From Candidatus Uhrbacteria bacterium (lineage in GTDB: Bacteria; Patescibacteriota; Patescibacteriia; UBA9934; GWF2-40-263): a stretch of DNA of 64,000 nt. A program made the position numbers and the translations under genes. Below are positions 1 through 64,000 of the stretch, one piece after another. The stretch covers positions 22,505 through 86,504 of the forward strand of contig JACRJU010000003.1 of NCBI GenBank assembly GCA_016219925.1, read 5' to 3'. Positions within the stretch are counted from its first letter, which is position 1. The number at the start of each line of letters is the position of its first letter. The notes beneath the pieces were generated by a model. The model did no database searches and had not been told where the DNA came from. It worked only from the letters and a program-made list of their open reading frames with translations.

Positions 1-40
1 CGCAGTTGCGCCGTTATCTACCGACGAAGAAAACGTAACT

Positions 41-406
41 ATGCCTGATTCGCGGCGGGAGTGGGGAACCGATATTGAAAAAGCCATCGCCGTGCATTTG
101 GAAGGGCAGGGGTACACGATTTTAGCTCATCAATACCAAACCCCTTATGGTGAAATCGATCTGGTCTGCCGCGATGGGGACGAGATCGTTTTTGTTGAAG
201 TGAAGGCTCGACGGTCGAGAGCGTTCGGATACCCCGAAGAGAGTGTCACGACTCGCAAGCTCGGGCATCTCGTCAAATCCGCGCAGAGTTATCTTCAGCG
301 CCTCGATGCCGATCAGGCTTGGCGGATTGATGTCATTGCTGTGGAAGCTGGAACCTCCTTCGGCATCGAGCACATAAAAGCGGTTGACATCCCCAACCGG
401 TTTTGA
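41..406 (+). CDS. yraN: YraN family (UPF0102) endonuclease
   Basis: 121 aa; motif GEIDLVCRDGDEIVFVEVKARRS matches the Holliday-junction-resolvase-like YraN core. Confidence 0.8.
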   Translation: MPDSRREWGTDIEKAIAVHLEGQGYTILAHQYQTPYGEIDLVCRDGDEIVFVEVKARRSRAFGYPEESVTTRKLGHLVKSAQSYLQRLDADQAWRIDVIAVEAGTSFGIEHIKAVDIPNRF

Positions 407-474
407 TACTCTTTTAGAGTTGTTGAACCTGTCGAAAGACGGGTTCATTTAATAAAAAGGATCTGATTCCAACT

Positions 475-1704
475 ATGTCCTCTCCCATTGAACAAGCTAT
501 TCGACAAATCGTTGAAGAAAAAGGTCTCCAATATGAGGCGGTGATGGATGCGATTGAATCGGCTCTTGCCGCGGCCTATCGCAAAGATTTTGGTGACAAA
601 AATCAAAACACGGAAGTCAAATTTGATCCCTCCAACGGCACCATGCAAGTGTGGGACATCAAGACGGTTGTCGAGGATATGGACCTCGAAGAATTGGAAC
701 GGCTCGAAGAAGAGCGGCGTATGCGCGCCGAAGAGTTGGCGAAGAAAGTTGAAGAGGCGCGAAAAAGTGGCGAGGAGCTTCCGGCGATTTCGATTGAGGA
801 AGATTTGGGGCCGCGATTCAATCCAAAAACAGACCTCATGATTTCTGAGGCAAAAATTTTGAAACATGACGCGCAGATTGGTGACATCATTCGAAGCGAA
901 CTGCCGCAACCAGAAGAATTCGGTCGCATGGCCGCGATGACCGCCAAACAGGTGATCACGCAAAAATTGCGCGAAGCCGAGCGTGAGGTGGTGTTCAACG
1001 AGTACAAAGAGCACGAAGGTGAATTACTGAACGGAACCGTCCAGCGCCGAGAAGGCCGCGTTGTGCTTGTGGATCTGGGTCGAACGACCGCGATTATGCG
1101 CGCAGAGGATCAGATGCAATTTGAACGTTACAATCCAGGTGATCGGATCAAGGTCTTTGTGCGCCAGGTGGGTCTTACGACTAAAGGACCGGAGATTCTC
1201 GTTTCGCGCACCGCGGATGAAATGGTGCGTCGATTGTTTGAGATTGAAATCCCCGAAGTCGCTGATGGATTGGTCGAGATCAAGGCGATTGCCCGCGAGG
1301 CAGGCTCGCGCTCTAAAGTTGCTGTGTTTACATCTGACGATTCCATTGATCCGATCGGCGCGTGCATCGGCCAACGCGGCACACGCATCCAAACGATCAT
1401 CTCTGAAATGGGTGGAGAAAAAGTCGACATTGTCGAGTGGAGTGAGAATGCGGTTCAATACATCACCCACGCGCTCTCTCCAGCCAAAGTCGTTAAAGTT
1501 GATTTGGACGAAAAAGAGCATAACGCGGCTGTGAAAGTGCAAGAAGATCAGCTTTCGCTCGCGATTGGTAAGGGAGGACAAAATGTCCGGCTCGCCGCGC
1601 GATTGACCGGATGGAAAATCAATATTGCTGGGGCGGAAATTGAGACTCCCGTCGAGTCCGCTCCAGAACCAGCCGCTGTGACAGAAGACCCTAAGGAGGA
1701 ATAA
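475..1704 (+). CDS. nusA: Transcription termination/antitermination factor NusA
   Basis: 409 aa; S1 domain followed by two KH domains (IGACIGQRGTRIQTI and LAIGKGGQNVRLAARLTGWKINI); short Gram-positive-type form lacking the AR repeats. Confidence 0.9.
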   Translation: MSSPIEQAIRQIVEEKGLQYEAVMDAIESALAAAYRKDFGDKNQNTEVKFDPSNGTMQVWDIKTVVEDMDLEELERLEEERRMRAEELAKKVEEARKSGEELPAISIEEDLGPRFNPKTDLMISEAKILKHDAQIGDIIRSELPQPEEFGRMAAMTAKQVITQKLREAEREVVFNEYKEHEGELLNGTVQRREGRVVLVDLGRTTAIMRAEDQMQFERYNPGDRIKVFVRQVGLTTKGPEILVSRTADEMVRRLFEIEIPEVADGLVEIKAIAREAGSRSKVAVFTSDDSIDPIGACIGQRGTRIQTIISEMGGEKVDIVEWSENAVQYITHALSPAKVVKVDLDEKEHNAAVKVQEDQLSLAIGKGGQNVRLAARLTGWKINIAGAEIETPVESAPEPAAVTEDPKEE

Positions 1705-1706
1705 CT

Positions 1707-2447
1707 ATGGGATGGTTTCACACGCTCCTGATCGTTCCCATCTTTAACCTGCTCGTTTTTTTCTACGACATCATTCCTGGCAAGGACATGGGGGTCGCGA
1801 TTATTTTGCTCACGATTCTCATTAAGCTCATCTTGTGGCCGTTCATGAATTCTTCTCTCAAGTCTCAAAAAGCCTTGCAGGAGATTCAGCCGAAGATTGA
1901 AGAGTTGAAGGTGACGCACAAGGATGATAAAGAGGGACTCGCAAAGGCCATGATGGAGTTGTATAAGGTAGAAAAGGTCAGTCCGTTTGCGTCGTGTTTG
2001 CCGATGCTCGTGCAATTTCCGATTTTGATCGCTTTGTACCGTGTGCTTTTGCAAGGGTTTGATCCTTCCGCGCTTGGACAGCTCTATCCGTTCATTCCAA
2101 ATCCCGGAACAATCGAACCGCACTTTCTGGGTTTTCTTAATTTGGGAGTGCCGAATATTTGGCTGGCTTTGATTGCGGGAGTCTTCCAGTTCTTCCAAAC
2201 GCGCATGCTGACGACGGGCAAACCCCCTAAGCAAGTGCAGGGAACAGCGGGTGCCAAAGACGAAACCATGTTGGCGTCCATGAATAAATCCATGTTGTAT
2301 TTCATGCCAGCGGTGACGGTGCTCATCGGCGCACGATTGCCGGGTGGTCTCGCTTTGTACTGGGTGACGGTGACGGTGTTTTCGCTGGTGCAGCAGATCG
2401 TGGTCTTCAAACAAAAACAGAGAAGCAAAGAAGTCAAAACGATTTAA
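1707..2447 (+). CDS. yidC: Membrane protein insertase YidC/Oxa1 (short form)
   Basis: 246 aa, polytopic; conserved YidC C-terminal motifs (LPMLVQFPILIALY, GGLALYWVTVTVFSLVQQ); basic C-terminal tail. Confidence 0.8.
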   Translation: MGWFHTLLIVPIFNLLVFFYDIIPGKDMGVAIILLTILIKLILWPFMNSSLKSQKALQEIQPKIEELKVTHKDDKEGLAKAMMELYKVEKVSPFASCLPMLVQFPILIALYRVLLQGFDPSALGQLYPFIPNPGTIEPHFLGFLNLGVPNIWLALIAGVFQFFQTRMLTTGKPPKQVQGTAGAKDETMLASMNKSMLYFMPAVTVLIGARLPGGLALYWVTVTVFSLVQQIVVFKQKQRSKEVKTI

Positions 2448-2494
2448 TGGTGAGCGGAGCCTCGGGCTCCGCTTTTGTGTTAAGATGATCGGGT

Positions 2495-3421
2495 ATGCCT
2501 TCCGCAAGCGATCTTGAACTCGCCATTTTCCGAACGCTTTGTTGGTTTTCGGTTGTGGATATCCCTCTGACGTCTTTTGATGTTTGGAAGTGGCTTTTGG
2601 CTCCGTGTCGCGGGTACGAATTATTTGAAGTGGACCGTTGTCTGACAAACAGCATCTGGCTTTCGTCGCGTATGGACCATTTAGATGGATGGTATGCGCT
2701 CAAGCATAAGTCGCTTGAACAGATGCTTCAGAGTCGGCGCACTCGGCTTCTCGATGCGTCGCGCAAGTTTAAGAAACTTCGGCGCGCGGCAGCGTTTTTT
2801 CAGTTGTTGCCGGGCGTTCGCGCGGTGTTTGCGGTGAACACGCTCGCGTGGTGGCACACCCAGCGCACAAGCGATATTGATCTTTTTATTGTGACAGCAC
2901 CGGGTCAGGTGTGGTCTTCGCGGTTTTTTTTGGTCCTTCCTTTTTTGCTCGCGGGCGCTCGACCTCATCATTTTTCCCATGTCGATTCTGTTGATCCTTT
3001 TTGTTTCAGTTTTTTTTGTGCCTCTTCCGCTTTGGCTTTTGAGTCTCTCAAACGCGGAAGCCAAGATCCATATTTGGCGTATTGGATTAAATCCGTCGTT
3101 CCCATTTTCGATCGTGATGGGATTGCGGACATTTTTGATGAACACAACCGATGGGTCCATCGGTTACTTCCGCATGCGCGTGTACGCCGACCGCATCCAC
3201 AGCACCGCCCAGTGAAAGTGCCGGCCTTGCCGATTTCAGGGAAAATGTTTGAGCCGGTTTTACGATTTTTGCAACGCAAGAAATTTCCTCAAGCGATTCA
3301 GGGTTTAGCAAATTTGGATACGCGCGTCGTCATCAGCGACGAGATGCTGAAATTTCACGAGAATGATCGCCGGCAAGAGTTCGCGCAAGCCTTTGCTGAT
3401 ACGTATTCCCGTCTCGTATGA
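2495..3421 (+). CDS. Hypothetical protein (weak nucleotidyltransferase-like SDIDLFIV motif)
   Basis: 308 aa ORF with no firm family match; 4-nt overlap with the downstream membrane protein suggests co-transcription. Confidence 0.35.
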   Translation: MPSASDLELAIFRTLCWFSVVDIPLTSFDVWKWLLAPCRGYELFEVDRCLTNSIWLSSRMDHLDGWYALKHKSLEQMLQSRRTRLLDASRKFKKLRRAAAFFQLLPGVRAVFAVNTLAWWHTQRTSDIDLFIVTAPGQVWSSRFFLVLPFLLAGARPHHFSHVDSVDPFCFSFFCASSALAFESLKRGSQDPYLAYWIKSVVPIFDRDGIADIFDEHNRWVHRLLPHARVRRPHPQHRPVKVPALPISGKMFEPVLRFLQRKKFPQAIQGLANLDTRVVISDEMLKFHENDRRQEFAQAFADTYSRLV

Positions 3422-4698
3422 GGACTATGTGGTCACAACGATTGCTTCTGTTGAGTATTTTTTTGCTTCCTTGGCAAACGCTTTGGATTTTTTCCGTTGC
3501 CACGATCGGGGGAACTCCGGTTCCATACGGACGTTTTTCTCTTTATGGAACGCAGATTCTTCTTTTGTTGGCCGCGGCCCTTAGGGGTCGAGCGGAATAT
3601 CGAGTCGATTCGCGTTTTGTGATTCAAGGAGGATTTTTTATTTTGGCCGCGGAATTTTTTTCGCTGGCTTTTACGCCATTTTTCAAAATCGGCCTCGCCC
3701 ATGCCCTCCAATTAGTTTTTGCTTTTGTCTTGTTGTCGCTTCTGCTTGATATGCGCACCGACCTCAAGCGAGTTGCTTTCGCGTTTATATCAGGTCTTGT
3801 GATTTCCGCTGGCTTGGGTTTCTGGCAAGTCATCATCGGAAGCTCTTCCGCCGCGACTCTTTTTGGTTTATCAGCTCAACACGCGGCGGATCTTGGCACG
3901 GCCGTTGTCGAGACGACCAGCGGTCGAATGTTACGCGCCTATGGATCGTTTCCGCATCCGAATATTTTTGGGGGATATTTAGCCGTGAGTCTCTTGACTC
4001 TGGGATGGTTGCTTCGGTTTATGCGTACACGTTTGGCACTATGGGTTTTTGCGATCCCCGTCGTTATTTTGGTGAGCGCTTTTATTTTGACATTTTCTCG
4101 CGGGACATGGCTCGCTTTTGCCATAGCCAGCGTTGTTCTTTTCGTACAGATGGGTTTGTATCGCCGACTTCCTTCAAGGCGCGCCATAGGGATGATTGGC
4201 CTAGGAGCGATCACAGTTTTTTCTATAGCCTTTTTATTTAATGATCAGATTTTTGCGCGCTTGACCGCGCATGGCCGTATTGAAACAATCTCCATCATAG
4301 AGCGCACCTCCCAATACGCGGATTTTCGTGATCTCTTTTTATCTCACCCGATTTTCGGGGTGGGCGCGGGCGGATATGTGTTTGCGCTTTCGCGCGTTCA
4401 TCCGGGTGGGCAAGCGTTTAATTATCAACCCGTGCACAACGCTTTTGCCCTTGTGGCCGGGGAGCTTGGGCTTGTCGGCTTGGCCGCTGTGCTTTATCTA
4501 ATTTTTTGCATCGCGCGGTTATGGAGGACAAGCAAGAAAACTGCCGGTGGGATATTCAGCCTATCTTTGGGGGCTACGCTCATTGTTATCAGTCTGTTCG
4601 ATCACTATCTCTTTTCGCTGTGGCCCGGATTAGCGCTTGTTGTTCTGGTCATCGCGTTTATCGTTCAGTGGTCGCAGACGTTTATGGAACAGTCTTGA
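3418..4698 (+). CDS. O-antigen ligase/polymerase-like (Wzy_C family) polytopic membrane protein
   Basis: 426 aa, about 10-12 TM helices, FSRGTWLAFAIA motif typical of Wzy_C/O-antigen ligase proteins. Confidence 0.55.
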   Translation: MRTMWSQRLLLLSIFLLPWQTLWIFSVATIGGTPVPYGRFSLYGTQILLLLAAALRGRAEYRVDSRFVIQGGFFILAAEFFSLAFTPFFKIGLAHALQLVFAFVLLSLLLDMRTDLKRVAFAFISGLVISAGLGFWQVIIGSSSAATLFGLSAQHAADLGTAVVETTSGRMLRAYGSFPHPNIFGGYLAVSLLTLGWLLRFMRTRLALWVFAIPVVILVSAFILTFSRGTWLAFAIASVVLFVQMGLYRRLPSRRAIGMIGLGAITVFSIAFLFNDQIFARLTAHGRIETISIIERTSQYADFRDLFLSHPIFGVGAGGYVFALSRVHPGGQAFNYQPVHNAFALVAGELGLVGLAAVLYLIFCIARLWRTSKKTAGGIFSLSLGATLIVISLFDHYLFSLWPGLALVVLVIAFIVQWSQTFMEQS

Positions 4699-4722
4699 CA
4701 ATCGTTTTTTATTGAGTAAAAT
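4695..4722 (+). promoter_or_regulatory. sigma70-like promoter (TTGACA-16 nt-TAAAAT) upstream of groES
   Basis: TTGACA at 4695-4700 and TAAAAT at 4717-4722 (16-nt spacer), about 55 nt upstream of the groES start. Confidence 0.4.
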
Positions 4723-4730
4723 GATGTCGC

Positions 4731-4756
4731 TGGCACTCAAAAGAGGAGATTGCTAG
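4731..4756 (+). promoter_or_regulatory. CIRCE-like inverted repeat (putative HrcA operator) in the groES leader
   Basis: TGGCACTC-N9-GATTGCTAG against the CIRCE consensus TTAGCACTC-N9-GAGTGCTAA; 7/8 and 7/9 half-site matches with the exact 9-nt spacer, located between promoter and groES. Confidence 0.45.
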
Positions 4757-4778
4757 CGTATTTTAATCCCTCACGACT

Positions 4779-6702
<1,924 letters not shown>

Positions 6703-6704
6703 AG

Positions 6705-6830
6705 AGACCTTGCAAAACTCGCGATCTTTGCTTTCACGGGCACCCAGGCACCTCTTCAACGTCCGTTTGAGGACGTTTTCAGAGGATGCCAGCCCGTTCA
6801 AGCAAATCTCATCGAGTTTTGCAGAGGTCT
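6705..6830. repeat. MITE-like repeat element with 17-18 bp terminal inverted repeats (copy 1); second copy at 38855-38948
   Basis: The ends AGACCTTGCAAAACTCG ... CGAGTTTTGCAGAGGTCT are reverse complements. The internal GCGATCTTTGCT(T/C)TCACGGGCACCC is near-identical to the copy at 38855; copy 1 additionally contains the groEL terminator hairpin. Confidence 0.6.
6758..6780 (+). terminator. Rho-independent terminator after groEL
   Basis: AACGTCC-GTTTGA-GGACGTT stem-loop followed by TTTC. Confidence 0.5.
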
Positions 6831-6848
6831 GAAGATGCAAAGTTGAAA

Positions 6849-6875
6849 GACGGGGTCGAACGACCCCGTCTTTTG
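6849..6875 (+). terminator. Rho-independent terminator
   Basis: 10-bp GC-rich stem GACGGGGTCG/CGACCCCGTC followed by TTTT. Confidence 0.6.
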
Positions 6876-6954
6876 ATTGACATTCTCACAAAAAAATGTC
6901 ACTATTTTGCGTCGTCCTTTTCAGACGGCAGAGGGGTTCCATGTGAATCTTTCC

Positions 6955-7929
6955 ATGAGTCAAACTCAGGCTATGCGCCAGGCGCTCCGCCAAATGCTCA
7001 AGGTGGAGCTCTCCCTTGAACTGCGCCAGCTCCTTCGACAACTCCTCCAGCTCGTCGAGGAGTTGATCCAAGGGGACCTGACGATGCGATCTGTCCGCAC
7101 CTTCGAGCAGGCGATCGCCGAACATCAGGCGTGTGAGCTCGATGATGTAGCGCACGAATTGGTGCGCACTTCGCCAATCGAACGCACCCAGACCGTTTTG
7201 ACGGTGCTTGAGTACATCGTCGCGCATACTCGTGAGCCGAGCGATATGCTCGGTTTTCTCGCGCGCACGTTGCGGGAGAAGCGCTTGGAGCGCGCTTTGC
7301 CTGCCGCGCGCGTGGAGGAAGGACTGGCGCAGGGCATGCGGCTTGTTCTGCACAGGCCGTGGTCTCATTCCGGCGGTGGAAAGCCGGGGACTCCCGAGAA
7401 CCTCGTCAAACTTCTTCAAGCGATCCCGCAGTACGATGAGCATCTGGATCGTCAGCTGTGGGTATTGGCCGGCGGCTGGGCTGTTGAACTGCTCACCGGC
7501 GAGCACCTGCGCGATCATCACGATCTCGATGCACTCGTGCTCACTCGACGGCCACTCTATCTCGACTGCGACAAGGTGCACACCGACGACTACTTCGGCG
7601 TGATCTCAACCTCCAACCGCTTCATACGCGATCGGTGCATTCGTACGGTCGCATGGTCGCACGGTCGCCGCACGTTTCAGGTCGACGTACTGTGCGTCGA
7701 GTTCCTCTTCTGCTCGAAGTTTTTGCAGAAGCCCCGGCCGCAGGATTGGGAGGACGTTCAGCTTCTGACCCGCAAGTTCATCAAGACCTTCGACCTGCTC
7801 CTGCTTGAAGACATCGCCAAGCGTAACGCTTGCGGACTCTCGCGCTCCCGCGTGCGCGAACTGCTCGCGATCTTGCGCTCGCGCGATCCCGAGGCGGTCA
7901 TCGCCCAACTCTCGCGTTTCCACTCCTAG
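6955..7929 (+). CDS. Hypothetical protein with nucleotidyltransferase-like motif (GGWAVELLTG...HHDLDALV; Lnu/ANT-like)
   Basis: The ORF track starts at a TTG (6877); the first ATG in frame is 6955 (MSQTQAMRQ...). GC about 60%, above the genome background. The GGW-x-V-x-LL-x8-R-x-H-x-D-L-D pattern resembles minimal nucleotidyltransferases such as lincosamide/aminoglycoside NTases. Confidence 0.4.
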   Translation: MSQTQAMRQALRQMLKVELSLELRQLLRQLLQLVEELIQGDLTMRSVRTFEQAIAEHQACELDDVAHELVRTSPIERTQTVLTVLEYIVAHTREPSDMLGFLARTLREKRLERALPAARVEEGLAQGMRLVLHRPWSHSGGGKPGTPENLVKLLQAIPQYDEHLDRQLWVLAGGWAVELLTGEHLRDHHDLDALVLTRRPLYLDCDKVHTDDYFGVISTSNRFIRDRCIRTVAWSHGRRTFQVDVLCVEFLFCSKFLQKPRPQDWEDVQLLTRKFIKTFDLLLLEDIAKRNACGLSRSRVRELLAILRSRDPEAVIAQLSRFHS

Positions 7930-7965
7930 CCCAAACGGGCTTTTTTTGTTACTCTATGGGGTGCT

Positions 7966-8271
7966 ATGCCAACTCAAACAGAGAAGTTTGTGAGTGCGAT
8001 TGGATACTTGGGGGTTCTGTGTCTTGTTCCTTTGCTCTTGGAAAAACAAAGTGCCTTTGCCCAGCATCATGGGAAACAAGGGCTCGTGCTTCTCATTGCG
8101 TGGATCGTGTTGTGGATGGGAAACATCATTCCCGTTCTCGGCCAAATCGTCTGGGTGATTGGTTCGATTGTGTTCATCATGGTGATCATTTTGGGAATGG
8201 TGAATGCGTTTGAAGGGAAACTATGGGAGATGCCGATCCTTGGGGAGTATGCCAAGCGCGTGAAGTTATAG
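7966..8271 (+). CDS. Small membrane protein (DUF4870-like)
   Basis: 101 aa with 2-3 TM helices; FAQHHGKQGL motif typical of DUF4870-type small membrane proteins. Confidence 0.45.
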   Translation: MPTQTEKFVSAIGYLGVLCLVPLLLEKQSAFAQHHGKQGLVLLIAWIVLWMGNIIPVLGQIVWVIGSIVFIMVIILGMVNAFEGKLWEMPILGEYAKRVKL

Positions 8272-8438
8272 ATTTTGCATGCGATGCAGAACAGGACGTG
8301 AACTCTGTCGGGGAGATCGTTACGAGATATCGTGGGCGGGTGGCATGAGAAGTTCTCTGTTGTGAGGAAACGAACAATAGAGAACTTCTCATGACAGGCC
8401 CCGCCAGATGCTTCACACTAAATACTGAGTAAAAGTGT

Positions 8439-9561
8439 ATGAACGAACTCATCAATCATATCCAAGACCTCCGGGTGCGAGCACAAAACACCTGGAGGTC
8501 CCTTTGACGTCGATACCGTCAAAACGCAGCTCGCCGCGCTAGAGGCGCAAATGGAAGCCGCGGATTTTTGGTCCAACAGCGAGCAAGCAAAAAAAGTCAG
8601 CAAGCAAGCGAGTGAACTGCGCGAGGAAGTCGACCTTTGGGAAGGATTTTTGAAAGAACTCGATGAGAATCATGAGATGGCACAGCTCGCCGATCAAGAG
8701 CATGATGTTTCATTGCAAGAAGACCTCCAAAAAAAAATGAACGTTTTGGAGCGGAAGTTCGAACGGATGGAGTTCGCCATTTTGCTTGCGGGCCCGTATG
8801 ACAATCGTCCGGCTATTCTTTCTATTCACGCTGGCTCCGGCGGAACTGAAGCGCAAGATTGGACTGAGATGCTTTTGCGTATGTTCGTGCGCTTTGCCGA
8901 ACAACGGGATTGGACGGTGACGATTCTTCATGAGTCGCGCGCAGAAGATGTTGGCATCAAAAGCGTGACGATTCGTATTGAAGGTCGCTTTGCATACGGC
9001 TATCTCAAATCCGAAGCGGGAGTGCATAGGCTTGTGCGCATTTCGCCGTTCGATGCGGAAAAAATGCGCCATACCACTTTTGCGCTTGTGGAAGTCATTC
9101 CAGAACTGGATGAGGTTGATGCGATTGAGCTCGACCCCAAAGACTTGAGGATAGATACCTTTTTGGCCAGCGGCAAAGGCGGTCAAAGTGTCAATACGAC
9201 TTACTCGGCGGTGCGCATTGTGCATCTCCCCACCAATATTTCCGTTTCATGCCAAAACGAGCGTTCTCAACAGCAAAATAAGGAAACCGCGCTGAAGATT
9301 TTGAAATCGAAACTGATGCAGTTACAATTGCAAGAACAGGAAAAAGAGAAAAAACAGCTTCGCGGCGAGTATCAGTCGGCGGAATGGGGCAATCAAATTC
9401 GGTCCTACGTTTTGCATCCGTACAAGCTTGTCAAAGATCACCGGACGGATTATGAAACCACCGACACCGAAGCGGTGCTCTCCGGCGAGCTCGAGCCGTT
9501 TATGGAAGCGTATTTAAGAAAACAGCTTTCAGCATCAGATCGCTTTGCCGATCCTTCTTAG
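8439..9561 (+). CDS. prfB: Peptide chain release factor 2 with programmed +1 ribosomal frameshift
   Basis: Frame 0 reads ATG(8439) ... CTT TGA (stop at 8505-8507) after 22 codons, and the +1 frame continues into the 336-aa ORF (LDVDT...MEAADFW...). The canonical CTT TGA C shift site has an SD-like GGAGG 3 nt upstream. The downstream ORF has SPF-like and GGQ motifs (SGKGGQSVNTT). Confidence 0.9.
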
Positions 9562-9574
9562 TCCTTCTCTTATT

Positions 9575-10507
9575 ATGCCAAAATACAAAACAGCGCTTGT
9601 GACCGGAGGAGCGGGCTTCATTGGCTCGCATCTTGTGGATGCGCTCGTCCGGCGGCGCATTAAGGTCTATGTGGTTGATGATTTGTCGAGTGGGTCGTTA
9701 TCCAATCTCAATCCCAACGCTCACTTCACCAAACTATCCATCACCAATCCGCAGTTTACGACGTATTTGCGACGCCTCAAACCCGACGTCATTTTCCACT
9801 GCGCGGCGCAGATCAACGTCCGTCATTCCATCGTTGATCCTCCAAACGACGCGCAAACCAACATCATGGGGACGATTGCGCTTGCGCATACGGCCGCGCA
9901 AATCGGCGTCAAGAAAATCATTTTTTCCTCGACGGGCGGGGCGATGTATCCCGACCAAGCGCGCATGCCTGTTTCCGAACGAACGCCACCTCAACCGAGT
10001 TCGCCTTACGGTATCTCAAAGCGCGCCGCGGAAATGTATCTTTATCATGAGTATATCGTGCATGGCATGCCGTATGTCGCGTTGCGTTATGCCAACGTTT
10101 ATGGGCCGCGCCAGAACGCTAAAGGAGAGGCGGGGGTGATCACGATTTTTGCTAGTCACATGCTCGAAGGGAAACCTGTAAAGATTTTTGGTACAGGTAA
10201 GCAGACGCGCGATTATGTTTATGTGGAGGATATCGTCAAAGCCAACATGCTCGCCATGTCCCGCCATGTCGTTGGGGAATTTAATATCGGCACTGGAAAA
10301 GAGACGAACGTTAACGCGCTTTTTTCAAAACTCACGCATCTGACCGGCTATCAGATGCCAGCTCGGTATGAACCGTTTGTTTCCGGGGAGATGATGCGCA
10401 GTGCGCTGGACGCTCGTCTCGCGAAAAAAACGCTTGGGTGGGCGCCGCTTGTTTCACTTGATGAAGGTCTCAAAAAGACGGTCGCGTGGTTTTCTAAAAA
10501 AGCATGA
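9575..10507 (+). CDS. galE: NAD-dependent epimerase/dehydratase (UDP-glucose 4-epimerase-like)
   Basis: GxxGxxG Rossmann motif TGGAGFIGSHL at the N-terminus; YxxxK (YGISKRAAE) catalytic motif; about 310 aa from the MPKYK start. Confidence 0.8.
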   Translation: MPKYKTALVTGGAGFIGSHLVDALVRRRIKVYVVDDLSSGSLSNLNPNAHFTKLSITNPQFTTYLRRLKPDVIFHCAAQINVRHSIVDPPNDAQTNIMGTIALAHTAAQIGVKKIIFSSTGGAMYPDQARMPVSERTPPQPSSPYGISKRAAEMYLYHEYIVHGMPYVALRYANVYGPRQNAKGEAGVITIFASHMLEGKPVKIFGTGKQTRDYVYVEDIVKANMLAMSRHVVGEFNIGTGKETNVNALFSKLTHLTGYQMPARYEPFVSGEMMRSALDARLAKKTLGWAPLVSLDEGLKKTVAWFSKKA

Positions 10508-11124
10508 CGCCCCCTTTGTCTCATGATGATATTCAGGAGGCTGTTGCGGTTTTGAAAAACGGCGGAGTTGTGGTTTATCCGACCGAAACCGCTTATGGAC
10601 TCGCGGCAGACGCGACGAACGAACGGGCCGTAGAACGCGTAAGAGCCATCAAGGGAAGGGAAGCGTGGAAAACGCCACCGCTGATCGTTGCTGATAAGCA
10701 GATGGCCGAGCGTTATGTGATGCTTTCGTCTGTCCTGAACAAACTTGTACACGAATTGTGGCCGGGGCCGCTCACTATCGTGGCGCCAGTGAGTGATTTT
10801 GGACGACAAGAACTTGCGCAGGGGGTGATTCGTGATGGGACTGTGGCCCTGCGCGTAAGCTCGCACAAGATCGCAAGCGCGTTGAGCAGAGAACTTGGCA
10901 AACCGATCGTTGCTACTTCTGCCAACGTAGCCGGAGAGCCTACCTGTTTTGATATCGTTTGTGTACGCACACAGTTTGCCTCGCAACTTCTTCAACCGGA
11001 TTTTTTTCTTGATGAAGGTCCTTTGCCCGAGTGCAAGCCTTCGACGCTCATTGCAGAATGTGATGGGGAAGTGGTTATTCTTCGAGAAGGAGCTATCGAA
11101 ATAAAATATCCGTATGTTGCCTAG
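10504..11124 (+). CDS. tsaC: L-threonylcarbamoyladenylate synthase TsaC (YrdC/Sua5 family)
   Basis: 206 aa YrdC-domain protein: VVVYPTETAYGLAADATNERAVERVRAIKGR ... SANVAG. Confidence 0.85.
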   Translation: MTPPLSHDDIQEAVAVLKNGGVVVYPTETAYGLAADATNERAVERVRAIKGREAWKTPPLIVADKQMAERYVMLSSVLNKLVHELWPGPLTIVAPVSDFGRQELAQGVIRDGTVALRVSSHKIASALSRELGKPIVATSANVAGEPTCFDIVCVRTQFASQLLQPDFFLDEGPLPECKPSTLIAECDGEVVILREGAIEIKYPYVA

Positions 11125-11857
11125 AGCGAAAAAATCATACGGCCAAAATTTTTTGGTGGATGAAACCGTCGTTCAAAAAATTCTCGCGGCGGCTGAAATC
11201 AAACCGGGCGAAGCGGTTTTAGAAGTGGGACCGGGCACGGGGGTGCTCACGCGAGCACTTGTTGATGCGGGCGCACGCGTCGTTGCGGTTGAGGCGGATC
11301 GTGATTTGATTGCTGGTCTGAAGAAAGCATTTGGCGAAACCATCACGCTGATCGAGGGCGATGCCCTTGCCCTTCGCGCTCCTCTTCCATTCGAGAATCG
11401 AGCGTACAAGCTTGTTGCGAACATTCCCTACAACATCACCTCGCAACTTTTGGAACATTTTTTTACGACTTCTCCGCGGCCGTCACGGATGGTTCTAATG
11501 CTCCAAAAGGAAGTGGCTGATCGCCTCACAGCCGCGCCTGGAGATATGAGTCTGTTGAGCGTGGTGTGTCAGCTTTACGCGCGCGTTGAGCGCATGGCCG
11601 TTGTGAAGGCCGGGGCTTTTCGTCCCATGCCAAAGGTGGATTCTGCTATTGTCCGTTTTGATTTATATCCCAATGTCCATCCTGAAGCGGTGATTGCTCT
11701 TGCCAAGCGGGGCTTTGCCGCTCGACGCAAGCAACTCAAGTCCAATCTCGGAGCGGCTGTTGTCCCGACGCTTGAACGCATGGATTTGCCTAAAACCGCT
11801 CGAGCACAAGAACTTTCTGCCAAGCAGTGGATCGAGTTATCCCTAGGGCTTTCATAG
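11114..11857 (+). CDS. rsmA: 16S rRNA (adenine1518/1519-N6)-dimethyltransferase RsmA/KsgA
   Basis: KSYGQNFLVD start, VLEVGPGTGVLT SAM motif, NIPYNITS motif. Confidence 0.9.
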   Translation: MLPRAKKSYGQNFLVDETVVQKILAAAEIKPGEAVLEVGPGTGVLTRALVDAGARVVAVEADRDLIAGLKKAFGETITLIEGDALALRAPLPFENRAYKLVANIPYNITSQLLEHFFTTSPRPSRMVLMLQKEVADRLTAAPGDMSLLSVVCQLYARVERMAVVKAGAFRPMPKVDSAIVRFDLYPNVHPEAVIALAKRGFAARRKQLKSNLGAAVVPTLERMDLPKTARAQELSAKQWIELSLGLS

Positions 11858-11883
11858 AGCTTTTGTTATAATAGCAACAGACT

Positions 11884-12588
11884 ATGGCTATTAAGCGCGT
11901 GAGAACTTCCCAGCCTCGGGCACTCACGGCCGAGCAGAAGGTTGCTTTTGCGATCTTGTTGTTTTTGGGTTTGGGGGGTTTTGTTTTAGGCTTCCGTTCG
12001 TTTGGCAGTGCCATCAGACGGCCGTTTGATTTGCAGATTGCCAAGTATTTAAGCGGCGAAAAATTCATGACGAGCGAACAACGCCAGCAGAAGGATCTCG
12101 AAGCTTCCAAAACGCGCGACACCGATGGCGATGGCCTGAACGATTACGACGAATTATACGTTTATAAAACCAGTCCTTACCTCACCGATTCTGATTCCGA
12201 TGGATTTGACGACAAAACAGAAATTTTTTCCAACAACGATCCGAACTGTCCTCAAGAGAAGGACTGTTCCAAAGGGCCGACTCAAGAAGGAGTGGCTAAA
12301 GAGGAAATTCTTCCAGGTCTCAATAACGCTTTTGCGGATACCGCCGGCATTCTCGCTTCCGGGAAGGTTGATTTTAAGAATCCAGAGGACGTGAAGAATT
12401 TTTTCCGTCAAGCGACCATTGAAGAGATCCGCAAAGCTCTTATTCAAGCCGGCGTTCCCAAAGATCAGTTGGACCAGATTAGCGATGAGGATTTGACGAC
12501 ATTTTTTAACAGCACGCTTGATGACGCTTCCAATGCAGGAGCTTTTGATGCTCTCGTAAAGCCGCCGGACGAGTCGACTTCGCCTTAG
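11884..12588 (+). CDS. Membrane-anchored protein with thrombospondin-type-3-like Ca-binding Asp repeats
   Basis: 234 aa; N-terminal TM (FAILLFLGLGGFVLGF) followed by DTDGDGLNDYDE and TDSDSDGFDD (DxDxDGxxDxxE repeats). Its stop lies 1 nt before the ATG of the giant gene, indicating translational coupling. Confidence 0.55.
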   Translation: MAIKRVRTSQPRALTAEQKVAFAILLFLGLGGFVLGFRSFGSAIRRPFDLQIAKYLSGEKFMTSEQRQQKDLEASKTRDTDGDGLNDYDELYVYKTSPYLTDSDSDGFDDKTEIFSNNDPNCPQEKDCSKGPTQEGVAKEEILPGLNNAFADTAGILASGKVDFKNPEDVKNFFRQATIEEIRKALIQAGVPKDQLDQISDEDLTTFFNSTLDDASNAGAFDALVKPPDESTSP

Positions 12589-12589
12589 T

Positions 12590-15500
12590 ATGAATAGTGA
12601 TCGCAAACAATTTCGGCGTTGGGTGGGTGCGATAGGAGTGGTTCTTTTTGGATTCGTTCTCGTGATTCCGATTTTTTTGGCTCGTCCAGCTCTTGCGGTC
12701 GGAACAGAACAAACGGCGCTCGCGGGCGCACAGGCCGAGGTGACGTGTCATTCCGCTCCCTATGCTCCGCCTTGTATCGGCCAGCAGATTAAAGATGTCG
12801 CAACTATTCTGGGTGACCGCATTGTTCAGCCGACGTTTAAGATCGCCCTTGTCCAAGGACTTTTGAATATCTCTCAATTCGTCGTGAACCGTTTGGCTTA
12901 TGAAGCCGCACTTATCGTCGCTAACGGAGGACCGGGACAGGGCTCCTTGTTTTATAAAAAATCCGCTCTTCAAGGATTTAAAGAATTTGGACTTGAAGCG
13001 GCCGGCGAAGCTGTAGCCGACTTGAGTGACGCGCTCAATAGTAGTTTGGGGACGAAGTTTGATTTGTGTCTGCCGCCCGGTGCCGGATTCACGCTGGGTC
13101 TTCAGATCGGGATCGCGCAAAAATATCAACCACAGAAACCCCGCTGTGACATCAACGAAGTGGTGAATAATTGGTCAAGCTTTGTGTCGGATGCGTACAG
13201 CACCGTGACGGATCCTGATAAAGCCAGTCATGCTATTCTTTCAAAATTTGCCGAATCGCTTCAGCCGGGACGCAACGAGTTAAGCGCTTCGGTTAAGCTC
13301 AATATTGAATTGCAAAAAGAGGTTGCAGAGAAGAAACAGGCTGAGATCACTGAACGCACAACAGAAAAGCCCGCAGTGAAAGACGTCAAGGATCCCGTAA
13401 CCGGAAAAACGAAAACGCCGGCAAAAGTTGCCGAGAATGATTTTTTGGACAAGATCAAAAAAGCCGTGACAGGCGAGACCACCCAGCTTAAAGCGCAAGA
13501 CCTTGCGGGATTTGGGGATGCGATGAGTGGTCTAGCCCTCACAGCCGCTTCGACGTTTACCAATACCCTCCTGTCGCAACTGTTCAACAAAATTTACAAA
13601 GGATTGTTTGACGTGAAACCAGACAGCAAAACATCTTTCAATGTTGAAGCGGTAGCGGATCAAGGACAAAATCCAGAGCAATTTTCCAAACTCTTTGCGA
13701 CGACACCCATTGCCACAGGGGATTACAATGCCCTGACAGAATTTGTTGTGTGCCCTCCGCAAGGCGTTGCCAATCGCGGTCTGAATAACTGCGTGATGGA
13801 TTCGAATTTCCTTTCGGCGATCTCTCGGGGCAACTCGGGTGCGCCTCTTACCGTTCAGGAGGCGATTGATCAGGGGCTCATCAGCGGTAGTTGGCCGCTC
13901 ATCTCGCCGTCAGATTTATCCAAAAATCAAGATCCTTTGTGCTATACCTATGGATTCTGTTACGGCAACCTGGTGAAACTTCGCAAAGCGCGCGTTCTGC
14001 CGATCGGCTGGGAGCTTGCGGCTTTGAATAATAAAGTTTCCAAACCGAGCAGCTTGCAGGAGATCATCAACAACTTCAATTCCTGCAATAGCTTCGGAGC
14101 CATCGATGGCGAGCATCCGTTCTGTCACCTGGTCGACCCTAACTGGGTACTTAAATATCCTGATACCCAGTGCCGCGCGACGGTGAACGGCGAGATCAGG
14201 CTTACGGCGCTTAGTCCGGGGCGACAAAGCGTCTGTGCCGACGCGCCGAGCTGTCTGGGAGAAGACGGTTCGGGCAAGTGCGTGGAGGGCTATGGGTATT
14301 GTGTGCGCGAGAAAAACGTGTGGCGGTTTCGCGGCGATGAATGTCCGGCACAGGCCGCTGGGTGTCTTGCCCTGACGAATACCCAAACGAACGACCGCCA
14401 AGCTTACACGATCAACACGGTTGATTTTAGCGTTTGCGGACAGCAAAACGCCGGGTGTCAGTGGTACCGAACAAACAAAAATCTTTCTACAGCCGGGACG
14501 CCCACTCTTACAGATGATACTTATGAATGGTTAGTGGCGGGTGAAAATTATAACACGACAGGGCCGACAGACCGAGGGGACGATTGGAAATTTGATAAAA
14601 ACGGAACTTCTACTCCACGCGTTTCTTATGTTGTGAACACTCCCGTGCGTTACTCCTATGAAGATCGCCTGTATCTGACGCGTGCGGTTCAGAGTTGTTC
14701 GCAAAATGATGCAGGATGTTCCGAGTTGATCGCTGGAGCAGGAGGATCCATCTTGAATTTGATTCCAAATCCAAGTTTTGAGATTGACGAGAACACCGAT
14801 GGCATTCCGGATCATTGGCTTCCGCAGAATTTGGCGGCCAATAAGATTATGATTGATTCTTCAAAGCCGGCTGCTCGCGGGAAGAACGTTCTTAGGCTTA
14901 TCAACGTGCCCAATAACGCCGCTCTTGTTCAACGTTTTGATCTGCAACCGAATCAGTTTTATACCTTGAGTTATTTCTTTGCTTCAGTTGCGGCCATCAA
15001 TGCTCCAGGAACGGTTCGGATGCAGTTTTCGGGTCCAAACGGCACCCCCGTGAGTTATAGCGGACTGTCTATTTCAGGTTGTACGGTTTCAAATGTCTTT
15101 GCGGGAGAGATTGATTCATCCGTGAGCGCCACTTCGGATTGGCAGCGGACGAGCTGTACCTTCGGAGTTCCATCACCAGCCTCACAGCTCAAATTGATGA
15201 TTGAATCGCCCGGTGTACGCTACGACGGTTTTCAGCTCGAGCCGCGTGAAGTGGCCAGTGACTTTGTGGAGGGGATTCATATCGGAAACGCCCAGACGCA
15301 ATACACGAAAGTCGCGCCCGCCTATTTGAAGTGCACAGGTGCGACCACAGATTCAGCCGCCTGTAACACGTATGCACAGATGTGTCAGGCCCAGGATGTT
15401 GGCTGTAATCGCTACACGCCGGACAATGGAGATCCGTCCGTGCCCGCCATCGCAAACGATTTGGATGCGTGTCCAAGCGAATGCGTGGGATATGATACGT

Positions 15501-18500
15501 TCAAACAAGAAGCCACAACGTATGATGACGAAGCATTCCCCGTTTATTTCATTCCTGCAAAAGCCAAGGCATGTACCGCTGAACAGGTGGGCTGTGATAG
15601 CTTCACGCGTTTAAGTGCTGCACAAGAAGGCGGCGAGCGCGTAGAAACTTATACGAATTTGCGCGCATGCGTGACGCCGGCGATGGCCGATGGTTCGGCC
15701 AACAATAAGACAACCGCGACGTTCTTCACATGGGAAGGATCAGACAATGCGGGCTATCAGTTACGCTCGTGGACGCTTCTTAAATCCAACATGCCGGACA
15801 ATCAGTCCATGGCGCAGCAATTGGCGGATGTTTCACTGACAGAGACCAATATCGGCCAGGCTCCCTGTACGAAGTGGCGAGTCAATGGTCCAAGCGAATT
15901 GATTTGTGAAGATTCCGTCGGAGGACATCTGAACGAGGTGGCGCACAACACGGTCTGCGACGCGCACGAAGATATTTTCACCAATCCAAATTGCCGCGAA
16001 TTTTTCGATACACAAGGAAAAGTTCATTATCGACTTTTTTCTGACACCGTCACCGTGAATGAGGAATGTGCCCCCTATCGAAAAGATACCTCCACACTTT
16101 CCGATTGCAATAATTCCGGGGGTTTTTGGGATGTCCAGACGGGTTTCTGCCGCTACTTCGGACTCTCGAGTGAAAGCAAGAGTTGTCCGGCCGCGGTGTC
16201 TGGTTGCCGTTCTTATACGGGTGGAACAGGCAGAAATTCCGCGACTTTGCTTTCAGAAACATTTGAGAGCGGGTCGTTTGTGGGATTCAAGCCGTATAAC
16301 GTTCAAGGGAATGCCTCATTGCTTATTAGTAATGAGTCTATTGCAACCGACGGACATTCCTTGCGCGTTGCGGTGAATAACGGCACCGCGGGAGTTTCAA
16401 CCACCCAGTACTACTTAAACAACGCAAACGCAAATGTTTCCTACGATCCAACCAGCGACGCGACAAAAGCCGCGACGTGTACGGCGTTTAACAATGGAGC
16501 ATTCGCACACAAAATCTCGCCAGCGGGTTGTGAGATTGATGCCGGCAACAATGGAAGTGTCGAATGTGTGGTCGGGCCCGGGGAGCACAGTTGCGGTCCG
16601 CTCGTGAATAAACTCGTTTCCGGCAAAACGTTCCTGCTTGAGTTCTGGGCAAAGGGCGATGGGAATCTGCGCGTGCGATTTGTCGGAAACGGCGGAGCCG
16701 TCGGCGGCGTTTCGAATAATCTTTCCGATCCATTCCCGCTTACAGCCGATTGGCGCGTGTATAAGCTCGGGCCACTGGATTCAAGTTCCATGAGCGCGAT
16801 CAACAAAGATAGCGTTCTGGTGTTTGATGCCGGTCCCGGAAAAACTTTTTATCTCGATAATCTCGTGCTGAAACAAGTGGAAGAAAACGTAACTATCGTG
16901 AAGGATTCCTGGGTCATTCCATCTACGTGCGACAGCACTCCCGCAGGTATCAACTCGCCGCAATACTATTTGGGTTGCCGCGCGTACAGCGATCAGATGG
17001 GCGCGGCTCATTCGTTGTATCGCTTCTCGCGGCTGTGTTCGGACAAGGTCGTGGCCTGTCAGGCCTTCTTCCAAACTCAACAGTCCAAATCTCCTTACAG
17101 CCGCGCCTACAATGTGCGGTGCGCCAAAGGGACAAACGGCGATTTATCCAAGCCCACAGTAGTCAATCAGGCGACAGCGTGTACGGTTGATAGCGTCGAG
17201 TACTGCACGATCGCAGCCGGCCGTTCGTTCTGCACGTTTGATTACGATGGGTTGTTTGGCGAACTCCTGCCGCGTCAAGGCGATTTTGGAATCGTCTATG
17301 GTCCGGAAACCGTGTTGACGCCTTCGGACCGCATTGTGTATTTCGTAAACGACGGTTCGAAAAACTGCGACTCTGGCCAAGCCGGATGTCAGGAAATGGG
17401 TAAACCAAAATACGCGCAGGATCAAAAGAAAGTTGACGGGTTTGAGAGCGTTTATTTCATCAACAATCCCGAGCAGTACGGACAGACCCTTTGTGACAAC
17501 GATGCGCTATTCTGTCAGGAATACGGCTCAACAAAGGACGGCAATTTCTATTTCAAAGATCCGCTCAAAAAGACGTGCGATTATCGGACGAGTGTAGAAA
17601 TTAACGGAAAGAAATATAGCGGTTGGTTCCGGACAGGGACATCGGAGTCTTGTTATCCGGGGTATGTGGTCGGGGGAGATCAAGCCGGCATCTGGAAAAA
17701 TGGAGATAGCTCTTATGATGGTTGGGTTGGAAGTTGTGATCAAAGCCAGGACCGTTGTACGGAATTCATCGATATTGTGGATACGGAAGGCGGCTTGAAA
17801 AAAGACGGCACCTCTTATTACTTCATCAACAACGATAAGTTGACCGAGGCGGGAACCGCAAGTCCAACGGCGTGCAAAGGACAGATAAGTCAGAAGCAGG
17901 GATGCGCGCTATTCAATAACCGTAGCCGTTCTGAACTGAATTACAACGCGAGCGTTTCCTATGTCCTTTCCACACATGCCGATGTCTTGCTCAATAAGGC
18001 GCCCAACGCGCTTGTTGATCCGGTGAGCTGTGCGCAGTTAAACGGCGGAGTGTATACCATTTCTGATACGCAGAAGGCTCTGCTCGGGCTTGAGGATTTA
18101 AATCCTGGGCAAGACGGGACGCAAGTGCCGCTGTGCAACACGCGATGTCAATATGTCACGTCATCTGATGATTCGATTCTTTCAAACATGGGCCAGTTCT
18201 ACCAGTCTTTCTCAGACCATGTCAGCTATCTGGAGCGCGCGTGTCTCATGGATTCCGATTGCCCCGCGCTTCAAACGAAAAACGGGCAAGTGGTGAAAGG
18301 ATCCTGCACGAAAGACTATGTTGATGATAACTACAGGCTTTCCAATGATTCCAACACCGTGTTGAAGGTGAACCGCGACCGCAGTTGTAGCGCGTGGCTG
18401 GCGTGCGACAGTTCTCGCACCAGTTTCAACGCACAGAGTAATAAGTATGAACCGATTTGTGATTCGATTAGCTTGTGCGTGAAGGGCGGGAACGTCGGAC

Positions 18501-21500
18501 AGAGTTCGGCGTGTACGCAGTGGGATCCTCGCGCGCCGGAGATTTTGACGAACTACGGTTATTCCAAGCGCGACGTGAACTGGAACGGGTATGAATTATC
18601 TGGGTATGCCATTCCTAATCAACTTCCGGTTGAGTTGTACGATCAGTTTAACGTCAATCCAGCAAAAGCGTGTACAAAAAATGGCGCGTTCGTGAAAAAG
18701 GACGGTTCAGCTTTGCCGGCGAGTGAAAGTCCGGTGGCCTGTGGCGATAATACAGAATGTAAGGGGGGCGGAGTCTGTCAGATAGCTTCGCAAGATTTTC
18801 GTTTGGTTTACAACGCCGGTTCGTGTGATTCTTCTGCGGGCAACGGCGGGGCGTGTCGGGTTGGGCGCTGTTCGATCACCCAAAACGCGTGTTCAAAAAA
18901 TGCGGATTGTTCCGGGGCTGGAAATACGTGTTTGACGGGCGCCTGTCAGGCGGTTGCGACCAAGAATTGTCAGAACGCCGACTGTTCGTGCACATCCGCA
19001 GACGCCAATAACAACAAGAAGGCCAATGCTTGCGAGAATGCGAAGACCGGCGCGAATAAAGACGCCTCTGTTTGCGACCCTGTTGCTGGCGTTTGTGTGG
19101 ATCATCTGACGACGGGGGCGGGTGCCGTAACGTGCGGCCCGGAGAACGCCTGTGTGGACGGCGCCAGCTGCATTGATTCCGCGACGACCGCCCACGGAGC
19201 TTGTTTCAACAATCAGTGCCTGACCAACATTAAGGATACGGACAAGAACGGCTTTGCCGATCCGATTCAAATCTCTTCCGCGCTTGGCCAGTCGTGTCGA
19301 GGATATCCTGAGGCGGATTCGCCATTTCCGTCCAAAGTGGTTGATCAGTGGAGTACGGCCAAAGAGAAACCCGAAAAAGGACTCGATATCAACACGTCTC
19401 TTAATCAGCTCAAGTCATGGTCAACGCCCTATACGTTCAAAACGGGATACGAGGATTCCAGAACATGCGCGGTTGATGCACAGGGGCATATCACAAACTG
19501 CGATTGCAGTTACGATAAAATTTCGTACGGCAAAGGAGCGATTACGCGTTACGAAAATGTCGGGGCATCGCCTAATGCCACGCAAGGATTCTGTTTAGGC
19601 GGCCCGCATGAAGGTTTGCACTGTGCGACAGATGAGGATTGTTCCGAAGGGGATAAGGACAAGGGAACCTGTCTGCGTTTGCAAAAACAGGATACGATTT
19701 TGGGCTGGAGTGGGTTCTGCATTGAAAAAGACTCCTCCATTCAAATCAACGCCAGCACAGATCCGGAGGATCGCGCGTGTTTGACGTGGCTTCCTGTTGA
19801 TCAGCTTTCTGGAGCGACGGATTTGTACGCGAAGTATACGAGTGCGGGGTTTGCTGTCGATCAAACGTTGTATTGTGCGGATATTCAGCCTTCCTATGAC
19901 GTAAAGACGACTGCTGTCGGTTGCGGAGAAATTAAGGGACCAGGGTATTGCGGTTGGGATCATGATGATGGGGTTGGCGATGCCAAAGATAATATCGGTG
20001 ACGACGATCCCATTATATTCTGTCCAGACGGATTTTTCGGCGTCATGACGATGTGCGATGAGCTTTCAGAGTCTGGCCATACGATCGCCAATAGTTCAGA
20101 CGGCGATTGCGAAGAAGGAGATAACGATTATCCGTATTTCTGCGTCCCCTATCAATCGAAAAAAACTGAAAACAATCAAACAACGGATTGTATTCCTCCG
20201 ACAGATGCGAATTGGCAAACGAGGGATAATTCTGGACACCCGACCTATCTGTATGTTGACGGTGGCACGTTTGAAACTAAATATAATACATACAAAAATT
20301 GCGTCGTGAAGGGAATTTCTCAAGAGCACATCAGTAAATATTTGTTTAAAGAATCAAACCCATCTCAAGTATCTGAAAACGGTCCGGGGAGTATTTACTA
20401 TGGTTTGACGTATAACTTTGACCAACACGCTTCGTGCAAGTCTCTCGTAGAAACTTCTACGAGCAAGCTTCAACCCGCTGGCAGTAAGAATGTCTATAAT
20501 GTGGCGTGGACGGATCGTTTATGGAAGGCCGGATATACGATTCAGCCGGACAATTCTCCAGAGTTTAGCTATCGATACGCGACATCTCCATCGCTTTTTG
20601 GGCGCGCGGTTCCCCTTGCGACATTGACGGAGAAGCCTGACCCTTCCGCCCCTGTGCTCTCCATGTGTCGCAAAGGTCAGTCAGAAAAGTTCCAAATTCG
20701 CAATCCGCAAAATCCTGATGAGTTTATCTGCGCGCAGCAACAAGATGGCTATCAGCTTAGTGCCGGCGATGCGAGGGGGTTTTATCAGGTTGCGCTTAAT
20801 AGCACCGGTTTTGCGCCGCCAGATGAAAAGTTTTGCAAGGACGGTGGTTGTGCATGTCCGACTAAAAAAACCGTTGAATGCAACTGGCAGAAAAATCCGC
20901 AAGTTCAGAACGATCCTGGACGTCCAGTGACTTGCGGCGACCGAAGGTGTTCTAATAACAACAACGTGGCGTGTGACAGCGAAGACGATTGTCCGAACTG
21001 GGATCCAAAGAGTCCACAGGCGTGCGGAATTGGTTTTCCAGCATGTCCAGCAGGTCAGAACTGTCATTCCCAAATTTGGGGAAATTCAGGAACCTGTTCT
21101 CCTGATTGTAATCCGCAGGGTCAAAGCGTGTGTATAGGCGGACCAAAAAATGAGGAGGCATGTCAGGATGATGGCTTCTGCCGCAACAATCAATGCTTAC
21201 AGGGTGAGTGCGTATCAACGCAACTTCTTCCCGGAGGGACTCCTTTGTCGAATCTTGAACCTCCAGAAAAAGCCAAAACCCGCTTGCAGCAACTTTTCGC
21301 GCTTTCGCTTAATCTTGTGACATTTAATGATGGACTGGTAAACAATCCCGGCGAGGCTGGAAATTCAACGGGGACGTTTAGTGATCCTAGTTCCATTGAT
21401 AAAGGCGCTGCGTGGTATTGGGATGCGCGTTCGCAAGGGGACATCACGGAAAAACCAACACCACCAAAAGTTATTTCGCTCGGCGCATGCGTAGGTTCGA

Positions 21501-22219
21501 AGTGTCGGGAAGGGAAAGAAGGAACGTTTACGGTCAATGACCAGGATTCGGGAAACATTGAGGGAAAGGTTTCGAAACGCGCGACTGTGAGTTTCTTTAC
21601 CTACGCCAACTCCAACCAGATGCCTATCCGCCAGATCGTGGTTGACTGGGGAGACGGGAAGAATTTCGGGGCAATGCCATGGCCGACGGACGCACAGACG
21701 GGTTCGATAGCTAAAGACAACTTTTATAAGAACCATCGAGGGGTGAATGCGTCGGGCCAGGAAATTTGTAGTTCGGCTCCCGATGAGTTTGGCAAAACGT
21801 TTGATGCGTGCAGTTCGAGCTTTGTCGTGTTCAACCATGATTACGTGTGCACGCATGCGGATATCGCCAATAAGCTGGATGGACGCGCGTGCAAGTACGC
21901 CTCCGACGGGCGTCTGCTTAATTCGCCGTGCACGGACGGGAAGCGATGTATTTATCAGCCGCGCGTGAACGTGCAGGATAACTGGGGTTGGTGCACGGGA
22001 TTCTGCAATGCCGGCGCTGATGGGACGAATGGGTGTTTTGGGGGGGATGAACAACCAGGCCAAAATGTTTATAACAACGAGTGCAATATTGATAAGTGTC
22101 CCAGCAAAGCGGAGGATGGAGCACAGGGCACAGCACCATGTCCTGATAAAACGGCAGGGACCGTGAATAATCCTTGGGTAAATTTTGACGGAACAGTTAT
22201 CATTACTCCGGAAGAGTAG
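12590..22219 (+). CDS. Giant (3209 aa) membrane-anchored, cysteine-rich extracellular protein with CBM4/9-like jelly-roll modules
   Basis: Uninterrupted 9.6-kb ORF with an N-terminal signal anchor (VVLFGFVLVIPIFLA) and hundreds of Cys in CxnC pairs. Two segments (about nt 14764-15060, NPSFEIDENTDGIPDHW...YTLSYFF; and about nt 16230-16890, FESGSFVGFKPYN...FLLEFWAKGDG...YLDNLVLKQ) carry the hallmark pattern of CBM4_9/galactose-binding-like carbohydrate-binding modules. The C-terminal region is Cys/Gly/Asn-rich. Confidence 0.75.
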   Translation: MNSDRKQFRRWVGAIGVVLFGFVLVIPIFLARPALAVGTEQTALAGAQAEVTCHSAPYAPPCIGQQIKDVATILGDRIVQPTFKIALVQGLLNISQFVVNRLAYEAALIVANGGPGQGSLFYKKSALQGFKEFGLEAAGEAVADLSDALNSSLGTKFDLCLPPGAGFTLGLQIGIAQKYQPQKPRCDINEVVNNWSSFVSDAYSTVTDPDKASHAILSKFAESLQPGRNELSASVKLNIELQKEVAEKKQAEITERTTEKPAVKDVKDPVTGKTKTPAKVAENDFLDKIKKAVTGETTQLKAQDLAGFGDAMSGLALTAASTFTNTLLSQLFNKIYKGLFDVKPDSKTSFNVEAVADQGQNPEQFSKLFATTPIATGDYNALTEFVVCPPQGVANRGLNNCVMDSNFLSAISRGNSGAPLTVQEAIDQGLISGSWPLISPSDLSKNQDPLCYTYGFCYGNLVKLRKARVLPIGWELAALNNKVSKPSSLQEIINNFNSCNSFGAIDGEHPFCHLVDPNWVLKYPDTQCRATVNGEIRLTALSPGRQSVCADAPSCLGEDGSGKCVEGYGYCVREKNVWRFRGDECPAQAAGCLALTNTQTNDRQAYTINTVDFSVCGQQNAGCQWYRTNKNLSTAGTPTLTDDTYEWLVAGENYNTTGPTDRGDDWKFDKNGTSTPRVSYVVNTPVRYSYEDRLYLTRAVQSCSQNDAGCSELIAGAGGSILNLIPNPSFEIDENTDGIPDHWLPQNLAANKIMIDSSKPAARGKNVLRLINVPNNAALVQRFDLQPNQFYTLSYFFASVAAINAPGTVRMQFSGPNGTPVSYSGLSISGCTVSNVFAGEIDSSVSATSDWQRTSCTFGVPSPASQLKLMIESPGVRYDGFQLEPREVASDFVEGIHIGNAQTQYTKVAPAYLKCTGATTDSAACNTYAQMCQAQDVGCNRYTPDNGDPSVPAIANDLDACPSECVGYDTFKQEATTYDDEAFPVYFIPAKAKACTAEQVGCDSFTRLSAAQEGGERVETYTNLRACVTPAMADGSANNKTTATFFTWEGSDNAGYQLRSWTLLKSNMPDNQSMAQQLADVSLTETNIGQAPCTKWRVNGPSELICEDSVGGHLNEVAHNTVCDAHEDIFTNPNCREFFDTQGKVHYRLFSDTVTVNEECAPYRKDTSTLSDCNNSGGFWDVQTGFCRYFGLSSESKSCPAAVSGCRSYTGGTGRNSATLLSETFESGSFVGFKPYNVQGNASLLISNESIATDGHSLRVAVNNGTAGVSTTQYYLNNANANVSYDPTSDATKAATCTAFNNGAFAHKISPAGCEIDAGNNGSVECVVGPGEHSCGPLVNKLVSGKTFLLEFWAKGDGNLRVRFVGNGGAVGGVSNNLSDPFPLTADWRVYKLGPLDSSSMSAINKDSVLVFDAGPGKTFYLDNLVLKQVEENVTIVKDSWVIPSTCDSTPAGINSPQYYLGCRAYSDQMGAAHSLYRFSRLCSDKVVACQAFFQTQQSKSPYSRAYNVRCAKGTNGDLSKPTVVNQATACTVDSVEYCTIAAGRSFCTFDYDGLFGELLPRQGDFGIVYGPETVLTPSDRIVYFVNDGSKNCDSGQAGCQEMGKPKYAQDQKKVDGFESVYFINNPEQYGQTLCDNDALFCQEYGSTKDGNFYFKDPLKKTCDYRTSVEINGKKYSGWFRTGTSESCYPGYVVGGDQAGIWKNGDSSYDGWVGSCDQSQDRCTEFIDIVDTEGGLKKDGTSYYFINNDKLTEAGTASPTACKGQISQKQGCALFNNRSRSELNYNASVSYVLSTHADVLLNKAPNALVDPVSCAQLNGGVYTISDTQKALLGLEDLNPGQDGTQVPLCNTRCQYVTSSDDSILSNMGQFYQSFSDHVSYLERACLMDSDCPALQTKNGQVVKGSCTKDYVDDNYRLSNDSNTVLKVNRDRSCSAWLACDSSRTSFNAQSNKYEPICDSISLCVKGGNVGQSSACTQWDPRAPEILTNYGYSKRDVNWNGYELSGYAIPNQLPVELYDQFNVNPAKACTKNGAFVKKDGSALPASESPVACGDNTECKGGGVCQIASQDFRLVYNAGSCDSSAGNGGACRVGRCSITQNACSKNADCSGAGNTCLTGACQAVATKNCQNADCSCTSADANNNKKANACENAKTGANKDASVCDPVAGVCVDHLTTGAGAVTCGPENACVDGASCIDSATTAHGACFNNQCLTNIKDTDKNGFADPIQISSALGQSCRGYPEADSPFPSKVVDQWSTAKEKPEKGLDINTSLNQLKSWSTPYTFKTGYEDSRTCAVDAQGHITNCDCSYDKISYGKGAITRYENVGASPNATQGFCLGGPHEGLHCATDEDCSEGDKDKGTCLRLQKQDTILGWSGFCIEKDSSIQINASTDPEDRACLTWLPVDQLSGATDLYAKYTSAGFAVDQTLYCADIQPSYDVKTTAVGCGEIKGPGYCGWDHDDGVGDAKDNIGDDDPIIFCPDGFFGVMTMCDELSESGHTIANSSDGDCEEGDNDYPYFCVPYQSKKTENNQTTDCIPPTDANWQTRDNSGHPTYLYVDGGTFETKYNTYKNCVVKGISQEHISKYLFKESNPSQVSENGPGSIYYGLTYNFDQHASCKSLVETSTSKLQPAGSKNVYNVAWTDRLWKAGYTIQPDNSPEFSYRYATSPSLFGRAVPLATLTEKPDPSAPVLSMCRKGQSEKFQIRNPQNPDEFICAQQQDGYQLSAGDARGFYQVALNSTGFAPPDEKFCKDGGCACPTKKTVECNWQKNPQVQNDPGRPVTCGDRRCSNNNNVACDSEDDCPNWDPKSPQACGIGFPACPAGQNCHSQIWGNSGTCSPDCNPQGQSVCIGGPKNEEACQDDGFCRNNQCLQGECVSTQLLPGGTPLSNLEPPEKAKTRLQQLFALSLNLVTFNDGLVNNPGEAGNSTGTFSDPSSIDKGAAWYWDARSQGDITEKPTPPKVISLGACVGSKCREGKEGTFTVNDQDSGNIEGKVSKRATVSFFTYANSNQMPIRQIVVDWGDGKNFGAMPWPTDAQTGSIAKDNFYKNHRGVNASGQEICSSAPDEFGKTFDACSSSFVVFNHDYVCTHADIANKLDGRACKYASDGRLLNSPCTDGKRCIYQPRVNVQDNWGWCTGFCNAGADGTNGCFGGDEQPGQNVYNNECNIDKCPSKAEDGAQGTAPCPDKTAGTVNNPWVNFDGTVIITPEE

Positions 22220-22245
22220 GAAAAGTTTGTCGGCACTTCGGCCCT

Positions 22246-22322
22246 CTGTCATCCTGAAGGAGTTTGTATCGACTGAAGGATCCCGAAGTGTATGGGATCC
22301 TTCGCTTCGCTCAGGATGACAG
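22246..22322. repeat. Palindromic repeat element (family GTCATCCTGARGGAG...CGACTGAAGGATCC / GGATCCTTCG...CTCAGGATGACAG), complete copy
   Basis: About 77-bp imperfect palindrome. The left arm CTGTCATCCTGAAGGAG...CGACTGAAGGATCC, a central CGAAGTGTATG, and the right arm GGATCCTTCGCTTCGCTCAGGATGACAG. Confidence 0.7.
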
Positions 22323-22356
22323 AGCGGTGTGTCATCCTGAAGGAGTCTTCGACTCC

Positions 22357-22396
22357 CCGTCATCCTGAAGGAGATTTAATCGACTGAAGGATCTCG
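22357..22396. repeat. Left arm of a palindromic repeat element split by the GIY-YIG gene
   Basis: CGTCATCCTGAAGGAGATTTAATCGACTGAAGGATCTCGCG; the matching right arm is at 22696-22735. Confidence 0.65.
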
Positions 22397-22399
22397 CGT

Positions 22400-22690
22400 A
22401 TGCGCGAGCATACCTATTACGTTTACATTATTACCAATCTTTCCAACACGGTTTTGTATATCGGGATGACCAGTGATCTCGCGCGCAGGATGGACGCACA
22501 CCAAAGAAAAATTGTTTCTGGATTCGCGTCAAAATACAACTGCCGAAAGTTGGTTTATTATGATGCGACTGATGACGTGATGTCTGCGATTGAACGAGAA
22601 AAAGAGTTAAAGGGTTGGGTGAGAAGAAAAAAGATTGCACTGATTGAGCAGATGAATCCACAATGGAGGGATTTGTCGGAGGATTTTTAA
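22400..22690 (+). CDS. GIY-YIG nuclease family protein (short stand-alone URI-domain endonuclease)
   Basis: 96 aa; YYVYIITN...LYIGMTSDLARRMDAHQ carries GIY(YVY)-YIG and the conserved Arg and Glu (EREKELKGW). The start codon lies inside a CTCGCG-TATG-CGCGAG hairpin at the centre of the palindromic repeat. Confidence 0.85.
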   Translation: MREHTYYVYIITNLSNTVLYIGMTSDLARRMDAHQRKIVSGFASKYNCRKLVYYDATDDVMSAIEREKELKGWVRRKKIALIEQMNPQWRDLSEDF

Positions 22691-22695
22691 ACCTG

Positions 22696-22735
22696 TGATC
22701 CTTCGGTCGGCTGTCGTCTCCCTCAGGATGACAGA
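22696..22735. repeat. Right arm of the palindromic repeat element split by the GIY-YIG gene
   Basis: GATCCTTCGGTCGGCTGTCGTCTCCCTCAGGATGACAGA mirrors the left arm at 22357-22396. Confidence 0.65.
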
Positions 22736-22797
22736 CGCTTCCGTCATCCCGACCGATGTTGCAACCCCTCGTCATCCTGAAGAAGTTTTTGACCCCC

Positions 22798-22872
22798 TGT
22801 CATCCTGAGGGAGTTTATATCGACTGAAGGATCCCGAGGTGTGTGGGATCCTTCGCTTCGTTCAGGATGACA
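22798..22872. repeat. Palindromic repeat element, second complete copy, followed by degenerate GATGACA half-sites to about 22915
   Basis: CTGTCATCCTGAGGGAGTTTATATCGACTGAAGGATCCCGAGGTGTGTGGGATCCTTCGCTTCGTTCAGGATGACAGAAG is near-identical to 22246-22322. Confidence 0.7.
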
Positions 22873-23019
22873 GAAGTTTCGCTTAGGATGACAGATGAGT
22901 AAGATGACAAGAAAATGACCGGGCAATAAAAAAACGCCCGGTCGTGTCGTACGAACCGAGCAGTTGTGCTCACTTGTCGAAGGGCGAGCGAAGGATCTTC
23001 ATATCGATGAGCTTCTGCT

Positions 23020-23634
23020 CTACTCGACCAGGGTGAGGACGAAGATGTCGTTTGGGTCTAGACCGATCAAGGTGATTGTCTTGAGGTCATCCGAGATGTT
23101 CCCGGAGTCCTTGCCGTTGTAGTAGACGAGGTTGCTTCCGTGAACCAGGACACCATCGTCCCAGAGACCGTATACGACCATCTTCACGCCTTTGTCTCCG
23201 ATCTTTGTCTCGACCTCGTACGTACCGTTTCCAAAGCGGTACAACCCCTTCGGAGCAAGCCCCCAGTCGCCGGGCTGGTTCCAGACCACCGTGGTGGTCT
23301 TTTTCGGATCGCCCGTGGCCGTCTTGGGCAGGATCAGGTGCTTGGGGCACCTGATCTGCACCGTGACTACGCCGGTGACGCTCGCCTCGCACGTGCTTAC
23401 GCTCGAGCAGGCGAGGTTCTCGTCGAAGTAGAAGTCTCCGACTAATGGCTTGCCGGTCAGGTCGTTCGGGGCGGTCGCAAGAACCAGCCCCGACTGGTTG
23501 GTGTTGTCGCCAGCATCGGCTCCGCAGCCTCCCTTCTTCTGGCAGTTCGCCAGGTCGCGGGCGGCCTGATCGTCGGTGCCGCACCCCATCGCAAGCGCGA
23601 GGGGCACGCAAAGGACGAGAATGCGCTGCATCAT
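23020..23634 (-). CDS. Secreted hypothetical protein (signal peptide, Cys-containing), high-GC island
   Basis: 204 aa; MMQRILVLCVPLALAMGCG signal sequence; GGAGAG RBS 5 nt upstream; about 65% GC against a background of about 52%. Confidence 0.55.
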   Translation of the reverse strand: MMQRILVLCVPLALAMGCGTDDQAARDLANCQKKGGCGADAGDNTNQSGLVLATAPNDLTGKPLVGDFYFDENLACSSVSTCEASVTGVVTVQIRCPKHLILPKTATGDPKKTTTVVWNQPGDWGLAPKGLYRFGNGTYEVETKIGDKGVKMVVYGLWDDGVLVHGSNLVYYNGKDSGNISDDLKTITLIGLDPNDIFVLTLVE

Positions 23635-23800
23635 CGTACTCTCCTATGCTTACCCCAGTAATGGGGGTCAACTTCATTTGACCCTATTTTTGTGATTTTG
23701 TCAAGCTTTCCGGCCATATCCTAGCCGTGCTATATTGACGGTGCGGGGAAAATAAGGTAAAAAATTCCCTCGCTCTTTCCAAGCGAGCTGGGAGGTTCGG

Positions 23801-24745
23801 ATGCGTTTTTCCACCCTGTTCTGCGCTATCGCGCTGTCCTTCGCGTCCGTGCCGGCCCGCGCGCTGTGCATCAAGGACGCCACCGTCACCGAGCTGATGG
23901 ACGCTGGCCGGAAGGCCGAGCAGGCCTTTAGCCTGGGCGACCTCAAGCACCTGCACAACCAGGCCACCCTCGCACGCGAGGAGATCATCCCGTGTCTCAA
24001 GACGCCGCTTGCCCCCAAGGAAGTGGCGGCCTTTCATCGGCTGATGGCTCTGGACGCGCTCACCCGCTACAACTTCAAGCGGGTAGTCAGCGAATATCAC
24101 GCCGCGCGCCGTCTCGATCCGGGATACATCATCCCGCCCGAGGTGGCCGAAGGTGATCACCCGCTCATCGGCTACTATGCCGACTCCGCCAACGTTCCCG
24201 ACGGTATGGCCGAGCCCGTGTTCGCCCCCGAGGGCGGCTACGTGCTGGTCGGCGGGGTTCGCAACGCTCCGCGCCTGTCGGAGACGCCGGTTGTCATCCA
24301 GGTCTACGGACCGGGAAACGTCTGGGTCGAGACGCGTTACTTCCTCCCCGGGGAGAAGCTCCCCACATGGGGGAAGAACCTGTTCGGCGTTTCGGCCAAG
24401 GACCTCGGCATCGACACCACGCCTCTGTGGCAGAAGCCGACGCCGTGGTACGTCTCGGCCGGCGTATCCGCCGCGCTTGCGGCGGTATTCTATGGCCTGG
24501 CCATGAGCGAAAAGTCGAAGTTCAACAATGTGGGGACCGCGGACAGCGAACTTGCGTCGCACCGCGACCGTGCCAACGGTTTCGGCGTCACCTCGCTGAC
24601 CACCGCAGGGATCGCCGTGATCCTCACTGGTGTCGGCGTGGGCGTTCAGATCCACTTCGGCGGCCAGGACAAACCTTCCATCGCGCCGTCGGCCATGGGG
24701 CTGATGAGTCTGCGCGGACCCTTTGCCACGGGGGTGGATCAATGA
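23801..24745 (+). CDS. Secreted/membrane hypothetical protein co-transcribed with a Ser/Thr kinase
   Basis: 314 aa with an N-terminal signal peptide and C-terminal TM helices; stop overlaps the kinase ATG (ATGA). Confidence 0.5.
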   Translation: MRFSTLFCAIALSFASVPARALCIKDATVTELMDAGRKAEQAFSLGDLKHLHNQATLAREEIIPCLKTPLAPKEVAAFHRLMALDALTRYNFKRVVSEYHAARRLDPGYIIPPEVAEGDHPLIGYYADSANVPDGMAEPVFAPEGGYVLVGGVRNAPRLSETPVVIQVYGPGNVWVETRYFLPGEKLPTWGKNLFGVSAKDLGIDTTPLWQKPTPWYVSAGVSAALAAVFYGLAMSEKSKFNNVGTADSELASHRDRANGFGVTSLTTAGIAVILTGVGVGVQIHFGGQDKPSIAPSAMGLMSLRGPFATGVDQ

Positions 24746-26580
24746 GCAGTCACCCCTCGATGGACATCGAAGCGATTCGGGCCGCATTTGCCGCGCACCG
24801 CGCCGGCCGCTTCCGCATCGACCACTTTGTCGGCAAGGGCGGCATGGGTACGGTATTCTCGGGATTCGATCGCGAGTTCGACCTGCCATGTGCCATCAAG
24901 GTCGTCAACCTTGAGATGCTCGAACGGCCGGACGTCCTCGCGCGGTTCATGTCCGAGGCGAGGATCATGCGCCGCATTCGTCACGGAGCGGTTGTGCAGG
25001 TCTACGATCTGGACCGTTTGCCCGGGGATCTGCCCTTCATCGTTCAGGAATGGATTGAGGGCGGGAGCCTGTCGGGCTACGTGACAAGTCACGGTCCTCT
25101 GTCGCCGGAGATGGCAATCAACGTCATGGTGATCGTCTGCACGGGCATCGAGGAGGCTCATGCCCAAGGCGTGATCCACCGCGACATCAAGGCCGACAAC
25201 ATCTTGCTCACTCCTGAGGGGTACCCCAAGGTCACCGACTTCGGGATCGCCATGATGGAAACCGGGCGCACCCGTCTCACTCAAGATGGAGCGGGCATGG
25301 GGACGCTCGGCCACATGGCGCCTGAACAGATGCAACAGGCGAAGGATGTGGACGAACGCGCCGATGTGCATGCGCTGGGCGTCACATTGTGGGAGATTCT
25401 GACGGGGCAGAAGCCGCCGCCGGGACTCTTCTTCAGCGTTTCGCTCGACTCCGATCCCTTCTTGCTCAACGGGGTTCCCGATGAACTTGTGGTGATCATC
25501 AAGCGCGCAACAGAGATCAGGCGTGAAGCACGCTACCAGAACGTGGCGGAACTGCGCCTCGATCTCGAGACGGCCCGTCCGTCCTTCAACCGGACAGGCA
25601 GGACACAGCTCACGCACGGCTCCGCGCTGGATTCGACAGTTTCCCAGCCAGCGCTTCCGGTGCCTTCGCCATCGAGCCTGCATCCTCCGACAACCACGCA
25701 GACCCCGCCTGTCGTGAATCCTGTCGCCATTGTGGCGCGCCGGATTTCTCGACCTTCGAGCGCACCGCCCGCTTCGTCTGCTGGTCAGGATGATGACCCC
25801 ATCGCTCTGGCAGACACGCACATGGGCGGTGACGGGCATCTCGCTGATGACGTCAGTGCTCCTCTCGAAGAGGTACAGCGCGCGCGTCGTCGTTCGCAGG
25901 TGCGCTTCGTCGGGATCGTCGCGGCCGCACTGTTCATCGGTGGTCTGGCCGCGTGGGCGTTCATGGGACGTCCTTCTCCGGATTCCACCATACCGGCGGT
26001 TAGCGTGCTTGAGCCCCAGCTGGAGCCCAAAGCAAGTCCTGCAACGCCAGTTCCACACGAGCCCGAGGCCACTGCGCTCCCGAGCACGCGCGCTAGTGTT
26101 GAACCGGCACCTGTCATCCCCACTGAACTGCCGACGAGTCCGACGACTCCGGTCGTTGAAAAGGCACCCATGGTCGAGCCGGTCGCTCCGCACGCGCCGG
26201 ATCGCACGGCCAAATACCTCGACGTGTTGGCGGATCACCACGGCAAACAGGGTAAGCCGATCAAGCCGATCAAGCCGGACAAGCATCACCGCGGCGCCAG
26301 TGTGGATGCTCAAGCTACTGGTCAAGTCAAAGCCTCCGAGCCTGACAACGCGCCAGTGCGCGTGAGTGTCTTTTTCCCAGAAGGCGATTCCATCACAGTC
26401 TGGCTGGTCGGGCCGTCTGGACGCCGGACGCTTCCGACAAGCGTCCCGCCCGGCATCTATAAGGTGGTCGGCGATTTCCCAAGCGGGGAACGCACGGCCA
26501 TCTCCGCGCTCACGATCGAAGCGGGCAAGCCGGTGAAGATCACCTGCATCCCGCAAGTCGTGAAGTGCCACGTCCGCTGA
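24742..26580 (+). CDS. Hanks-type Ser/Thr protein kinase, membrane-spanning, with Pro-rich linker and extracytoplasmic C-terminal domain
   Basis: GKGGMGTVF Gly-loop, AIKVV lysine, HRDIKADNILL catalytic loop, DFG, APE motifs. A TM segment (VGIVAAALFIGGLAAWAF) follows the Pro-rich region. The ORF track's upstream start at 24367 overlaps the preceding gene and is probably spurious. Confidence 0.8.
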   Translation: MSSHPSMDIEAIRAAFAAHRAGRFRIDHFVGKGGMGTVFSGFDREFDLPCAIKVVNLEMLERPDVLARFMSEARIMRRIRHGAVVQVYDLDRLPGDLPFIVQEWIEGGSLSGYVTSHGPLSPEMAINVMVIVCTGIEEAHAQGVIHRDIKADNILLTPEGYPKVTDFGIAMMETGRTRLTQDGAGMGTLGHMAPEQMQQAKDVDERADVHALGVTLWEILTGQKPPPGLFFSVSLDSDPFLLNGVPDELVVIIKRATEIRREARYQNVAELRLDLETARPSFNRTGRTQLTHGSALDSTVSQPALPVPSPSSLHPPTTTQTPPVVNPVAIVARRISRPSSAPPASSAGQDDDPIALADTHMGGDGHLADDVSAPLEEVQRARRRSQVRFVGIVAAALFIGGLAAWAFMGRPSPDSTIPAVSVLEPQLEPKASPATPVPHEPEATALPSTRASVEPAPVIPTELPTSPTTPVVEKAPMVEPVAPHAPDRTAKYLDVLADHHGKQGKPIKPIKPDKHHRGASVDAQATGQVKASEPDNAPVRVSVFFPEGDSITVWLVGPSGRRTLPTSVPPGIYKVVGDFPSGERTAISALTIEAGKPVKITCIPQVVKCHVR

Positions 26581-26608
26581 CGAGGGTCTCATTCCCTCGT
26601 TTTTTTGT
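26580..26608 (+). terminator. Rho-independent terminator after the kinase operon
   Basis: ACGAGGG-TCTCATT-CCCTCGT followed by TTTTTTT. Confidence 0.6.
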
Positions 26609-26655
26609 TGCAAAACCTGCGGCTTTGAGGCATCATTGGGGAGAACCATTCTCCT

Positions 26656-27933
26656 ATGCTCGACATCAAAATCTTGAGAGACGATCCGGAAAAAGTAAAA
26701 CTCGCTTGCAAAAACAAAAACGCGGACGTGGATATCGACCGCGTGTTGACGCTCGACAGCGAGCGCCGTCGTTTGCGTGGAGAAATTGATGAGCTTAATC
26801 AGGAGCGAAAGAAAGCGGCGCAGGCAAAGGACATCGAAGAGGGCAAGCGTCTTAAGGGGTATGGAAGTGAACTTGAGGCGCAGTTGAACGCGATTGAGAC
26901 AGAGTTCACGACGTTGATGCTTTCTATCCCGAACCTGCCAAGCGATGATACTCCAGTTGGCAAAGATGAAGCAGAAAATGTGGTGTTGCGAAATTGGGGG
27001 GAGCCGCCAGAGTTCGATTTTGTTCCAAAAGATCATCTGACGATCGGCAGTGCGCTTGGACTCATCGACAGCGAAAAGGCTGTGCAGGTTTCCGGGGTGC
27101 GTTTTACGTATCTCAAGGGCGCGGCCGTTCTGCTTCAGTACGCGTTGGCTCAATTGGCTTTTTCCGTTTTGACGGATCAAGACGAACTTCAGGCTATCAT
27201 CAAAAAAGCGAAGCTCTCCGTAAGCGCCAAACCGTTTACTCCGGTTGCGCCACCGCTCATGATTCGGCCTGATGTGTTTCAAAAGATGGCGCGTCTGGAA
27301 CCCAAAGAGGAGCGCTATTATATCCCATCCGACGACGCCTTTTTGATCGGAAGCGCGGAACATACTCTTGGGCCGCTGCACATGGGCGAGACGCTCAAAG
27401 AGGCCGAACTTCCAGCGCGTTACGTGGCATTCACACCAGCGTTTCGTCGCGAAGCCGGATCCTACGGCAAGGACACCAAAGGGATTTTGCGTCTGCATCA
27501 ATTTGATAAAGTTGAGATGGAATCGTTTAGCACTCCAGACAATGGTCTCGCCGAGCAGGATTTTTTTGTGGCTTTGCAAGAGCACTTCATGCAAACACTC
27601 GACCTTCCGTATCAAGTCGTAATGACATGTACAGGCGATCAAGGCGACCCCGACGCGCGCCATCTCGACATTGAGACGTGGATGCCGGGGCAGGGGAAGT
27701 ATCGAGAAACGCACTCGGCGGATTATATGACGGATTATCAAGCGCGTCGGCTCAACACGAAAGTGAAGCGCGCGGATGGCTCTTTGTCGTTCGTGCACAT
27801 GAATGATGCAACAGCTTTCGCGGTTGGACGAACCCTGATTGCTATTTTGGAAAATTACCAAAACGCAGATGGCAGTGTGACGGTGCCCGAGGCTCTTGCG
27901 GAACTGGTCGGTTTTGGACTGCTGACGGCGTAG
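26656..27933 (+). CDS. serS: Seryl-tRNA synthetase
   Basis: 425 aa; N-terminal coiled-coil arm; class II motifs (FRREAGS..GKDTKGILRLHQFDKVE, motif 3 GSAFAVGRTLIAILENYQ). Confidence 0.9.
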   Translation: MLDIKILRDDPEKVKLACKNKNADVDIDRVLTLDSERRRLRGEIDELNQERKKAAQAKDIEEGKRLKGYGSELEAQLNAIETEFTTLMLSIPNLPSDDTPVGKDEAENVVLRNWGEPPEFDFVPKDHLTIGSALGLIDSEKAVQVSGVRFTYLKGAAVLLQYALAQLAFSVLTDQDELQAIIKKAKLSVSAKPFTPVAPPLMIRPDVFQKMARLEPKEERYYIPSDDAFLIGSAEHTLGPLHMGETLKEAELPARYVAFTPAFRREAGSYGKDTKGILRLHQFDKVEMESFSTPDNGLAEQDFFVALQEHFMQTLDLPYQVVMTCTGDQGDPDARHLDIETWMPGQGKYRETHSADYMTDYQARRLNTKVKRADGSLSFVHMNDATAFAVGRTLIAILENYQNADGSVTVPEALAELVGFGLLTA

Positions 27934-27971
27934 TGTTATACACATTGCGACAATCGTTTTATAGAGAAAAG

Positions 27972-28000
27972 AAAAATGCGCGTTAACCTCGCGCATTTTT
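27972..28000. terminator. Bidirectional Rho-independent terminator after serS
   Basis: Perfect palindrome AAAAATGCGCG-TTAACCT-CGCGCATTTTT. Confidence 0.65.
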
Positions 28001-28379
28001 GATAGATAAATTTTGTTTATGATTTATAACAGTTTCCAATTTTTACGCTCATTTTAGCTAAAAAATGATTGACAGATAAGCTGTTTTTTGATGTGATGAT
28101 AACAGATCGCAACACACCGAACAGTTCTGTCTTGATCGAAGACGAAGTCGCAGATTATGTGACACACCCTTCAGAAACGGCAACACGGGTCTGTCGGTGC
28201 GATCCAAAACGATGCGCTGAATTGGGAGGCAGAGCATCGGACTCACCCACACGCATGGATTGTTCATCTGTGTGACATGAGTCAACACACTCGCGTCGGT
28301 GCGCGCAGGTCCTCGCGCATCCGGCGAGGAGGTTGACTCAATCTCCTCGTGGCGTTCTTTCAAAACAAGGAGAGCGATC

Positions 28380-30362
28380 ATGAGGTCCACCGGATTTGCG
28401 TTCGTGTACTTCATCCTGATGGTCATCGCTGGTTCGTGCGTGGCCCTGGCCACGTCGTGCGGCACGATCGAAGCGCAGATGGACAGCTCGGGCGTCTATG
28501 GCGACGTCGGCGGCGGTGGCGGACAGGTGGTCATGCATCTGCCGTTCTCCCGCGAGCTCTCGACCGAGTGCGTGCAGGGCGTGAACGGGGCTCACAGCCA
28601 CCGTAGCCGCTCCACGCACTTCGATCTGGACCTCGATACCTCAAACGTGGCCGACGAGCCGGTGTTCGCTCCGGTGTCCGGCATCGCGCGCGTGCACACC
28701 GAAGACCCGTCGCGCAACTTCGGCAACCACGTGAACATCGACAACGGCGACGGAACTTACGTCGTGTGCGCGCATCTGCGCATCGCGGTCGTCAAAGATG
28801 ACCAGGAAGTCGCGCAGGGCGAGCTGATCGGCTACGAAGGATGCACGAGTAACTGTACCGGCGATCATGTGCACATCGGTCTGCATCGTGGCGATGCGGG
28901 CAAGATGGCGCAGATGGGCGAGTCCATCCCGTCGGCGTTCTTCGTCGCCCGCGCCAGCAGCCCGCGCGGGTTTGCCGTTATCGAAGGCAAAGACTTCATG
29001 TGCGGCATCCGCGCCATGGGCGACGATCGCGACGGTCTGTTCTACAGCTCCGCGCTCGACACGCCTCTGTTCCATCCCAACGGCTCGCTCGTGAAGCTTG
29101 CGCTCGACCCGCGGGTGTATCGCATCGACAACGGTCTGGTGCGCCACATCGCAAACGAAGACGTGTTCCGCAGTTACAGCTACACCTTCGAAGATGTCGC
29201 TCTGATCTCCGATGAGGAGATGACTTGTTACGGGGAGGGGAGCGAGATCAGCGAGCACGGCATGGTCAACGCGGTCAATGGTCCGGATGGTGCGCTTTGG
29301 CTCGTAGTCGGCATGTGGGACAGCCCGGCTCGTTACCGCATCCGTATCCGTCAGCAGGGTTGGGAGCAGGTCGTGCGCTCTTGGGGACTCGAGTATGACG
29401 GCATGGATGTCCCCCTTTTCATCGATGTGACTCACGGGTACTGGGTGCATTGGAACGAACGCCCGGGGTATGCGAAGTTTCGCGATGGCACGCTCGTGAA
29501 GGAACGCCGACGCTCGGACATCTACGTCATCTCCGACGGGGTGGCCGTGCCGATCCGCGACTGGGAGACCTATCTCTTGCTCGGCTTTGCCGATCGGACG
29601 TTCCTGACGGTCGGGCCCGGAGTGGTCGCGCAGGTGATGGGATCGGTGGGAAGCTGTAACGGTTCGAGCTGGTGCTTGGATCGGGAGGCGGCGTTCATCT
29701 GCGCAGGAGGATTCGATGGTGAGCCTCCGGCTGACAACACCAAGCCGGGTCCCTCTTTGGATGAAGGCACCGCGCCGCAGGCGCATAGCCCACCGGACAA
29801 CTCCGTACCTCAAAACTCCAACATCCCCGCTCAAGACGACAACCGAGGCGGGACTCAAAATGATCCGTCCGCCGACCCGTCCGAGTCGACACCTCTCGCG
29901 CAGTCCTGCGAAGGCCGTGTGGGGTGCCTCATCGATGCTCGCGGTATCGGCATGGCGCAAACCCTTGCGCTTTCGGATCAGCTCTGGCTGGATCCTGCGA
30001 GCACGAGGTGGGACGCGTACCTGTACGGCTACGGGGACTGCTTCGACAGCTACCCCGACGGCCATCAAGTGATCCACTCCATCGGCGGCTTCTACCAGAT
30101 CGACTTCTCGAGCATCAATCGTTCGTGCACGATGCTCATGACCCTCATCTCCTCGATCGGAACGGACGGCTTGCCGCCCGATGAGCAGATGTCGAACTGG
30201 AATTGGTGGCAGAGCGAGACCTTGTGTCGTCCGGGCACCCCGATCTGCAACCTCATGAACAACGGAACTTCTTGGGAAGCGTGGCTGTTGTCGCTCGCGT
30301 GGGATCCGCAAACGGGTCTGACCGCAACCGGCAACGCGCTGACCAGCAACGCGCAACTCTAG
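28380..30362 (+). CDS. M23 family (LytM-like) metallopeptidase, secreted/lipoprotein-like, with about 450-aa C-terminal extension
   Basis: Start chosen at the ATG with an AGGAG RBS (the ORF track begins 81 nt earlier). Signal sequence FILMVIAGSCVALATSCG; HxxxD (HFDLD) and HxH (GDHVHIGLH) M23 motifs; about 64% GC against a background of about 50%, and the composition switches abruptly at the stop codon. Confidence 0.7.
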   Translation: MRSTGFAFVYFILMVIAGSCVALATSCGTIEAQMDSSGVYGDVGGGGGQVVMHLPFSRELSTECVQGVNGAHSHRSRSTHFDLDLDTSNVADEPVFAPVSGIARVHTEDPSRNFGNHVNIDNGDGTYVVCAHLRIAVVKDDQEVAQGELIGYEGCTSNCTGDHVHIGLHRGDAGKMAQMGESIPSAFFVARASSPRGFAVIEGKDFMCGIRAMGDDRDGLFYSSALDTPLFHPNGSLVKLALDPRVYRIDNGLVRHIANEDVFRSYSYTFEDVALISDEEMTCYGEGSEISEHGMVNAVNGPDGALWLVVGMWDSPARYRIRIRQQGWEQVVRSWGLEYDGMDVPLFIDVTHGYWVHWNERPGYAKFRDGTLVKERRRSDIYVISDGVAVPIRDWETYLLLGFADRTFLTVGPGVVAQVMGSVGSCNGSSWCLDREAAFICAGGFDGEPPADNTKPGPSLDEGTAPQAHSPPDNSVPQNSNIPAQDDNRGGTQNDPSADPSESTPLAQSCEGRVGCLIDARGIGMAQTLALSDQLWLDPASTRWDAYLYGYGDCFDSYPDGHQVIHSIGGFYQIDFSSINRSCTMLMTLISSIGTDGLPPDEQMSNWNWWQSETLCRPGTPICNLMNNGTSWEAWLLSLAWDPQTGLTATGNALTSNAQL

Positions 30363-30410
30363 CGCATCTCCTGTGCACAACATCTGTGCGCAGGTTTTTC
30401 GTTTTTCTGT

Positions 30411-30416
30411 TATAAT
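30411..30416 (+). promoter_or_regulatory. Candidate -10 box (TATAAT) 10 nt upstream of the VirB6-like ATG (leaderless or very short leader)
   Basis: TATAAT at 30411-30416 preceded by direct repeats TCTGTGCACAA/TCTGTGCGCAG; no convincing -35. Confidence 0.25.
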
Positions 30417-30426
30417 TTGTGCAGTT

Positions 30427-33369
30427 ATGAAGCACATTTTCACGCGCATATTTTTGGCGGTACCACGATTGAAGGAGCGTCTGCGCAGTGTGTTAAGCCG
30501 TCCTAAAAACAAAACGGTTGTTTTGACATGTGCCATTCTTGCGGGGACGCTTCTCATTTTGCATCCCGCTTACGCTCTCGGTTTGCCCACAGGAGATGAC
30601 ATCGCCGGAGTCATCGCCTCTATTGCAAACCTGTTTGCCTCTTTGCTCGCTGGCCTCATCACACAGGTGATCGCTTATCTGATTCCGGTGATGCTTTACA
30701 ACAATTTTTCCAACTCGCCTGTCGTGACACAAGGCTGGGCGCTTGTGCGCGACACGGTGAACATGTTTTTTGTGATTGTTTTGATCGTGATCGCGCTTGG
30801 AACGATCTTTGGTCACAAGAAATTTCAATGGCAAACACAAGTTCCGCGCCTTCTCCTCTTTGCGATCGTCATCAATTTTTCTAAAACGCTCGCCGGTATC
30901 ATGATTGACTTCGGACAAGTGGTGATGCTCACGTTTGCCAACGCCCTGCGCGAAATTGCAGCTGGTAACATCATAGAGATGTTCGGTCTTAACAAAGTTT
31001 CCGCATTCACCCCGACAGCCGCGGCCTTCAATCCCACATCGAGCAAGCCTGGCACCAGCGCATGGGATTTGGCATTTGCAAGCCTTGCTGCGGTTTTCAT
31101 CCTGTCTTGGGTGTTGGTCATCATGTTGCTATTGTTTGCCATTTTGTTGTATCGCATTGTCGCGTTGTGGGTTCTCATCGTCCTTGCGCCACTTGCGTGG
31201 TTTGCCGGCGGCGCGGAAATTCTTGGAAGCAGTGCCTATGCTGACTGGTGGAAAAATTTTAAGTGTTTGGTAGCGATCGGCCCCATCGTGACATTTTTTC
31301 TTTGGCTCGCTCTTGCTGTAGCTGGCGCGGCAACGGAAGGATTTGAATCCAGCACCGCTGGCAATCCTGCCAGTTTCTTAACGCAAATTTTTGAATTTCA
31401 GCATTTCATGGGTTTGGTTGTGGGTTCGGCGATGCTTATGGCCGGAATGCAGACCGCTCAACAATTTTGTTCGGTACTGTCTGGAAGTGTTTTGGGCAAA
31501 GCCTTGGGCAAAGCCGCCGCTTTTGGTCCTGGGGCTTTGAGTTTTGGAAAAGGAGCCGCATTAAAAACGACAGGCTGGGGAGCGCGCAAAGTTGGTGGGG
31601 CCGTGAGGGCGGGAGGGCGTGCTGTGGCTTCCTACGGTGGCGCATGGGCGGAAAACAAGAAAGGGCTACGTTTGTTGACTACGCGCGGTCGTGCAGAAAA
31701 ATGGCGCGAGGTTGGGCAATCTTCGGGAAAAGGCGTTTGGGGCAAGACGGTCGGAGTTTTTGCACAACGCCGGGCTGAAGCGGGATACGCGCCGCGCCAT
31801 GAAGAAATTGCAAAAGCAGGGGAGAAGTACAAGAAAGACAGCACGGGCACCAAGATCGCACAGCTTCAACGCTTCGAGCAGACAGGAGCCAAAACTCTTG
31901 GCGGCAAGCGCGAGGCCCAGTCGCTCTTTAAGGATATGCTTGGCGATAAGGACATGCTCAAGAAATATGAAGAGTCTGGTGGCGATGTGAAGGCGTTGTG
32001 GGGCAAGTTTGGAAAGTCCATGGAGCAGGATTTCAAAGGAGATGCGGGGACGCTCGATAAGCTCGCGGGCTTTAAGAAAAAGTATGCCCATGTCACTGGC
32101 TCTTCGAATGATTTGAAAACGTTTGATGATTTCAATGATCTATCCAATCAGGCCGTGCTTGATAAGGACGTTCGTGCTCGCATGGCAAACGCGAAGGTAG
32201 AAATCAAACGCAAAGGCAAACCGGCCGAGGTGATGACAGCCGCAGACGCCGCAGAAAAGGGTTATTTTGGCGCAGACAAACAGGCGTTGTTTAAGGGCGG
32301 ACATGGCGCGCTCGATGATGAACAATTGCGTCGGGCGGACATCGGATCGGTTGTCCAGAATGCCCCCTTAGCCACGACCAATCGCGCGGCCAATTTGGCG
32401 TTCCAAGACAAAAATGTTGGTCGCGTTGGTGAGATTGCTTCATCGCTTCTTGAACAATACAAAAAACCAGACACCACGGATGCGAAGCGGTTTGAAATCG
32501 CGGGGGCGCTTGATAGCCTTAAAGCACAATTGGCCCAGCAACTTTCTTCGGGACAACTCAAAGGGGCTTATGCGAAACAGCTTAAGAGTTTAGACAAAAC
32601 GCTTGATGCGGATCGGGCCGGCGCGGAATCGGCGGCGGGACGCGTTGGATCGGATGGGAAGCCGGTTGGTTCGAATTTTGGCGCCATACCCAAGATCGCT
32701 CAACAAGCAGATCCTTCCGCCTTTATTAAGGCAAACTTTGCAAACGCTTCAGACGCGCGTGTGACGGATGCGAAGGCTCAACTTGGCGGAGAGCTCAATC
32801 AAAAAACAGATGAAGTCTATAAACATTTTCAGGGCATGGTTGGGGCCATTGAGGCGAAGAAAGGTTCGTTAAGCGCAGAAGCGCAAGGGATTCGCAAAGA
32901 GGTGGATGGACTTTGGGATCAATTTAAACAAGTGCGTAAAGCTTCTGAAGATCGCGCCAAAGCCGAAGCAGGCGGTTTGCGCGTGCAGGCACAATCAAAA
33001 CAGAAGGATATTGATCGCAAAGAGGATGATTTCTCGCGTGCCGCATCGCGTGGGGCTGACATTGGAGAATTGTCGAGCATTCGTCAGAGTCTTGATGCCT
33101 TGCGTGCGGATAAAGCCAATCTAGAACATCAGGCGAGTACGGTTGAAAGTTCGGTGGATAAAGATCCACAAGTTATCTCAATCAAGCAGGAGATTGAAAT
33201 CAAAGAACGACAGTTCTCTGAAACGCTTGCTCAAAAGGATGGCATCAGGGCTGATGATGACGAAGCCGCAAAAGCTTTCAAGGATGCCATGGCGCAGTCA
33301 GAGGAAGAAAAACGAAAACTCGAAGAAGCTCTTGCCGCTCTTGAAGCTCTGAAACCGCCTCATGCCTGA
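30427..33369 (+). CDS. VirB6/TrbL-like polytopic membrane protein with long charged coiled-coil C-terminal domain (T4SS-like cluster)
   Basis: About 980 aa. A signal peptide plus roughly 7 TM helices in the first 360 aa, then a K/E/A-rich hydrophilic region of about 600 aa. First gene of a co-directional, overlapping-gene cluster containing PrgI-like and VirB4 genes. An alternative start at 30373 is possible. Confidence 0.5.
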   Translation: MKHIFTRIFLAVPRLKERLRSVLSRPKNKTVVLTCAILAGTLLILHPAYALGLPTGDDIAGVIASIANLFASLLAGLITQVIAYLIPVMLYNNFSNSPVVTQGWALVRDTVNMFFVIVLIVIALGTIFGHKKFQWQTQVPRLLLFAIVINFSKTLAGIMIDFGQVVMLTFANALREIAAGNIIEMFGLNKVSAFTPTAAAFNPTSSKPGTSAWDLAFASLAAVFILSWVLVIMLLLFAILLYRIVALWVLIVLAPLAWFAGGAEILGSSAYADWWKNFKCLVAIGPIVTFFLWLALAVAGAATEGFESSTAGNPASFLTQIFEFQHFMGLVVGSAMLMAGMQTAQQFCSVLSGSVLGKALGKAAAFGPGALSFGKGAALKTTGWGARKVGGAVRAGGRAVASYGGAWAENKKGLRLLTTRGRAEKWREVGQSSGKGVWGKTVGVFAQRRAEAGYAPRHEEIAKAGEKYKKDSTGTKIAQLQRFEQTGAKTLGGKREAQSLFKDMLGDKDMLKKYEESGGDVKALWGKFGKSMEQDFKGDAGTLDKLAGFKKKYAHVTGSSNDLKTFDDFNDLSNQAVLDKDVRARMANAKVEIKRKGKPAEVMTAADAAEKGYFGADKQALFKGGHGALDDEQLRRADIGSVVQNAPLATTNRAANLAFQDKNVGRVGEIASSLLEQYKKPDTTDAKRFEIAGALDSLKAQLAQQLSSGQLKGAYAKQLKSLDKTLDADRAGAESAAGRVGSDGKPVGSNFGAIPKIAQQADPSAFIKANFANASDARVTDAKAQLGGELNQKTDEVYKHFQGMVGAIEAKKGSLSAEAQGIRKEVDGLWDQFKQVRKASEDRAKAEAGGLRVQAQSKQKDIDRKEDDFSRAASRGADIGELSSIRQSLDALRADKANLEHQASTVESSVDKDPQVISIKQEIEIKERQFSETLAQKDGIRADDDEAAKAFKDAMAQSEEEKRKLEEALAALEALKPPHA

Positions 33370-34999
33370 CGTCCCAACTCAACGGCAACTGTCAAAGGAA
33401 GTCCGAGATTATTTTCTCTCGGATGACGTTTTTGCGCAGTATGAAAGAATTGCTGGCGATTATGGATTAAATCAGGAGGAAGCTGTTTCGAGTCTTTCCG
33501 CGCTTGTGTATCAGTTTGTGGCTGGAGTTTTTCCGCTCGACACCCTGCTTAGGAAGATCCAAATGGAGTTTTTGCTCACCACGCCGCGCGCGCAGGAATT
33601 GTTGTCGGCGGTTTTTTTGTACGTCGTCTCTGCCGTCGCGGATCAAGTCAGCGGGCTTTCGCAGGCCCTTGTAGATTGGAAATCCTCTGCGCCACAGGAG
33701 GAAAAAATGACGCCACGCGCTTTCATTCGTCTTTATCTGTCTTCCATTCCAGATCGACTGGATCCGGTTGAGGAACATCGTTTGGAAAATATCTTGTCTC
33801 TTTATCTCCAAGGGGTTCGTTCACGCGAAGAGACGGTCGCTTTTCTTCAAAGACCTCATAAACTCGGCGGCATGGAGATGGAGCAAGATGATGCTATTGA
33901 AATGTTGGCGGAGTTTGAGTTGCGAAAACAGGCCGTCGTTTTTTCGGATGAGATCGAACCCCCTACACCCTCTACCGTCTCCACACCCCCTGCTGTCTCT
34001 ATACCTTCTGCTCCTGCGCTCGATGTTTTTTCCTCAGACGATGCCGAAGAAGTCGCTCATCATGCTCAAAAAGACGCATCCCCATCTTCAAACACCATCT
34101 CGTTGAGCGCCGACGAGCTTTTAGCACGTATCTGTCAAAATGATGCATTTGTTTTTTCTGATCCGCAAAAGCAAAAACGCTGTCAGGAAATTGTGTCCGC
34201 ACGCGTGCGGGATGTGCGTGACGCGTTTCAAACGCGCGCTCTTCTTGAGCAATCAATAGATCAAGGGGGTCTTGGGATTCACGGTCTTCAGCTGGCTCAG
34301 ATGGTTGAGCAAATTGAGCAGGTGGTGGATGCCCAACAACGCGAGTCACAAAAAAATCTTGAGCAAGAGCGCACGGCGTCTTCAGAGCAAAAAAAACAAA
34401 AACAACAAATACAAGATCAGCTTCGCATCAAAGAAGAGCAAGTGCTCGCAAAGCGATATGTTCAGACGACGGGACAACTGCCGACAGAGCCCGTAGCTCC
34501 AGCCGCGCCTCCCTTGGCTCGTGCATCCGCTGCGTTTTCGCCCCAAGCGCAAATCGAAAAACAAGAAGCTCGTGTGGACGCGCAGAAAGTACGCGCTATT
34601 GTGCAGAAGGCCGCTTCAGCTCAACCTCTGCCAACACCTCCCCCCGCGCCGCGCGGTCGCGTTCAGGATATTCAGATGAGTCATCGACTTTCTGGACCTT
34701 TGGAAGAACTTGGAAGCATGGATCTCACCGCTTTTCGCCGTTTATCGCATGAGCCCGCGCAAGCCGCTTCGCGGTTAATGGATTTGGTGGGGTTGCTTGA
34801 AAATCAAAGTTACGAAAAGCGTGTTGAAGGGATTAAAATGTTAAAGCGGTCGCCTTTAATGCACGTGTATGCCTCCGTGACGCAGAAGGCTCTTCTGGGT
34901 GGAAAATCTGTTGATGAGGTATTGTCACAAGATCTCCAAGGGTTGAAGCTTGCCGAGTATCAAGCGCTTATGGAGGTAAACGCATCTTTGCGATTCTGA
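33362..34999 (+). CDS. Hypothetical protein (Pro-rich segment plus Q/K-rich coiled coil), T4SS-like cluster
   Basis: 545 aa; 8-nt overlap with the upstream gene; no recognisable catalytic motif. Confidence 0.4.
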   Translation: MPDVPTQRQLSKEVRDYFLSDDVFAQYERIAGDYGLNQEEAVSSLSALVYQFVAGVFPLDTLLRKIQMEFLLTTPRAQELLSAVFLYVVSAVADQVSGLSQALVDWKSSAPQEEKMTPRAFIRLYLSSIPDRLDPVEEHRLENILSLYLQGVRSREETVAFLQRPHKLGGMEMEQDDAIEMLAEFELRKQAVVFSDEIEPPTPSTVSTPPAVSIPSAPALDVFSSDDAEEVAHHAQKDASPSSNTISLSADELLARICQNDAFVFSDPQKQKRCQEIVSARVRDVRDAFQTRALLEQSIDQGGLGIHGLQLAQMVEQIEQVVDAQQRESQKNLEQERTASSEQKKQKQQIQDQLRIKEEQVLAKRYVQTTGQLPTEPVAPAAPPLARASAAFSPQAQIEKQEARVDAQKVRAIVQKAASAQPLPTPPPAPRGRVQDIQMSHRLSGPLEELGSMDLTAFRRLSHEPAQAASRLMDLVGLLENQSYEKRVEGIKMLKRSPLMHVYASVTQKALLGGKSVDEVLSQDLQGLKLAEYQALMEVNASLRF

Positions 35000-35042
35000 T
35001 ACAATGGAGAGAAGAAAGTAGCAAAGGAGTAAAATAACAGAT

Positions 35043-35474
35043 ATGCCCGATCAGTTCGTTGTTCCACAGTTTATTGATGCCGAAGATAAAATTTTCGGGC
35101 CGATCACGGCTCGGCAGTTTATTATTCTCATGGTGACCGGGCTGATTGACTTTGCGCTTTTCAAACTATTTTCATTTGTGACGTTTCTGCTTATTGGCAT
35201 TCCGGTCATCATCATCGGCGGGACGTTTGCCTTCGGAAAAGTGAATGGACAGGTTTTTCATTACTTCATGTTGAATCTCATCCAAACCGCAAAGAAACCG
35301 AAACTCCGTGTCTGGGAGAAAGTTTACAATGATGCAATATTGCGGTCGTATATTAAAGAAGAGATTCCTCCTCCGCCACCCCCTCCGCCGCATAAAGCGC
35401 CGATCTCTACATCGCGCCTTAATGAGTTGACGTTGGTGGTGAATACGGGCGGAGTGTATCAACCGGAGGAATGA
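35043..35474 (+). CDS. PrgI/VirB3-like small membrane protein
   Basis: 143 aa; N-terminal VPQFIDAEDKIFGPITARQ (PrgI-family signature KIxGPxTxRQ) followed by two TM helices; poly-Pro tract PPPPPPPPH; overlaps the next gene by 4 nt. Confidence 0.55.
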   Translation: MPDQFVVPQFIDAEDKIFGPITARQFIILMVTGLIDFALFKLFSFVTFLLIGIPVIIIGGTFAFGKVNGQVFHYFMLNLIQTAKKPKLRVWEKVYNDAILRSYIKEEIPPPPPPPPHKAPISTSRLNELTLVVNTGGVYQPEE

Positions 35475-36169
35475 GATTTATGCCCGAAATGCAATCCAAA
35501 AAACTGGCAAAATCAAAGCCGGGTCCTGCGACCACGACCTATCTTGATATTTCGGAGATTCGTGATGACATGGTCATTCTCAAAGACGGCACCGTGCGCG
35601 CAGTCCTTTTGGTTTCAAGCATCAACTTTGCGCTCAAGTCCGAAGAGGAACAAGAGGCGATCATTCAGGCCTACATGTCTTTTCTTAACAGTCTCGAATT
35701 CTCTTTGCAGGTGGTCATTCAATCGCGCCGCATGAACATCGATGCGTATATGGCCGCTTTGGGTGAACAGCAACGCAAAACGCAAAACGAACTTCTGCGT
35801 GCGCAGATTGCAGATTATCGAACATTCGTTGAGGAATTGGTTGAACTCGGTCAAATCATGCAAAAGCGATTTTATGTGGTGATGCCCTATGATCCGCTCA
35901 CCAACAAGAAGAAGAATTTTTGGACGCGGCTTGGAGAAGCGATGTCGCCCGCGGCCTCGGCCAAACTCAACCAAAAACAGTTAGCGGATCGTATTGAACA
36001 GCTTTCGCGACGCGTGGAAATCGTGCAAGGTCAGCTCAATAGCATGGGACTCAACAGCGCGCGCTTGGATACGCAAAGTCTGATCGAGCTCTATTACAAT
36101 GCCTATAATCCAGATGTTTTTGAAACAGAAAAGATGGCGGAACTTTCGGAGTTTCAGTTCGAATCATAA
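35471..36169 (+). CDS. VirB4 N-terminal-domain protein (stand-alone)
   Basis: 232 aa; DISEIRDDMVILKDGTVRAVLLVSSINFALKSEEEQEAIIQAYMSFLNSL...RFYVVMPYDP matches the N-terminal domain pattern of Gram-positive VirB4 (TrsE/PrgJ-type). Separated from the ATPase ORF by a TAA stop and a 2-nt gap in a different frame. Confidence 0.5.
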   Translation: MRFMPEMQSKKLAKSKPGPATTTYLDISEIRDDMVILKDGTVRAVLLVSSINFALKSEEEQEAIIQAYMSFLNSLEFSLQVVIQSRRMNIDAYMAALGEQQRKTQNELLRAQIADYRTFVEELVELGQIMQKRFYVVMPYDPLTNKKKNFWTRLGEAMSPAASAKLNQKQLADRIEQLSRRVEIVQGQLNSMGLNSARLDTQSLIELYYNAYNPDVFETEKMAELSEFQFES

Positions 36170-36171
36170 GT

Positions 36172-38271
36172 ATGCCGATTGACATAGGAGCCCTCAAACA
36201 AAAAATGCCCACTCCGCCGCCGGTGAAGCCTAAACAGGTCAAACCGGAGGAGGCGCGCGTGCAGAAAGAACGCGAAGCGCTGGAGGAGGAACGCATTTAT
36301 CGCAAAGGTGTCGTGACCGTGAAAGATATTATTTCACCGGCCGCTTTTGAAGTTCTCCCACGCTCTTTGCGGCTCAACGGCATGTTTTTACGGACGCTCT
36401 TTATCATCAACTATCCGCGTCACATCGGATTGAGGTGGTCATCACCGCTCATTAATCTCAACAAGACGTTCGATGTCGCCATGTTTTTTTATCCGATCAA
36501 GGCCAACATCATCTTAAAACAGCTCCAAAAGAAGGTTGGTGTTTTGGAGGCTGGGATTTTTGCGGGCGCAGAAAAAGGCGCGCCGCGCGACCCGCTTTCC
36601 GAGACGGCCCTGCGCGATGTAGAAGCCTTGCGCGATGCGCTGACTCAAGGCATTGAGCATTTTTTCCAGTTCGCGTTTTATGTGACGATTTACGCGACGT
36701 CCGAGGAAGAGTTAGACCGTTACACCAGTGAAGTCGAAGCGATTTTTGGCAGTAAGCTTATCTACACGAAAGCCGGATTTTATCAGGCAGAGCAGGGGTT
36801 CAATTCCACCATTCCGCTTGGCAACGATGAGTTGATGATCAATTACAACATGAATACGTCGCCGATCGCGGCGTCATTTCCGTTCATTAGCTCCGATCTC
36901 ACTTCCGACAACGGTATTTTGTACGGTATCAACCGCCACAACAACTCGCTAATTTTATTTGATCGTTTCAGCTTGCAAAACGCGAACTCGGTCGTATTCG
37001 CGACCTCCGGCGCGGGAAAATCATACACGATCAAACTTGAGATTTTGCGTTCGCTCATGATGGGAGTGGACGTCATTGTGATTGACCCTGAGATGGAATA
37101 CAAACATCTTTCCGATGCGGTCGGCGGAACTTACATCAATGTCTCGCTCGCTTCAGATGCGAAAGTGAATCCCTTTGATCTTCCGCGCGCGGTCGGAGAG
37201 GGGACAAAAGTTGATGATATTATTCGAAGCGCCATTATCACCCTCAAAGGACTTTTGCGCATCATGATCGGGACGCCGATTGGTGAACAAGGGAAATTGG
37301 GATTCACGCCGGAGGAAGATTCTGTTCTTGATCGCGCGCTCATCGAGACTTACGCCAAAAAGGACATCACCCCTGACTTGATCTCGCTTGCCGACGTGGA
37401 GGCGCCGATCATGCAGGATTTTCAAGATGTGCTCGAAGGCATGGAGGGGGCCGAAGCGATCGTGGCTCGTTTGAAAAAATTTACCGAAGGGACGTTTTCG
37501 GGACTGTTAAATTCTCCGACGACAGTGCAGATGAATAACCAGCTCGTGGTGTTTTCTGTCCGCGATTTGGAAGACGAGCTCCGGCCGGTCGGCATCTATT
37601 CGATCGTGAATTACATTTGGAATGTGACGCGATCGGAGCGCAAGAAACGCGTGTTGGTGATTGATGAAGCGTGGTGGCTGATGACGAACGAAGATTCGGC
37701 GAAGTTTATTTTCGCGCTCGTGAAGCGCGCGCGAAAATACTACTTGGGGGTGACCACGATCACGCAAGATGTCAACGACTTTTTGCGTTCGCCATACGGT
37801 CAGGCGATCGTGACCAACTCCGCGATGCAGGTTCTCCTTAAACAGTCGCCGTCGGCTGTGGATAATGTTCAACAGACATTTAACCTGACGGACGGTGAAA
37901 AATATCTTTTACTGGAGTCGGGAGTAGGGGAGGGGATCTTTTTTGCCGGACAAAAACACGCCGCCATCAAAATCGTCGCTTCTTATACGGAAGATCAAAT
38001 CGTGACAACCAATCCGCAACAGTTGCTCGAAATTGAACGGGCGAAAAAAGAATTTGAAGAACAAGAGACGGCCGCGGAAGCTGGCGAGAAAACGTCGAAA
38101 CCTCCCGCGGGTGGACAGGTCGGTGGGGAACAGGCCGATCGTGCGGATGAAGCGTTCGATATCGAAAAAGAAGCCAAAGAGGCGCAAAATACCGCCGCGG
38201 CCAAGCTGTTGAATCAAGAACAAGTCGGCGAAGCGGAAGCTCAAAAAATTCGTGATTCTCTTCAAGTATGA
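36172..38271 (+). CDS. VirB4/TraC/TrsE-family type IV secretion ATPase
   Basis: 699 aa; Walker A FATSGAGKSYT, Walker B with VirB4 hallmark VLVIDEAWWLM, ITQDVNDF motif; N-terminal region FLRTLFIINYPRHIGLRW typical of Gram-positive VirB4. Confidence 0.85.
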   Translation: MPIDIGALKQKMPTPPPVKPKQVKPEEARVQKEREALEEERIYRKGVVTVKDIISPAAFEVLPRSLRLNGMFLRTLFIINYPRHIGLRWSSPLINLNKTFDVAMFFYPIKANIILKQLQKKVGVLEAGIFAGAEKGAPRDPLSETALRDVEALRDALTQGIEHFFQFAFYVTIYATSEEELDRYTSEVEAIFGSKLIYTKAGFYQAEQGFNSTIPLGNDELMINYNMNTSPIAASFPFISSDLTSDNGILYGINRHNNSLILFDRFSLQNANSVVFATSGAGKSYTIKLEILRSLMMGVDVIVIDPEMEYKHLSDAVGGTYINVSLASDAKVNPFDLPRAVGEGTKVDDIIRSAIITLKGLLRIMIGTPIGEQGKLGFTPEEDSVLDRALIETYAKKDITPDLISLADVEAPIMQDFQDVLEGMEGAEAIVARLKKFTEGTFSGLLNSPTTVQMNNQLVVFSVRDLEDELRPVGIYSIVNYIWNVTRSERKKRVLVIDEAWWLMTNEDSAKFIFALVKRARKYYLGVTTITQDVNDFLRSPYGQAIVTNSAMQVLLKQSPSAVDNVQQTFNLTDGEKYLLLESGVGEGIFFAGQKHAAIKIVASYTEDQIVTTNPQQLLEIERAKKEFEEQETAAEAGEKTSKPPAGGQVGGEQADRADEAFDIEKEAKEAQNTAAAKLLNQEQVGEAEAQKIRDSLQV

Positions 38272-38852
38272 TGGTGACTCGCAAAACACGCCTTATCGTT
38301 CTTGGTTTAATCGCGTTGGTTCTCTTGTTGTTAATCGTTTGGCTCTTCTTGTTTTTAAGAAGGCCGTCTGCCACACCAGCGTCTTCCGAGCCGGTTCTAA
38401 CGGAAGATCAAAAACACATTCCGGAGATTTCTCAACCGACGCTAAAAGATGAGGAACTGAAGAAGGAACAGCAAACGCGAGAAGTTTCCGTGGGAGCCAC
38501 GACGCTTGCTAAATTGTTTGCCGAGCGTTACGGCAGTTATTCCAATGAGGCCCACTTTCAGAATTTGTTTGATGTCATGCCTCTGATGACGGAAAGTTTT
38601 GCCCAAAAGACGAAGGCTTTTGTTGCTTCAACCACTTTACCTGATACGTATTACGGGGTATCGACGCGCGTGTTGACCGTGAAGGTTGAAGCGCTTGATG
38701 ATGCGGCAGGAACCGCAACGATTAGCATGCAAACGCAACGCGAAGTGGCACAAGGGTCTACGCAAAATGTAAACGTTATGTATCAAGAGATTCGTTTGTC
38801 GCTTGTGAAGCAGGCTGGCGTATGGAAGGTGGATTCAGCGGATTGGCAGTAA
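38268..38852 (+). CDS. Bitopic membrane protein, possible VirB8/NTF2-like T4SS component
   Basis: 194 aa; N-terminal TM (LIVLGLIALVLLLLIVWLFLFL) plus a soluble domain of about 150 aa; ATGA overlap with the VirB4 stop. The VirB8 assignment rests only on size, topology and gene position. Confidence 0.3.
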   Translation: MMVTRKTRLIVLGLIALVLLLLIVWLFLFLRRPSATPASSEPVLTEDQKHIPEISQPTLKDEELKKEQQTREVSVGATTLAKLFAERYGSYSNEAHFQNLFDVMPLMTESFAQKTKAFVASTTLPDTYYGVSTRVLTVKVEALDDAAGTATISMQTQREVAQGSTQNVNVMYQEIRLSLVKQAGVWKVDSADWQ

Positions 38853-38854
38853 CA

Positions 38855-38948
38855 AGACCTCTGCAAAACTCGCGATCTTTGCTCTCACGGGCACCCGTTG
38901 ACCCCACTTTCCCTTTTGAGCAAATTTCATCGAGTTGTGCAGAGGTCT
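38855..38948. repeat. MITE-like repeat element copy 2 (terminal inverted repeats AGACCTCTGCAAAACTCG / CGAGTTGTGCAGAGGTCT)
   Basis: Shares the terminal inverted repeats and the internal CGCGATCTTTGCTCTCACGGGCACCC with the copy at 6705-6830; located between the VirB8-like gene and comF. Confidence 0.6.
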
Positions 38949-38969
38949 TTCACGAAAGCATGGCCATGG

Positions 38970-39647
38970 ATGGTTGAAGCGCTATTCCCACGCTTTTGTT
39001 TGGGGTGCCATCGGGAAGGAACCGTGTGGTGCGAGACTTGTTCACAGACGTGGTGGCCGTTGGGGACGCCTTCGGGGTGTCCTTTTTGTAATCGATCTGG
39101 AACGGGCACAACGTGCGTTGATTGTCGGCCGTCGGTTTTTTTGGATGGGTTGAGTGTTTTTGCTTCGTATGGGAATCCGGTTGTTCGCGAAGCAATCGGA
39201 CAATGGAAGTATGTCGGTGATTCTGCGGTGCGTCCGGTGATACGCGAGTGGTTGTTGCGCGCCGCGCCGCGCATGTGTCCGCCCCGTGTGAGCGAAGCAG
39301 TCTGTGCTCCCGTGCCCCTGCATATTTCAAAACGTCGCGCTCGCGGATTTGATCAAGCGGGAGAACTTACGGATTGGTGCGCGGAGATTTTTTCCGTGCC
39401 GGCGTATGATCTGTTGGTGCGTCGGTCATCGAATGTTTCGCAAGCGCATCGTACGCAGGGTCAGCGCGCGGTAGGCGAATTGGATCATCTGTTTAAGATC
39501 CGTGCGGCGATTGATGTTCTGCCGCAAAGGGTGATTTTGTGTGATGATGTTTTTACTTCTGGAGCGACGATGGACAGCGCCGCGCGTTGTTTGAAGGAAG
39601 CAGGTGTCTCTGAAGTTTGGGGATTCGTCCTGGCCAAAGGAGGATAG
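38970..39647 (+). CDS. comF: ComF family protein (ComFC; phosphoribosyltransferase domain, DNA-uptake associated)
   Basis: N-terminal 4-Cys zinc finger (CLGCHREG...CETC; CPFC...CVDC) and PRTase motif VILCDDVFTSGATMD. The probable start is the ATG at 38970, because the ORF-track start at 38898 lies inside the repeat element. Confidence 0.85.
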   Translation: MVEALFPRFCLGCHREGTVWCETCSQTWWPLGTPSGCPFCNRSGTGTTCVDCRPSVFLDGLSVFASYGNPVVREAIGQWKYVGDSAVRPVIREWLLRAAPRMCPPRVSEAVCAPVPLHISKRRARGFDQAGELTDWCAEIFSVPAYDLLVRRSSNVSQAHRTQGQRAVGELDHLFKIRAAIDVLPQRVILCDDVFTSGATMDSAARCLKEAGVSEVWGFVLAKGG

Positions 39648-39656
39648 TAAATTCAA

Positions 39657-39881
39657 TTACGCCGCTTTGAGATGCGCGGCTTCTTCAGCGGCAGATTGCA
39701 GCTGATCCATTAGTCTCTTATAGGTTTTTGCAGTTTGTTCGTCTACTTTTCCGGCTTGCAAAGCCAAGATGAATGCCATTGTTCCAGGATATCCGTGTTG
39801 ATCTGCAAAATCATGCACGGCGCGCAACAGTTGGTCTAACGTGCTCATTTTAATTTCGGGCCGATGGGTGGGAGTCTCCAT
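39657..39881 (-). CDS. Small hypothetical protein
   Basis: About 74 aa from the METPTHRPEIK start; promoter-like TTGTAA...TTTAATAT immediately upstream; no known motif. Confidence 0.3.
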   Translation of the reverse strand: METPTHRPEIKMSTLDQLLRAVHDFADQHGYPGTMAFILALQAGKVDEQTAKTYKRLMDQLQSAAEEAAHLKAA

Positions 39882-40081
39882 AGATATTAAACTTACAAAT
39901 TGACGGTGTTTGTTTAAAAATATCCGAACGGAACTGGCTGGGCTCGGCGGGCGGAATTCCCCCCACACCCCCCCTCCGCCCGCCTCGCCTTGCTTGCCCG
40001 ACCGAAACTCGTGAGTGAAGGCGGGAACCGGAGCGGAAAGGACGATTTCAAGTTTTTCTTTGGCGGCAAATTCTAGGATAT

Positions 40082-40351
40082 TTACTTTCCTAGGGAAATT
40101 TTATTGGCTTTTACTAAAGCGTGAACTAAGGCAAAAACATAAACAATCGCAAAACCGATCCAAAAAATAGACGATCGGATGGATTCAAAATTCATTGCTT
40201 GGGAATTTTCGGCAAACAGCGCAAACCACAAAAATCCGGCGCCCAAAATGAATACGATCCCATCGGAATAATCACGCAAATATAAATGCCCCAGGCCGGG
40301 AAATAATAATGAGAGTAAACAAACAATATACTTATTTTTTGTATTTTCCAT
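40082..40351 (-). CDS. Small two-TM membrane protein
   Basis: 89 aa; LSLLFPGLGHLYL and a second hydrophobic helix. Confidence 0.4.
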   Translation of the reverse strand: MENTKNKYIVCLLSLLFPGLGHLYLRDYSDGIVFILGAGFLWFALFAENSQAMNFESIRSSIFWIGFAIVYVFALVHALVKANKISLGK

Positions 40352-40359
40352 ATTTTTTG

Positions 40360-41433
40360 TTAGAGTTCGGCTTTTGATAATTGTTTTTCAAACATTACTA
40401 CATCGCTACATTCATTACGATTCTTTTGCGCTCGTCCAGGATAAGCAAGTAATTTGTCGCCGTAACGAATAATCGATGCGTCATTTCCCGGAAACCTCGG
40501 GAAGTTGATAATCTGGAAATTCAAACCGTCTTGAGAAATCGCTTCATAAGTTCCGCCCCAAACCAGCCGCTTCCAAGGAGTCAAATCTTCCCAAGGTGAA
40601 AATCCGGCGAAAAAGAACATATGGTAGCCGTCGCTAAGTTTTAGAACTGACGGATTACTGGCGCGCTGCATTTCGTCCAAGGGTGGCTGGCCAACGTCTA
40701 TTCTTACTCCCGGATCCAACCGCCAATTATTTACTCCGTCTTCCGAAAAAATGCTCCGCTCCCTCGATAACGGCCAAGCATTAGAACCGTATTTCCCCGG
40801 ATCCGCCCGCATTCCGCTCTCGTCAAAATAAATCCGGTAGCCGCCGTCTACTTGCGCCACATTCAAATGGGCAAAGTCCTTAATATCTTCCACTCGTCCC
40901 TCGTCCGGCACCGTATAATACTCCCGTAACTTTTCCATTTCATCCGGCCGCGGTGCGCCCGCTCCCATTTCAAACCGATAACCGCTTTCTTCCTCGAATT
41001 TCCTGCCATCACTGGAAACCGCACTCATAATCCCTTTTTCTTTCGTGCGGTTGCCATATTCTCCCAAAGTTCTGATAAAGTACATCCTAATCCTGCCATC
41101 TGCCAGCCGAACCGCAGTCGGCATACTGGCATTGGCAAGCAATAAACCTTCATCTTTCCAATTTTTGCCATCTTGGGAAGAAAAACCATACGTGTTGTTT
41201 TCTAACACAAGACTGTCTTTGGTCTGACCATGCGCATACATCATCAGCGATCCGTCAGCAAGCTCCACTACTTCGGGGTTGCCCATATTACACTCTCCGG
41301 TCGCCAGGACATAGCCCTGATATTTCCAATCCCGAGAAAAGAAGAACCGACCCCATGCTCTAATATAAAGTCCAATGCCTGCCAGCACTAGAATTACCAG
41401 AACCACTGCGCCGACAATAAATAATTTTTTCAT
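40360..41433 (-). CDS. Membrane-anchored beta-propeller-like protein (GH32/43/sialidase-like repeated S/DxDG...W motifs)
   Basis: 357 aa; N-terminal TM; repeated motifs DGRIRMYF, SDGRKFEEE, DGGYRIYFDESG, SEDGVNNWRLDPG, SDGYHMFFF, SQDGLNFQ suggest a 5-bladed beta-propeller hydrolase fold. Confidence 0.4.
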   Translation of the reverse strand: MKKLFIVGAVVLVILVLAGIGLYIRAWGRFFFSRDWKYQGYVLATGECNMGNPEVVELADGSLMMYAHGQTKDSLVLENNTYGFSSQDGKNWKDEGLLLANASMPTAVRLADGRIRMYFIRTLGEYGNRTKEKGIMSAVSSDGRKFEEESGYRFEMGAGAPRPDEMEKLREYYTVPDEGRVEDIKDFAHLNVAQVDGGYRIYFDESGMRADPGKYGSNAWPLSRERSIFSEDGVNNWRLDPGVRIDVGQPPLDEMQRASNPSVLKLSDGYHMFFFAGFSPWEDLTPWKRLVWGGTYEAISQDGLNFQIINFPRFPGNDASIIRYGDKLLAYPGRAQKNRNECSDVVMFEKQLSKAEL

Positions 41434-41437
41434 GGTT

Positions 41438-41648
41438 TTATTTTACCAAATCTTCCATTGGAACACCCAATGCTTTGGCGATCTTGGCGACCGTTTGTAC
41501 ACTTGGTTTGATAACCACATTACTCTCAATTTTCGTAAGAGTAGTATGCTTAACGCCGGATTTTCTCACTAAGTCGTCTTGGGTCAAGCCAAGTTTATTC
41601 CGTGCCTTTTTGATGTTTTCACCAAAAAATCCCGCTTTTGGCCTTCAT
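41438..41648 (-). pseudogene. XRE-family HTH transcriptional regulator interrupted by a +1 frameshift in a T6 homopolymer
   Basis: ATG at 41648 reads MKAKSGIFW* but, with one T removed from the T6 run (A6 at 41614-41619 on the + strand), continues as ...GENIKKARNKLGLTQDDLVRKSGVKHTTLTKIESNVVIKPSVQTVAKIAKALGVPMEDLVK, a textbook Cro/CI-type HTH. This may be a sequencing error or genuine slippage. Confidence 0.5.
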
Positions 41649-41679
41649 AAAGTTCGAGCCAACGACTTCATTTCCTAAC

Positions 41680-41773
41680 TGGCGGAGAGGGAGGGATTCG
41701 AACCCTCGCGCCGGGAAAACCCCGACCTACAGGTTTAGCAAACCCGCCCCTTCAGCCTCTTGGGTACCTCTCC
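41680..41773 (-). tRNA. tRNA-Ser (GCT), type II with long variable arm
   Basis: The reverse complement gives GGAGAGG acceptor/CCTCTCC, anticodon loop TTTGCTAAA (GCT), a long variable arm, T-arm GGTTCGAATCC, and CCA encoded. Confidence 0.85.
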
Positions 41774-41882
41774 GTGTATAGAACATCCAAAATTTGCGCC
41801 AATTCGATGGCATCGACTTTGCATCAAATTTCGGATGTCCTTATCTTTAATTTCAATGAACTTCTAGAAAGGTGATTCTCTG

Positions 41883-41970
41883 TGGCGGAGGGGGTGGGGC
41901 TCGAACCCACAAGCCCTTGCGGGCGCTAGTTTTCAAGACTAGTTCCTTAACCAATTCGGAGCACCCCTCC
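41883..41970 (-). tRNA. tRNA-Ser (TGA), type II
   Basis: The reverse complement gives GGAGGGG...CTAGT-CTTGAAA-ACTAG (anticodon TGA), a variable arm, GGTTCGAGCCC T-arm, and CCA encoded. Confidence 0.85.
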
Positions 41971-41974
41971 GTGT

Positions 41975-42463
41975 CTATTTACCATAGTGTTCCTCGGCAT
42001 GGCAATTAGGACAGATTAATTCCAGATTTTTAAGATCATTATGTTTTCGATCTCGATTTATGTGATGCACATTTAGAATTTTTTCGTTGTCGTAACCGCA
42101 TCTTTGACATTTTTTTCCTCGTTCATCCATGAGTCTCATTTTGAGTCCCTTTTGATAAATGACTTTATCTTTTGGACGATTCAGCTTGTAAAGGAGTCCT
42201 GTCCTTTGCTTATTAGCACAACGTCGGCTACAGGTTTTTTTGTTAGCTCCCGCCAGGATCGGTGTTCCACAGATAGTGCAAGGTTTTTCCTTTCTGCATG
42301 AAATTCCATAGCAGCGGGCACTGCAAAATGCGTTTCCTTGATTTTTGTGCAACTCGACAGGTCTTCTGTATATAGATTTATTACAGATGCGACAGACCGT
42401 ATTCGGATGACGTTGGTGTACAAGCATAAGGCTAGTATACCAGGAGATGCTGTTTTTTTTCAT
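41975..42463 (-). CDS. HNH endonuclease with multiple CxxC zinc ribbons
   Basis: 162 aa; four or more CxxC pairs and a C-terminal HNH motif NVHHINRDRKHNDLKNLELICPNCHAEEH; GGAGAGG RBS; directly adjacent to the two tRNA-Ser genes. Confidence 0.7.
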   Translation of the reverse strand: MKKNSISWYTSLMLVHQRHPNTVCRICNKSIYRRPVELHKNQGNAFCSARCYGISCRKEKPCTICGTPILAGANKKTCSRRCANKQRTGLLYKLNRPKDKVIYQKGLKMRLMDERGKKCQRCGYDNEKILNVHHINRDRKHNDLKNLELICPNCHAEEHYGK

Positions 42464-42583
42464 TCTTTCGCCACCTCTCCCTGGCTGGACGTGGCCAGAG
42501 TACGTGATTTGCCGATTATCCGCAAGGGTTGTTCATGCGGTTTGTCTTGTGACCTCTTGTCGGGGATGCTAAAATAAAGCGGT

Positions 42584-43096
42584 ATGGACGAAGACATCAT
42601 GGAACCGCCGGCAGAGGATATAGATATTGGGGATCCTTTGCTTGCGTGGGAAGTGGATGAATATCCCAAACACCAACGATCCAAAACGTGGTACGTTTTG
42701 GCTTGCCTCGTTGGCGTAGCTTTGATTGTGTACGCCATTGCCACAGCAAACTTTCTTTTTGCGGTGATCATTTTGATGATCGGTGTCATCATGCTCCTAT
42801 CGAGCTTCAAAGAGCCGGATCGTATTCCTGTTGTGATTACCAATACCGGCGTGCTCATTGACGACACTTATTATGATTACGATCACGTCCGAGATTTTTC
42901 CTTGATTTATGATCCTCCGCACTCGAAACTTCTTTACATCGATTTTCATTCTCGGCTTCAGCCAATTTTGCCGATTCCTCTTGAAGACACGGATCCGAAT
43001 GAAGTCCGTCGCGCGCTCTTGCCGTTTTGCGCTGAAAACCTCAAGCGCAATGAAGAACGATTGACAGATATTGCGCGTCGGATGTATAAACTCTAA
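42584..43096 (+). CDS. Hypothetical two-TM membrane protein with cytoplasmic C-terminal domain
   Basis: 170 aa; acidic N-terminus, two TM helices (VLACLVGVALIVYAIA / FLFAVIILMIGVIMLL). Confidence 0.4.
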   Translation: MDEDIMEPPAEDIDIGDPLLAWEVDEYPKHQRSKTWYVLACLVGVALIVYAIATANFLFAVIILMIGVIMLLSSFKEPDRIPVVITNTGVLIDDTYYDYDHVRDFSLIYDPPHSKLLYIDFHSRLQPILPIPLEDTDPNEVRRALLPFCAENLKRNEERLTDIARRMYKL

Positions 43097-43112
43097 CGAA
43101 ACATTATTTTTT

Positions 43113-43133
43113 GCGCTCGTAGCTCAGTTGGAT
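43113..43133 (+). repeat. Duplicated 5' half (acceptor plus D-arm) of tRNA-Arg followed by a GATCTGAT/ATCAGATC hairpin
   Basis: GCGCTCGTAGCTCAGTTGGAT matches the first 21 nt of the intact tRNA at 43202 (one mismatch). Confidence 0.6.
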
Positions 43134-43201
43134 CTGATAGAATCAGATCACATCGCCTTGCTCGGAAGTGAAATAATGTCCATTCTCGTTTGCTCATTCT
43201 T

Positions 43202-43278
43202 GCGCTCGTAGCTCAGCTGGATAGAGCGTCAGCTTGCGGAGCTGAAGGCCGCAGGTTCAAGTCCTGCCGGGCGCACCA
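43202..43278 (+). tRNA. tRNA-Arg (anticodon GCG)
   Basis: Cloverleaf: acceptor GCGCTCG/CGGGCGC, D-arm GCTC-AGCTGGATA-GAGC, anticodon stem TCAGC/GCTGA with loop TTGCGGA (GCG), T-arm GCAGG-TTCAAGT-CCTGC, CCA encoded. Flanked by a 16-19 bp inverted repeat (43170-43185 / 43288-43303). Confidence 0.8.
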
Positions 43279-43308
43279 CAAACAAGCGAATGGACATTAT
43301 TTCATTTC

Positions 43309-43474
43309 TCTCGCTTCGTCTCGTGATAGAGCGTCAGCTTGCGGAGCTGAAGGCCGCAGGTGTTGATCTGGCTTCGCCAGATCAGGGTCGACTGCGTCGC
43401 TCGGCAAGATGTTCATTTGTTGATGACATCTTGCTCTCGCTATCCTCGCCGACCAAGTCCTGCCGGGCGCACCA
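43309..43474 (+). pseudogene. tRNA-Arg-derived copy with degenerate 5' end and a 93-nt insertion in the T-loop
   Basis: GATAGAGCGTCAGCTTGCGGAGCTGAAGGCCGCAGG (identical to the intact tRNA from the D-arm to the T-stem), then a 93-nt insert with two hairpins (GATCTGGC-TTCG-GCCAGATC and GCAAGATGT...ACATCTTGC), then AAGTCCTGCCGGGCGCACCA. Confidence 0.55.
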
Positions 43475-43535
43475 CAAAAAACCCGCTGATGGCGGCGTTT
43501 TTGTTTTGGGCATCTTTTGTTAGGATATTGTTGTT

Positions 43536-45587
43536 ATGGCGTTTCATCTTGCATCTCCCATTGGAGATCTCCCCGGCATTGGATCAAAGGCACAGAGGGA
43601 TTTCAAAGCACTCGGCCTGAAAAGCCTGCGCGATCTGTTGTTTTACGTTCCTTTTCGGTATGACGATTATTCAACCACCCGACCGCTTGCACGTGTGCGG
43701 GCAGGAGAGCCTGTGACCGTCACGGGCACCATTACCTCGATCACTTCACACCCGTCAAAAAATAAAAAGATGACGCTTGTGGAAGCAATGCTCGAAGATG
43801 AAACCGGGACTCTTCCGATTGTCTGGTTCAATCAACCCTATTTGGTTCAAACGATTCGACCCGGCACAACCCTTTCGCTCGCGGGGACTGTGGACTTTCG
43901 TTACAAACGCGCCATGGTCAATCCCCTACATGAACCCGCTGGCACTCAGGTCCTGACGGGCCGCATCGTTCCGGTATACGGACTTTCCGGATCGCTCAAA
44001 ATGCACCGGGTGCGCACCGCAATGCGTAGCGCGCTCAGCGCGGCTCATGAGCTTGTTGATTGGCTTCCAAGCGAGATCAAAGAGGAAATGCCATTGCCGG
44101 ATTTGCAAACGGCCGTAAGATCCATCCACTTCCCTGAATCAAAAGAAGCTCTTGATCGGGCGATCGAGCGGTTTAAGTTTGACGAATTGTTTTTGCACCA
44201 ACTGATGTTTGCCTGTGTGCGTCGCGAACGCAAAGCTCACTCGGCTTTTGAAATTCCCTTAAATCGTTCAACGCTTCAAACGTTTGTCGCCTCTCTGCCG
44301 TTTTCGATTACACAAGCGCAGCGTCGCGCGGCTTGGGAGATCGTTCAAGATTTGACTAAACCTCATCCGATGAATCGGCTCTTGCAGGGGGATGTGGGAT
44401 CGGGAAAAACAGTTGTCTCGGCGATTGCGGCGAGCGGGGTTATCCGCGACAAGCATCTCGTCGTGTATTTAGCGCCGACAGAACTGCTTTGCGCACAGCA
44501 GTATCAGGCTTTTTGTCGATGGTTTCCTGAGGAAAAAATTGCGTTGTTTACGCGTTCTCAAAAGGTTCTTTCTGGGGAAGCGTTGGGTAAAGAAGACCTC
44601 ATCGAGCGTTTGAGGGCCGGAGAAGTTCGTGTGGTTATAGGAACTCATGCGTTGTTTGAGCAAACCGTCGAACTCCCCCAACTAGCTCTTGTGATCATTG
44701 ATGAGCAACAACGTTTTGGAGTGGCCCAGCGCCACGCCCTTTTGGAAAAGATCCGTTCGGTTTCACCGCATCTGCTGTCCATGACCGCCACGCCTATCCC
44801 GCGTTCACTTGCCCTGACGATTTATGGTGATCTGGATGTTTCCCTTATTGATGAGATGCCTGTGGGTCGAAGACCCGTTGGCACCGCGGTCGTTCCTCAT
44901 GAACACCATGAGGCGATGTGGACGCATGTGAAGAGCCAAATCGAGCAAGGACATCAGGCCTATGTGGTGTGTCCGCTTATCGATCCTTCAGATGTTTTGG
45001 GAAGTAAATCGGTCACAGAAATGCGTGCACAATTGGGCAAAGGTTCATTGATGGGGGCGCGATTGGGCGTCCTGCACGGGAAATTAAAAAGTGAAGAGCG
45101 TTTAGAAGTCATTGAAGATTTTCGGGGAGGTCGTTTGGATGCGGTGATCTCAACAACGGTTGTCGAAGTGGGGGTGGATGTTCCTAATGCCACGGTCATG
45201 GTTATTACGGGGGCTGAACGGTTTGGTTTGGCCCAGCTTCATCAGTTGCGCGGCCGCGTGGGTCGGAGCGATCTGCCCTCATTTTGCTATCTCTTGCCGA
45301 ATCAAACGACCGCTCTCGCGTTGGAGCGGTTGCGGTGTTTGGAAAAGACCCATGATGGTTTTGCTCTTGCGCAAAAAGATTTGCAATTGCGCGGATCGGG
45401 CAATGTGTTTGGGAGCGCGCAATCAGGATTTCCAGATTTTAAACTCGCAACGGAAGCGGATATGGATCTCATGAAAAAAGCGCACGATATCTGCGCGCGG
45501 CTTTTACAAACCCAAACCGATTTTTTGGAGACCCCGCTCATCGCTGAACAACTTTCGGTTGCGTTCGAGGCCGTGCATTTGGAATAA
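43536..45587 (+). CDS. recG: ATP-dependent DNA helicase RecG
   Basis: 683 aa; wedge/OB N-terminal domain; helicase motifs GDVGSGKT (Walker A), DEQQRFGV (DExx), and RGRVGR arginine finger. Confidence 0.9.
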   Translation: MAFHLASPIGDLPGIGSKAQRDFKALGLKSLRDLLFYVPFRYDDYSTTRPLARVRAGEPVTVTGTITSITSHPSKNKKMTLVEAMLEDETGTLPIVWFNQPYLVQTIRPGTTLSLAGTVDFRYKRAMVNPLHEPAGTQVLTGRIVPVYGLSGSLKMHRVRTAMRSALSAAHELVDWLPSEIKEEMPLPDLQTAVRSIHFPESKEALDRAIERFKFDELFLHQLMFACVRRERKAHSAFEIPLNRSTLQTFVASLPFSITQAQRRAAWEIVQDLTKPHPMNRLLQGDVGSGKTVVSAIAASGVIRDKHLVVYLAPTELLCAQQYQAFCRWFPEEKIALFTRSQKVLSGEALGKEDLIERLRAGEVRVVIGTHALFEQTVELPQLALVIIDEQQRFGVAQRHALLEKIRSVSPHLLSMTATPIPRSLALTIYGDLDVSLIDEMPVGRRPVGTAVVPHEHHEAMWTHVKSQIEQGHQAYVVCPLIDPSDVLGSKSVTEMRAQLGKGSLMGARLGVLHGKLKSEERLEVIEDFRGGRLDAVISTTVVEVGVDVPNATVMVITGAERFGLAQLHQLRGRVGRSDLPSFCYLLPNQTTALALERLRCLEKTHDGFALAQKDLQLRGSGNVFGSAQSGFPDFKLATEADMDLMKKAHDICARLLQTQTDFLETPLIAEQLSVAFEAVHLE

Positions 45588-45589
45588 TG

Positions 45590-45640
45590 GTTCCTGTCAT
45601 CCTGAGGCGGTCGAATGACCGCCGAAGGATCTCGCGTTAC
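45590..45640. repeat. Solo copy of the GTCATCCTGAGG...CGAAGGATCTCGCG palindromic-repeat family, plus a GGCGGTC-GAAT-GACCGCC hairpin, between convergent recG and radA
   Basis: CCTGTCATCCTGAGGCGGTCGAATGACCGCCGAAGGATCTCGCG matches the left-arm consensus of the elements at 22.2-22.9 kb. Confidence 0.55.
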
Positions 45641-46911
45641 AGATCAGCAACCGTTTTATGTGTCTCTGGTCCGCAAACACCTTGGACGCCTAGCCGGTTG
45701 GCTTCCTGCGCTCGTTTTTCCATCATGGGTACACGGCGGATTTCACCGCCCAGTCCGACCTCGCCGAAAAATACGGTTGGTTTTTCGTACGTCTGGTTTT
45801 TGGCCGCGCTTACGATCGCGGCGCAAATAGACAAGTCGGCAGCTGGCTCGGAAAGTTTCATGCCGCCAATCACATTGACATAGACGTCCTGTTCGCCCAG
45901 CCGCAAGTTGGCGCGTTTCGATAAAATAGCAATGAGCATTTGCAGGCGATTTTGATCAAAGCCAGACGCACGTCTTACAGGAGTGGCGTAGGCGGATTTT
46001 TCGACGAGTGCCTGCACCTCGACGAGAAACACGCGCGATCCCTCGATCGTTGCGGCAATGACGGAACCGGGAACCGCGACGCGTTCCTCGAGAAATCGTG
46101 CAGAGGGGTTCACGACTGGCACAAGTCCGCCGGACGTCATCTCAAACACGCCGACTTCGTCGGTCGCCCCGAATCGATTTTTCGATGCGGACAACCATCG
46201 GAACGGATGGACGCGATCACCATCCAGATTGAGAACAACATCCACCATGTGCTCGAGCGTTTTGGGTCCGGCAATCGCTCCATCTTTCGTCACTTGGCCG
46301 ATGAGCATAATGGCGACCCCCGTGCGTTTGGCGAGCTCCATCAGCAGGGAAGTCGCATAGCGGACGAGCGTAGGACTTCCGGGACTTCCTTCGACCTGTT
46401 CGGAAAAAAGGGTCTGAACGGAATCGATAATCACGACGTCAGGTTGTTGTTTCTCGATCGTTTTGACGAGCGCTTCAATTGTTCCAGATTCCAAAAAATA
46501 AAGATGATCAAGTTTGGTGTTCAGACGGACAAATCGTGCTTTGAGTTGCCCCGCGGATTCTTCGCCAGAGATATAAAGCACGTTCAGCTCCTGTTGGATA
46601 AACCGTTTTGCCATGTCAGCAACAAGCGTTGACTTTCCAATCCCCGGTTCCCCCGACAATAAAACGAGAGATCCTTTCACGATCCCTCCTCCCATGACCC
46701 GATCCAGTTCCGGCTCTTTGGTTTCAAATCGTGCGTGTTCGTTTTGGCCGGTGATTTCGGATAGGGCAACAGGTTTGAGAGCGGTAGCCGTGGAAGGACG
46801 GCGCGTCGTCGGCGCGACTGTTTCTTCGATCAACGTTCCCCACGTCTGACATTCAAAACATTTCCCGGACCATTTTTGAAATTGCGCGTCGCAGTGCGTG
46901 CAGATAAACAT
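45637..46911 (-). CDS. radA: DNA repair protein RadA/Sms
   Basis: N-terminal C4 zinc finger (CTHCDAQF...CFEC), Walker A GEPGIGKST, KNRFG motif, and a C-terminal Lon-like domain. Start assigned to the ATG at 46909-46911 (MFICTHC). Confidence 0.9.
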   Translation of the reverse strand: MFICTHCDAQFQKWSGKCFECQTWGTLIEETVAPTTRRPSTATALKPVALSEITGQNEHARFETKEPELDRVMGGGIVKGSLVLLSGEPGIGKSTLVADMAKRFIQQELNVLYISGEESAGQLKARFVRLNTKLDHLYFLESGTIEALVKTIEKQQPDVVIIDSVQTLFSEQVEGSPGSPTLVRYATSLLMELAKRTGVAIMLIGQVTKDGAIAGPKTLEHMVDVVLNLDGDRVHPFRWLSASKNRFGATDEVGVFEMTSGGLVPVVNPSARFLEERVAVPGSVIAATIEGSRVFLVEVQALVEKSAYATPVRRASGFDQNRLQMLIAILSKRANLRLGEQDVYVNVIGGMKLSEPAADLSICAAIVSAAKNQTYEKPTVFFGEVGLGGEIRRVPMMEKRAQEANRLGVQGVCGPETHKTVADL

Positions 46912-46912
46912 A

Positions 46913-48202
46913 TCATTTCTTCTCAATCAAGTAGGCGCTGGGAATTTTTCCATTTTCAAATTCACTTTTTGGAATTTTGACGATCCCGTTCATGCGACCC
47001 ACGTCGTAAACTTCAAAAAAATCACCTGAAATGCCCGTAAGGACCATGTAATGTCCTTTGTAGGATTTATCACTTCCATCTGCAAGCTTCCCCGTGCACC
47101 CATGGCAGGAAAAGACGATCGGTTTTTTTTGTCCGAGAATTTTTGAAATAAGGCTTGTATTTTTTGGAGAAATGGATTTGCACCCTTGTCCTGGCCATGA
47201 TTTTGGGATTTCTTTACAGAGGATTCCGAGACTGGTTCCACTACTGCAAGAAAGATGGGCGCCAACTTTTGCCGCAACGTCTGCAACCGCCGGAGGAGTG
47301 ACATTTATTCCGTTATAAACCAAAACCGCTGCAACGGACGTTGGACCGCAGCCACTTTCGCACACATTGTCTTCGTGGATTTCTTTATTATGTTTATTTG
47401 GCCCGCAGGATACGGTTTTCCCATCTGGACCTTTATACGCATGTTTTTTCCATTTCGCATCGCATTGTTTAAATTTTGGCAAGGATCCCGGCGTGACCGA
47501 AACATCCGGATACGTTGTCGCTTCGTCCGTTTCATCGGTCACTTCATTATTTCCAACCCCTTCGATTCTCTCGACTTCCGTAATGACGACGGACTTCAGT
47601 CGCACAAGTTCAGGATTGACGATGAACAGAATAAGATAGGTTGAGAGGAGCAAGACAACGCCGACGACAGCATTTTTTATCTGTGTCTGGGCTTTTTTTA
47701 TGTCGCCTGATCCTGCGGCGAGAACATACCGAATGCCGGCAAACATGACCAAAGCGATCGCAATAAAAACCGAAATGTTTATAAGATATTTGTAAGTACT
47801 ATTGAGATAGTCTGCGAGAAAATTGATATGAAGATTACCGGAGATTTTTTTGACGGGAGAAAAAGTCAAACCTGGAATCTGTACACTGAGTTTTGGAGTG
47901 ACGATAGCGACTTTAGATTCTTTTGTCTTTGTCGTTACGGCCGTGGCATGAGCGATGGTACAAGAGACCTCGACGCTCGCGCCGCTGAAGGCAGTATCGG
48001 CATATTCGTGAGCCGTGAAGTCGTCCCCGTAGGTTTTTTTACACGTTGCTTCGCATTCCCCTTCAAGAGCGGAATCTTTCACGGTGACTGGCGTGCAATC
48101 GTCTTTTTCTCCGAAATAGCAAACACACACCGCGGCGGCGAAAACTGGTTTCGGCAGGAGATGGAGAAAAAGAAGGGTTAAGATGAAGACGATTTTTCGC
48201 AT
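46913..48202 (-). CDS. Membrane-anchored extracytoplasmic protein with N-terminal 6-Cys domain, TM hairpin and C-terminal C39-like (papain-fold) peptidase domain
   Basis: 429 aa; signal peptide; CxCYFGEKDDC...C...CxxxC...C domain; two TM helices; C-terminal CGPTSVAAVL (catalytic Cys) ... GHYMVLTGI (His), the Peptidase_C39_2 pattern. Confidence 0.6.
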   Translation of the reverse strand: MRKIVFILTLLFLHLLPKPVFAAAVCVCYFGEKDDCTPVTVKDSALEGECEATCKKTYGDDFTAHEYADTAFSGASVEVSCTIAHATAVTTKTKESKVAIVTPKLSVQIPGLTFSPVKKISGNLHINFLADYLNSTYKYLINISVFIAIALVMFAGIRYVLAAGSGDIKKAQTQIKNAVVGVVLLLSTYLILFIVNPELVRLKSVVITEVERIEGVGNNEVTDETDEATTYPDVSVTPGSLPKFKQCDAKWKKHAYKGPDGKTVSCGPNKHNKEIHEDNVCESGCGPTSVAAVLVYNGINVTPPAVADVAAKVGAHLSCSSGTSLGILCKEIPKSWPGQGCKSISPKNTSLISKILGQKKPIVFSCHGCTGKLADGSDKSYKGHYMVLTGISGDFFEVYDVGRMNGIVKIPKSEFENGKIPSAYLIEKK

Positions 48203-48209
48203 ACAGGAA

Positions 48210-49733
48210 TCATAACCAGAAACATTTTGATCCTCCCGTTGGGGTGTGCGTAGCCGGGTCGAGCGTGACTCCCATTTTTTGTCCGAGTTTTTTTAAATCA
48301 AAATTAGGAGGATCAACGTGGGCGCTCGGGGGTTTCGAGAACTCGCAGTGCCCCCTGACGGTGCTGTCATCAATTTTGAATCCGTATTTTTTACTCAATC
48401 CTTGGATCAATTTTGCGATGTTATCGTATTGAGCTTCCGTATAGGTATATTTTTTCCCTTCCATTCCGTAAAAAATATCAATGCCGACGGAGATATTATT
48501 TTCTTTACAGCAATGATTCATGATATGTCCGACATCTGCCAGCTGAAAAATTTTGCCATCTGTTGTAACAGCGAAATGGCTCCCGATCGGGGTTTGTCTT
48601 TTGGAGGGAGCTCGGACAACCCGTTGCCCGTCTTTGGTGCATCCCTCGTAATTGAATTCGCCGGTTTTTTTACTCTGTTTGCATTTCGCAATTTTGCCGT
48701 AGTGGTAATCAGAAAACCACATGTTGAGCATGCCTTTAACGTTCGTGCCAGGAAATCCCAAATGAAGAATCACTATTTTTACGGCCGATGGCGGCCGTTT
48801 TTTGTTCTTCGTGGCGTTGGAGATATTGCAATCAAGCAGACCGACAAATTTTGTATCAATCGTCACCCCACTGAGTGATTCAGCCACGGAGGGAACAGGA
48901 ATGGTACAAGGACGGGGCGGATCTATGTAGCCATCGCCTTCTTTTTCAAGGGGGGGTTTGACAACCGTCAATCCGCTTCGCGATCCTGGTCCAAAAGGGA
49001 GTTTGACCTGTTCTCCTGATGCCGCCACCGGAGCGGGTTCGTCTGATTCGGTCTCAACCGCATCAGAATGGTCTATCGCTTCGTCTAAGGCAATGCCTTC
49101 GATTGAGGGAATGGTAAGGGGCCGTAGGGTTCCGAGTTTGGGATTGACGATTTCAAGGATCGCGGCGGCCGTCATCACGAGGACTAAGCCAGTCAGACCG
49201 TTTTTGATGCGCTGTTTGGCTTTTTCAAGTTGAGAGGGAGCTCCCGCGGAAAGGACCCATTGCACGCCGCCGACCATGACCAACACAATCGCTAAGAAAG
49301 CCGCTATGCCGACAATGTATTGGTAGGTCCCATTAATATATTGCCCCAAAAAATCTATCTGCAGTTCTCCACCCTTTTGTAAAACAGGGGTAAAAGTGAC
49401 CGTGGGGATTTTTACTTGAAGTTTTGGCAATACGATGCCTGTTGCTGGTTTCGTGACAATGGGATTTGCGGCTTCATGAGCTTTGGAACATTCAATGTAG
49501 AGACTTGCGCCAAATTTTGTTGCCGAGTCCGTGAATTGAACACTCTTAAAAATATCTGCGTATTTGCCTTTACAAATGAGTTCGCACTGCGTTTGCGTTG
49601 CTGAATCCTCGACACCAATTGATTGACAATCATTTTTTTCTCCAAAATAGCAGTAACATGCCGGTGCCGCAAAACTCGTGGCGGGAACAAGCCACGTCAC
49701 CAAAAGTCCTGGCAGCAACAACCATTTGAGCAT
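48210..49733 (-). CDS. Paralogous membrane-anchored protein with the same N-terminal 6-Cys domain plus TM hairpin and a C-terminal N-acetylmuramoyl-L-alanine amidase (amidase_2/PGRP-like) domain
   Basis: 507 aa; the N-terminal 200 aa align with the upstream paralog (CYCYFGEKNDC..., VLPKLQVKIP..TFTPV, TM hairpin). The C-terminal region IVILHLG...GSHFAVTTDGKIFQL...NNISVGIDIFYG...TEAQYDNIAKLIQGLSKKYGF...VRGHCEF fits the amidase_2 fold. Confidence 0.6.
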   Translation of the reverse strand: MLKWLLLPGLLVTWLVPATSFAAPACYCYFGEKNDCQSIGVEDSATQTQCELICKGKYADIFKSVQFTDSATKFGASLYIECSKAHEAANPIVTKPATGIVLPKLQVKIPTVTFTPVLQKGGELQIDFLGQYINGTYQYIVGIAAFLAIVLVMVGGVQWVLSAGAPSQLEKAKQRIKNGLTGLVLVMTAAAILEIVNPKLGTLRPLTIPSIEGIALDEAIDHSDAVETESDEPAPVAASGEQVKLPFGPGSRSGLTVVKPPLEKEGDGYIDPPRPCTIPVPSVAESLSGVTIDTKFVGLLDCNISNATKNKKRPPSAVKIVILHLGFPGTNVKGMLNMWFSDYHYGKIAKCKQSKKTGEFNYEGCTKDGQRVVRAPSKRQTPIGSHFAVTTDGKIFQLADVGHIMNHCCKENNISVGIDIFYGMEGKKYTYTEAQYDNIAKLIQGLSKKYGFKIDDSTVRGHCEFSKPPSAHVDPPNFDLKKLGQKMGVTLDPATHTPTGGSKCFWL

Positions 49734-49736
49734 GGA

Positions 49737-50393
49737 TTAAGGTTGAGTGAGTTCCGTTTGAATAATTTGAAGGAGTTCTTCCGATGTGATCGAACCGACA
49801 ATTTTTTGAGAGCCGACAAATAACGTTGGTGTGGCCACGATGCCGAGCGCTCGACCTTCCTGAATATCTTTTTCAACAATGGGCATGGTGTCCTGGTCTG
49901 AAAAACAATTATTGAATCGGTCCATATCCAGTTTCAGCTCGCGGGCGATTTGTAGGTATTGATCCGTTGAGAGAATACTTTGACGAGCCATAAGCGCGTC
50001 ATGATAAGGCCAGAACAGGCCTTGGCGGTCTGCGCAGTGGGCGGCGATGGCGGCGGGAATCGCTTGTTCATGAGCCGACGGGTTTGGCAAGTCTTTCCAG
50101 ACGAGGCGAACTTCGTTTGGATAGGTGTGCAAGGCCACCTGCAAAGCGCTGTCGAGTGTCATGCAATGTTCACACTGGAAATCCGCAAACTCAATCAGGG
50201 TCAACTTCGGGTTTTCAGCGCCTCGACTTGGATTGACGAAAGTGACGCTTGGTTGTGTGATCGGTGTGGAAGTCGCTTCCTGTGCGGCTTTTGATTTTTC
50301 TAAATCAATGGGTTTAATACGCAACGCGAAAAAAACCAGCGTGATCAAGGCCAGAAAGCCGACGAGTAGAAGAGCCAACCAACGATTTCTCAT
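49737..50393 (-). CDS. DsbA-like thiol:disulfide oxidoreductase, membrane-anchored
   Basis: 218 aa; N-terminal TM; thioredoxin-fold CxxC active site (FQCEHC); cis-Pro region (VATPTLFV). Confidence 0.75.
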   Translation of the reverse strand: MRNRWLALLLVGFLALITLVFFALRIKPIDLEKSKAAQEATSTPITQPSVTFVNPSRGAENPKLTLIEFADFQCEHCMTLDSALQVALHTYPNEVRLVWKDLPNPSAHEQAIPAAIAAHCADRQGLFWPYHDALMARQSILSTDQYLQIARELKLDMDRFNNCFSDQDTMPIVEKDIQEGRALGIVATPTLFVGSQKIVGSITSEELLQIIQTELTQP

Positions 50394-50396
50394 ACC

Positions 50397-51647
50397 CTAT
50401 TTCAATTTTAGAGATTCCAGATTCCCTGTTTGTAAATTAGTGAAGTACAAAACGGACTGATCATTTGTGACGAACAATTTTGAAAGGGTTTTCTCTCCAT
50501 TAGGGATCGCGACGAGTGCGGAAGATCCGGAATCTACGTCAATGCGATAAATAGCATCGGGGAAGGTGCCGAACGCTTTTGGCTGAAGGCCGGCATTTGG
50601 CGGAAGGCCTTGCGGCACGGCGCAGTAGACCGTTGCAATACCCGCCCATGCGCATTTGTCGACCCACGTATTGATAGACAGGCTTTTTCGATGATCGCCC
50701 ATGCTTGCGCTTGTTCCGTCAACGATCCAGAGCAAAGGTCGATAATTGCTGTAAGAACCGGAAACCGAATAGAGTAATCGTTTTCCATCAGGCGACCATT
50801 GTGATTGAAACCCAAGCCCTTCAACGATCAGCCCTTTGAAATTTTCATGCTCTTTCCCAATGGGGATGATCATCTTGCGATCGATACTGCCCTGACCTTC
50901 GGCCGTGTCTGAAAAAGCCACAATCTGATCGTTTGGCGACCAATTGACTTGCACTTTTGTTTCATTGTCCCCAAGTTCTTGGATACTTCTGACATTTGAT
51001 CCATCAGCATTGGTGGTGACGAGCCAACGATTATTCGGGTCCAGACCAATACTTTTGGCAGCGATTTGATCCGAAGTCGGAGAAAATTCAAAATCTTTCC
51101 AGTGTTGCGGAAGCGTCACCTGCGTTTCGTTATCGAAATCGTAGACGACATTTGAGCCGTCGGGAAATTCAAGAACCGCTTTTTGCGCGTCTTTGTTCCA
51201 TGCGACATTTTCGACAGAAGGAAATTCTTTATTGGAAAGCGTTGTAACGTTTCCTGTGGCATCAATCCGATAAAATTTTCCATCTGAGTCATTGTAAAAA
51301 TTCACTCCGCTTCCGTCGCCCGAGAGCGTTGCATCCGCCACGGGCGCGGTTGTCAGCTCCGTCGTTTTTGTGATGCCACCTCCGGCCACTTCGGCGGCAG
51401 ATGGAAGGGCTTGTCCGCCGGGCGTAATTTCGCCAGCACCGGGCGTTCGTCCTGTTTGAGAAGGTGTAAGCGCGCCGCCTGTTGGGGCTTGGGCTTGCGG
51501 GGCTTCTGGAGCTGGTGTTTGCGGAGTGGCACGGAAAAAAGCGGCCCAGATGGCGTAGGCGATGACGATGACAGACAGAATAAAGCCGATAACGATCAGG
51601 AGGCGTTTTGTGCGCTCGGACATAGGATTAAGCAGAGATCGCCGCAA
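50397..51647 (-). CDS. TolB-like (PD40/WD40-like beta-propeller) protein with N-terminal membrane anchor
   Basis: 416 aa; TM anchor, a Pro/Gly-rich linker, then repeated PD40-like blades (WSPDGKRLLYS, WSPNDQIVAFSD, VTTNADGSNVR). Confidence 0.55.
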   Translation of the reverse strand: MRRSLLNPMSERTKRLLIVIGFILSVIVIAYAIWAAFFRATPQTPAPEAPQAQAPTGGALTPSQTGRTPGAGEITPGGQALPSAAEVAGGGITKTTELTTAPVADATLSGDGSGVNFYNDSDGKFYRIDATGNVTTLSNKEFPSVENVAWNKDAQKAVLEFPDGSNVVYDFDNETQVTLPQHWKDFEFSPTSDQIAAKSIGLDPNNRWLVTTNADGSNVRSIQELGDNETKVQVNWSPNDQIVAFSDTAEGQGSIDRKMIIPIGKEHENFKGLIVEGLGFQSQWSPDGKRLLYSVSGSYSNYRPLLWIVDGTSASMGDHRKSLSINTWVDKCAWAGIATVYCAVPQGLPPNAGLQPKAFGTFPDAIYRIDVDSGSSALVAIPNGEKTLSKLFVTNDQSVLYFTNLQTGNLESLKLK

Positions 51648-52566
51648 TAACGATGGCGATCAGGATAAAAGGAAGCATCGAGACGAGAATCATGATCAGA
51701 TCCGTTGCGAGCAGGACAATCATTGGACCAATGGCGTTCGTTCCATCATTTTTAGGGAATGGCATGGGAATGGGATCCCATGTCAATGGACCGATAATTT
51801 TGTGTTTGCCTTTTGTGACCCATCCTCCATAAACCATTTCAATATTGTACCACCCGAGAGTGATAAACCGAATAACAAACGTCACCAAGAAAGCCACGCC
51901 GCCTGTTCCGAGTTCCAAAGCTCCGGCGATGGAGTTCGCGATAAACAAGGCTGCTTTCGGAATGACTTTTTTGGCCGCGGCTTTTGCGATATCTTGGGAC
52001 GGTTTTGCTTCTTCCGGAGTGGCCGCCTGCATGGCATGGAACTGACGAAGCGCAGAAGTTGCGGCTTTGAATTTTGTGGCGGCGCTCGCTTGCTGACTTA
52101 AGGCTAGTTGTCCCGTTAGTCTTTTCATTTGATCAATGGGATCCTCTTCTTCCTCTTCTTGTTCATCGTTTTCCTGTTCTTCTTCCTTCTCATGCTCTTC
52201 TTCTTTTCTCTGCTTATCGTTTTTTTGCCTGGGATCTTTTGTATTGGTCTTATCTTGTCCGTTTCGGAATGCACGTTGTTGGAGTTGTGCGGAGTTGTTT
52301 GAACGTAATTGGAATTGTTGTCCTTGTAAACGCGCTCGTTGCAGTTCGCTACGCATGTCACCCGTTTTTCTTGCTGCTTTCTGTGTTGTTTGACTCACGG
52401 CGCGACCCGCTCTGGAACCTGCGCGTCCAACAGCGCGACCCGCTCGTGCGCCACCTCGCCCGGCCGCCCGCCCCGCGCCCACGGCCGCCCGTCCAACGCT
52501 AACAACAGCTCGTCCTGCGACAGCTGCTCCGCGAGCGGCTCCTGTTGCAATAGCGGCTAACACCAT
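51628..52566 (-). CDS. Hypothetical protein: Gly/Arg/Ala-rich low-complexity N-terminus, highly acidic E-rich segment, C-terminal TM helices
   Basis: 312 aa; GRAAGRGGARAGRAVGRAGSRAGRAV repeats; EEEHEKEEEQENDEQEEEEED; two C-terminal hydrophobic helices. Overlaps the TolB-like gene by 20 nt. Confidence 0.4.
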   Translation of the reverse strand: MVLAAIATGAARGAAVAGRAVVSVGRAAVGAGRAAGRGGARAGRAVGRAGSRAGRAVSQTTQKAARKTGDMRSELQRARLQGQQFQLRSNNSAQLQQRAFRNGQDKTNTKDPRQKNDKQRKEEEHEKEEEQENDEQEEEEEDPIDQMKRLTGQLALSQQASAATKFKAATSALRQFHAMQAATPEEAKPSQDIAKAAAKKVIPKAALFIANSIAGALELGTGGVAFLVTFVIRFITLGWYNIEMVYGGWVTKGKHKIIGPLTWDPIPMPFPKNDGTNAIGPMIVLLATDLIMILVSMLPFILIAIVIAAISA

Positions 52567-52571
52567 ACCTC

Positions 52572-55046
52572 CTACTCTTTTGTGACCTTAATAATTGTAT
52601 TGTGCACACTCACGCGCAATCGTGATGGGCGATCTTTTTTAGACAAGCGTTCCGCAATTTTTGTTTCGACCTCCTGTTGGATTTTTTGACGGACACTGCG
52701 TGCGCCGAGCTTTTTATCAAGACTCAAGGCCAGATGTTGACTCACGTTCGGTTGCCAGCGCACGCAAAGTTGATGGCTGGCATTCAAACGTTCGACCAGT
52801 TCATTCAATTCTTTTTCGACGATCCGTTGAAGCGCTTCGGTACTCAAGGCATCAAAGACGCAGATGTGGTCCATGCGGTTGATAAGTTCCGGACGGAATC
52901 GTTCCTCAAGTTCCTTTCGGATGTCCTGTGTGCGTTCACTTTTTTGTGTTTCCAACGATTGGGCAAAACCGATGCCTCCGTGTTCAAAGCGTTCCAGCCC
53001 GATGTTTGTCGTTAAAATGACGATCGTATTTTTGAAGCTGACCATTTTACCCGTTGCATCGGTAAGCTCGCCTTCCTCGAGAATTTGCAGAAGGAGATTT
53101 TGAACGTCCGGATGAGCTTTTTCTAATTCATCAAAGAGCACCACGCTGTACGGCCGCTGTTTTACGCGGTCGCTTAAGTTGGATTGATCCTTGTAGCCGA
53201 CATATCCCGCGGGAGAACCGATGAGTTTGGAGATCGTAAAACCTTCCGCATATTCGGACATGTCCAGCCGGATAAAGTTTTTTGGATTATAAAAAAACGT
53301 GCGTGCCACGGCTTTCGCGAGTTCAGTTTTGCCGACGCCTGATGGACCGATAAACAATAATGAAGAAAGAGGACGTTTGGGATGGGACAGTCCGGATTTG
53401 GCTCGCGCAAGAGCGCTGGCCACTTGGCTCACCACTTCGTCTTGACCAATGATGCCAGTTTGAAGGGCGCGGGCTAGGTCATCGGCCGAGGCACTCGTTT
53501 GGTGGGTGAGTTCATGGATCGGGATCCCGGTCATGCGCGAAATGACGCGCGCGATGTCCACGCCGTCAATGCTAAACAAAGGGGCCGTCGTTTCTTTTTT
53601 GGTATGAGAGATCGAAGAACGAACCTGCTCCTCTTTTTCTTTAAGCACAGAGGCTTCTTGGAAACGTTCTTCAACGACCGCTTGTCGTTTGGCTTCTCGC
53701 ACGCGCGCGAGTTCTTGCTCAAGGGATCGGTGCTGTTGTGCCGCGTCGTTTTGTCCCCGTTCCATTTTAGCCGCCGCCGCCGCTTCATCCATGAGATCGA
53801 TCGCTTTGTCGGGGAGCTGTCGATCTGGCACATACCGCGAGGAAAGGGCAACCGCTTGTGCAATCGCATCAGGCAAGATACGAACCTGGTGGAAATTTTC
53901 GTAATACGGAGCCAGCCCTTGCAAGATCGTCACACTGTCCGCTTGTGAAGGCTCATCGACCAGGATGGATTGAAAACGGCGTTCGAGCGCACTGTCTGAC
54001 TCGATCTGTTTTTTGCATTCTTCAGGAGTGGTGGCGCCGATACAACGAATATCGCCTCGCGCGAGGGCGGGCTTGAGAATGTTGGCGGCATCGAGCGAGC
54101 CGGAGGCGGCTCCCGCTCCAACGATCGTATGGATTTCATCAATAAACAAAATCACGTCTTCATGTTTTTTGATTTCATCAACAATTTGCCGTAATCGTCC
54201 TTCAAATTCGCCTCTGTACATCGTTCCGGCAATCAAGAGCGCGAGATCAAGCGCAAAGATTTTTTTGTCTTGAAGAATTTCAGGCACCGTTCCCTCGACG
54301 ATGCGTTTGGCTAGTCCTTCGACGATCGCGGTTTTGCCCACGCCTGGCGCACCCACCAAAAGCGGATTATTTTTGGTGCGACGGCATAAAATTTGCATCA
54401 GACGTTCGATTTCTCCGTCCCGTCCGATGACCGGGTCAATGGTTTTTTGAGAAGTGGTGCTGGTGAGTTCTCGCGCAAAGTATTCAAGGGCAGGCATTTT
54501 ATCATTCTCTTCTTCCAACATGACCGCCTGCGCGGTAGCCTCAAGATTCGTTCCATTTGAAATGGCGCCCGTAAGTTCTGGAAATTTTGAAGTGCTCTTG
54601 AGGACGATCGAGAGTTGTTGGCGGAGTTCTTTGAGATCTGTTTTTTGTTTTTCGAAAAATTGGTCGATCAGAGGCGTGTTCACTTGAAGGATACCCGAGA
54701 GCAAATGTTCGGTGCCCACAAAGCGATGACCGTAGATGTTTGCCGTCAGGACGGCTTTTTCCACGATGCGCTTGGCGTCGTTTGAGAGATGAAGCGTTGC
54801 GTTTGCGGCCTCGGTTGGGTTCATCCTGAAAGAAGCGGTTGCCCCGACAAGGACACGTAAGTCTCCTTGTTTTACGCCGACTTTTTTGAGAATCTCCCCG
54901 CCTATACATCCCTTTTGTGTGCCCAAAGCCCATAGAAGATGATGCGCTTCAATGGTTGGATCGTTTAGTTCAACCACAAAACACAACGCGCGCGTGAGGA
55001 CGTTTTTGAGATGCGTGGAAAACTTGTCGACAATATCGTGGGACAT
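52572..55046 (-). CDS. clpC: Clp/Hsp100 AAA+ chaperone ClpC (ATP-dependent Clp protease ATP-binding subunit)
   Basis: 824 aa; Clp_N repeats, two AAA+ modules (GAPGVGKT; GPSGVGKT), a short UVR-like linker ([30 protein letters not shown]) rather than the long ClpB middle domain. Confidence 0.85.
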
Positions 55047-55061
55047 GGGGGAAAGGAGATT

Positions 55062-55955
55062 CTAGCTACCAGCTTCTTTTAGTTTCCTAATTCTTTCTTC
55101 AATCGGTGGATGTGTACTGAAAAGCTGTTCGAATTTTTTGGTGACATGCGGATCAAACGGGTTTGCGAGATAGAGGTGTGCGGTTGCGTGATTGGGACGT
55201 TTGAGTGGTTGATCCATTTTTGCGATTTTTTCAAGCGCGCGCGCAAGGCCGTCTGGATATCGGGTTAACAGCACGCCGGAAGCATCCGCCAGGTATTCGC
55301 GCGAGCGAGAAACCGCGAGCTTGATGAGTTGGGCGAATAGGGGAGAGAGCAAAGCGAGAACGAGACCGATCAAGAAGAGGACACCTGCACTGGATTCGCG
55401 GTCGCTATTTTTGCGATTGCCCCCGTAAAAAACCGCGCGCGTCATCCAGTCTGAAAAGAGCAGAACGACTCCTACAAGGACGACAACGAGGGTCATCACG
55501 CGGACGTCGTAGTTTTTCACATGCGAGAGTTCATGAGCCAGCACCCCTTCAAGCTCGGCTTTCTCCATGATATGAAGCAAGCCAGTCGTCACCGCCACAG
55601 AGGCATGCTCTGGATCGCGACCAGTCGCGAAGGCGTTGGGCGATGGATCGTCGATGAGATAAACTTTTGGCGTCGGCAGACCATCTGCTATGCACAGATT
55701 TTCGATGAGGCGATACAATTCCGGGGCATCTTGTTTGTGCACTTCTTTTGCTCCCGAGACCGCGAGAGCCACTTTATCGCCGCGATAGTATCCGATGAGC
55801 GTCATGAGAGTCGCAATGATGGCCGCCAGAACAATCCCCGAAGTTTCGTTGCCCATCCAAGCCCCGAACGTCCACCCAAGCGCAAGGATAATAAGCGTAA
55901 ACAGGAAGATGAGAAACCAGGTCTTGCGTTTGTTCGCGGTGATCTGGGAGTACAT
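55062..55955 (-). CDS. htpX: Zinc metalloprotease HtpX (M48 family)
   Basis: 297 aa; HELSHV zinc-binding motif; four TM segments; heat-shock protease family. Confidence 0.9.
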   Translation of the reverse strand: MYSQITANKRKTWFLIFLFTLIILALGWTFGAWMGNETSGIVLAAIIATLMTLIGYYRGDKVALAVSGAKEVHKQDAPELYRLIENLCIADGLPTPKVYLIDDPSPNAFATGRDPEHASVAVTTGLLHIMEKAELEGVLAHELSHVKNYDVRVMTLVVVLVGVVLLFSDWMTRAVFYGGNRKNSDRESSAGVLFLIGLVLALLSPLFAQLIKLAVSRSREYLADASGVLLTRYPDGLARALEKIAKMDQPLKRPNHATAHLYLANPFDPHVTKKFEQLFSTHPPIEERIRKLKEAGS

Positions 55956-55974
55956 AAGTCACGCCCTGTTCTGT

Positions 55975-56526
55975 TTAAAACTTCACCTCCGGTTTTTCCA
56001 ATTCCACATCAGGTGCATCGAAAAACTCACGGCGCGTAAACCCAAACGTTCCGGCAATGAGATTGGTGGGGAACACTTCGAGTTTAATGTTGTAGTCGCG
56101 GGCGTTGGCATTGTAGAAGCGGCGTGCGGCCTGGATTTTATCTTCAGCGTCGGTGAGCTCATGTTGAAGTTGCAAAAAGTTTTCCGATGCTTGCAGTTGC
56201 GGATAGCTTTCCGCGACCGCGAAAAGCGACTTCAATGTTTCAGACAGTACATTTTCTGCGCGCGCATGATCTTTCATGCTGTGCGCGCCCATCGCGGCCG
56301 CACGTGCTTCGGTCACTTTGGTGAACACCCCCTCTTCATGTTTGGCGTATCCCTTTACCGTATTCACGATGTTCGGGATAAGATCGTAGCGACGCTTGAG
56401 CTGAACCTCAATATCCGACCAAGCCTCCTCGGTGTGGTTCCTTGAAGAAACCAAGCCGTTATATGTTAGAATGAGCCACAGAACAATAACGACCAGAACA
56501 ATAAGAATGATCCAGGTAGGTTCCAT
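55975..56526 (-). CDS. lemA: LemA family protein
   Basis: 183 aa; N-terminal TM followed by the LemA domain (RRYDLIPN...FNANARDYN). Confidence 0.85.
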   Translation of the reverse strand: MEPTWIILIVLVVIVLWLILTYNGLVSSRNHTEEAWSDIEVQLKRRYDLIPNIVNTVKGYAKHEEGVFTKVTEARAAAMGAHSMKDHARAENVLSETLKSLFAVAESYPQLQASENFLQLQHELTDAEDKIQAARRFYNANARDYNIKLEVFPTNLIAGTFGFTRREFFDAPDVELEKPEVKF

Positions 56527-56593
56527 ACGAGTATAAGTTTATAAGCTCAGTATAGAGAAAAATACCTCAAGAAGCAAGAAAAAAACAAAGAAT

Positions 56594-57958
56594 ATGGCCT
56601 TTCCAAAGCATATCTTCAAAAAATATGATATTCGTGGGCTTGTGGATGTTGAGATAACGGATGAACTGGCTGAGCAAATCGGCTTGGCGTTTGCCGTTTT
56701 TCGAGCTCGAGAGCTTCCACAGCCTTCTTTTGTGTGCGCCGTTGGGCGGGATATGCGCAAGAGCTCGGTTCACTTGCAAGAGGCTCTGATGCGCGGGCTT
56801 GTTGAGCAAGGGGTTCACGTGCTTGATGTTGGATTGGTTTCTACGCCGGCGTTTTATTTTTCCGTTGGCCATCTGAAAGCCGATGCGGGTATCATGGTGT
56901 CTGCGTCGCATAATCCCGCGGCGTATAATGGATTCAAACTTACGCGTGAGATGGCGGTGCCTGTCAGTGGAGATACCGGGATTTTGGAGATCGGGGAAAT
57001 GGTCGAGAAAGGACAAAAAGGGCAGAAAGGACAGAAAGGGGAGATCAAAAAAATAGATGGGATTCCGCAAGCGGCGGCGCAAGCGGAGTTTGTGTATGCG
57101 GGTAAGCACCCCATCAAACGGCTCAAGATTGTTGCGGATGCGGCAAATGGGATGGGCGCACAATATCTGGATGAGTTGTTTAAAATGATTGACGCGGATG
57201 TGACGCGGATGTTTTGGGAGTTCGATGGATCGTTTCCCAATCACGAGGCCGATCCTTTCAAAGAGGAAAATACGACGGCTTTGCAAGCGAAGGTGCGCGA
57301 GTTGGGTGCAGATCTTGGCATCGCGACTGACGGGGACGGTGATCGGATTTTTTTTGTGGATGATACGGGCGCGCGCGTTGAACCTTCTGTCGTGCGCGGA
57401 CTTCTCGCGCAGATCGTTTTGCGTACGCACCCCGGCGCGACCATCTGTTATGACGTTCGTCCAGGTAAGATTACTCCAGACATGATCGTGGAAGCTGGCG
57501 GGACACCCTCGGTGACGCGTGTAGGTCATTCGCTTATTAAAGAACAAATGCGTCGCGTGGGTGCTCCGTTTGGCGGGGAGTCGTCTGGGCATTTTTTTTA
57601 TGCCTTTCCTACCGGGGTATATGAGGGACCTGTTACGGTAGCTGCGCAGATCCTTCAAGAAATGACGCGTCGTGGTCAAACACTTTCACAGATCGTTGGG
57701 CCTCTTTGTGCGCGTTATGCTCATTCTGGAGAACTGAATTTTGAGGTCCAAGATAAAGAGGCGGTTTTAGCGCGCCTTAAAGAGCGTTACGCCGATGGGG
57801 ATCTCAATGAACTCGATGGCATCTCAATTACCTATCCCCATTTTTGGTTCAATGTTCGAGGATCAAATACGGAGCCAAAATTGCGACTGAATCTCGAAGC
57901 GATAGATAAAAAGACGATGGAGGAGAAGAGAGATGAGATTAAAAAAATAATTTTGTGA
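56594..57958 (+). CDS. Phosphomannomutase/phosphoglucomutase (alpha-D-phosphohexomutase)
   Basis: 454 aa; active-site SASHNPAAYNGFK; metal-binding DGDGDR; contains an in-frame (GQK)3 insertion. Confidence 0.85.
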   Translation: MAFPKHIFKKYDIRGLVDVEITDELAEQIGLAFAVFRARELPQPSFVCAVGRDMRKSSVHLQEALMRGLVEQGVHVLDVGLVSTPAFYFSVGHLKADAGIMVSASHNPAAYNGFKLTREMAVPVSGDTGILEIGEMVEKGQKGQKGQKGEIKKIDGIPQAAAQAEFVYAGKHPIKRLKIVADAANGMGAQYLDELFKMIDADVTRMFWEFDGSFPNHEADPFKEENTTALQAKVRELGADLGIATDGDGDRIFFVDDTGARVEPSVVRGLLAQIVLRTHPGATICYDVRPGKITPDMIVEAGGTPSVTRVGHSLIKEQMRRVGAPFGGESSGHFFYAFPTGVYEGPVTVAAQILQEMTRRGQTLSQIVGPLCARYAHSGELNFEVQDKEAVLARLKERYADGDLNELDGISITYPHFWFNVRGSNTEPKLRLNLEAIDKKTMEEKRDEIKKIIL

Positions 57959-57960
57959 GA

Positions 57961-57990
57961 TCCTTCGCTGGCGCTCAGGATGACAAAAAA
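57961..57990. repeat. Solo right-arm copy of the palindromic-repeat family (GATCCTTCGCTGGCGCTCAGGATGACA)
   Basis: Matches GGATCCTTCGCTTCGCTCAGGATGACAG of the elements at 22.2-22.9 kb; lies between the phosphohexomutase stop and the tyrS start. Confidence 0.5.
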
Positions 57991-57993
57991 TTT

Positions 57994-59208
57994 ATGAAAA
58001 TCGATACTGACCCCAAAAAAATTGAACGCGTGCTTTTCCGTGGCGTAGAAAATATTTACCCCAGTCACGAGTTTTTGGAAGCCCGTCTCAAAGAGGGGAG
58101 ACCACTTTCTTTGTATGTCGGTATTGATCCAACGGCACCAGACTTACACATTGGCCACAGCATTTTTTTGCGCAAGATGCGTGCATTTCAAGAGCTTGGC
58201 CACAAGATCATCCTTCTGATCGGAGATTTTACCGGCTTGATTGGTGATCCAACAGATAAATCGGCCACACGCGTTCGTCTCACACGCGAGCAAGTTCTTG
58301 AAAATGCGAAGACGTATAAACAGCAAGCCGAGCGGATCATTGCGTTTGACGGGGAGAATCCCGCGGAGATTCGTTATAATAGTCTGTGGCTGGCTAAGCT
58401 GACTTTTGAGGAACTCATTGAACTTTCCGCTCATTTCACCGTTCAACAAATGCTCGAGCGAGACATGTTTGAAAAGCGGATGGAAGAAGGGAAGCCGATT
58501 TATCTTCATGAGTTTTTGTATCCGCTCATGCAAGGTTATGATTGTGTCGCGATGAATGTCGACGGCGAGCTTGGGGGAAACGATCAGACGTTCAATATGC
58601 TTGCCGGGCGCACGTTGATGAAAGCGCTGAAGAACAAAGAGAAATTTGTCATGACAACAAAATTGCTCGTTGATCCAACAGGACAAAAGATGGGCAAGAG
58701 TGAGGGGAACATGATTCGCTTGAGCGACAGCGCAGACGAAATGTTTGGTAAAGTCATGAGTTGGACCGATGGTATGATGATTTCTGGATTTGAGTTGATG
58801 ACCGACGTTCCAGATGAAGAGATCGTGACCATTTCCAAGTCGCTTATTCGAGAAGAGGCCAATCCACGTGACGTGAAAGCGCGCCTCGCGCGCGAAGTGG
58901 TTGCCGGATTTTACTCGCAAGAAGAGGCCCAAAAAGCTAGCGACGCTTTTGATCAGCTTTTTAAGCAACACGAAGTTCCACAGGACGTGCCAGAATATCG
59001 GCTCAAGGCCGTGGCGTCTTTGGCGGATGTGCTCGTGCAGGTCGGGTTTGCTAAATCGAAATCCGATGCGCGCCGGCTTATCGATGGAGGGGGGGTTAAA
59101 GTGGGCGAAAAAGTGATGTCTGACCCCGAATTTTTGGTCAATCCAGACAAGGCCGGAGTATTGATTCAAAAAGGTAAAAGACATTTCATTAAAGTTGTCG
59201 AATCTTGA
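57994..59208 (+). CDS. tyrS: Tyrosyl-tRNA synthetase
   Basis: HIGH (PDLHIGHSI) and KMGKS motifs; C-terminal S4 domain (RRLIDGGGVKVGEKV). Start placed at the ATG at 57994 because the ORF-track start lies inside the repeat. Confidence 0.9.
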   Translation: MKIDTDPKKIERVLFRGVENIYPSHEFLEARLKEGRPLSLYVGIDPTAPDLHIGHSIFLRKMRAFQELGHKIILLIGDFTGLIGDPTDKSATRVRLTREQVLENAKTYKQQAERIIAFDGENPAEIRYNSLWLAKLTFEELIELSAHFTVQQMLERDMFEKRMEEGKPIYLHEFLYPLMQGYDCVAMNVDGELGGNDQTFNMLAGRTLMKALKNKEKFVMTTKLLVDPTGQKMGKSEGNMIRLSDSADEMFGKVMSWTDGMMISGFELMTDVPDEEIVTISKSLIREEANPRDVKARLAREVVAGFYSQEEAQKASDAFDQLFKQHEVPQDVPEYRLKAVASLADVLVQVGFAKSKSDARRLIDGGGVKVGEKVMSDPEFLVNPDKAGVLIQKGKRHFIKVVES

Positions 59209-59321
59209 CAAAATTCAATAAATCTGATTAAATAGGTGGAGCTTTGGATGTGGAACGCGGTGAAATTCCGCGACTATCTCTGCGTAACCGTACAGTCTGG
59301 TCTTCATCCGATGCACCCACA

Positions 59322-59350
59322 AAAATCGTGTCGCAGGGCACGATTTTTGG
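59322..59350 (+). terminator. Rho-independent terminator-like hairpin downstream of tyrS
   Basis: AAAATCGTG-TCGCAGGG-CACGATTTT followed by TGGTTTC; 114 nt downstream of the tyrS stop, inside the long region upstream of rseP. Confidence 0.45.
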
Positions 59351-59393
59351 TTTCTTGCGCTGTCCTTACCGAAACGGTATCATTCTTGAGAAT

Positions 59394-60503
59394 ATGGGCA
59401 CCATTTTGGTTTTTATTATCATTTTGTCACTGCTCGTTTTTGTCCACGAACTTGGACATTTTTTGATGGCAAAAAAAATGGGCATGAAGGTTGAGGAATT
59501 CGGGTTTGGTTTCCCACCACGGTTATTTGGCCTGACGCGCGGGGAGACGACGTATTCTATCAACAGTATTCCTCTTGGGGGATTTGTGCGCATCAAAGGC
59601 GAATCCGGTGAACATCGCGATCATCCAGACAGCTTTTCTTCCAAATCCGCCCTTGCGCGTTTTGGCGTGCTTGTCGCTGGTGTGGCGATGAACCTCCTAT
59701 TGGCCGCGGTTCTTCTTTCTGTTGGATTCATGATTGGCCTTCCTGGCATTGTAGATGAATCGCTCCCGTCGTCGGCTCATGTACGAGATCGCCATTTGAT
59801 GATCATGAACGTGCTGGCCGATTCGCCAGCGGCGAAAGCCGGTATTCAAGCTGGCGATATTTTGCTGAATATTGATGCGCAAACTTTTACCACCACTCAA
59901 CAAGCTCGGGACTACATTGCAAGCAAAGCGTCTGAACCCATGACGGTGTTGGTTGAAGATCAACAGCACGTTTCGCATCAATCCGAACTTGTTGTCCAGT
60001 CGCTTCCCAGTACAGGGACGATTGGTTTGGGTGTCGGCTTGGTTCAAACAGGTCTCATCTCTTATCCGTTTTTGGATGCCGTGATACAAGGGATTGGACA
60101 GACGATTTCTCTTACCGGCGAGATTCTCAAAGCCTTTGGTGGCATCGTGAAAAGTTTAATTGGTGGTCATGGGGTGGGGGTTGATTTGTCCGGGCCCGTG
60201 GGCATTGCCGTCATGACCGGACAGGTCGCCGCTCTCGGGTTTGTGTATCTTCTGCAATTCACCGCGCTTTTGTCTATCAACTTGGCGGTTATCAATGTTT
60301 TGCCGTTTCCCGCGTTGGATGGAGGTCGCATTTTGTTTTTGCTTATTGAAAAATGGCGCGGTCGAGCGGTTGATGAGAGAGTAGAAACCGCGGCCCACAA
60401 TCTGGGTTTCCTTTTGTTGATGGTTTTGGTTCTTTTGGTGACCTACAAAGACTTTGCAACGTACGGCGGGGAGATCATCAAAGCCTTTCAATCTCTCACC
60501 TAA
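59394..60503 (+). CDS. rseP: RIP metalloprotease RseP (site-2 protease, M50 family)
   Basis: HELGHF zinc motif in the first TM, a PDZ domain (GIQAGDILLNIDAQ), a C-terminal LDG motif (FPALDGGR). Start at the ATG at 59394 (MGTILVF...); the ORF-track start is an upstream TTG/ATG extension. Confidence 0.85.
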   Translation: MGTILVFIIILSLLVFVHELGHFLMAKKMGMKVEEFGFGFPPRLFGLTRGETTYSINSIPLGGFVRIKGESGEHRDHPDSFSSKSALARFGVLVAGVAMNLLLAAVLLSVGFMIGLPGIVDESLPSSAHVRDRHLMIMNVLADSPAAKAGIQAGDILLNIDAQTFTTTQQARDYIASKASEPMTVLVEDQQHVSHQSELVVQSLPSTGTIGLGVGLVQTGLISYPFLDAVIQGIGQTISLTGEILKAFGGIVKSLIGGHGVGVDLSGPVGIAVMTGQVAALGFVYLLQFTALLSINLAVINVLPFPALDGGRILFLLIEKWRGRAVDERVETAAHNLGFLLLMVLVLLVTYKDFATYGGEIIKAFQSLT

Positions 60504-60508
60504 CGAAT

Positions 60509-61555
60509 ATGAAATCTGAACTTGAAAAATTGAAACAGGAGTTTGAAGCGGTCATGGAGACGATTACGGATCGCGCGGCTCTTGAACAAGCCAAAAATGA
60601 ATTTTTGGGACGCAAGGGCAGACTGAAGATGCTGTTAGAACAAGTTGCCAAGCTTGCGGGCGAAGAACGCAAAACGATTGGTCAGCTCGCCAACGAGGTA
60701 AAAGAGGGGCTTGAAGCCGCTTACCGTTACAAAGAACATGCTCTGAACGAGGCGCACACAAGCACACAAGCAGAGCGCGAATGGATTGATATCACCGAAC
60801 CCGGACACGCTCCAGAAGAAGGTCATTTGCATTTGACGAGTCAAGCGATTGAAGAGATTACTGATATTTTTTCGCGCGTGGGTTTTACCAGTGTTCGCGC
60901 GCCGGAGATTGATTGGGATTATTACGTCTTCGAGTCGCTCAATATGCCAAAGGATCATCCCGCTCGGGATGATTGGGAGACGTTTTTTGTTGAAGCGCCT
61001 GAAGGAAAAAAAGGCAAGATGGTTTTGACGCCGCATACCTCCAATTCGCAAGTGCGCCAGATGGAATTGGTCAAACCCCCCATTCGGATGATTAATATCA
61101 ACCGCACGTATCGTCGCCAGATCGATATCACCCATATCCCAATGTTTCATCAGTTCGAAGGATTGATGATCGATAAAGGCGTCGCGGTGATTCATCTCAA
61201 AGGCGTGTTGGATTATTTTGCTCGGACTTTTTTTGGACCGGATCGCCGCACGCGCTTGCGTCCGCATCACTTTCGATTCACCGAACCGAGTTTCGAAGTG
61301 GATATTAGTTGTGGAGTGTGCGGGGGTGATCTTTCGAAAAATTGTCGTCTTTGTAAAAGCGGATGGTTAGAATTGGGTGGAGCTGGCATGGTGCATCCGC
61401 GCGTGCTTGAAGCCGGAGGGTTGGATCCAAAAGAGTATTCTGGATTTGCGTTTGGGTGGGGAGTCGAGCGCACGCTCATGATGCGAGAAGGGATCAAAAT
61501 TGATGATATCCGTGTGCTGTACAAAAATGACCTGCGGTTTGTCAGACAGTTCTAA
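60509..61555 (+). CDS. pheS: Phenylalanyl-tRNA synthetase alpha subunit
   Basis: 348 aa; class II motifs (FRFTEPSFEVD, GAGMVHPRVL), FGWGVERTLMM motif 3. Confidence 0.9.
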   Translation: MKSELEKLKQEFEAVMETITDRAALEQAKNEFLGRKGRLKMLLEQVAKLAGEERKTIGQLANEVKEGLEAAYRYKEHALNEAHTSTQAEREWIDITEPGHAPEEGHLHLTSQAIEEITDIFSRVGFTSVRAPEIDWDYYVFESLNMPKDHPARDDWETFFVEAPEGKKGKMVLTPHTSNSQVRQMELVKPPIRMININRTYRRQIDITHIPMFHQFEGLMIDKGVAVIHLKGVLDYFARTFFGPDRRTRLRPHHFRFTEPSFEVDISCGVCGGDLSKNCRLCKSGWLELGGAGMVHPRVLEAGGLDPKEYSGFAFGWGVERTLMMREGIKIDDIRVLYKNDLRFVRQF

Positions 61556-61573
61556 ATAATTTGAAACCAGAGA

Positions 61574-61954
61574 TTGGTTATATCGCTTCTGAATCACGGG
61601 AGGAACCCTATGGATTCAGAAGCGATATAACCAATCACTGACACACTCTTCAGTTCTGAATCACGAGAGCTCCTGGCACAAGCCCTGTGAATCACGGGAG
61701 GAACCCTATGGATTCAGAAGCGATATAACAAATCACTGATTCACTCTAACCTGTTGATCTATTTTATTTTTTTGGTGATTTAAGTGGGTGCGAGGGCATA
61801 CACATGAGTGAATCCATAGGGTTCCTCCCGTGATTCACCCATGTGTATGCCCTCGCACCATCCCTCCTTTGATCATTAATTGAGTGAAACCACATGCCTA
61901 TTTGTAAACCCATAGGGTTCCTCCCGTGGTTTACAAATAGGCATGTGGTTTCAC
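61574..61954. repeat. Array of four long hairpins (61574-61634, 61687-61744, 61787-61859, 61884-61954) with unrelated 20-27-bp stems but a shared loop motif CACGGGAGGAACCCTATGG (two forward, two reverse)
   Basis: Direct reading: each element is a near-perfect palindrome; the conserved loop core occurs at 61594-61612 and 61693-61711 (forward) and 61814-61832 and 61911-61929 (reverse complement). Confidence 0.7.
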
Positions 61955-61955
61955 G

Positions 61956-64000
61956 ATGATTATGAACATTCTTGCCTCCTACAACTGGATCAAAGAATAT
62001 CTCGACACCGATCTTTCAGCGGAAGACTTCGCACGCAAAACAACCGCGGCGGGAAATTCTGTTGAACACATGGATCGTGTTGCCGATCGATTCGCAAACA
62101 TGATTGTTGGGTTTGTCAAAGAGGTAAAGCCACATCCAAATGCGGACAAACTTCAGATTGCCCAAACCGATATTGGAAAAGAAACGGTCGAGATTGTGTG
62201 CGGAGGAGTGAATCTGACGGAAGGGATGCGCGTGATCGTGGGTCTGCCGGGCGCTCGTGTGAAATGGCATGGAGAAGGAGAACTCGTTGAACTTGTGAAA
62301 ACGAAGATCCGCGGGGTCGAAAGCCACGGGATGATTTGTGCGGTGGAGGAGATTGGTTTTGAAAAACTTGCGACCGGCAAGAAGGATATTTGGAACATTA
62401 CAGCGCTCACTGATGCCAAACCCGGAACACCCATTGTCCAAGCTCTCGAACTCGACGAAGTGATTTTTGACATTGAGGTCACGAGTAACCGTCCCGATTG
62501 TCGATCCATCATCGGTCAGGCGCGCGAAGGGGCGGCTGTCACTTCTTCTGTCTTTGTGAAACCCGCGTTGGTGGTCAAAGGATCTCGAGGCGACTGCGGG
62601 TGGAACATCGAAGTCAAAGAACCCGTGCTCTGTCCGAAGTATTCCGCCGTGCTTGTCGATAACATCAAAGTTGGACCATCCCCGTGGTGGCTTCAGAAGA
62701 AGCTTTTGCTTGCTGGCTATCGTCCCATCAACAATGTGGTTGATATTACCAATGTTGTTTTGCATGAATATGGCCAGCCACTTCATGCGTTTGATGCGGA
62801 CAAATTGTACGGAGAGAAAATCGTCGTGCGCAAGGCGAAAAAACAGGAAAAGTTTCTGGCGCTTGATGGCAAAGATTACGAACTCTCAAGCGAGATGTTG
62901 GTCATTGCGGATGCAAAAAATGCGGTCGCGGTGGCGGGAGTGATGGGCGGCGAGTTCACAGGCACGACCGAACAGACCACGCGCGTCTTGATCGAGTCGG
63001 CAACTTTTGATTCTCTCTCTGTGCGCCGCACCGCTCGCGCGCTCAATCTCTATTCCGATTCACAATTGTTGTTTGAAAAGGGACTGTCTGTGGAAGCAAC
63101 CGGCCCGGCGCTTGAACGGGCCATCGAACTGTTGGGGCAAGTTGCTGGGGGAAACCTCGTCTCAGATGTGATGGTCCAAGAAGCCAAACCGTACGAACCT
63201 CGCATGTTTCCCTTTGATCCTTCAAGCGCAAATCGGTTGATGGGTCTTGAGTTGAGCGAAGCAGAGATGCGAGAGATTTTGGAGCGTTTAGGATTTGAAG
63301 CTAAAGGTGATCAGTTTATTGTTCCGTATTGGCGCGATCGCGATATTGAAAACAGCGTTGATTTCGTTGAAGAGATTGCGCGCGTCTATGGGTATGATCG
63401 TTTCCCATCCGTCCTCCCTTCGGGGGACTTGTCGCTTAATCGACAAGTCCCTGCGCTCGTGTGGACCCTTCGGGCCAAGACTCTTTTGTCTGGCATGGGG
63501 TTGAGCGAAGTTTACAGTTATAGCTTTGTGAGTGAGTCTCAACTCGAACGCTTCGGTGTTTCTCCGAAGGGTGCCGTTTTATTACGCAATCCATTAAGTG
63601 CAGAGTTTGCCTACATGCGCCCCTCACTTATTCCAAGCTTGCTGACAACCATCGAGCAGAATCAAGCGCGTTTTCCCGTGGCAGATTTTTTCGAACTGGC
63701 TCCAGTTTATACTCCACAAAAAAATGGTCTCCCGCAGGAAACGCTTCGGCTGGTTTTTGGGGTTTATGGAAAGGATGGGCGACAAGCTTTCTTGCGGGCC
63801 AAAGGATTTGTCCAGCGGTTTTTCCGTCAAACCGGACTCGGTGAGGTGGTCCTCAAGCGATTAGAAAAATCTACGGCCTTCCATTTGGGAAGATCCGCTA
63901 CCGTTGTCCACGACAAACACGAAGTCGGAACCATCGGACAAGTCTCGCAGGCCATGGCTAAAATGTTTGGGCTTGATGTGCAGGCGGTTGTGGTCGATCT
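61956..64000 (+). CDS. pheT: Phenylalanyl-tRNA synthetase beta subunit (5' partial, continues beyond window)
   Basis: Open frame from ATG 61956 (MIMNILASYNWIKEYL...) to the window end with no stop. tRNA-binding OB domain (VGFVKEVKPHPNADKLQIAQ), B3/4 and B5 domains (SNRPDC, PSPWWLQKKLLLAGYRPINNVVDITN). Confidence 0.85.
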   Translation, partial: MIMNILASYNWIKEYLDTDLSAEDFARKTTAAGNSVEHMDRVADRFANMIVGFVKEVKPHPNADKLQIAQTDIGKETVEIVCGGVNLTEGMRVIVGLPGARVKWHGEGELVELVKTKIRGVESHGMICAVEEIGFEKLATGKKDIWNITALTDAKPGTPIVQALELDEVIFDIEVTSNRPDCRSIIGQAREGAAVTSSVFVKPALVVKGSRGDCGWNIEVKEPVLCPKYSAVLVDNIKVGPSPWWLQKKLLLAGYRPINNVVDITNVVLHEYGQPLHAFDADKLYGEKIVVRKAKKQEKFLALDGKDYELSSEMLVIADAKNAVAVAGVMGGEFTGTTEQTTRVLIESATFDSLSVRRTARALNLYSDSQLLFEKGLSVEATGPALERAIELLGQVAGGNLVSDVMVQEAKPYEPRMFPFDPSSANRLMGLELSEAEMREILERLGFEAKGDQFIVPYWRDRDIENSVDFVEEIARVYGYDRFPSVLPSGDLSLNRQVPALVWTLRAKTLLSGMGLSEVYSYSFVSESQLERFGVSPKGAVLLRNPLSAEFAYMRPSLIPSLLTTIEQNQARFPVADFFELAPVYTPQKNGLPQETLRLVFGVYGKDGRQAFLRAKGFVQRFFRQTGLGEVVLKRLEKSTAFHLGRSATVVHDKHEVGTIGQVSQAMAKMFGLDVQAVVVD

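Follow-up and report, generated by a model that had tools for sequence, protein, structure and literature searches.

Disrupted tRNA genes are treated as a speciality of archaea and eukaryotes, and to our knowledge bacterial tRNA genes are regarded as uninterrupted outside group I introns. A group I intron in a bacterial tRNA gene lies in the anticodon loop, is about 200 nt or longer, and has a conserved catalytic core. Free-standing homing endonuclease genes spread by intron-less homing, and Correia elements are known as miniature inverted-repeat elements. In rRNA operons, pairing between leader and trailer creates processing stems that are cut by RNase III.

The archaeal literature describes tRNA genes with multiple non-canonical introns, split and tri-split tRNAs, and intron transposition in Thermoproteales (PMC10714607, PMC4390854, PMC3293823). 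In phage T4, the GIY-YIG enzyme SegB is found in a tRNA gene region (PMC13096335). Within the CPR bacteria, rRNA genes contain short, ORF-less inserts of neither group I nor group II type, located at the tips or bases of stem-loops; GIY-YIG genes occur only in the non-intron inserts of these rRNA genes, which are likely processed in an RNase III-type manner (PMC11270868).

Here, we describe a locus of Candidatus Uhrbacteria at which a bacterial tRNA gene has two interruptions and hosts a complete copy of itself. The locus lies in a 64,000-nt stretch of DNA, which is referred to as the window. No nested or hairpin-interrupted tRNA genes of CPR bacteria were described in the full-text literature searched, in which few subscription journals were covered, and a tRNA gene nested in a tRNA gene has apparently not been described before. 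The locus is not unique, as its architecture is kept in a distant relative, and about one in five sampled CPR tRNA-Arg(GCG) loci have tRNA pieces beside them. CPR loci with pieces on both sides are mostly nested, and genes for GIY-YIG or HNH nucleases often adjoin such tRNA genes.

A complete tRNA-Arg gene in the D-loop of a second copy

The sequence features named in the original prediction were all found where it had placed them, including the intact tRNA-Arg(GCG), the only one that ARAGORN identified (43202-43278, + strand). This inner gene encodes its own CCA end, matched the Rfam tRNA family with 70.5 bits (E 4.7e-15), and is the only intact tRNA-Arg gene within the 64-kb window. It is presumed to be the working gene.

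Around and behind it, a single outer tRNA-Arg(GCG) gene is present as three collinear pieces; the D-loop of this broken second copy houses the complete inner gene. The 5′ piece (43113-43133, +; tRNA positions 1-21; 20 of 21 nt identical to the inner gene) contains the 5′ strands of the acceptor and D-stems and part of the D-loop, and it starts where the plain tRNA starts in three relatives (L125, L130, and L134). The middle piece (43325-43361, +; positions 19-54) is identical to 43220-43256 over all 37 nt, and spans the end of the D-loop, the 3′ strand of the D-stem, the anticodon arm with its GCG anticodon, the variable loop, the 5′ strand of the T-stem, and T54. The 3′ piece (43454-43474, +; positions 56-76; 21/21 identical) comprises the remainder of the T-loop, the 3′ strands of the T-stem and acceptor stem, and ACCA. 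The pieces overlap by GAT and sum to exactly one tRNA. When they were joined in silico, ARAGORN recognized a tRNA-Arg(gcg), for the window and for the distant relative (L127) alike. The 5′-half duplicate and the second copy that had been proposed are thus real as sequences, yet they are pieces of a single interrupted outer gene rather than separate copies.

Seen as direct repeats, the similarity between the two genes reaches slightly past their ends. The repeat 43108-43133/43197-43222 (26 nt, 92%) covers positions 1-21 and 5 nt of upstream flank, and 43258-43285/43454-43481 (28 nt, 96%) runs from the T-loop to the CCA and 7 nt of downstream flank; the third, 43220-43256/43325-43361, is 37 nt long and 100% identical. 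Homology between the inner and outer flanks past these 5-7 nt was not significant. In the minimum-energy fold of the whole region the outer 3′ piece pairs with the 5′ piece, and the region folds far better than shuffled sequences (z -6.1).

An assembly artefact was rejected, as an independent Logan assembly of SRR12113407 matched 43332-43535 exactly and a different metagenome-assembled genome showed orthologous architecture. The Logan contig itself stops within the repeat.

A promoter-like TTGACA-N18-TATAAA motif could be read from the sequence at 43061-43090 (+), in the last codons of an upstream ORF of 170 aa, and likely promotes the whole tRNA unit. The same motif is found in the same place in three relatives (L127, L129, and L128). 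A simple promoter scan had overlooked it, because TATAAA fails the scan's T6 rule. The outer 3′ end is followed by a terminator-like hairpin with a T-run (43483-43510, +). With this one terminator-like site and no internal promoter match, the locus is probably a single transcription unit. The 170-aa protein had no record match.

Two related, structured inserts

The D-loop insert, Ins1 (43134-43324, +), measures 191 nt and is made up of a hairpin (H1), a junction, a long rod stem tipped by the intact tRNA, and a tail. H1 (43131-43149, +), formed by GATCTGAT AGA ATCAGATC, includes bases of the D-loop. GATAGA occurs at both borders of the insert (43136-43141 and 43325-43330), with ATAGA in L127. 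The rod is built on an inverted repeat whose left arm, on the leader side (43165-43185, +), and right arm, on the trailer side and 9 nt after the CCA (43288-43308, +), are 95% complementary over 21 nt and bracket the intact tRNA. Some 7 further pairs extend it, and 25 pairs are conserved. An inverted repeat around the tRNA had been predicted correctly, though its length was put at 16-19 bp. The core of the repeat, AATGTCCATTC, is kept in L127 and L129. A 16-nt core of the repeat has no second occurrence in the 64-kb window. The idea that a small terminal-inverted-repeat element carries the tRNA comes near to the reading favored below, except that the 21-bp repeat forms a stem inside a larger structured insert instead of marking its ends, and that only a single copy of the insert exists.

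The T-loop insert, Ins2 (43362-43453, +), takes the place of U55. It had been described as an insertion of 93 nt made of two hairpins; the hairpins were confirmed, while the insert proved to be 92 nt long and, with one T replaced, not a clean insertion. Besides its own H1 (43364-43384, +; TGATCTGG..CCAGATCA), it contains an irregular rod of about 25 pairs, whose base is conserved (GGGTCGACTGCGTCGCTCGG at 43385-43404 with CTCTCGCTATCCTCGCCGAC at 43434-43453) and whose distal hairpin, H2 (43405-43433, +), is variable. Its removal leaves the outer gene with a T-loop of 6 nt that lacks U55, in the window as well as in L127.

The H1 hairpins of Ins2 and Ins1 are similar to each other within the window genome, and unlike the equivalent hairpins of L127. 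The kinship of the T-loop hairpins with the hairpin after the 5′ piece had been noticed before, but it extends to the whole D-loop insert: Ins1 and Ins2 resemble each other beyond chance in the window (z 3.7 and 2.7, reached by 5 and 18 of 1000 shuffles) and more so in L127 (z 6.7, 0 of 1000). At the level of sequence similarity, Ins2 is thereby shown to be a paralogue of all of Ins1 minus its tRNA.

We found no Rfam match to a known RNA family, intron family, or ribozyme in the inserts at E-values up to 10 (43113-43474 with its surroundings, 42600-43900). Derivation of the insert sequence from tRNA was rejected, with local alignments no better than those of shuffles (p 0.18-0.43). No nuclease ORF lies in or abuts an insert; the sole ORF of at least 60 aa starting within 43113-43477 is one of 77 aa (43290-43523), and its conservation was dismissed as it is broken in L127 by an insert in the anticodon loop and an early stop. 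A multicopy mobile element was rejected as well, since every occurrence of the inverted-repeat core, of H2, and of the junction motifs falls at this locus. Motif searches and a covariance model likewise detected no dispersed copies in the window or in some 940 kb of CPR loci, and the covariance model of Ins2 matched only the window, L127, and a truncated insert in L137.

Conservation among relatives

The full architecture is present at the same locus in L127, a distant Uhrbacteria genome whose RecG is 61-62% identical; the nearest other RecG is 65% identical. Half of the architecture was found in a third lineage (L129/L131), with L129 lacking the whole right half, and L137 has a truncated Ins2-like insert. 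The locus holds a plain tRNA in L125, L128, L130, L134, and L136, and no tRNA in L123. In a RecG tree, insert-bearing lineages (the window, L127, L129, and L137) and plain-tRNA lineages are interspersed. A comparison of orthologous loci had been suggested as the way to recognize the ancestral state; it did turn up the same arrangement in L127, one half of what the prediction had named as its own refutation, and this presence in a distant relative argues against a recent, private scar. Scanning metagenomes for the inverted-repeat core together with the tRNA start returned the L129 lineage again and two chance matches, and nothing else. A phage origin of the tRNA was rejected after a scan of viral contigs gave protein-coding matches only.

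Both inserts are clearly homologous to those of L127, with z-scores of 12.5 for the left and 8.7 for the right part of Ins1 (0/1000 shuffles) and 14.8 for Ins2. All 35 predicted pairs of Ins2 are paired in both genomes, 11 of them having changed on both sides, as against 0-1 in slid controls. Between these lineages neutral DNA has reached saturation, yet the base of its rod is 95% conserved; its stems covary. Junction sequences are identical at 17-18 of 18-19 nt, with nearby spacers diverged. The rods of the inner tRNA and of Ins2 are long, near-perfect duplexes, conserved with covariation, of the kind expected of an RNase III-type processing stem or intervening sequence.

The outer gene presents a different picture. 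In L127, the acceptor stems of the inner (GCACCCG) and outer (GCGCTCG) genes differ, and the outer type is that of the working plain tRNA in L136. From these unlike stems, we read the inner and outer genes as separate genes. In the L127 outer gene the anticodon loop holds an additional insert of 34 nt, positions 27:43 form a T:T mismatch, and the D-loop is truncated; 8 of the 12 differences between the outer copies of the window and L127 are from G/C to A/T. Given the 6-nt T-loop, the anticodon-loop insert, and these G/C to A/T differences, the outer copy looks dead. All of its helices still pair in the window, and all but 27:43 do so in L127, including a D-stem (GTTC/GAAC) that is found in none of 125 working CPR tRNA-Arg genes. 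Compensatory changes were rejected as proof of selection on the outer tRNA: mostly, both partners of a G-C pair have gone from G/C to A/T, and 2 of the 3 states are present in working tRNAs of relatives.

Nuclease genes and tRNA pieces in other CPR genomes

Of the two nuclease genes said to lie nearby, the HNH gene was confirmed (41975-42463, - strand; PF01844, E 1.1e-7), whereas a GIY-YIG gene was not found in the window by motif regexes, by Pfam on 38 ORFs from all along it, or by tblastn with two CPR GIY-YIG proteins. The HNH ORF is wedged (41975-42483, -) between an intact tRNA-Ser(TGA) (41883-41970, -), 4 nt past its stop codon, and a preceding 11-nt fragment of a tRNA-Ser 5′ end, GGAGAGGTGGC (about 42470-42480, -), a match so short that it is suggestive only. 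The HNH gene is absent from the corresponding place at the tRNA-Ser of a relative (L110).

Across CPR genomes, pieces flank 28 of 125 tRNA-Arg(GCG) loci, with 5′ parts upstream and 3′ parts downstream, and 6 of the 7 two-sided cases in this census are collinear. Flanking 14-mer fragments accompany 49 of 311 CPR tRNAs, all Arg or Ser, where about 1.6 would be expected. Some of the downstream fragments that run from the T-loop to the 3′ end could be ordinary integrase scars. GIY-YIG ORFs (PF01541) are shown to be associated with tRNA genes: at 11 of 11 loci they lie within about 230 nt of a tRNA-Ser or tRNA-Arg gene and in the same orientation, and only 15.7% of bases in the CPR loci are within 300 nt of a tRNA. 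The encoded proteins, of about 80-90 aa, have no obvious DNA-binding domain. A nuclease ORF lies in or abuts the insert at three CPR loci (L116, L005, and L112). The complete form, seen in L116 and L005, comprises a tRNA-Ser 5′ part, hairpins, a GIY-YIG ORF, and an intact tRNA-Ser. A hairpin of these cassettes, CCGCCAGAGGCGG, has an exact copy in the D-loop of the L129 outer piece, and occurs 6 times in 5 lineages against 0.03 expected.

A cassette that may bring a replacement tRNA

The explanation that we favor, and to which we give about an even chance, is that the locus represents an ORF-less form derived from a cassette that enters tRNA-gene loops and takes a replacement tRNA along, the inner gene being the one that works. 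The nested anatomy, its conservation, and the paralogy of the inserts were observed directly; mobility, the order of events, transcription, and processing we infer. A resident tRNA-Arg(GCG) would have stood directly behind the promoter, where the upstream ORF ends. Its D-loop would then have been entered by a structured cassette with a complete tRNA-Arg(GCG) at the tip of a long leader/trailer stem, and a cargo-less paralogue of the cassette would have settled in the T-loop of the now-dead outer copy. This may reflect a habit of CPR genomes, in which small GIY-YIG or HNH cassettes would insert themselves in tRNA-Ser and tRNA-Arg gene loops, so that a broken tRNA copy ends up next to an intact one. 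The Arg locus could represent the ORF-less stage of a homing-type cycle of gain, nuclease loss, and eventual clean loss, the last by recombination between the inner and outer copies. The patchy distribution at the same site among Uhrbacteria suggests such a homing-type element; as the insert family occupies a single locus and is not multicopy, mobility is read from this patchiness alone.

A single transcript would run from the promoter (43061-43090) to the terminator (43483-43510). In it, the outer 5′ and 3′ pieces would pair, and a stem of roughly 25-28 bp would present the inner tRNA much as an rRNA processing stem does. RNase P, along with a double-strand-specific or 3′-trimming activity, would free the inner tRNA, and the outer gene would take no part in decoding.

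Several observations count against this explanation. The Arg locus has no nuclease ORF and the window no GIY-YIG gene, and what ties it to GIY-YIG cassettes is a 13-nt hairpin that a sister lineage has and the window lacks. The conserved rod base and covarying stems of Ins2 are what one would sooner expect from a functional RNA than from a relic. The inner tRNA is identical to the target, and should itself be cleavable by a site-specific nuclease. Finally, inner and outer genes of the window match up to and including 5-7 nt of flank, which calls for gene conversion or for cargo of local origin.

If the cassette explanation is true, selfish DNA lives in an essential gene by bringing a spare, which would also explain odd tRNA fragments that confuse the annotation of CPR genomes. 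On a practical level, nested loci break short-read assemblies, and tRNA finders list the inner gene only. More generally, and more tentatively, structured elements of CPR bacteria may target tRNA-gene loops and survive there either through a replacement tRNA of their own or through removal from the RNA, a proposition that we regard as possible but doubtful. Removal from the RNA would make these the first bacterial multi-intron, nested tRNA genes of neither group I nor bulge-helix-bulge type, with the conserved rod of Ins2 as a functional core (a recognition site, a ribozyme, or a hosted small RNA).

Alternative explanations

The nest might instead be kept as RNA, a conserved composite precursor in which the outer halves and the rods scaffold the inner tRNA for processing, with rods resembling rRNA leader/trailer stems or the 23S intervening sequences cut by RNase III. 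Alternatively, Ins2 itself could be functional, as a small RNA or a protein-binding element set in a tRNA-like frame. The full retention of the Ins2 structure across distant lineages, the near-identical junctions amid diverged spacers, the 25 conserved pairs of the Ins1 rod, and the strong folding of the region all point this way, as do the outer helices that still pair, the unusual D-stem among them. The plain tRNA of L128 is also flanked by an inverted repeat, of 18 bp, and CPR rRNA genes have short non-intron inserts at intervening-sequence sites processed by RNase III (PMC11270868). However, a plain tRNA suffices in five related lineages, and L129 has lost the entire right half without harm. 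Palindromes can be kept without any RNA function, by template switching at the DNA level or by conversion between arms; the compensatory changes of the outer tRNA are mostly paired decay from G:C to A:T, and no known RNA family was matched at E up to 10. We consider a composite precursor unlikely. If the inserts are processed, they would add a new chapter to bacterial tRNA maturation.

Rather improbable, in our estimate, is a local rearrangement with no mobile element, in which fork stalling or break repair at a tRNA gene that is strongly transcribed and prone to form structure led to a nested duplication and template switching made and maintained the palindromes. The inner copy of the window, with its 5 nt of upstream and 7 nt of downstream outer flank and its otherwise identical sequence, fits this, as do the GATAGA motifs at both borders of the D-loop insert and the lack of a transposase or nuclease inside. 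The H1 hairpins, alike within a genome and unlike between genomes, are what local copying predicts. Local events do not readily account, however, for homologous inserts that share both tRNA positions across lineages between which plain-tRNA relatives fall. The differing acceptor stems of L127 indicate that its inner gene is not a local duplicate, the flanks share nothing significant past 5-7 nt, and the insert sequence comes from neither the tRNA nor its flanks.

An intron-containing or split tRNA, raised in the original prediction as one possibility, is not favored. It would imply a working outer tRNA-Arg(GCG) whose D-loop and T-loop inserts, and in L127 an anticodon-loop insert too, are removed from the transcript, one intron hosting a tRNA gene in the manner of archaeal multi-intron tRNAs, and we know of no bacterial machinery for such splicing. 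After removal, the T-loop has 6 nt and no U55 in both lineages, the outer gene is redundant beside an intact inner one, and the outer gene of L127 has the mismatch and truncated D-loop noted above. On inspection of the junctions and the conserved fold, no bulge-helix-bulge motif is visible: the T-loop insert is closed by a helix of 5-7 bp next to H1, with no 3-nt bulges flanking a 4-bp helix. Group I introns are not supported either: with their D-loop and T-loop positions the inserts are misplaced for that type, they are also too small for it, Ins2 having 92 nt, and Rfam gave no intron-family match at E up to 10. Set against this are the acceptance of the joined pieces as a tRNA by ARAGORN and the anticodon kept in the window and L127. 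A tRNA-Arg(GCG)-like gene of cyanobacterial tRNA arrays has a 23-nt insert at the same T-loop spot, with no intact copy within 8 kb of sequence. The insert positions, and homologous inserts at different positions, also recall the intron transposition of Thermoproteales (cited in PMC10714607). On balance, true introns seem quite improbable.

Scars of a tyrosine-integrase element that integrated at the tRNA gene and was later deleted, as the original prediction proposed, are very improbable: although partial tRNA copies beside an intact tRNA are a classic attL/attR footprint (PMC3293823) and a lone downstream fragment from T-loop to 3′ end occurs at several CPR census loci, the outer pieces (positions 1-21, 19-54, and 56-76) are complementary halves enclosing 191 nt and 92 nt, with no segment repeated at both ends and no att-type core at island ends, the left T-loop junction (GCAGGT|GTTG) lacks a duplicated 3′ segment, distances amount to 46-92 nt, a Pfam scan of 38 window ORFs gave no integrase domain, none of 11 orthologous or syntenic loci has an integrase-bearing island between the same junctions, and the inserts, conserved and structured as they are, do not look like decayed island ends.

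Comparison with known systems

Integrase attL/attR scars share with this locus a partial tRNA sequence duplicated beside an intact gene, but here the copies are nested rather than flanking, integrase and island are missing, and the junctions are incompatible. Miniature inverted-repeat elements are similarly small and ORF-less, and the insert also recalls them in its seemingly perfect inverted repeat and in GATAGA at its borders as a possible direct repeat of 5-6 bp; unlike them, the insert is single-copy, has its inverted repeat inside, and carries a tRNA gene.

The disrupted tRNA genes of archaea are alike in having inserts in the D-loop, anticodon loop, and T-loop, related inserts at different positions, and tRNA fragments near an intact gene that are linked to mobile DNA. 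The present locus, however, is bacterial and shows no visible bulge-helix-bulge motif; excision would leave a non-canonical T-loop, and one insert holds a whole tRNA of the same identity. The rRNA inserts of CPR bacteria come from the same clade and are also short, ORF-less inserts in a structural RNA gene, yet they concern 16S and 23S rRNA only, with tRNA unmentioned and no nested gene copy (PMC11270868). As in rRNA processing stems, the 5′ leader and 3′ trailer of a mature RNA form a long duplex that presents it at the tip, although the cargo here is a 77-nt tRNA and the putatively cleaved stem lies inside another tRNA gene.

Free-standing homing endonucleases differ in that here the tRNA gene itself is split, with a full replacement tRNA inside, and in that the Arg locus of the window has lost, or never had, a nuclease ORF. 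They do correspond in their small GIY-YIG or HNH genes, co-oriented with tRNA genes and wedged between them, and in a sporadic distribution at the same site among relatives with no self-splicing intron. If the elements described here do survive by means of a replacement tRNA, this would be a third strategy, beside self-splicing introns and inteins, for life in an essential gene.

A tRNA-Arg gene interrupted twice and enclosing an intact copy

Of the three tRNA genes that ARAGORN called in the window, a single one is a tRNA-Arg: an intact gene with anticodon GCG at 43202-43278 (Rfam, 70.5 bits). A search of 42600-43900 against Rfam, at E-values up to 10, returned nothing else credible. A repeat finder recovered all sequence elements listed in the original prediction, namely direct repeats of 26 nt (43108-43133 versus 43197-43222, 92%), 37 nt (43325-43361 versus 43220-43256, 100%), and 28 nt (43454-43481 versus 43258-43285, 96%), and an inverted repeat around the intact gene (43165-43185 and 43288-43308; 21 nt, 95% complementary). 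Their interpretation as a half-copy, an intact gene, and a second copy was wrong, however, as the three partial pieces cover tRNA positions 1-21, 19-54, and 56-76, are collinear, overlap only in GAT, and sum to one tRNA. Joined in silico, they were called as tRNA-Arg(gcg) by ARAGORN. The locus is a single outer gene with two interruptions: a 191-nt D-loop insert (43134-43324), which holds the intact inner gene, and a 92-nt T-loop insert (43362-43453), which replaces U55.

The whole region has a predicted folding energy of -172.9 kcal/mol (z -6.1 versus shuffles), in which the outer 5' piece pairs with the outer 3' piece and the inner tRNA sits atop the inverted-repeat stem. The short-read unitig L120 (a Logan contig) stops exactly within the 37-nt repeat, at window position 43332; where a nested tRNA locus has inner and outer copies of identical sequence, de Bruijn assemblies will fragment and such loci will be under-reported.

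Genomic context and transcription signals

A near-consensus promoter, TTGACA-N18-TATAAA, was found at 43061-43090, inside the final codons (..MYKL stop) of the upstream 170-aa ORF, and at the same place in three relatives (L127, L128, and L129). As this promoter is embedded in the ORF end and kept across lineages, the same bases appear to serve both the protein C-terminus and tRNA transcription. A simple scan detected no promoter within the tRNA unit, and its sole terminator-like site at 43483-43510, past the outer 3' end. Read from these signals, the tRNA region would form one transcription unit. The recG gene lies just downstream; its product is recorded under a Candidatus Uhrbacteria bacterium, the next closest RecG being 65% identical; other genes named for the context encode a VirB4/TraG-like ATPase, PrgI, T4SS pilins, RadA, and a ComF-like protein. 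Elsewhere in the window, a single 3209-aa ORF spans 12590-22219, and downstream of it the G+C content is clearly higher (0.60-0.64 at 24001-30000, versus about 0.50).

Of the two nuclease genes originally reported nearby, the HNH gene was confirmed, while no GIY-YIG gene was found within the window. The HNH ORF with its tRNA-Ser fragment (41975-42483, minus strand) has a putative 11-nt tRNA-Ser 5' fragment (GGAGAGGTGGC) directly upstream of the start codon, and an intact tRNA-Ser(TGA) begins 4 nt past the stop. The HNH gene is absent from the tRNA-Ser of a syntenic relative, L110. The spacer between the two tRNA-Ser genes carries a 13-bp inverted repeat, CATCCGAAATTTG / CAAATTTTGGATG (41784-41796 / 41825-41837).

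Patchy occurrence and conservation among relatives

Contigs were fetched via RecG homologs, and the spacer that separates recG from the 170-aa gene was compared in eleven lineages. The same nested architecture was found in L127, a distant Uhrbacteria relative (GCA_016208545.1; RecG 61-62% identical). Its outer 5' piece reads GCGCTCGTAGTTCA, and a homologous D-loop insert with the same inverted-repeat core, AATGTCCATTC, contains an inner tRNA. The outer middle piece has a further 34 nt inserted into its anticodon loop; beyond it come a T-loop insert, homologous and identically placed (GGT|GTTG ... CGAC|C), and the outer 3' piece. The inner and outer acceptor stems of L127 differ (GCACCCG versus GCGCTCG), so that the two are distinct genes. 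The lineage L129/L131, sister to L127 (RecG 83% identical), retains the outer 5' piece, the D-loop hairpins, and the left insert half, followed by one tRNA and a terminator, and L137 begins within an insert resembling the T-loop insert. A plain tRNA occupies the locus in L125, L128, L130, L134, and L136 (of the GCGCTCG type in the last), and L123 has no tRNA there. In the RecG tree, nested lineages are interspersed with plain ones.

Several further features were seen in related contigs. The plain tRNA of L128 is flanked by an 18-bp inverted repeat. In L127, the 171-aa gene is preceded, at a distance of about 500 nt, by a 200-aa ORF (431-1033) with a faint Transposase_mut match, and the two tRNA-Ser genes present there in other lineages are absent from the 7 kb fetched. 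Upstream of the plain tRNA-Arg at the Uhrbacteria locus L110 (about 4000-4200) lie a 15-nt unit, GTAGCGAACGTACAT, repeated four times in tandem, and a 17-bp inverted repeat around about 100 nt; a GIY-YIG remnant (2525-2686) lies about 210 nt from tRNA-Ser(GCT).

Orthology between the inserts of L127 and those of the window is clear (z 14.8, 12.5, and 8.7). All 35 pairs of the T-loop insert consensus fold form in both, and 11 of these 35 are altered on both sides, compared with counts of 0-1 when partners were slid by 1-3 columns. It is the two hairpin stems that vary, and the base of the long stem, or rod (GGGTCGACTGCGWCGCTCG and CTCGCTATCCTCGYCGAC), is identical at 17-18 of 18-19 nt; the 25-pair rod of the D-loop insert is likewise conserved. 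This strong conservation of the rod base favors the main rival to the interpretation given below, namely that the composite was retained for an RNA function, as a processing scaffold or a hosted small RNA, which we consider unlikely.

The helices of the L127 outer tRNA still pair, including a D stem, GTTC/GAAC, that occurs in none of 125 working tRNA-Arg(GCG) genes of the candidate phyla radiation (CPR). Paired changes in the outer tRNA were rejected as proof of selection, since 8 of the 12 differences between the window and L127 are G/C to A/T, and decay of paired G-C can look like compensation.

The two inserts are related to each other

Both inserts follow one layout. A first hairpin, formed as GATCTGAT..ATCAGATC in one case and as TGATCTGG..CCAGATCA in the other, is followed by a junction that ends with GCTCGG, then by a long second stem and a tail opening with CTCTCGCT. 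The long stem of the D-loop insert is the 21-bp inverted repeat, its loop comprising the tRNA gene with a 16-nt leader and a 9-nt trailer; in the T-loop insert, six bases form the loop. Shuffle tests support paralogy of the two, moderately in the window (z 3.7 and 2.7; 5/1000 and 18/1000 shuffles) and clearly in the L127 orthologue (z 6.7; 0/1000). The first hairpins are alike within a genome and unlike between genomes, which indicates concerted evolution. Similarity of the inserts to the tRNA or its flanks was not significant. As an explanation of the nested locus, a local template-switch duplication is less probable still than retention for an RNA function.

tRNA fragments and GIY-YIG genes across CPR lineages

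An anticodon-arm scan with one genome per species yielded 119 loci, nearly all from CPR lineages. Near-exact tRNA fragments lie within about 500 nt of 28 of the 125 tRNA-Arg(GCG) genes, with 5' parts upstream and 3' parts downstream, and six of the seven loci with fragments on both sides are collinear and hence nested. In examples such as L046, L096, L036, L058, L112, and L109, the outer copy hosts the inner tRNA in differing loops, as a rule with inverted repeats on either side, and other loops hold extra hairpins. A stricter 14-mer test found fragments at 49 of 311 tRNAs (about 1.6 expected), all of them Arg or Ser isoacceptors.

Small GIY-YIG ORFs (PF01541) were present at 11 loci, each no more than about 230 nt from a co-oriented tRNA-Ser or tRNA-Arg gene; sites up to 300 nt from a tRNA make up only 15.7% of the sequence. 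The complete form, in L116 (Buchananbacteria) and L005, consists of a tRNA-Ser(TGA) part that reaches as far as the anticodon loop, followed by GC-rich hairpins, a GIY-YIG ORF, and an intact tRNA-Ser(TGA). Five CPR lineages from different classes share an exact 13-nt hairpin of these cassettes, CCGCCAGAGGCGG or its complement, beside tRNA genes or in tRNA fragments (L005 6885, L058 3648, L100 5657, L116 7540, and L129 805, equivalent to L131 849); chance would give about 0.03 occurrences in the 0.98 Mb searched. The L129 copy lies within the D-loop of the outer piece.

Other loci showed related features. In Saccharibacteria and another Patescibacteria genome (L014 3300-3460, L063 7595-7850, and L015 1300-1520), 1-2 hairpin copies precede tRNA-Arg; their 5' arm equals the first 10-13 nt of the tRNA (e.g., GTGCCCGTAGAAC TTC GTTCTTCGGACAC), and pairing is kept despite stem changes between copies. 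In the anticodon-arm scan, the tRNA-Arg arm with GCG was almost exclusive to CPR genomes. CPR-like tRNA-Arg/Ser loci labeled "uncultured Gammaproteobacteria" (several), "Bdellovibrionales" (one), and "Nitrosopumilales" (one) suggest that those labels may be wrong. Cyanobacterial multi-tRNA arrays (L060, a Cyanobacteria MAG, about 5799-5895; L090, Cf. Phormidesmis LEGE 11477, 4107-4202) contain a tRNA-Arg(GCG)-like gene whose T-loop is interrupted by 23 nt at the same point (following T54, with U55 missing); the 8 kb fetched held no intact copy, and several other tRNAs in these arrays are 96-99 nt long.

A candidate replacement-tRNA cassette

The explanation we put first, at about even probability, is that a structured cassette with a replacement tRNA entered the D-loop of a resident gene. 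A cargo-less paralogue of the cassette would then occupy the T-loop of the dead outer copy, and the resident promoter would express the inner tRNA on a long leader/trailer stem. The nuclease that may drive such events elsewhere would be absent at this locus. A homing-type cycle is compatible with the patchy distribution at the same site and with the complete GIY-YIG arrangements of other CPR lineages; we infer mobility, transcription, and processing of the nested locus. True introns in the outer gene, whose joined pieces do give a tRNA call, are very unlikely, and integrase scars, originally the leading idea, are scarcely credible for pieces that sum to one gene.

Full-text literature searches found no description of CPR tRNA genes that are nested or interrupted by hairpins. 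The nearest published work, on insertions in CPR rRNA genes, contains no mention of tRNA (PMC11270868); disrupted tRNA genes have been described in archaea (PMC3293823; PMC10714607). The nested locus is akin to known homing-type insertions and disrupted tRNA genes, and there is a real chance that it goes beyond these.

What the first reader, a model, noticed from the sequence alone, without database searches (positions are those of the whole stretch)
46913..52566. Five-gene envelope module inserted between clpC and radA: paired hydrolases sharing a novel 6-Cys N-terminal domain, plus DsbA-like, TolB-like and a low-complexity protein
In Firmicutes clpC and radA are adjacent. Here five tightly packed minus-strand genes sit between them. 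Two are paralogs with a shared architecture: signal peptide, a CxCYFGEKxDC-containing 6-Cys domain (conserved spacing CxC-x8-C-x14-C-x3-C-x27-C), a two-helix TM hairpin, then different enzymatic heads (C39-like peptidase and amidase_2). A membrane-anchored DsbA-like oxidoreductase in the same operon is the obvious partner to oxidise the Cys-rich domains. The 6-Cys domain does not match a family I recognise.
Basis: partly seen in the sequence, partly recalled or inferred. Interest (0 to 1): 0.65.

Follow-up and report, generated by a model that had tools for sequence, protein, structure and literature searches.

The report
Pilin-anchored cell-wall hydrolase operon, Uhrbacteria
Two neighbouring genes in a Candidatus Uhrbacteria genome fuse a type IV secretion pilin-like membrane hairpin to a small disulfide-rich cap and to different cell-wall-cutting enzymes, inside an operon (with DsbA and a beta-propeller protein) conserved in the 43 related species found here, an architecture the literature searches run here did not find described.

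Summary
Five tightly packed minus-strand genes lie between ClpC and RadA. Two are paralogs, 43% identical over 221 aa, with Amidase_2 and C39-like heads.

A VirB4/PrgI/VirB6-like cluster lies 8.6 kb away in the same window.

The 6-Cys domain matches nothing in Pfam, NCBIfam, PDB sequences or PDB folds. An exhaustive search of 1.84 billion representatives found only 27 other clusters. With an alignment it models confidently as a small beta-beta-alpha-beta-alpha domain.

The module is not a recent insertion. LemA-M48-ClpC-P5-propeller-DsbA-(1-3 pilin-hydrolases)-RadA recurs in 43 Uhrbacteria-like species representatives.
- DsbA lies directly upstream in 39 of 40 loci.
- Enzyme heads swap between species (VanY/M15, M23, papain-like, NlpC/P60, amidase, and in related proteins SLT).
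- The N-terminal cap is optional: 15 window-type, 17 other Cys-rich, 23 absent.

So the DsbA link does not depend on the 6-Cys domain.

The best reading is disulfide-stabilised, pilin-anchored peptidoglycan hydrolases acting as the wall-cutting arm of the patescibacterial T4SS. Housekeeping autolysins are the main rival. I rate it a new variant of known kinds.

The parts
51628..52566 (-). P5: 312-aa protein with an Arg/Ala/Gly-rich then acidic low-complexity N-part and a conserved C-terminal hydrophobic region of about 130 aa (several TM segments)
   Evidence: ORF. No Pfam, NCBIfam or PDB match. The C-terminal region is 30-66% identical to the gene in the same position in related loci. Its homolog is present in most locus-A maps.
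50397..51623 (-). P4: N-terminal TM anchor, Pro/Ala/Gly-rich linker, then a probable beta-propeller (about 408 aa). It is the most conserved gene of the module.
   Evidence: The ORF begins at a TTG at 51647; NCBI annotates 408 aa. PD40 19.3 bits and TIGR02800 25.6 bits are both below cutoff. It is 50-62% identical across loci. At least 1785 clusters were found; all named hits are Uhrbacteria or Patescibacteria/Parcubacteria, and some carry precomputed PF07676/PF26550/PF25174.
49737..50393 (-). Membrane-anchored DsbA-family thiol-disulfide oxidoreductase (218 aa; CEHC active site, Thr-Pro cis-proline loop)
   Evidence: Thioredoxin_4 E 1.5e-23 and DSBA E 7.6e-18. The motifs were read from the translation. 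It is 45-56% identical in related loci and lies directly upstream of the pilin-hydrolase in 39 of 40 loci.
48210..49733 (-). P2: signal peptide + 6-Cys cap + linker + pilin hairpin + Amidase_2 head (507 aa)
   Evidence: The T7 lysozyme alignment has E 0.0016. Candidate Zn ligands and the Lys are conserved with ortholog P0005.
49464..49664 (-). 6-Cys domain of P2 (residues 24-90; C26, C28, C36, C50, C54, C82)
   Evidence: All six Cys are at least 90% conserved in the family. AF2 with the alignment gives pLDDT 85-95 and a b-b-a-b-a fold. No Pfam, PDB or Foldseek match.
49131..49352 (-). VirB2-like pilin hairpin of P2 (residues 128-201), preceded by the conserved PxLxVxIPGxxFS linker (residues 103-115, 49389-49427)
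   Evidence: PF18895 38.7 bits at residues 131-194. AF2 helices 128-164 and 166-196. Conserved G155, G156, K173, R175 and N197-P198. The linker motif is at least 90% conserved in 65 homologs.
48309..48629 (-). Amidase_2 (N-acetylmuramoyl-L-alanine amidase) head of P2, Pfam-matched core (residues 369-475)
   Evidence: PF01510 E 4.6e-13.
46913..48202 (-). P1: signal peptide + 6-Cys cap + linker + pilin hairpin + Peptidase_C39_2 head (429 aa)
   Evidence: The SGCGPTS Cys and GHY His motifs are conserved with P0004 and P0029.
47936..48133 (-). 6-Cys domain of P1 (residues 24-89)
47603..47824 (-). VirB2-like pilin hairpin of P1 (residues 127-200)
   Evidence: PF18895 26.1 bits, against a gathering cutoff of 26.6. 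The family pilin HMM gives E 7e-41.
47021..47362 (-). Peptidase_C39_2 (papain-like) head of P1 (residues 281-394)
   Evidence: PF13529 E 6e-11.
52572..55046 (-). ClpC-type AAA+ chaperone (upstream flank, same strand; preceded by M48 protease 55062-55955 and LemA 55975-56526)
45637..46926 (-). RadA (downstream flank, same strand)
28299..38852 (+). T4SS-like cluster in the same window: M23 protein, VirB6-like 998 aa, a 545-aa protein, PrgI/VirB3-like (35043-35474), TraC-like (35471-36169), VirB4 (36172-38271) and a TM protein of 194 aa. No short pilin gene was detected.
   Evidence: The TraC-like label comes from the synteny. Pilin HMM scans of all window ORFs hit only P1 and P2.

Best explanation
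This is a conserved Uhrbacteria (CPR/Patescibacteria) envelope operon. Its output is one to three 'pilin-hydrolases'.

Architecture. Each pilin-hydrolase has a Sec signal peptide and a VirB2/TrbC-like hydrophobic hairpin whose basic loop (KAKQRIK) faces the cytoplasm. This topology places two parts outside the membrane: an optional N-terminal disulfide-rich cap (here the 6-Cys domain) and a C-terminal peptidoglycan-hydrolase head (here an Amidase_2 and a papain-like C39_2 peptidase). The co-encoded membrane-anchored DsbA oxidises the Cys-rich ectodomains. The strongly conserved membrane-anchored beta-propeller (P4) and the polytopic protein P5 are fixed partners of unknown role, perhaps a scaffold or regulator.

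Proposed mechanism (inferred). The pilin module docks the enzymes to, or builds them into, the patescibacterial T4SS/pilus apparatus encoded 8.6 kb away. Wall cutting, a VirB1-like function, is thereby delivered exactly where the apparatus crosses the cell's own wall, and possibly a host's wall.

Shown: the domain architecture, paralogy, family size and distribution, synteny, head swapping and the optional cap.
Inferred: the topology, DsbA dependence, enzymatic activity and coupling to the T4SS.
For: Architecture:
- PF18895 scores above the gathering cutoff in P2. It matches 60 of 65 locus-A homologs and 32 of 32 locus-B homologs at E<=1e-3. TrbC PF04956 matches a few members.
- NCBIfam's Mbov_0395 pilin-like conjugal transfer family matches at E 1.4e-6.
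- AF2 gives a two-helix hairpin and a confident Cys domain.
- Every Pfam family that matches a head is a peptidoglycan hydrolase or papain-like peptidase family; some heads match no Pfam family. Catalytic motifs are conserved.

Synteny:
- The block LemA-M48-ClpC-P5-P4-DsbA-(1-3 pilin-hydrolases)-RadA occurs in 43 species representatives. DsbA is directly upstream in 39 of 40.

Link to the T4SS:
- The VirB4/PrgI/VirB6-like cluster is in the same window.
- VirB4 lies within the 10-kb flank of the module in 7 further loci.
- In L084 the genes g545-PrgI-TraC-VirB4-g194-[359 aa]-P4-DsbA-pilin fusion-RadA form one co-directional, tightly spaced array.
- No other pilin gene is detectable in the window, or between VirB4 and the module in those loci.

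Literature:
- VirB2-like pilins are widespread in Patescibacteria, and most genomes that have them lack a VirB1 homolog (PMC12102498).
- The T4SS genes and the pilin subunits encoded in that cluster are essential in a cultivated Saccharibacterium (PMC10633639).
Against: - The pilin hairpin profile finds no solved VirB2 or TraA pilin in the PDB by sequence or by fold. Pilin membership therefore rests on Pfam and NCBIfam profiles only.
- Proteins of 430-510 aa, with folded domains at both ends, are far from canonical pilins of about 70-120 aa. They may be sterically unable to polymerise.
- In the window the module lies on the opposite strand to the T4SS cluster, among housekeeping genes (ClpC, RadA, RecG). 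In small syntenic genomes the proximity could be phylogenetic inertia.
- L013 shows no VirB4 within 10 kb.
- The T4SS cluster already carries its own M23 protein.
- There are no expression, localisation or activity data.
Confidence: 0.5

Rival explanations
1. Housekeeping autolysins. The pilin-like hairpin is only a membrane anchor that was recruited once. The operon (DsbA, propeller, P5, hydrolases) remodels the cell's own wall for growth and division and is independent of any T4SS.
For: - The synteny is very stable and sits among core genes and envelope or protein quality-control genes: LemA, the M48 (HtpX-like) protease and ClpC.
- P4 is as conserved as RadA and ClpC.
- Between them the heads cover the usual autolysin bond specificities.
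- In the window the module is on the opposite strand to the T4SS cluster and 8.6 kb away.
Against: - A housekeeping enzyme would not be expected to swap catalytic class between close species at one orthologous locus.
- The anchor keeps pilin-specific polar positions (GG, Q, K-x-R, NP) and scores with pilin profiles.
- In L084 the module is fused to a T4SS gene array.
- A second DsbA + pilin-fusion locus without hydrolase heads exists in the same genomes.
Confidence: 0.3
2. Host-directed polymorphic effectors. The constant N-terminal module is a trafficking or display device. The swappable heads are weapons matched to the peptidoglycan chemotype of the bacterial host. They may be released by cleavage at the conserved PxLxVxIPG and VNPxL borders, with the Cys cap acting as a host-binding determinant.
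For: - A constant N-module carries variable heads at a fixed locus, with 1-3 tandem paralogs.
- The cap is fast-evolving and optional.
- Conserved Pro-containing motifs flank the hairpin.
- Cultivated Patescibacteria are epibionts that need their T4SS (PMC10633639, PMC12857230).
Against: - No immunity-like small gene accompanies the heads in any of the loci mapped.
- Uhrbacteria have no known host.
- Cleavage is pure inference.
- The enzymes would also act on the producer's own wall.
Confidence: 0.15
3. A recently inserted mobile island or prophage lysis cassette between clpC and radA.
For: - The hydrolase genes have slightly lower GC (0.45-0.47) than the flanks (about 0.52).
- The heads belong to families that also occur in endolysins.
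Against: - The same gene order occurs in 43 species representatives, with the genes diverging in step with ClpC and RadA.
- There are no integrase, repeat or phage genes. No tRNA scan was run.
- Gaps of 3-7 bp place the genes inside a housekeeping transcription unit.
Confidence: 0.02

Closest known systems
VirB2/TrbC-type T4SS pilins, in particular the VirB2-like pilins (PF18895) and pilin arrays of Patescibacteria (Quinonero-Coronel et al. 2025, PMC12102498; Wang et al. 2023, PMC10633639)
   Same: Both have a signal peptide followed by two hydrophobic helices joined by a short basic loop. Both match the Pfam PF18895 profile. Both occur in CPR genomes that carry a monoderm-type VirB4/PrgI/VirB6 system without a relaxase nearby. 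Both form tandem paralogs with low mutual identity.
   Different: These proteins are 430-510 aa rather than about 100-190 aa. They have a folded Cys-rich domain before the hairpin and an enzyme after it. They sit between clpC and radA rather than beside virB4. They always follow a DsbA and a beta-propeller gene.
VirB1-like peptidoglycan hydrolases of monoderm conjugation systems (PrgK of pCF10, TraG of pIP501, CwlT of ICEBs1)
   Same: Both are membrane-tethered, modular wall hydrolases that work with a T4SS. Both use catalytic families such as SLT, NlpC/P60-CHAP and LytM/M23.
   Different: Known VirB1-like hydrolases are tethered by a single TM segment or a lipid. This statement is from my own knowledge and was not tested here. 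Here the tether is a pilin-like hairpin. Here there is one head per protein and the head is swapped between species. Amidase_2, VanY/M15 and C39-like heads also occur here.
Dedicated thiol-disulfide oxidoreductases encoded with pilus or T4SS genes (TrbB and TraF of F-like plasmids; SrgA for Pef fimbriae)
   Same: In both cases a DsbA/DsbC-family gene is kept next to the secreted, Cys-containing surface-structure genes it presumably folds.
   Different: Here the oxidoreductase is a membrane-anchored DsbA in a monoderm CPR bacterium and is chromosomal. Its specificity for these substrates is untested, and it may be the cell's general DsbA.
Polymorphic toxin or effector architectures (constant N-terminal trafficking module, variable C-terminal domain)
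   Same: The logic is the same: a conserved N-terminal module carries interchangeable C-terminal catalytic domains at one locus.
   Different: No adjacent immunity genes are present. The heads are restricted to wall hydrolases. The locus is an orthologous housekeeping position.
Cysteine-stabilised alpha-beta (CS-alpha-beta) motif of defensin-like peptides
   Same: The domain has CxC on a predicted beta-strand and CxxxC on a predicted helix. This pairing pattern defines the CS-alpha-beta motif.
   Different: The order is reversed, with CxC first. There is no sequence or Foldseek match. This is a resemblance recalled from memory, not a test.

Membership tests
VirB2/TrbC-like T4SS pilin (Pfam PF18895 / PF04956) | Profile match at or above the curated cutoff | tested here: met
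   P2 scores 38.7 bits against a cutoff of 26.6. P1 scores 26.1 bits, just below, but is 43% identical to P2 across the region. At E<=1e-3, 60 of 65 and 32 of 32 homologs match. TrbC matches 2-3 members at E about 1e-4.
VirB2/TrbC-like T4SS pilin (Pfam PF18895 / PF04956) | Cleavable signal peptide followed by two hydrophobic helices joined by a short basic loop | tested here: met
   The N-termini end in SFA/A and VFA/A. AF2 gives helices 128-164 and 166-196 with the loop SQLEKAKQRIKNG. No dedicated signal-peptide predictor was available.
VirB2/TrbC-like T4SS pilin (Pfam PF18895 / PF04956) | Small protein consisting essentially of the hairpin | tested here: not met
   The proteins are 429 and 507 aa, with about 100 aa before and 230-300 aa after the hairpin.
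VirB2/TrbC-like T4SS pilin (Pfam PF18895 / PF04956) | [quoted passage not shown] | tested here: inconclusive
   In the window the genes are 8.6 kb from VirB4 on the opposite strand. In L084 they are in the same array. VirB4 is within 10 kb in 7 other loci.
VirB2/TrbC-like T4SS pilin (Pfam PF18895 / PF04956) | Detectable similarity to structurally solved conjugative pilins | tested here: not met
   The hairpin profile searched against PDB sequences gives only a spurious PsbZ hit at E 0.2. Foldseek against PDB gives only generic helical hairpins at E > 0.2.
VirB2/TrbC-like T4SS pilin (Pfam PF18895 / PF04956) | Polymerises into a pilus with the help of VirB4 and VirB6 | not testable with these tools
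   This needs microscopy or biochemistry.
DsbA-family oxidoreductase | Thioredoxin fold profile above cutoff, a CxxC active site and a cis-Pro loop | tested here: met
   PF13462 scores 84.2 bits and PF01323 65.4 bits. The CEHC and Thr-Pro motifs were read in the translation.
DsbA-family oxidoreductase | A re-oxidising partner (DsbB or VKOR) | tested here: inconclusive
   None was seen among the window ORFs scanned with Pfam. Not every ORF was scanned, and the rest of the genome was not available.
Amidase_2 (N-acetylmuramoyl-L-alanine amidase) | Profile above cutoff, with Zn ligands and the catalytic Lys | tested here: met
   PF01510 scores 50.1 bits. T7 lysozyme matches at E 0.0016. The His in ILHLGF, the His in RGHCE, a Lys and the Asp in HVDPP are conserved with ortholog P0005. 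The Tyr46 equivalent is Ser. Activity is untested.
Peptidase_C39_2 (papain-like) | Profile above cutoff, with the catalytic Cys and His | tested here: met
   PF13529 scores 43.5 bits. SGCGPTS and GHY are invariant in P1, P0004 and P0029. The substrate is unknown. A peptidoglycan target is inferred from the other heads of the family.
TolB / Tol-Pal beta-propeller | Equivalog match to TolB | tested here: not met
   TIGR02800 scores 25.6 bits against a cutoff of 343. PD40 scores 19.3 against 20.9. The protein is probably a beta-propeller, but it is not TolB.
Polymorphic toxin system | A cognate immunity gene immediately downstream of each variable head | tested here: not met
   The heads are followed directly by the next pilin-hydrolase or by RadA in all mapped loci.

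The most novel reading that the evidence does not exclude
The pilin-hydrolases are minor or tip subunits of a VirB2-type pilus, or the only pilin-type subunits of the Uhrbacteria T4SS, and form a 'drill-bit'. The hairpin is built into the filament or channel. The C-terminal enzyme cuts through the epibiont's own wall and then the host's wall. The optional disulfide-knotted N-terminal cap selects the host surface. This would explain why most Patescibacteria with VirB2-like pilins lack a VirB1 homolog, and why the heads and caps turn over between species.
Probability: 0.2. Interest if true: 0.85.

Novelty: new variant of a known kind. Interest (0 to 1): 0.6.

Why it matters
The T4SS and its VirB2-like pilins are widespread in Patescibacteria and essential in the one cultivated case studied. 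How the apparatus crosses cell walls, and what it does, is unknown. A lineage-wide family in which the pilin module is covalently joined to interchangeable wall hydrolases gives a concrete, testable candidate for the missing wall-breaching (VirB1-like) function. The family always comes with a DsbA and a conserved propeller. It also gives handles such as antibodies, enzyme assays and head specificity for inferring hosts of uncultivated Uhrbacteria. Separately, it adds a small, confidently modelled disulfide-rich domain with no known relatives.

Tried and rejected
- A word-index homology search with the Cys domain alone found nothing.
- Locus scans with the two-sequence Cys alignment found nothing in genomes or metagenomes because the patterns were too narrow. 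The 25-sequence alignment was too divergent to give scan patterns.
- Single-sequence AF2 of P2 was useless, with pLDDT 41.8.
- PDB sequence searches with the Cys profile, the pilin profile, P4, P5 and the P1 head gave nothing usable.
- hhalign of the 6-Cys profile against the 8-Cys [CxC...CxxxC]x2 variant was inconclusive, with probability 6% and E 0.006.
- Promoter and terminator scans were no better than shuffles.
- The P5 positional analog in L084 shows no sequence similarity to P5.
- Rejected readings: P4 as TolB (scores far below cutoff); a mobile island (conserved synteny); a polymorphic toxin with immunity (no immunity genes); DsbA dedicated to the 6-Cys domain (DsbA persists without it).

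Full report
**Observation.**
- P5: 51628-52566.
- P4: 50397-51647. The real start is probably 51623, which gives the 408 aa of the identical NCBI protein HZA85_00655 from Candidatus Uhrbacteria.
- DsbA: 49737-50393.
- P2: 48210-49733.
- P1: 46913-48202.
- Flanks: a ClpC-type AAA+ protein at 52572-55046 and RadA at 45637-46926.

Gaps between genes are 3-7 bp. No intergenic terminator-like site stands out, and the promoter and terminator scan was no better than shuffled sequence.

P1 and P2 are 43% identical over 221 aa (E 7e-56). The match runs through the signal peptide, Cys domain, linker and hairpin and then stops. The C-terminal parts are Peptidase_C39_2 in P1 (43.5 bits) and Amidase_2 in P2 (50.1 bits). 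P3 is a DsbA-family protein (Thioredoxin_4, 84 bits) with an N-terminal TM segment, a CEHC motif and a Thr-Pro loop.

The real pattern is CxC-x7-C-x13-C-x3-C-x26/27-C. 'TolB-like' is only a sub-threshold PD40 hit.

The 'TM hairpin' matches Pfam PF18895, the T4SS pilin family (VirB2/TrbC-like). P2 scores 38.7 bits, above the cutoff of 26.6, and P1 scores 26.1. NCBIfam's Mycoplasma ICE pilin-like family also matches weakly.

The same window carries a monoderm-type T4SS-like cluster at 28299-38852 on the plus strand. Its genes are:
- an M23 protein;
- a 998-aa polytopic VirB6-like protein;
- a 545-aa protein;
- PrgI/VirB3-like (PF12666, 37.9 bits);
- a TraC-like protein;
- VirB4 (P-loop_TraG, E 2e-28);
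- a 194-aa TM protein.

Family-specific and broadened pilin HMMs run on every window ORF of 45 aa or more hit only P1 and P2.

**The 6-Cys domain.** Exhaustive HMMER of the P1+P2 Cys region against 1.84 billion representative proteins returned 31 hits at E<=1e-3.
- Two are the window proteins.
- Two are false positives (repeat proteins).
- The other 27 all share one architecture: signal peptide, CxCY[FY]-type six-Cys domain, a conserved PxLxVxIPGxxFS linker, the pilin hairpin and a variable C-terminal head.

All six Cys are at least 90% conserved. No Pfam or NCBIfam model covers the domain. A profile search of PDB sequences gave only E 3.7.

CxC lies on a strand and CxxxC on a helix. This recalls the cysteine-stabilised alpha-beta motif. 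That is a resemblance only, because I could not read the disulfide pairs from the model.

**Wider family and synteny.** Context look-ups for nine relatives and a scan of GTDB species representatives (74 loci) were mapped with local HMMs. The GTDB loci are almost all titled Candidatus Uhrbacteria, Patescibacteria or Parcubacteria, or are evidently mis-titled TPA MAGs.

The block LemA-M48-ClpC-P5-P4-DsbA-(one to three pilin-hydrolase genes)-RadA, usually followed by RecG on the other strand, occurs in 43 species representatives. DsbA lies directly upstream of the first pilin-hydrolase in 39 of 40 loci with enough sequence.

| Gene | Identity across loci |
|---|---|
| P4 | 50-62% |
| ClpC and RadA | 55-67% |
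| DsbA | 45-56% |
| N-terminal module of the hydrolases | 28-46% |

The module is therefore an old, lineage-wide feature and not a recent insertion.

**Head swapping and an optional cap.** Pfam hits on the 65 locus-A genes are:

| Pfam family | Members |
|---|---|
| T4SS_pilin | 60 |
| VanY | 14 |
| Peptidase_M23 | 14 |
| Peptidase_M15 | 7 |
| Peptidase_C39_2 | 6 |
| NlpC/P60 | 5 |
| Peptidase_C70 | 4 |
| Peptidase_C39 | 4 |
| Amidase_2 | 2 |
| Peptidase_M15_4 | 2 |
| Peptidase_C10 | 2 |
| Glucosaminidase | 1 |

SLT heads occur among the 33 metagenome relatives. Neighbouring paralogs carry different heads: SLT + VanY in L010 and M15_4 + VanY in L013, as well as Amidase_2 + C39_2 here.

The region before the hairpin is equally variable:
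- 15 genes, in 9 species, have the window-type 6-Cys domain.
- 17 have other CxC-initiated Cys-rich domains. These include an 8-Cys form that looks like [CxC...CxxxC] twice. Its relation to the 6-Cys domain is unproven by hhalign.
- 10 have a few Cys.
- 23 have no N-terminal domain at all.

DsbA is present regardless, and the heads themselves carry 3-14 Cys. So the DsbA link is real but is not specific to the 6-Cys domain.

A second locus type occurs elsewhere in the same genomes. It consists of DsbA, a pilin fusion with a different N-domain of about 10 Cys and a C-part with 16-46 Cys and no Pfam match, often followed by an M23 protein.

**Catalytic competence.**
- P1 keeps the SGCGPTS Cys and the GHY His, which are invariant in its orthologs.
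- P2 aligns with T7 lysozyme (E 0.0016). It keeps the candidate Zn-ligand His, His and Asp and the Lys shared with its ortholog. The Tyr46 equivalent is Ser.

**Mechanism.** Shown: the architecture, family, synteny and variability.

Inferred from the signal peptide, the basic inter-helix loop and the hairpin: both the cap and the head lie outside the membrane, where DsbA can oxidise them and peptidoglycan is within reach.

My preferred reading (confidence about 0.5) is that the pilin module ties these enzymes to the T4SS-like apparatus, giving a VirB1-like wall-cutting function fused to a VirB2-like subunit. Support:
- the profile-level pilin homology;
- the absence of any other pilin gene in the window, or between VirB4 and the module in eight loci;
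- VirB4 within 10 kb in seven further loci;
- L084, where g545-PrgI-TraC-VirB4-g194-[359 aa]-P4-DsbA-pilin fusion-RadA form one co-directional array with gaps of 6-50 bp;
- published findings that patescibacterial genomes with VirB2-like pilins mostly lack VirB1 (PMC12102498), and that the T4SS genes and the pilin subunits in that cluster are essential in a cultivated Saccharibacterium (PMC10633639, PMC12857230).

Against:
- there is no similarity to solved pilins;
- the proteins are very large for pilins;
- the neighbourhood is made of housekeeping genes;
- the proximity may be inherited synteny;
- the T4SS cluster has its own M23 protein.

The main rival (0.3) is that these are the cell's own autolysins on a recruited hairpin anchor. 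A host-directed, possibly cleaved effector reading (0.15) and a mobile island (0.02) follow.

**Comparison and novelty.** The pieces are known: VirB2-like pilins in CPR, T4SS-associated wall hydrolases, and DsbA genes kept next to pilus genes. The combination is not described in the papers I could search. That combination is a pilin hairpin covalently carrying interchangeable wall hydrolases and an optional disulfide-rich cap, in a fixed operon with DsbA and a conserved propeller. I rate it a new variant of a known kind, with interest 0.6.

Noticed in passing
window 12590-22219 (+): A giant 3209-aa ORF with an N-terminal hydrophobic segment and very many cysteines has no Pfam match. It lies just after KsgA. 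It is another likely substrate for the DsbA.
   Followed up: no
window ~23000-26600 and ~28300-30300: Two islands have 60-65% GC against a background of about 50%. The first holds a Ser/Thr protein kinase (24367-26580, Pkinase E 2e-38) overlapped by long antisense ORFs. The second is the 687-aa M23-peptidase gene that opens the T4SS-like cluster. They look horizontally acquired, or could be an assembly chimera.
   Followed up: partly
window 28299-38852 (+): The T4SS-like cluster (M23 protein, VirB6-like 998 aa, 545 aa, PrgI, TraC-like, VirB4, 194-aa TM protein) is followed by ComFC (38898-39647). No relaxase or coupling-protein family appeared among the Pfam hits of the cluster genes.
   Followed up: partly
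L050, L053, L055, L057-L060, L062-L063, L065-L081, L083, L085-L087: A second conserved locus type pairs a DsbA-like gene with a 430-740-aa pilin fusion. The fusion has an N-domain of about 10 Cys (pattern ...VCA...P...CF...C...QPxECxxGxxYCY) and a C-part with 16-46 Cys and no Pfam match. It is often followed by an M23 protein.
   Followed up: partly
L088 7206-11045: An array of eight short (110-185 aa) tandem pilin genes matches the kind of VirB2 array described for other Patescibacteria.
   Followed up: no
L024 9257-11584: A 776-aa protein at the same locus has two pilin hairpin domains.
   Followed up: no
L015, L016, L019, L024, L027 and many others: Many GTDB representative MAG records that carry this Uhrbacteria-type synteny are titled 'uncultured Gammaproteobacteria bacterium'. 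This is evidently a placeholder or a mislabel.
   Followed up: no
window 41975-42463 (-) and 22400-22690 (+): There is a stand-alone HNH endonuclease (PF01844). A 96-aa ORF at 22400-22690 is possibly GIY-YIG-like; this is by eye only and it was not scanned.
   Followed up: no
P0007, P0008, P0018, P0027; L014 6242-9049: A recurrent head of about 250 aa with a CVGPCHCA motif and many Cys has no Pfam match. It may be an undescribed wall-hydrolase or binding domain.
   Followed up: no
P0021 / L013 10001-11419: One family member carries two tandem copies of the Cys domain before the hairpin.
   Followed up: no

Follow-up and report, generated by a model that had tools for sequence, protein, structure and literature searches.

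Hairpins with an invariant loop and diverging stems in Candidatus Uhrbacteria: a probable non-autonomous mobile palindromic element

The genes for the two subunits of phenylalanine-tRNA ligase, pheS and pheT, lie 400 nt apart in a 64,000-nt stretch of DNA from a Candidatus Uhrbacteria bacterium (hereafter, the window), and the DNA between them contains long hairpins that share one loop sequence. What are these hairpins, and how did they come to lie there? The identity of the flanking genes, proposed in an initial annotation made from the sequence alone, is confirmed by their Pfam domains and by the name of an identical protein. The alpha subunit gene pheS (60509–61555, + strand) carries the domains Phe_tRNA-synt_N and tRNA-synt_2d and has the NCBI name of the identical protein P0001; the beta subunit gene pheT (61962–64000, + strand, truncated by the end of the window) contains tRNA_bind, B3_4, B5 and tRNA_synthFbeta. 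An alternative pheT start is found at 61956, and the N-terminus encoded from 61962 (MNIL...) aligns with those of relatives. The genes glmM, tyrS and rseP are located 5′ of pheS. The window PheS is 75–80% identical to proteins from Candidatus Uhrbacteria MAGs, and its own exact sequence is annotated under that name, which makes the carrier a CPR (Patescibacteria) bacterium; the lineage also occurs in groundwater read sets (SRR121134xx runs). As the carrier lineages are thinly sampled, the nearest relatives reach identities of 80% for PheS, 71% for a flanking hypothetical protein and 89% for NusG.

The spacer (61556–61955) measures 400 nt here against 1–4 nt in the closest relatives. It is 1–4 nt long in nine of these and 1 nt in two other genomes, so that pheS and pheT are only 1–4 nt apart in 11 related genomes and the entire 400 nt is therefore an insertion. 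Other inserts are seen at the same junction among relatives: a GIY-YIG ORF enclosed by inverted repeats of 30 nt, an ORF6N ORF accompanied by GGTCACAAATTGTGACC palindromes, and further hairpins and small ORFs. As relatives hold different inserts at this one place, it counts as a hot spot for selfish DNA.

Within the spacer, the 18-mer ACGGGAGGAACCCTATGG is found four times, at 61596 (+), 61694 (+), 61814 (−) and 61910 (−), in agreement with the two forward and two reverse-complement copies counted initially; there is no fifth match in the 64 kb, the chance expectation being 0.05. Three strong hairpins, each a long inverted repeat, share the invariant 17-nt loop ACGGGAGGAACCCTATG on stems of 27–28 bp. 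Hairpin 1 (61568–61640, + strand) has a 28-bp stem with one mismatch, its arms (61568–61595 and 61613–61640) pairing at 27 of 28 positions around the loop at 61596–61612; its predicted single-stranded DNA fold has an energy of −29.3 kcal/mol (z = −12.4), and it scores 78 bits against the covariance model described below. Hairpin 3 (61787–61859, − strand; 85 bits) likewise pairs at 27 of 28 positions between arms 61787–61814 and 61832–61859, with the loop on the minus strand at 61815–61831 and a fold of −33.4 kcal/mol (z = −12.2). Hairpin 4 (61884–61954, − strand; 80 bits) has a perfect 27-bp stem (arms 61884–61910 and 61928–61954, 27 of 27 paired), a minus-strand loop at 61911–61927 and a fold of −32.7 kcal/mol (z = −12.1); its end lies 1 nt short of the first ATG and 7 nt short of the conserved start of pheT. 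For these three hairpins (−29 to −33 kcal/mol as single-stranded DNA), none of 200 shuffled sequences folds as well. The loop, previously given as 19 nt, is in fact 17 nt plus a conserved C–G closing pair, and the stems, described as perfect and 20–27 bp long, are perfect in one case (27 bp), but run to 27–28 bp and contain one mismatch in two of the three. In the predicted fold, a GGG inside the loop pairs with CCC, leaving AGGAA at the tip, and the 6–7 bp adjoining the loop are similar from copy to copy in the window.

The fourth motif copy is of a different kind. Copy 2 (61685–61738, + strand) retains an intact loop (61694–61710) but does not fold (z = −0.69) and matches the covariance model at model positions 25–61 only. 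It is a chimeric half copy, its right arm and flank forming a direct repeat that duplicates those of hairpin 1 at 95% identity with a period of 98 nt, and its left base, CTGTGAATC, being foreign, from elsewhere. A broken left junction, TTCTGAATCACGAGAG (61654–61669, + strand), is a second direct repeat composed of TTCTGAATC and the first 7 bases of the loop, with one mismatch. Hairpins 3 and 4 are also related, with a period of 96 nt, distal arms about 57% identical in register and flanks that look similar by eye in the in-register repeat alignment. Because copy 2 is an unfolded duplicate, a broken junction is present and hairpins 3 and 4 resemble each other, the spacer comprises three copies that are intact and two or more that are broken or rearranged, and not four independent hairpins as first thought.

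The same unit is present elsewhere. When metagenome contigs were scanned for exact matches to the 19-mer, 13 loci were recovered; they represent 12 distinct sites and lie on nine contigs of two JGI samples, two of the loci being identical across these samples. At all 12 sites the motif forms the loop of a 30–33-bp hairpin, each stem with a sequence of its own; the one apparent exception (L004, the same as L008) is a complete hairpin split by a TA-flanked MITE. A covariance model (R1) built from 14 copies detected one extra member, L068, located directly after prfA in a third genome; its 29-bp stem is perfect, its loop consists of the 17-mer and one additional base, and its closing base differs. 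In total, ACGGGAGGAACCCTATG is found at 13 sites outside the window, in two further Uhrbacteria lineages and always at the tip of a 29–33-bp hairpin, and the 17-mer has no substitution in 16 independent copies (n = 16 for the element as a whole) from at least three Uhrbacteria lineages. The initial annotation had proposed a search of related metagenomes and had set against its own reading the case of a motif absent elsewhere, with hairpins that were tandem duplicates of one another; 13 other loci speak against that case. The carrier loci include pheS/pheT, nusG/rplK, gyrB, prfA and der/pth and are many kb apart, most copies being dispersed singletons.

The distribution is patchy, the carriers being 3 of about 60 CPR genome fragments examined. 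The R1 search of ~710 kb of CPR sequence returned nothing beyond L068 and no decayed copy, and neither half sites nor a full-length parent element with an ORF following the loop ATG were found in 565 kb. A scan of species-representative genomes with the 19-mer gave no match; this query was too strict, because it required the closing pair, which varies in L068. At the orthologous nusG–rplK, gyrB-downstream and prfA-downstream sites the element is absent from relatives whose NusG is 85–89% identical. One JGI-sample contig encodes a PheS (P0019) with 76% identity to that of the window, and its own pheS|pheT junction is empty; if the P0019 contigs and the L004/L009 contig come from one organism, the element would be common to two Uhrbacteria lineages at different loci. 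No relevant report of the motif, or of comparable elements in Patescibacteria, turned up in the literature searched. A survey of perfect inverted repeats places Uhrbacteria among the richest phyla (PMC13155455); it counted spacers only up to 8 nt and would therefore miss this element.

The stems are held together by pairing more than by sequence. In the alignment of 14 copies, 91% of stem cells are paired, against 32–41% when the partners are slid, and the suggested covariation check shows changes on both sides in 28 of 32 stem pairs, with G–U almost absent. Excluding a recurrent 2×2 TC/TC internal loop, about 400 bp contain 15 mismatches, 13 of them of transition type, and on the mRNA-sense strand A·C mismatches outnumber G·U by 9 to 3. 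With Watson–Crick pairing, double changes and no RNA-type tolerance of wobble, the pattern is that of a DNA palindrome reading alike on both strands and not that of a selected RNA helix. Among the metagenome copies the distal arms share 40% in-register identity, compared with 25–27% in the shifted or shuffled null, and those of the window copies 14–57%; some pairs of arms reach 57–67% and define subfamilies, 67% being the maximum between dispersed copies. Several arm columns are also biased, the 5′ arm being pyrimidine-rich and the 3′ arm purine-rich. The stems are thus highly diverged, as first described, but “unrelated” and “complete stem turnover” overstate the case, and the description, on these comparisons, should read “very diverged, fully compensated”. 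The related claim that the loop is constrained far more than the stems is borne out.

Arm length is constant within each lineage (27–28 bp in the window, 29 bp in L068, 30–33 bp in the metagenome). The conserved part consists of the loop, its closing pair and the ~6–9 bp beneath, and of nothing else. In 8 of the 12 metagenome copies the left arm has TC in place of GA, producing a TC/TC mismatch three bp below the loop, which corresponds to a tandem G·A on the opposite strand. Short-word BLAST of all arms against the flanks, the window and the other loci matched the arms to themselves only; the copying of flanks into stems, which the initial annotation had attached to its idea of a mobile element, is contradicted by this result, and with an ancestral pheS|pheT junction of 1–4 nt nothing was available to be copied. 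Exact 19–20-nt queries taken from all three window stems had no match in IMG/VR, the spacer had no BLAST match in a phage collection, and the stems were rejected as phage-derived spacers. Insertion of the core into pre-existing palindromes was also rejected, because the 64 kb hold one other long palindrome, arm length is uniform and the ancestral site has no spacer.

Regarding their surroundings, the copies occupy very short intergenic gaps, never the inside of genes, and often lie 5–26 nt past a stop codon and 6–29 nt before the next start. Of 15 copies scored, nine are oriented with the neighbouring gene or genes and four against, one lies between convergent genes and one is unassigned. Neither the stem ends nor the 10 nt flanking each of them contain a conserved base. 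The longest repeat shared by the two flanks averages 4.15 nt, compared with 3.75 nt in mismatched flank pairs (p = 0.08), and includes two 6-mers, at L005 and L007b. No sigma-70-like promoter was found in the spacer. Between 61400 and 62100 there are no terminator-like sites, and no T run follows any stem; classical terminators are present in the carrier lineage L007. These results reject an intrinsic terminator, and a CRISPR array, with its direct repeats of 25–40 nt and unique spacers of comparable length, is rejected by a module present in both orientations, flanks that are mutually complementary and copies that are mostly singletons, both as anticipated. An Rfam scan of the window passed only tRNAs; between 61500 and 62000 it gave only sub-threshold microRNA-precursor-like matches, which are generic hairpins, and a known Rfam family was rejected for the spacer, where nothing matched at the gathering threshold.

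The hairpins of the spacer are best explained, with a probability a little above even, as copies of a small mobile DNA palindrome, non-coding and non-autonomous, that would be recognised through its folded tip. A mobile palindromic element was already among the initial proposals; the junction empty in 11 relatives and the differing loci favour it, but without the flank copying. The inserted unit is the complete hairpin with both arms, about 71–85 nt. Copies pile up, recombine with each other at one site and nest; they are placed in short gaps, in either orientation and at lineage-specific loci. A putative enzyme acting in trans would recognise the folded tip, made up of the 17-nt loop, its internal GGG/CCC mini-stem and roughly 9 bp below, which in one lineage usually hold the 2×2 TC/TC internal loop. 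The distal 18–23 bp, under pairing constraint alone, would be free to drift in sequence, while template switching or gene conversion between the arms, as in the correction of quasipalindromes in E. coli, may keep their DNA sequences identical. Such homogenisation would explain the Watson–Crick pairing on both strands with almost no G·T. Copies with an intact tip would be the only ones to keep multiplying, and dead copies would quickly be deleted from streamlined genomes; this proposal may account for the intact loop of every present copy.

Several observations run counter to the mobile element. No two dispersed copies are close (arms at most 67% identical), which gives no sign of a recent burst. 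The flanks show neither a conserved motif nor a clear target-site duplication (p = 0.08). Selfish DNA would usually leave decayed copies, and their absence from ~710 kb accords just as well with a host function. Finally, a textbook ribosome-binding site in the loop has to be treated as incidental. No mobilising gene was seen in the carrier-genome fragments, where tblastn with IS200 TnpA, IS608 TnpA and E. coli RAYT (approximate queries) found nothing at E < 0.1.

The element matches no family tested and is best placed among the bacterial palindromic mobile elements, as a new variant. Two accounts of REP/REPIN–RAYT systems (PMC3116915, PMC3733652) describe short, non-coding intergenic palindromes that form hairpins, occur in either orientation and in local clusters, are co-transcribed in operons, are non-autonomous and persist for long times, all of which resembles the Uhrbacteria element. 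The difference lies in what is conserved: REPs keep the stem and a terminal GTAG/CGTC tag and vary the loop or spacer, and the Uhrbacteria element does the reverse. Its distal arms are far from the conservation that a REP stem shows within a genome, it has no tag (L007a alone begins with GTAG, by chance), and neither a gene for RAYT, the Y1 (HUH) transposase that mobilises REPs and is usually flanked by them, nor a copy number in the hundreds was seen. The contrast is plain within one metagenome genome, where the element co-occurs with a classical REP-like family whose stems are identical and whose loops vary.

MITEs are also small, non-autonomous insertions between co-transcribed genes. The Correia elements of Neisseria, for instance, are small non-autonomous operon insertions that form long hairpins in transcripts and alter the expression of neighbouring genes. 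MITEs, however, duplicate their target (TA in Correia) and have terminal inverted repeats conserved throughout a family, whereas the outer arms of the Uhrbacteria element differ in every copy. The attC sites of integrons offer another parallel: they are sequence-diverse, imperfect palindromes whose pairing is kept by compensatory change, and they are recognised as a folded single strand through structure and a few fixed bases, an asymmetric unpaired feature marking the strand. The diverse palindromes with compensated pairing described here are similar, but in attC the base (R″/R′) is conserved and the tip varies, the converse of the arrangement seen here. The RYYYAAC/GTTRRRY cores are not found at the base of the stems, and in place of promoterless gene cassettes beside intI the copies have housekeeping neighbours, with no integrase in the gene neighbourhoods listed. 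Hairpin repeats of organelles, namely the RHE of sponge mitochondria and the palindromes of Volvox, are intergenic hairpin families that have invaded compact genomes, as two reports describe (PMC2800124, PMC2670323); these have other hosts and are defined by overall sequence similarity.

Among the alternatives, an RNA element used by the host has the most to recommend it, although we consider it unlikely. Here the ribosome-binding site and start codon of the loop would restart translation of the downstream gene after coupling had been broken, or the hairpin would serve mRNA processing or stability. The loop reads GGGAGG, 6 nt and ATG, an ideal spacing, and in an unrelated viral contig from IMG/VR (L064) an ordinary gene has the identical 17-mer as its ribosome-binding site and start; that contig was rejected as a family member, since its match is an ordinary gene start outside any hairpin, and is taken as a chance match. 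Many copies lie 6–29 nt 5′ of starts in tight operons, and the forward window copies do open the six-codon ORF MDSEAI* that was initially reported. At L005 and L007a the ORF begun in the loop stops in an ATGA overlap with the start of the next gene (two of the six forward copies next to a start codon; post hoc, P about 0.03, a rough estimate), and in the window an ORF from an ATG at 61895, in the left arm of hairpin 4, ends 2 nt before the pheT ATG. The invariant loop and the absence of decayed copies would also suit a host function. Against this, four of the 15 copies oppose neighbouring transcription and carry the reverse complement of the loop, which has neither SD nor ATG and is equally conserved. 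The loop ORFs vary from 6 to 92 codons and have only MDSQ-like residues in common, fixed by the conserved base of the stem, and the geometry for coupling is missing in four of the six forward copies. Sense-strand mismatches favour A·C over G·U, the predicted fold buries the GGG of the SD against CCC, and three to four stacked copies per spacer are unlike a regulator. Since these ORFs share no peptide and the reversed copies are equally conserved, the SD and ATG of the loop do not form a conserved coding signal, contrary to the initial annotation; in a weaker version of that idea, forward copies may help to restart translation of the next gene.

Less likely again is a host DNA signal, in which the tip of a hairpin or cruciform would bind a chromosomal protein of replication, segregation, repair or uptake, each copy being under selection. 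This would agree with the indifference to orientation, with Watson–Crick pairing on both strands, and with a loop that is invariant in every copy and never found decayed. However, the positions differ between related genomes, carriers are few among the CPR fragments, one site holds a cluster with broken copies, and the density is low and irregular, with four copies at one site in 64 kb.

Slightly more doubtful still, the hairpins might be substrates of an undescribed system that recognises the tip, in one of two forms. They could belong to an “inverse attC” pathway, that is, a structure-specific single-stranded DNA recombination or transposition in CPR bacteria in which the apex and not the base is the protein handle, or they could be dispersed hairpin-RNA genes, the invariant loop being the handle and the variable 20-bp duplex the information.

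Very improbable is the related notion of guide-like hairpin RNAs, TIGR-like or akin to natural short-hairpin RNAs, with the loop as protein handle and the 20-bp stem as targeting sequence. It draws on stems that are variable yet always palindromic beside a constant module, on the sub-threshold microRNA-precursor-like Rfam scores, and on TIGR-Tas, which is found in CPR bacteria and has tandem units with variable, consistently palindromic stems (PMC12045711). In TIGR, however, the loop holds two variable spacers of 8–12 nt between box C/D motifs, and a Nop-domain tas gene is adjacent (PMC12045711); the Uhrbacteria element has a fixed 17-mer loop, too small for two such spacers, occurs mostly as dispersed singletons and is flanked by housekeeping genes, which in the window are glmM, tyrS, rseP, pheS and pheT, without tas. 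Identity with TIGR-Tas was rejected on this loop content and gene context. In addition, the stems match no phage or other DNA searched, and arms with 40% in-register identity and a pyrimidine/purine asymmetry are unlike captured spacers. That a single hairpin was merely duplicated in tandem on the spot, or that the assembly is at fault, is scarcely credible: copies 1 and 2 are partial tandem duplicates, hairpins 3 and 4 are alike in arms and flanks, and the Logan assembly of the pheS–pheT locus breaks within hairpin 1, but the loop-in-hairpin unit recurs at 13 further loci, in assemblies made independently from different samples and lineages, two of these loci are identical in two samples, and copies always lie between genes.

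The novelty of the element appears to be its inverted pattern of conservation, with an invariant loop on free stems, the opposite of known bacterial palindromic repeats (REP/REPIN, MITEs), in which the stems are kept and the loop varies. The pattern holds across lineages whose flanking DNA no longer aligns. It points to recognition of the folded tip, the stem acting as a sequence-free spacer, and we know of no described enzyme that recognises a hairpin tip in this way. The stems are a natural experiment in the compensatory evolution of DNA palindromes, and the comparison of carrier with non-carrier Uhrbacteria provides a sharp handle for finding a partner gene by phylogenetic profiling. If the ribosome-binding site of the loop is functional, the element would be a portable cassette for translation restart. 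In the streamlined genomes of CPR bacteria, the element shows that essential, translationally coupled gene pairs such as pheS/pheT tolerate repeated invasion.

The ORF that opens at the loop ATG of the family, a palindromic element with an invariant 17-nt loop and variable paired stems, runs in two metagenome loci, L005 (~590-600) and L007 (copy L007a, ~7850-7860), to a stop codon that overlaps the start of the next gene (ATGA-type). In the window, the ORF at 61895-61959, which has its start inside the left arm of the copy directly 5' of pheT (hairpin 4), stops 2 nt before the next start codon. These stops may restore translational coupling, a reading that is post hoc and based on small numbers.

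Another long hairpin of the window, near-perfect, with a 23-bp stem and the loop GAGGAAACGA, occupies positions 8341-8396 in the gap between a DUF4870 gene and prfB (DNA fold z = -10.3). It gave no match to the covariance model built from 14 family copies, and could be a decayed copy or a relative of the family. Its proximal arm TCTGTTGT and the GAGGAA in its loop bear a faint likeness to the invariant-loop elements. Nearby, a short ORF (8439-8509) terminates in CTT TGA C, with GGAGG at 8494-8498 ahead of it, and the long ORF (8551-9561) runs on in a different frame; the arrangement resembles the canonical +1 programmed frameshift of prfB, the release factor 2 gene.

The metagenome loci that carry the family contain other repeats. 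A MITE of ~165 nt, bounded by terminal inverted repeats GACCTGTTGCCATATAA... and flanked by a TA duplication, sits within one arm of a family copy in L004 (1199-1363); it is also found at the ends of L001, L008 and L011, and 100% identical copies occur at three contig positions other than that in L004. A classical REP-like family, TGGGGTCAGGCCTTCGATCGTCGATT (L002 1986-2048 and 2673-2735, L003 650-704, L010 6621-6686), has identical stems of 26-31 bp and variable loops of 3-9 nt, the reverse of the conservation pattern of the invariant-loop family; both reside in the same metagenome genome. An unrelated perfect 25-bp hairpin with the loop AATGGCAA (L010 5093-5150) directly adjoins the family copy at L010 5005-5091. 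In L007, a family element is inserted just 3' of a small stem-loop, GCCTGGTTGC...GGGAATCCAG, located at 10340-10372, 5' of rplK. The stem-loop is conserved at equivalent positions in the Uhrbacteria loci L068, L070, L074 and L076, and probably represents a ribosomal-protein leader.

Elsewhere in the window (~24700-39000 and 48210-49733), a region of raised G+C content (0.55-0.64) encodes an M23 peptidase (28299-30362), a TraG/VirB4-like P-loop ATPase (36172-38271) and several large ORFs without a Pfam match, and a T4SS-pilin and amidase protein is encoded further along. Together they could mark an island for type IV secretion or a conjugation-like process. The 3209-residue ORF at 12590-22219 had no Pfam match at E <= 0.001.

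In other Uhrbacteria/CPR genomes, the pheS-pheT junction carries unrelated inserts (L015, L021, L023-L025, L027, L043, L046, L061 and L063). Small membrane-like ORFs and solo hairpins are among them, alongside a GIY-YIG ORF flanked by 30-nt inverted repeats (L024, L025 and L027) and an ORF6N ORF with GGTCACAAATTGTGACC palindromes (L023 and L061). The pheS-pheT junction is a recurrent landing site.
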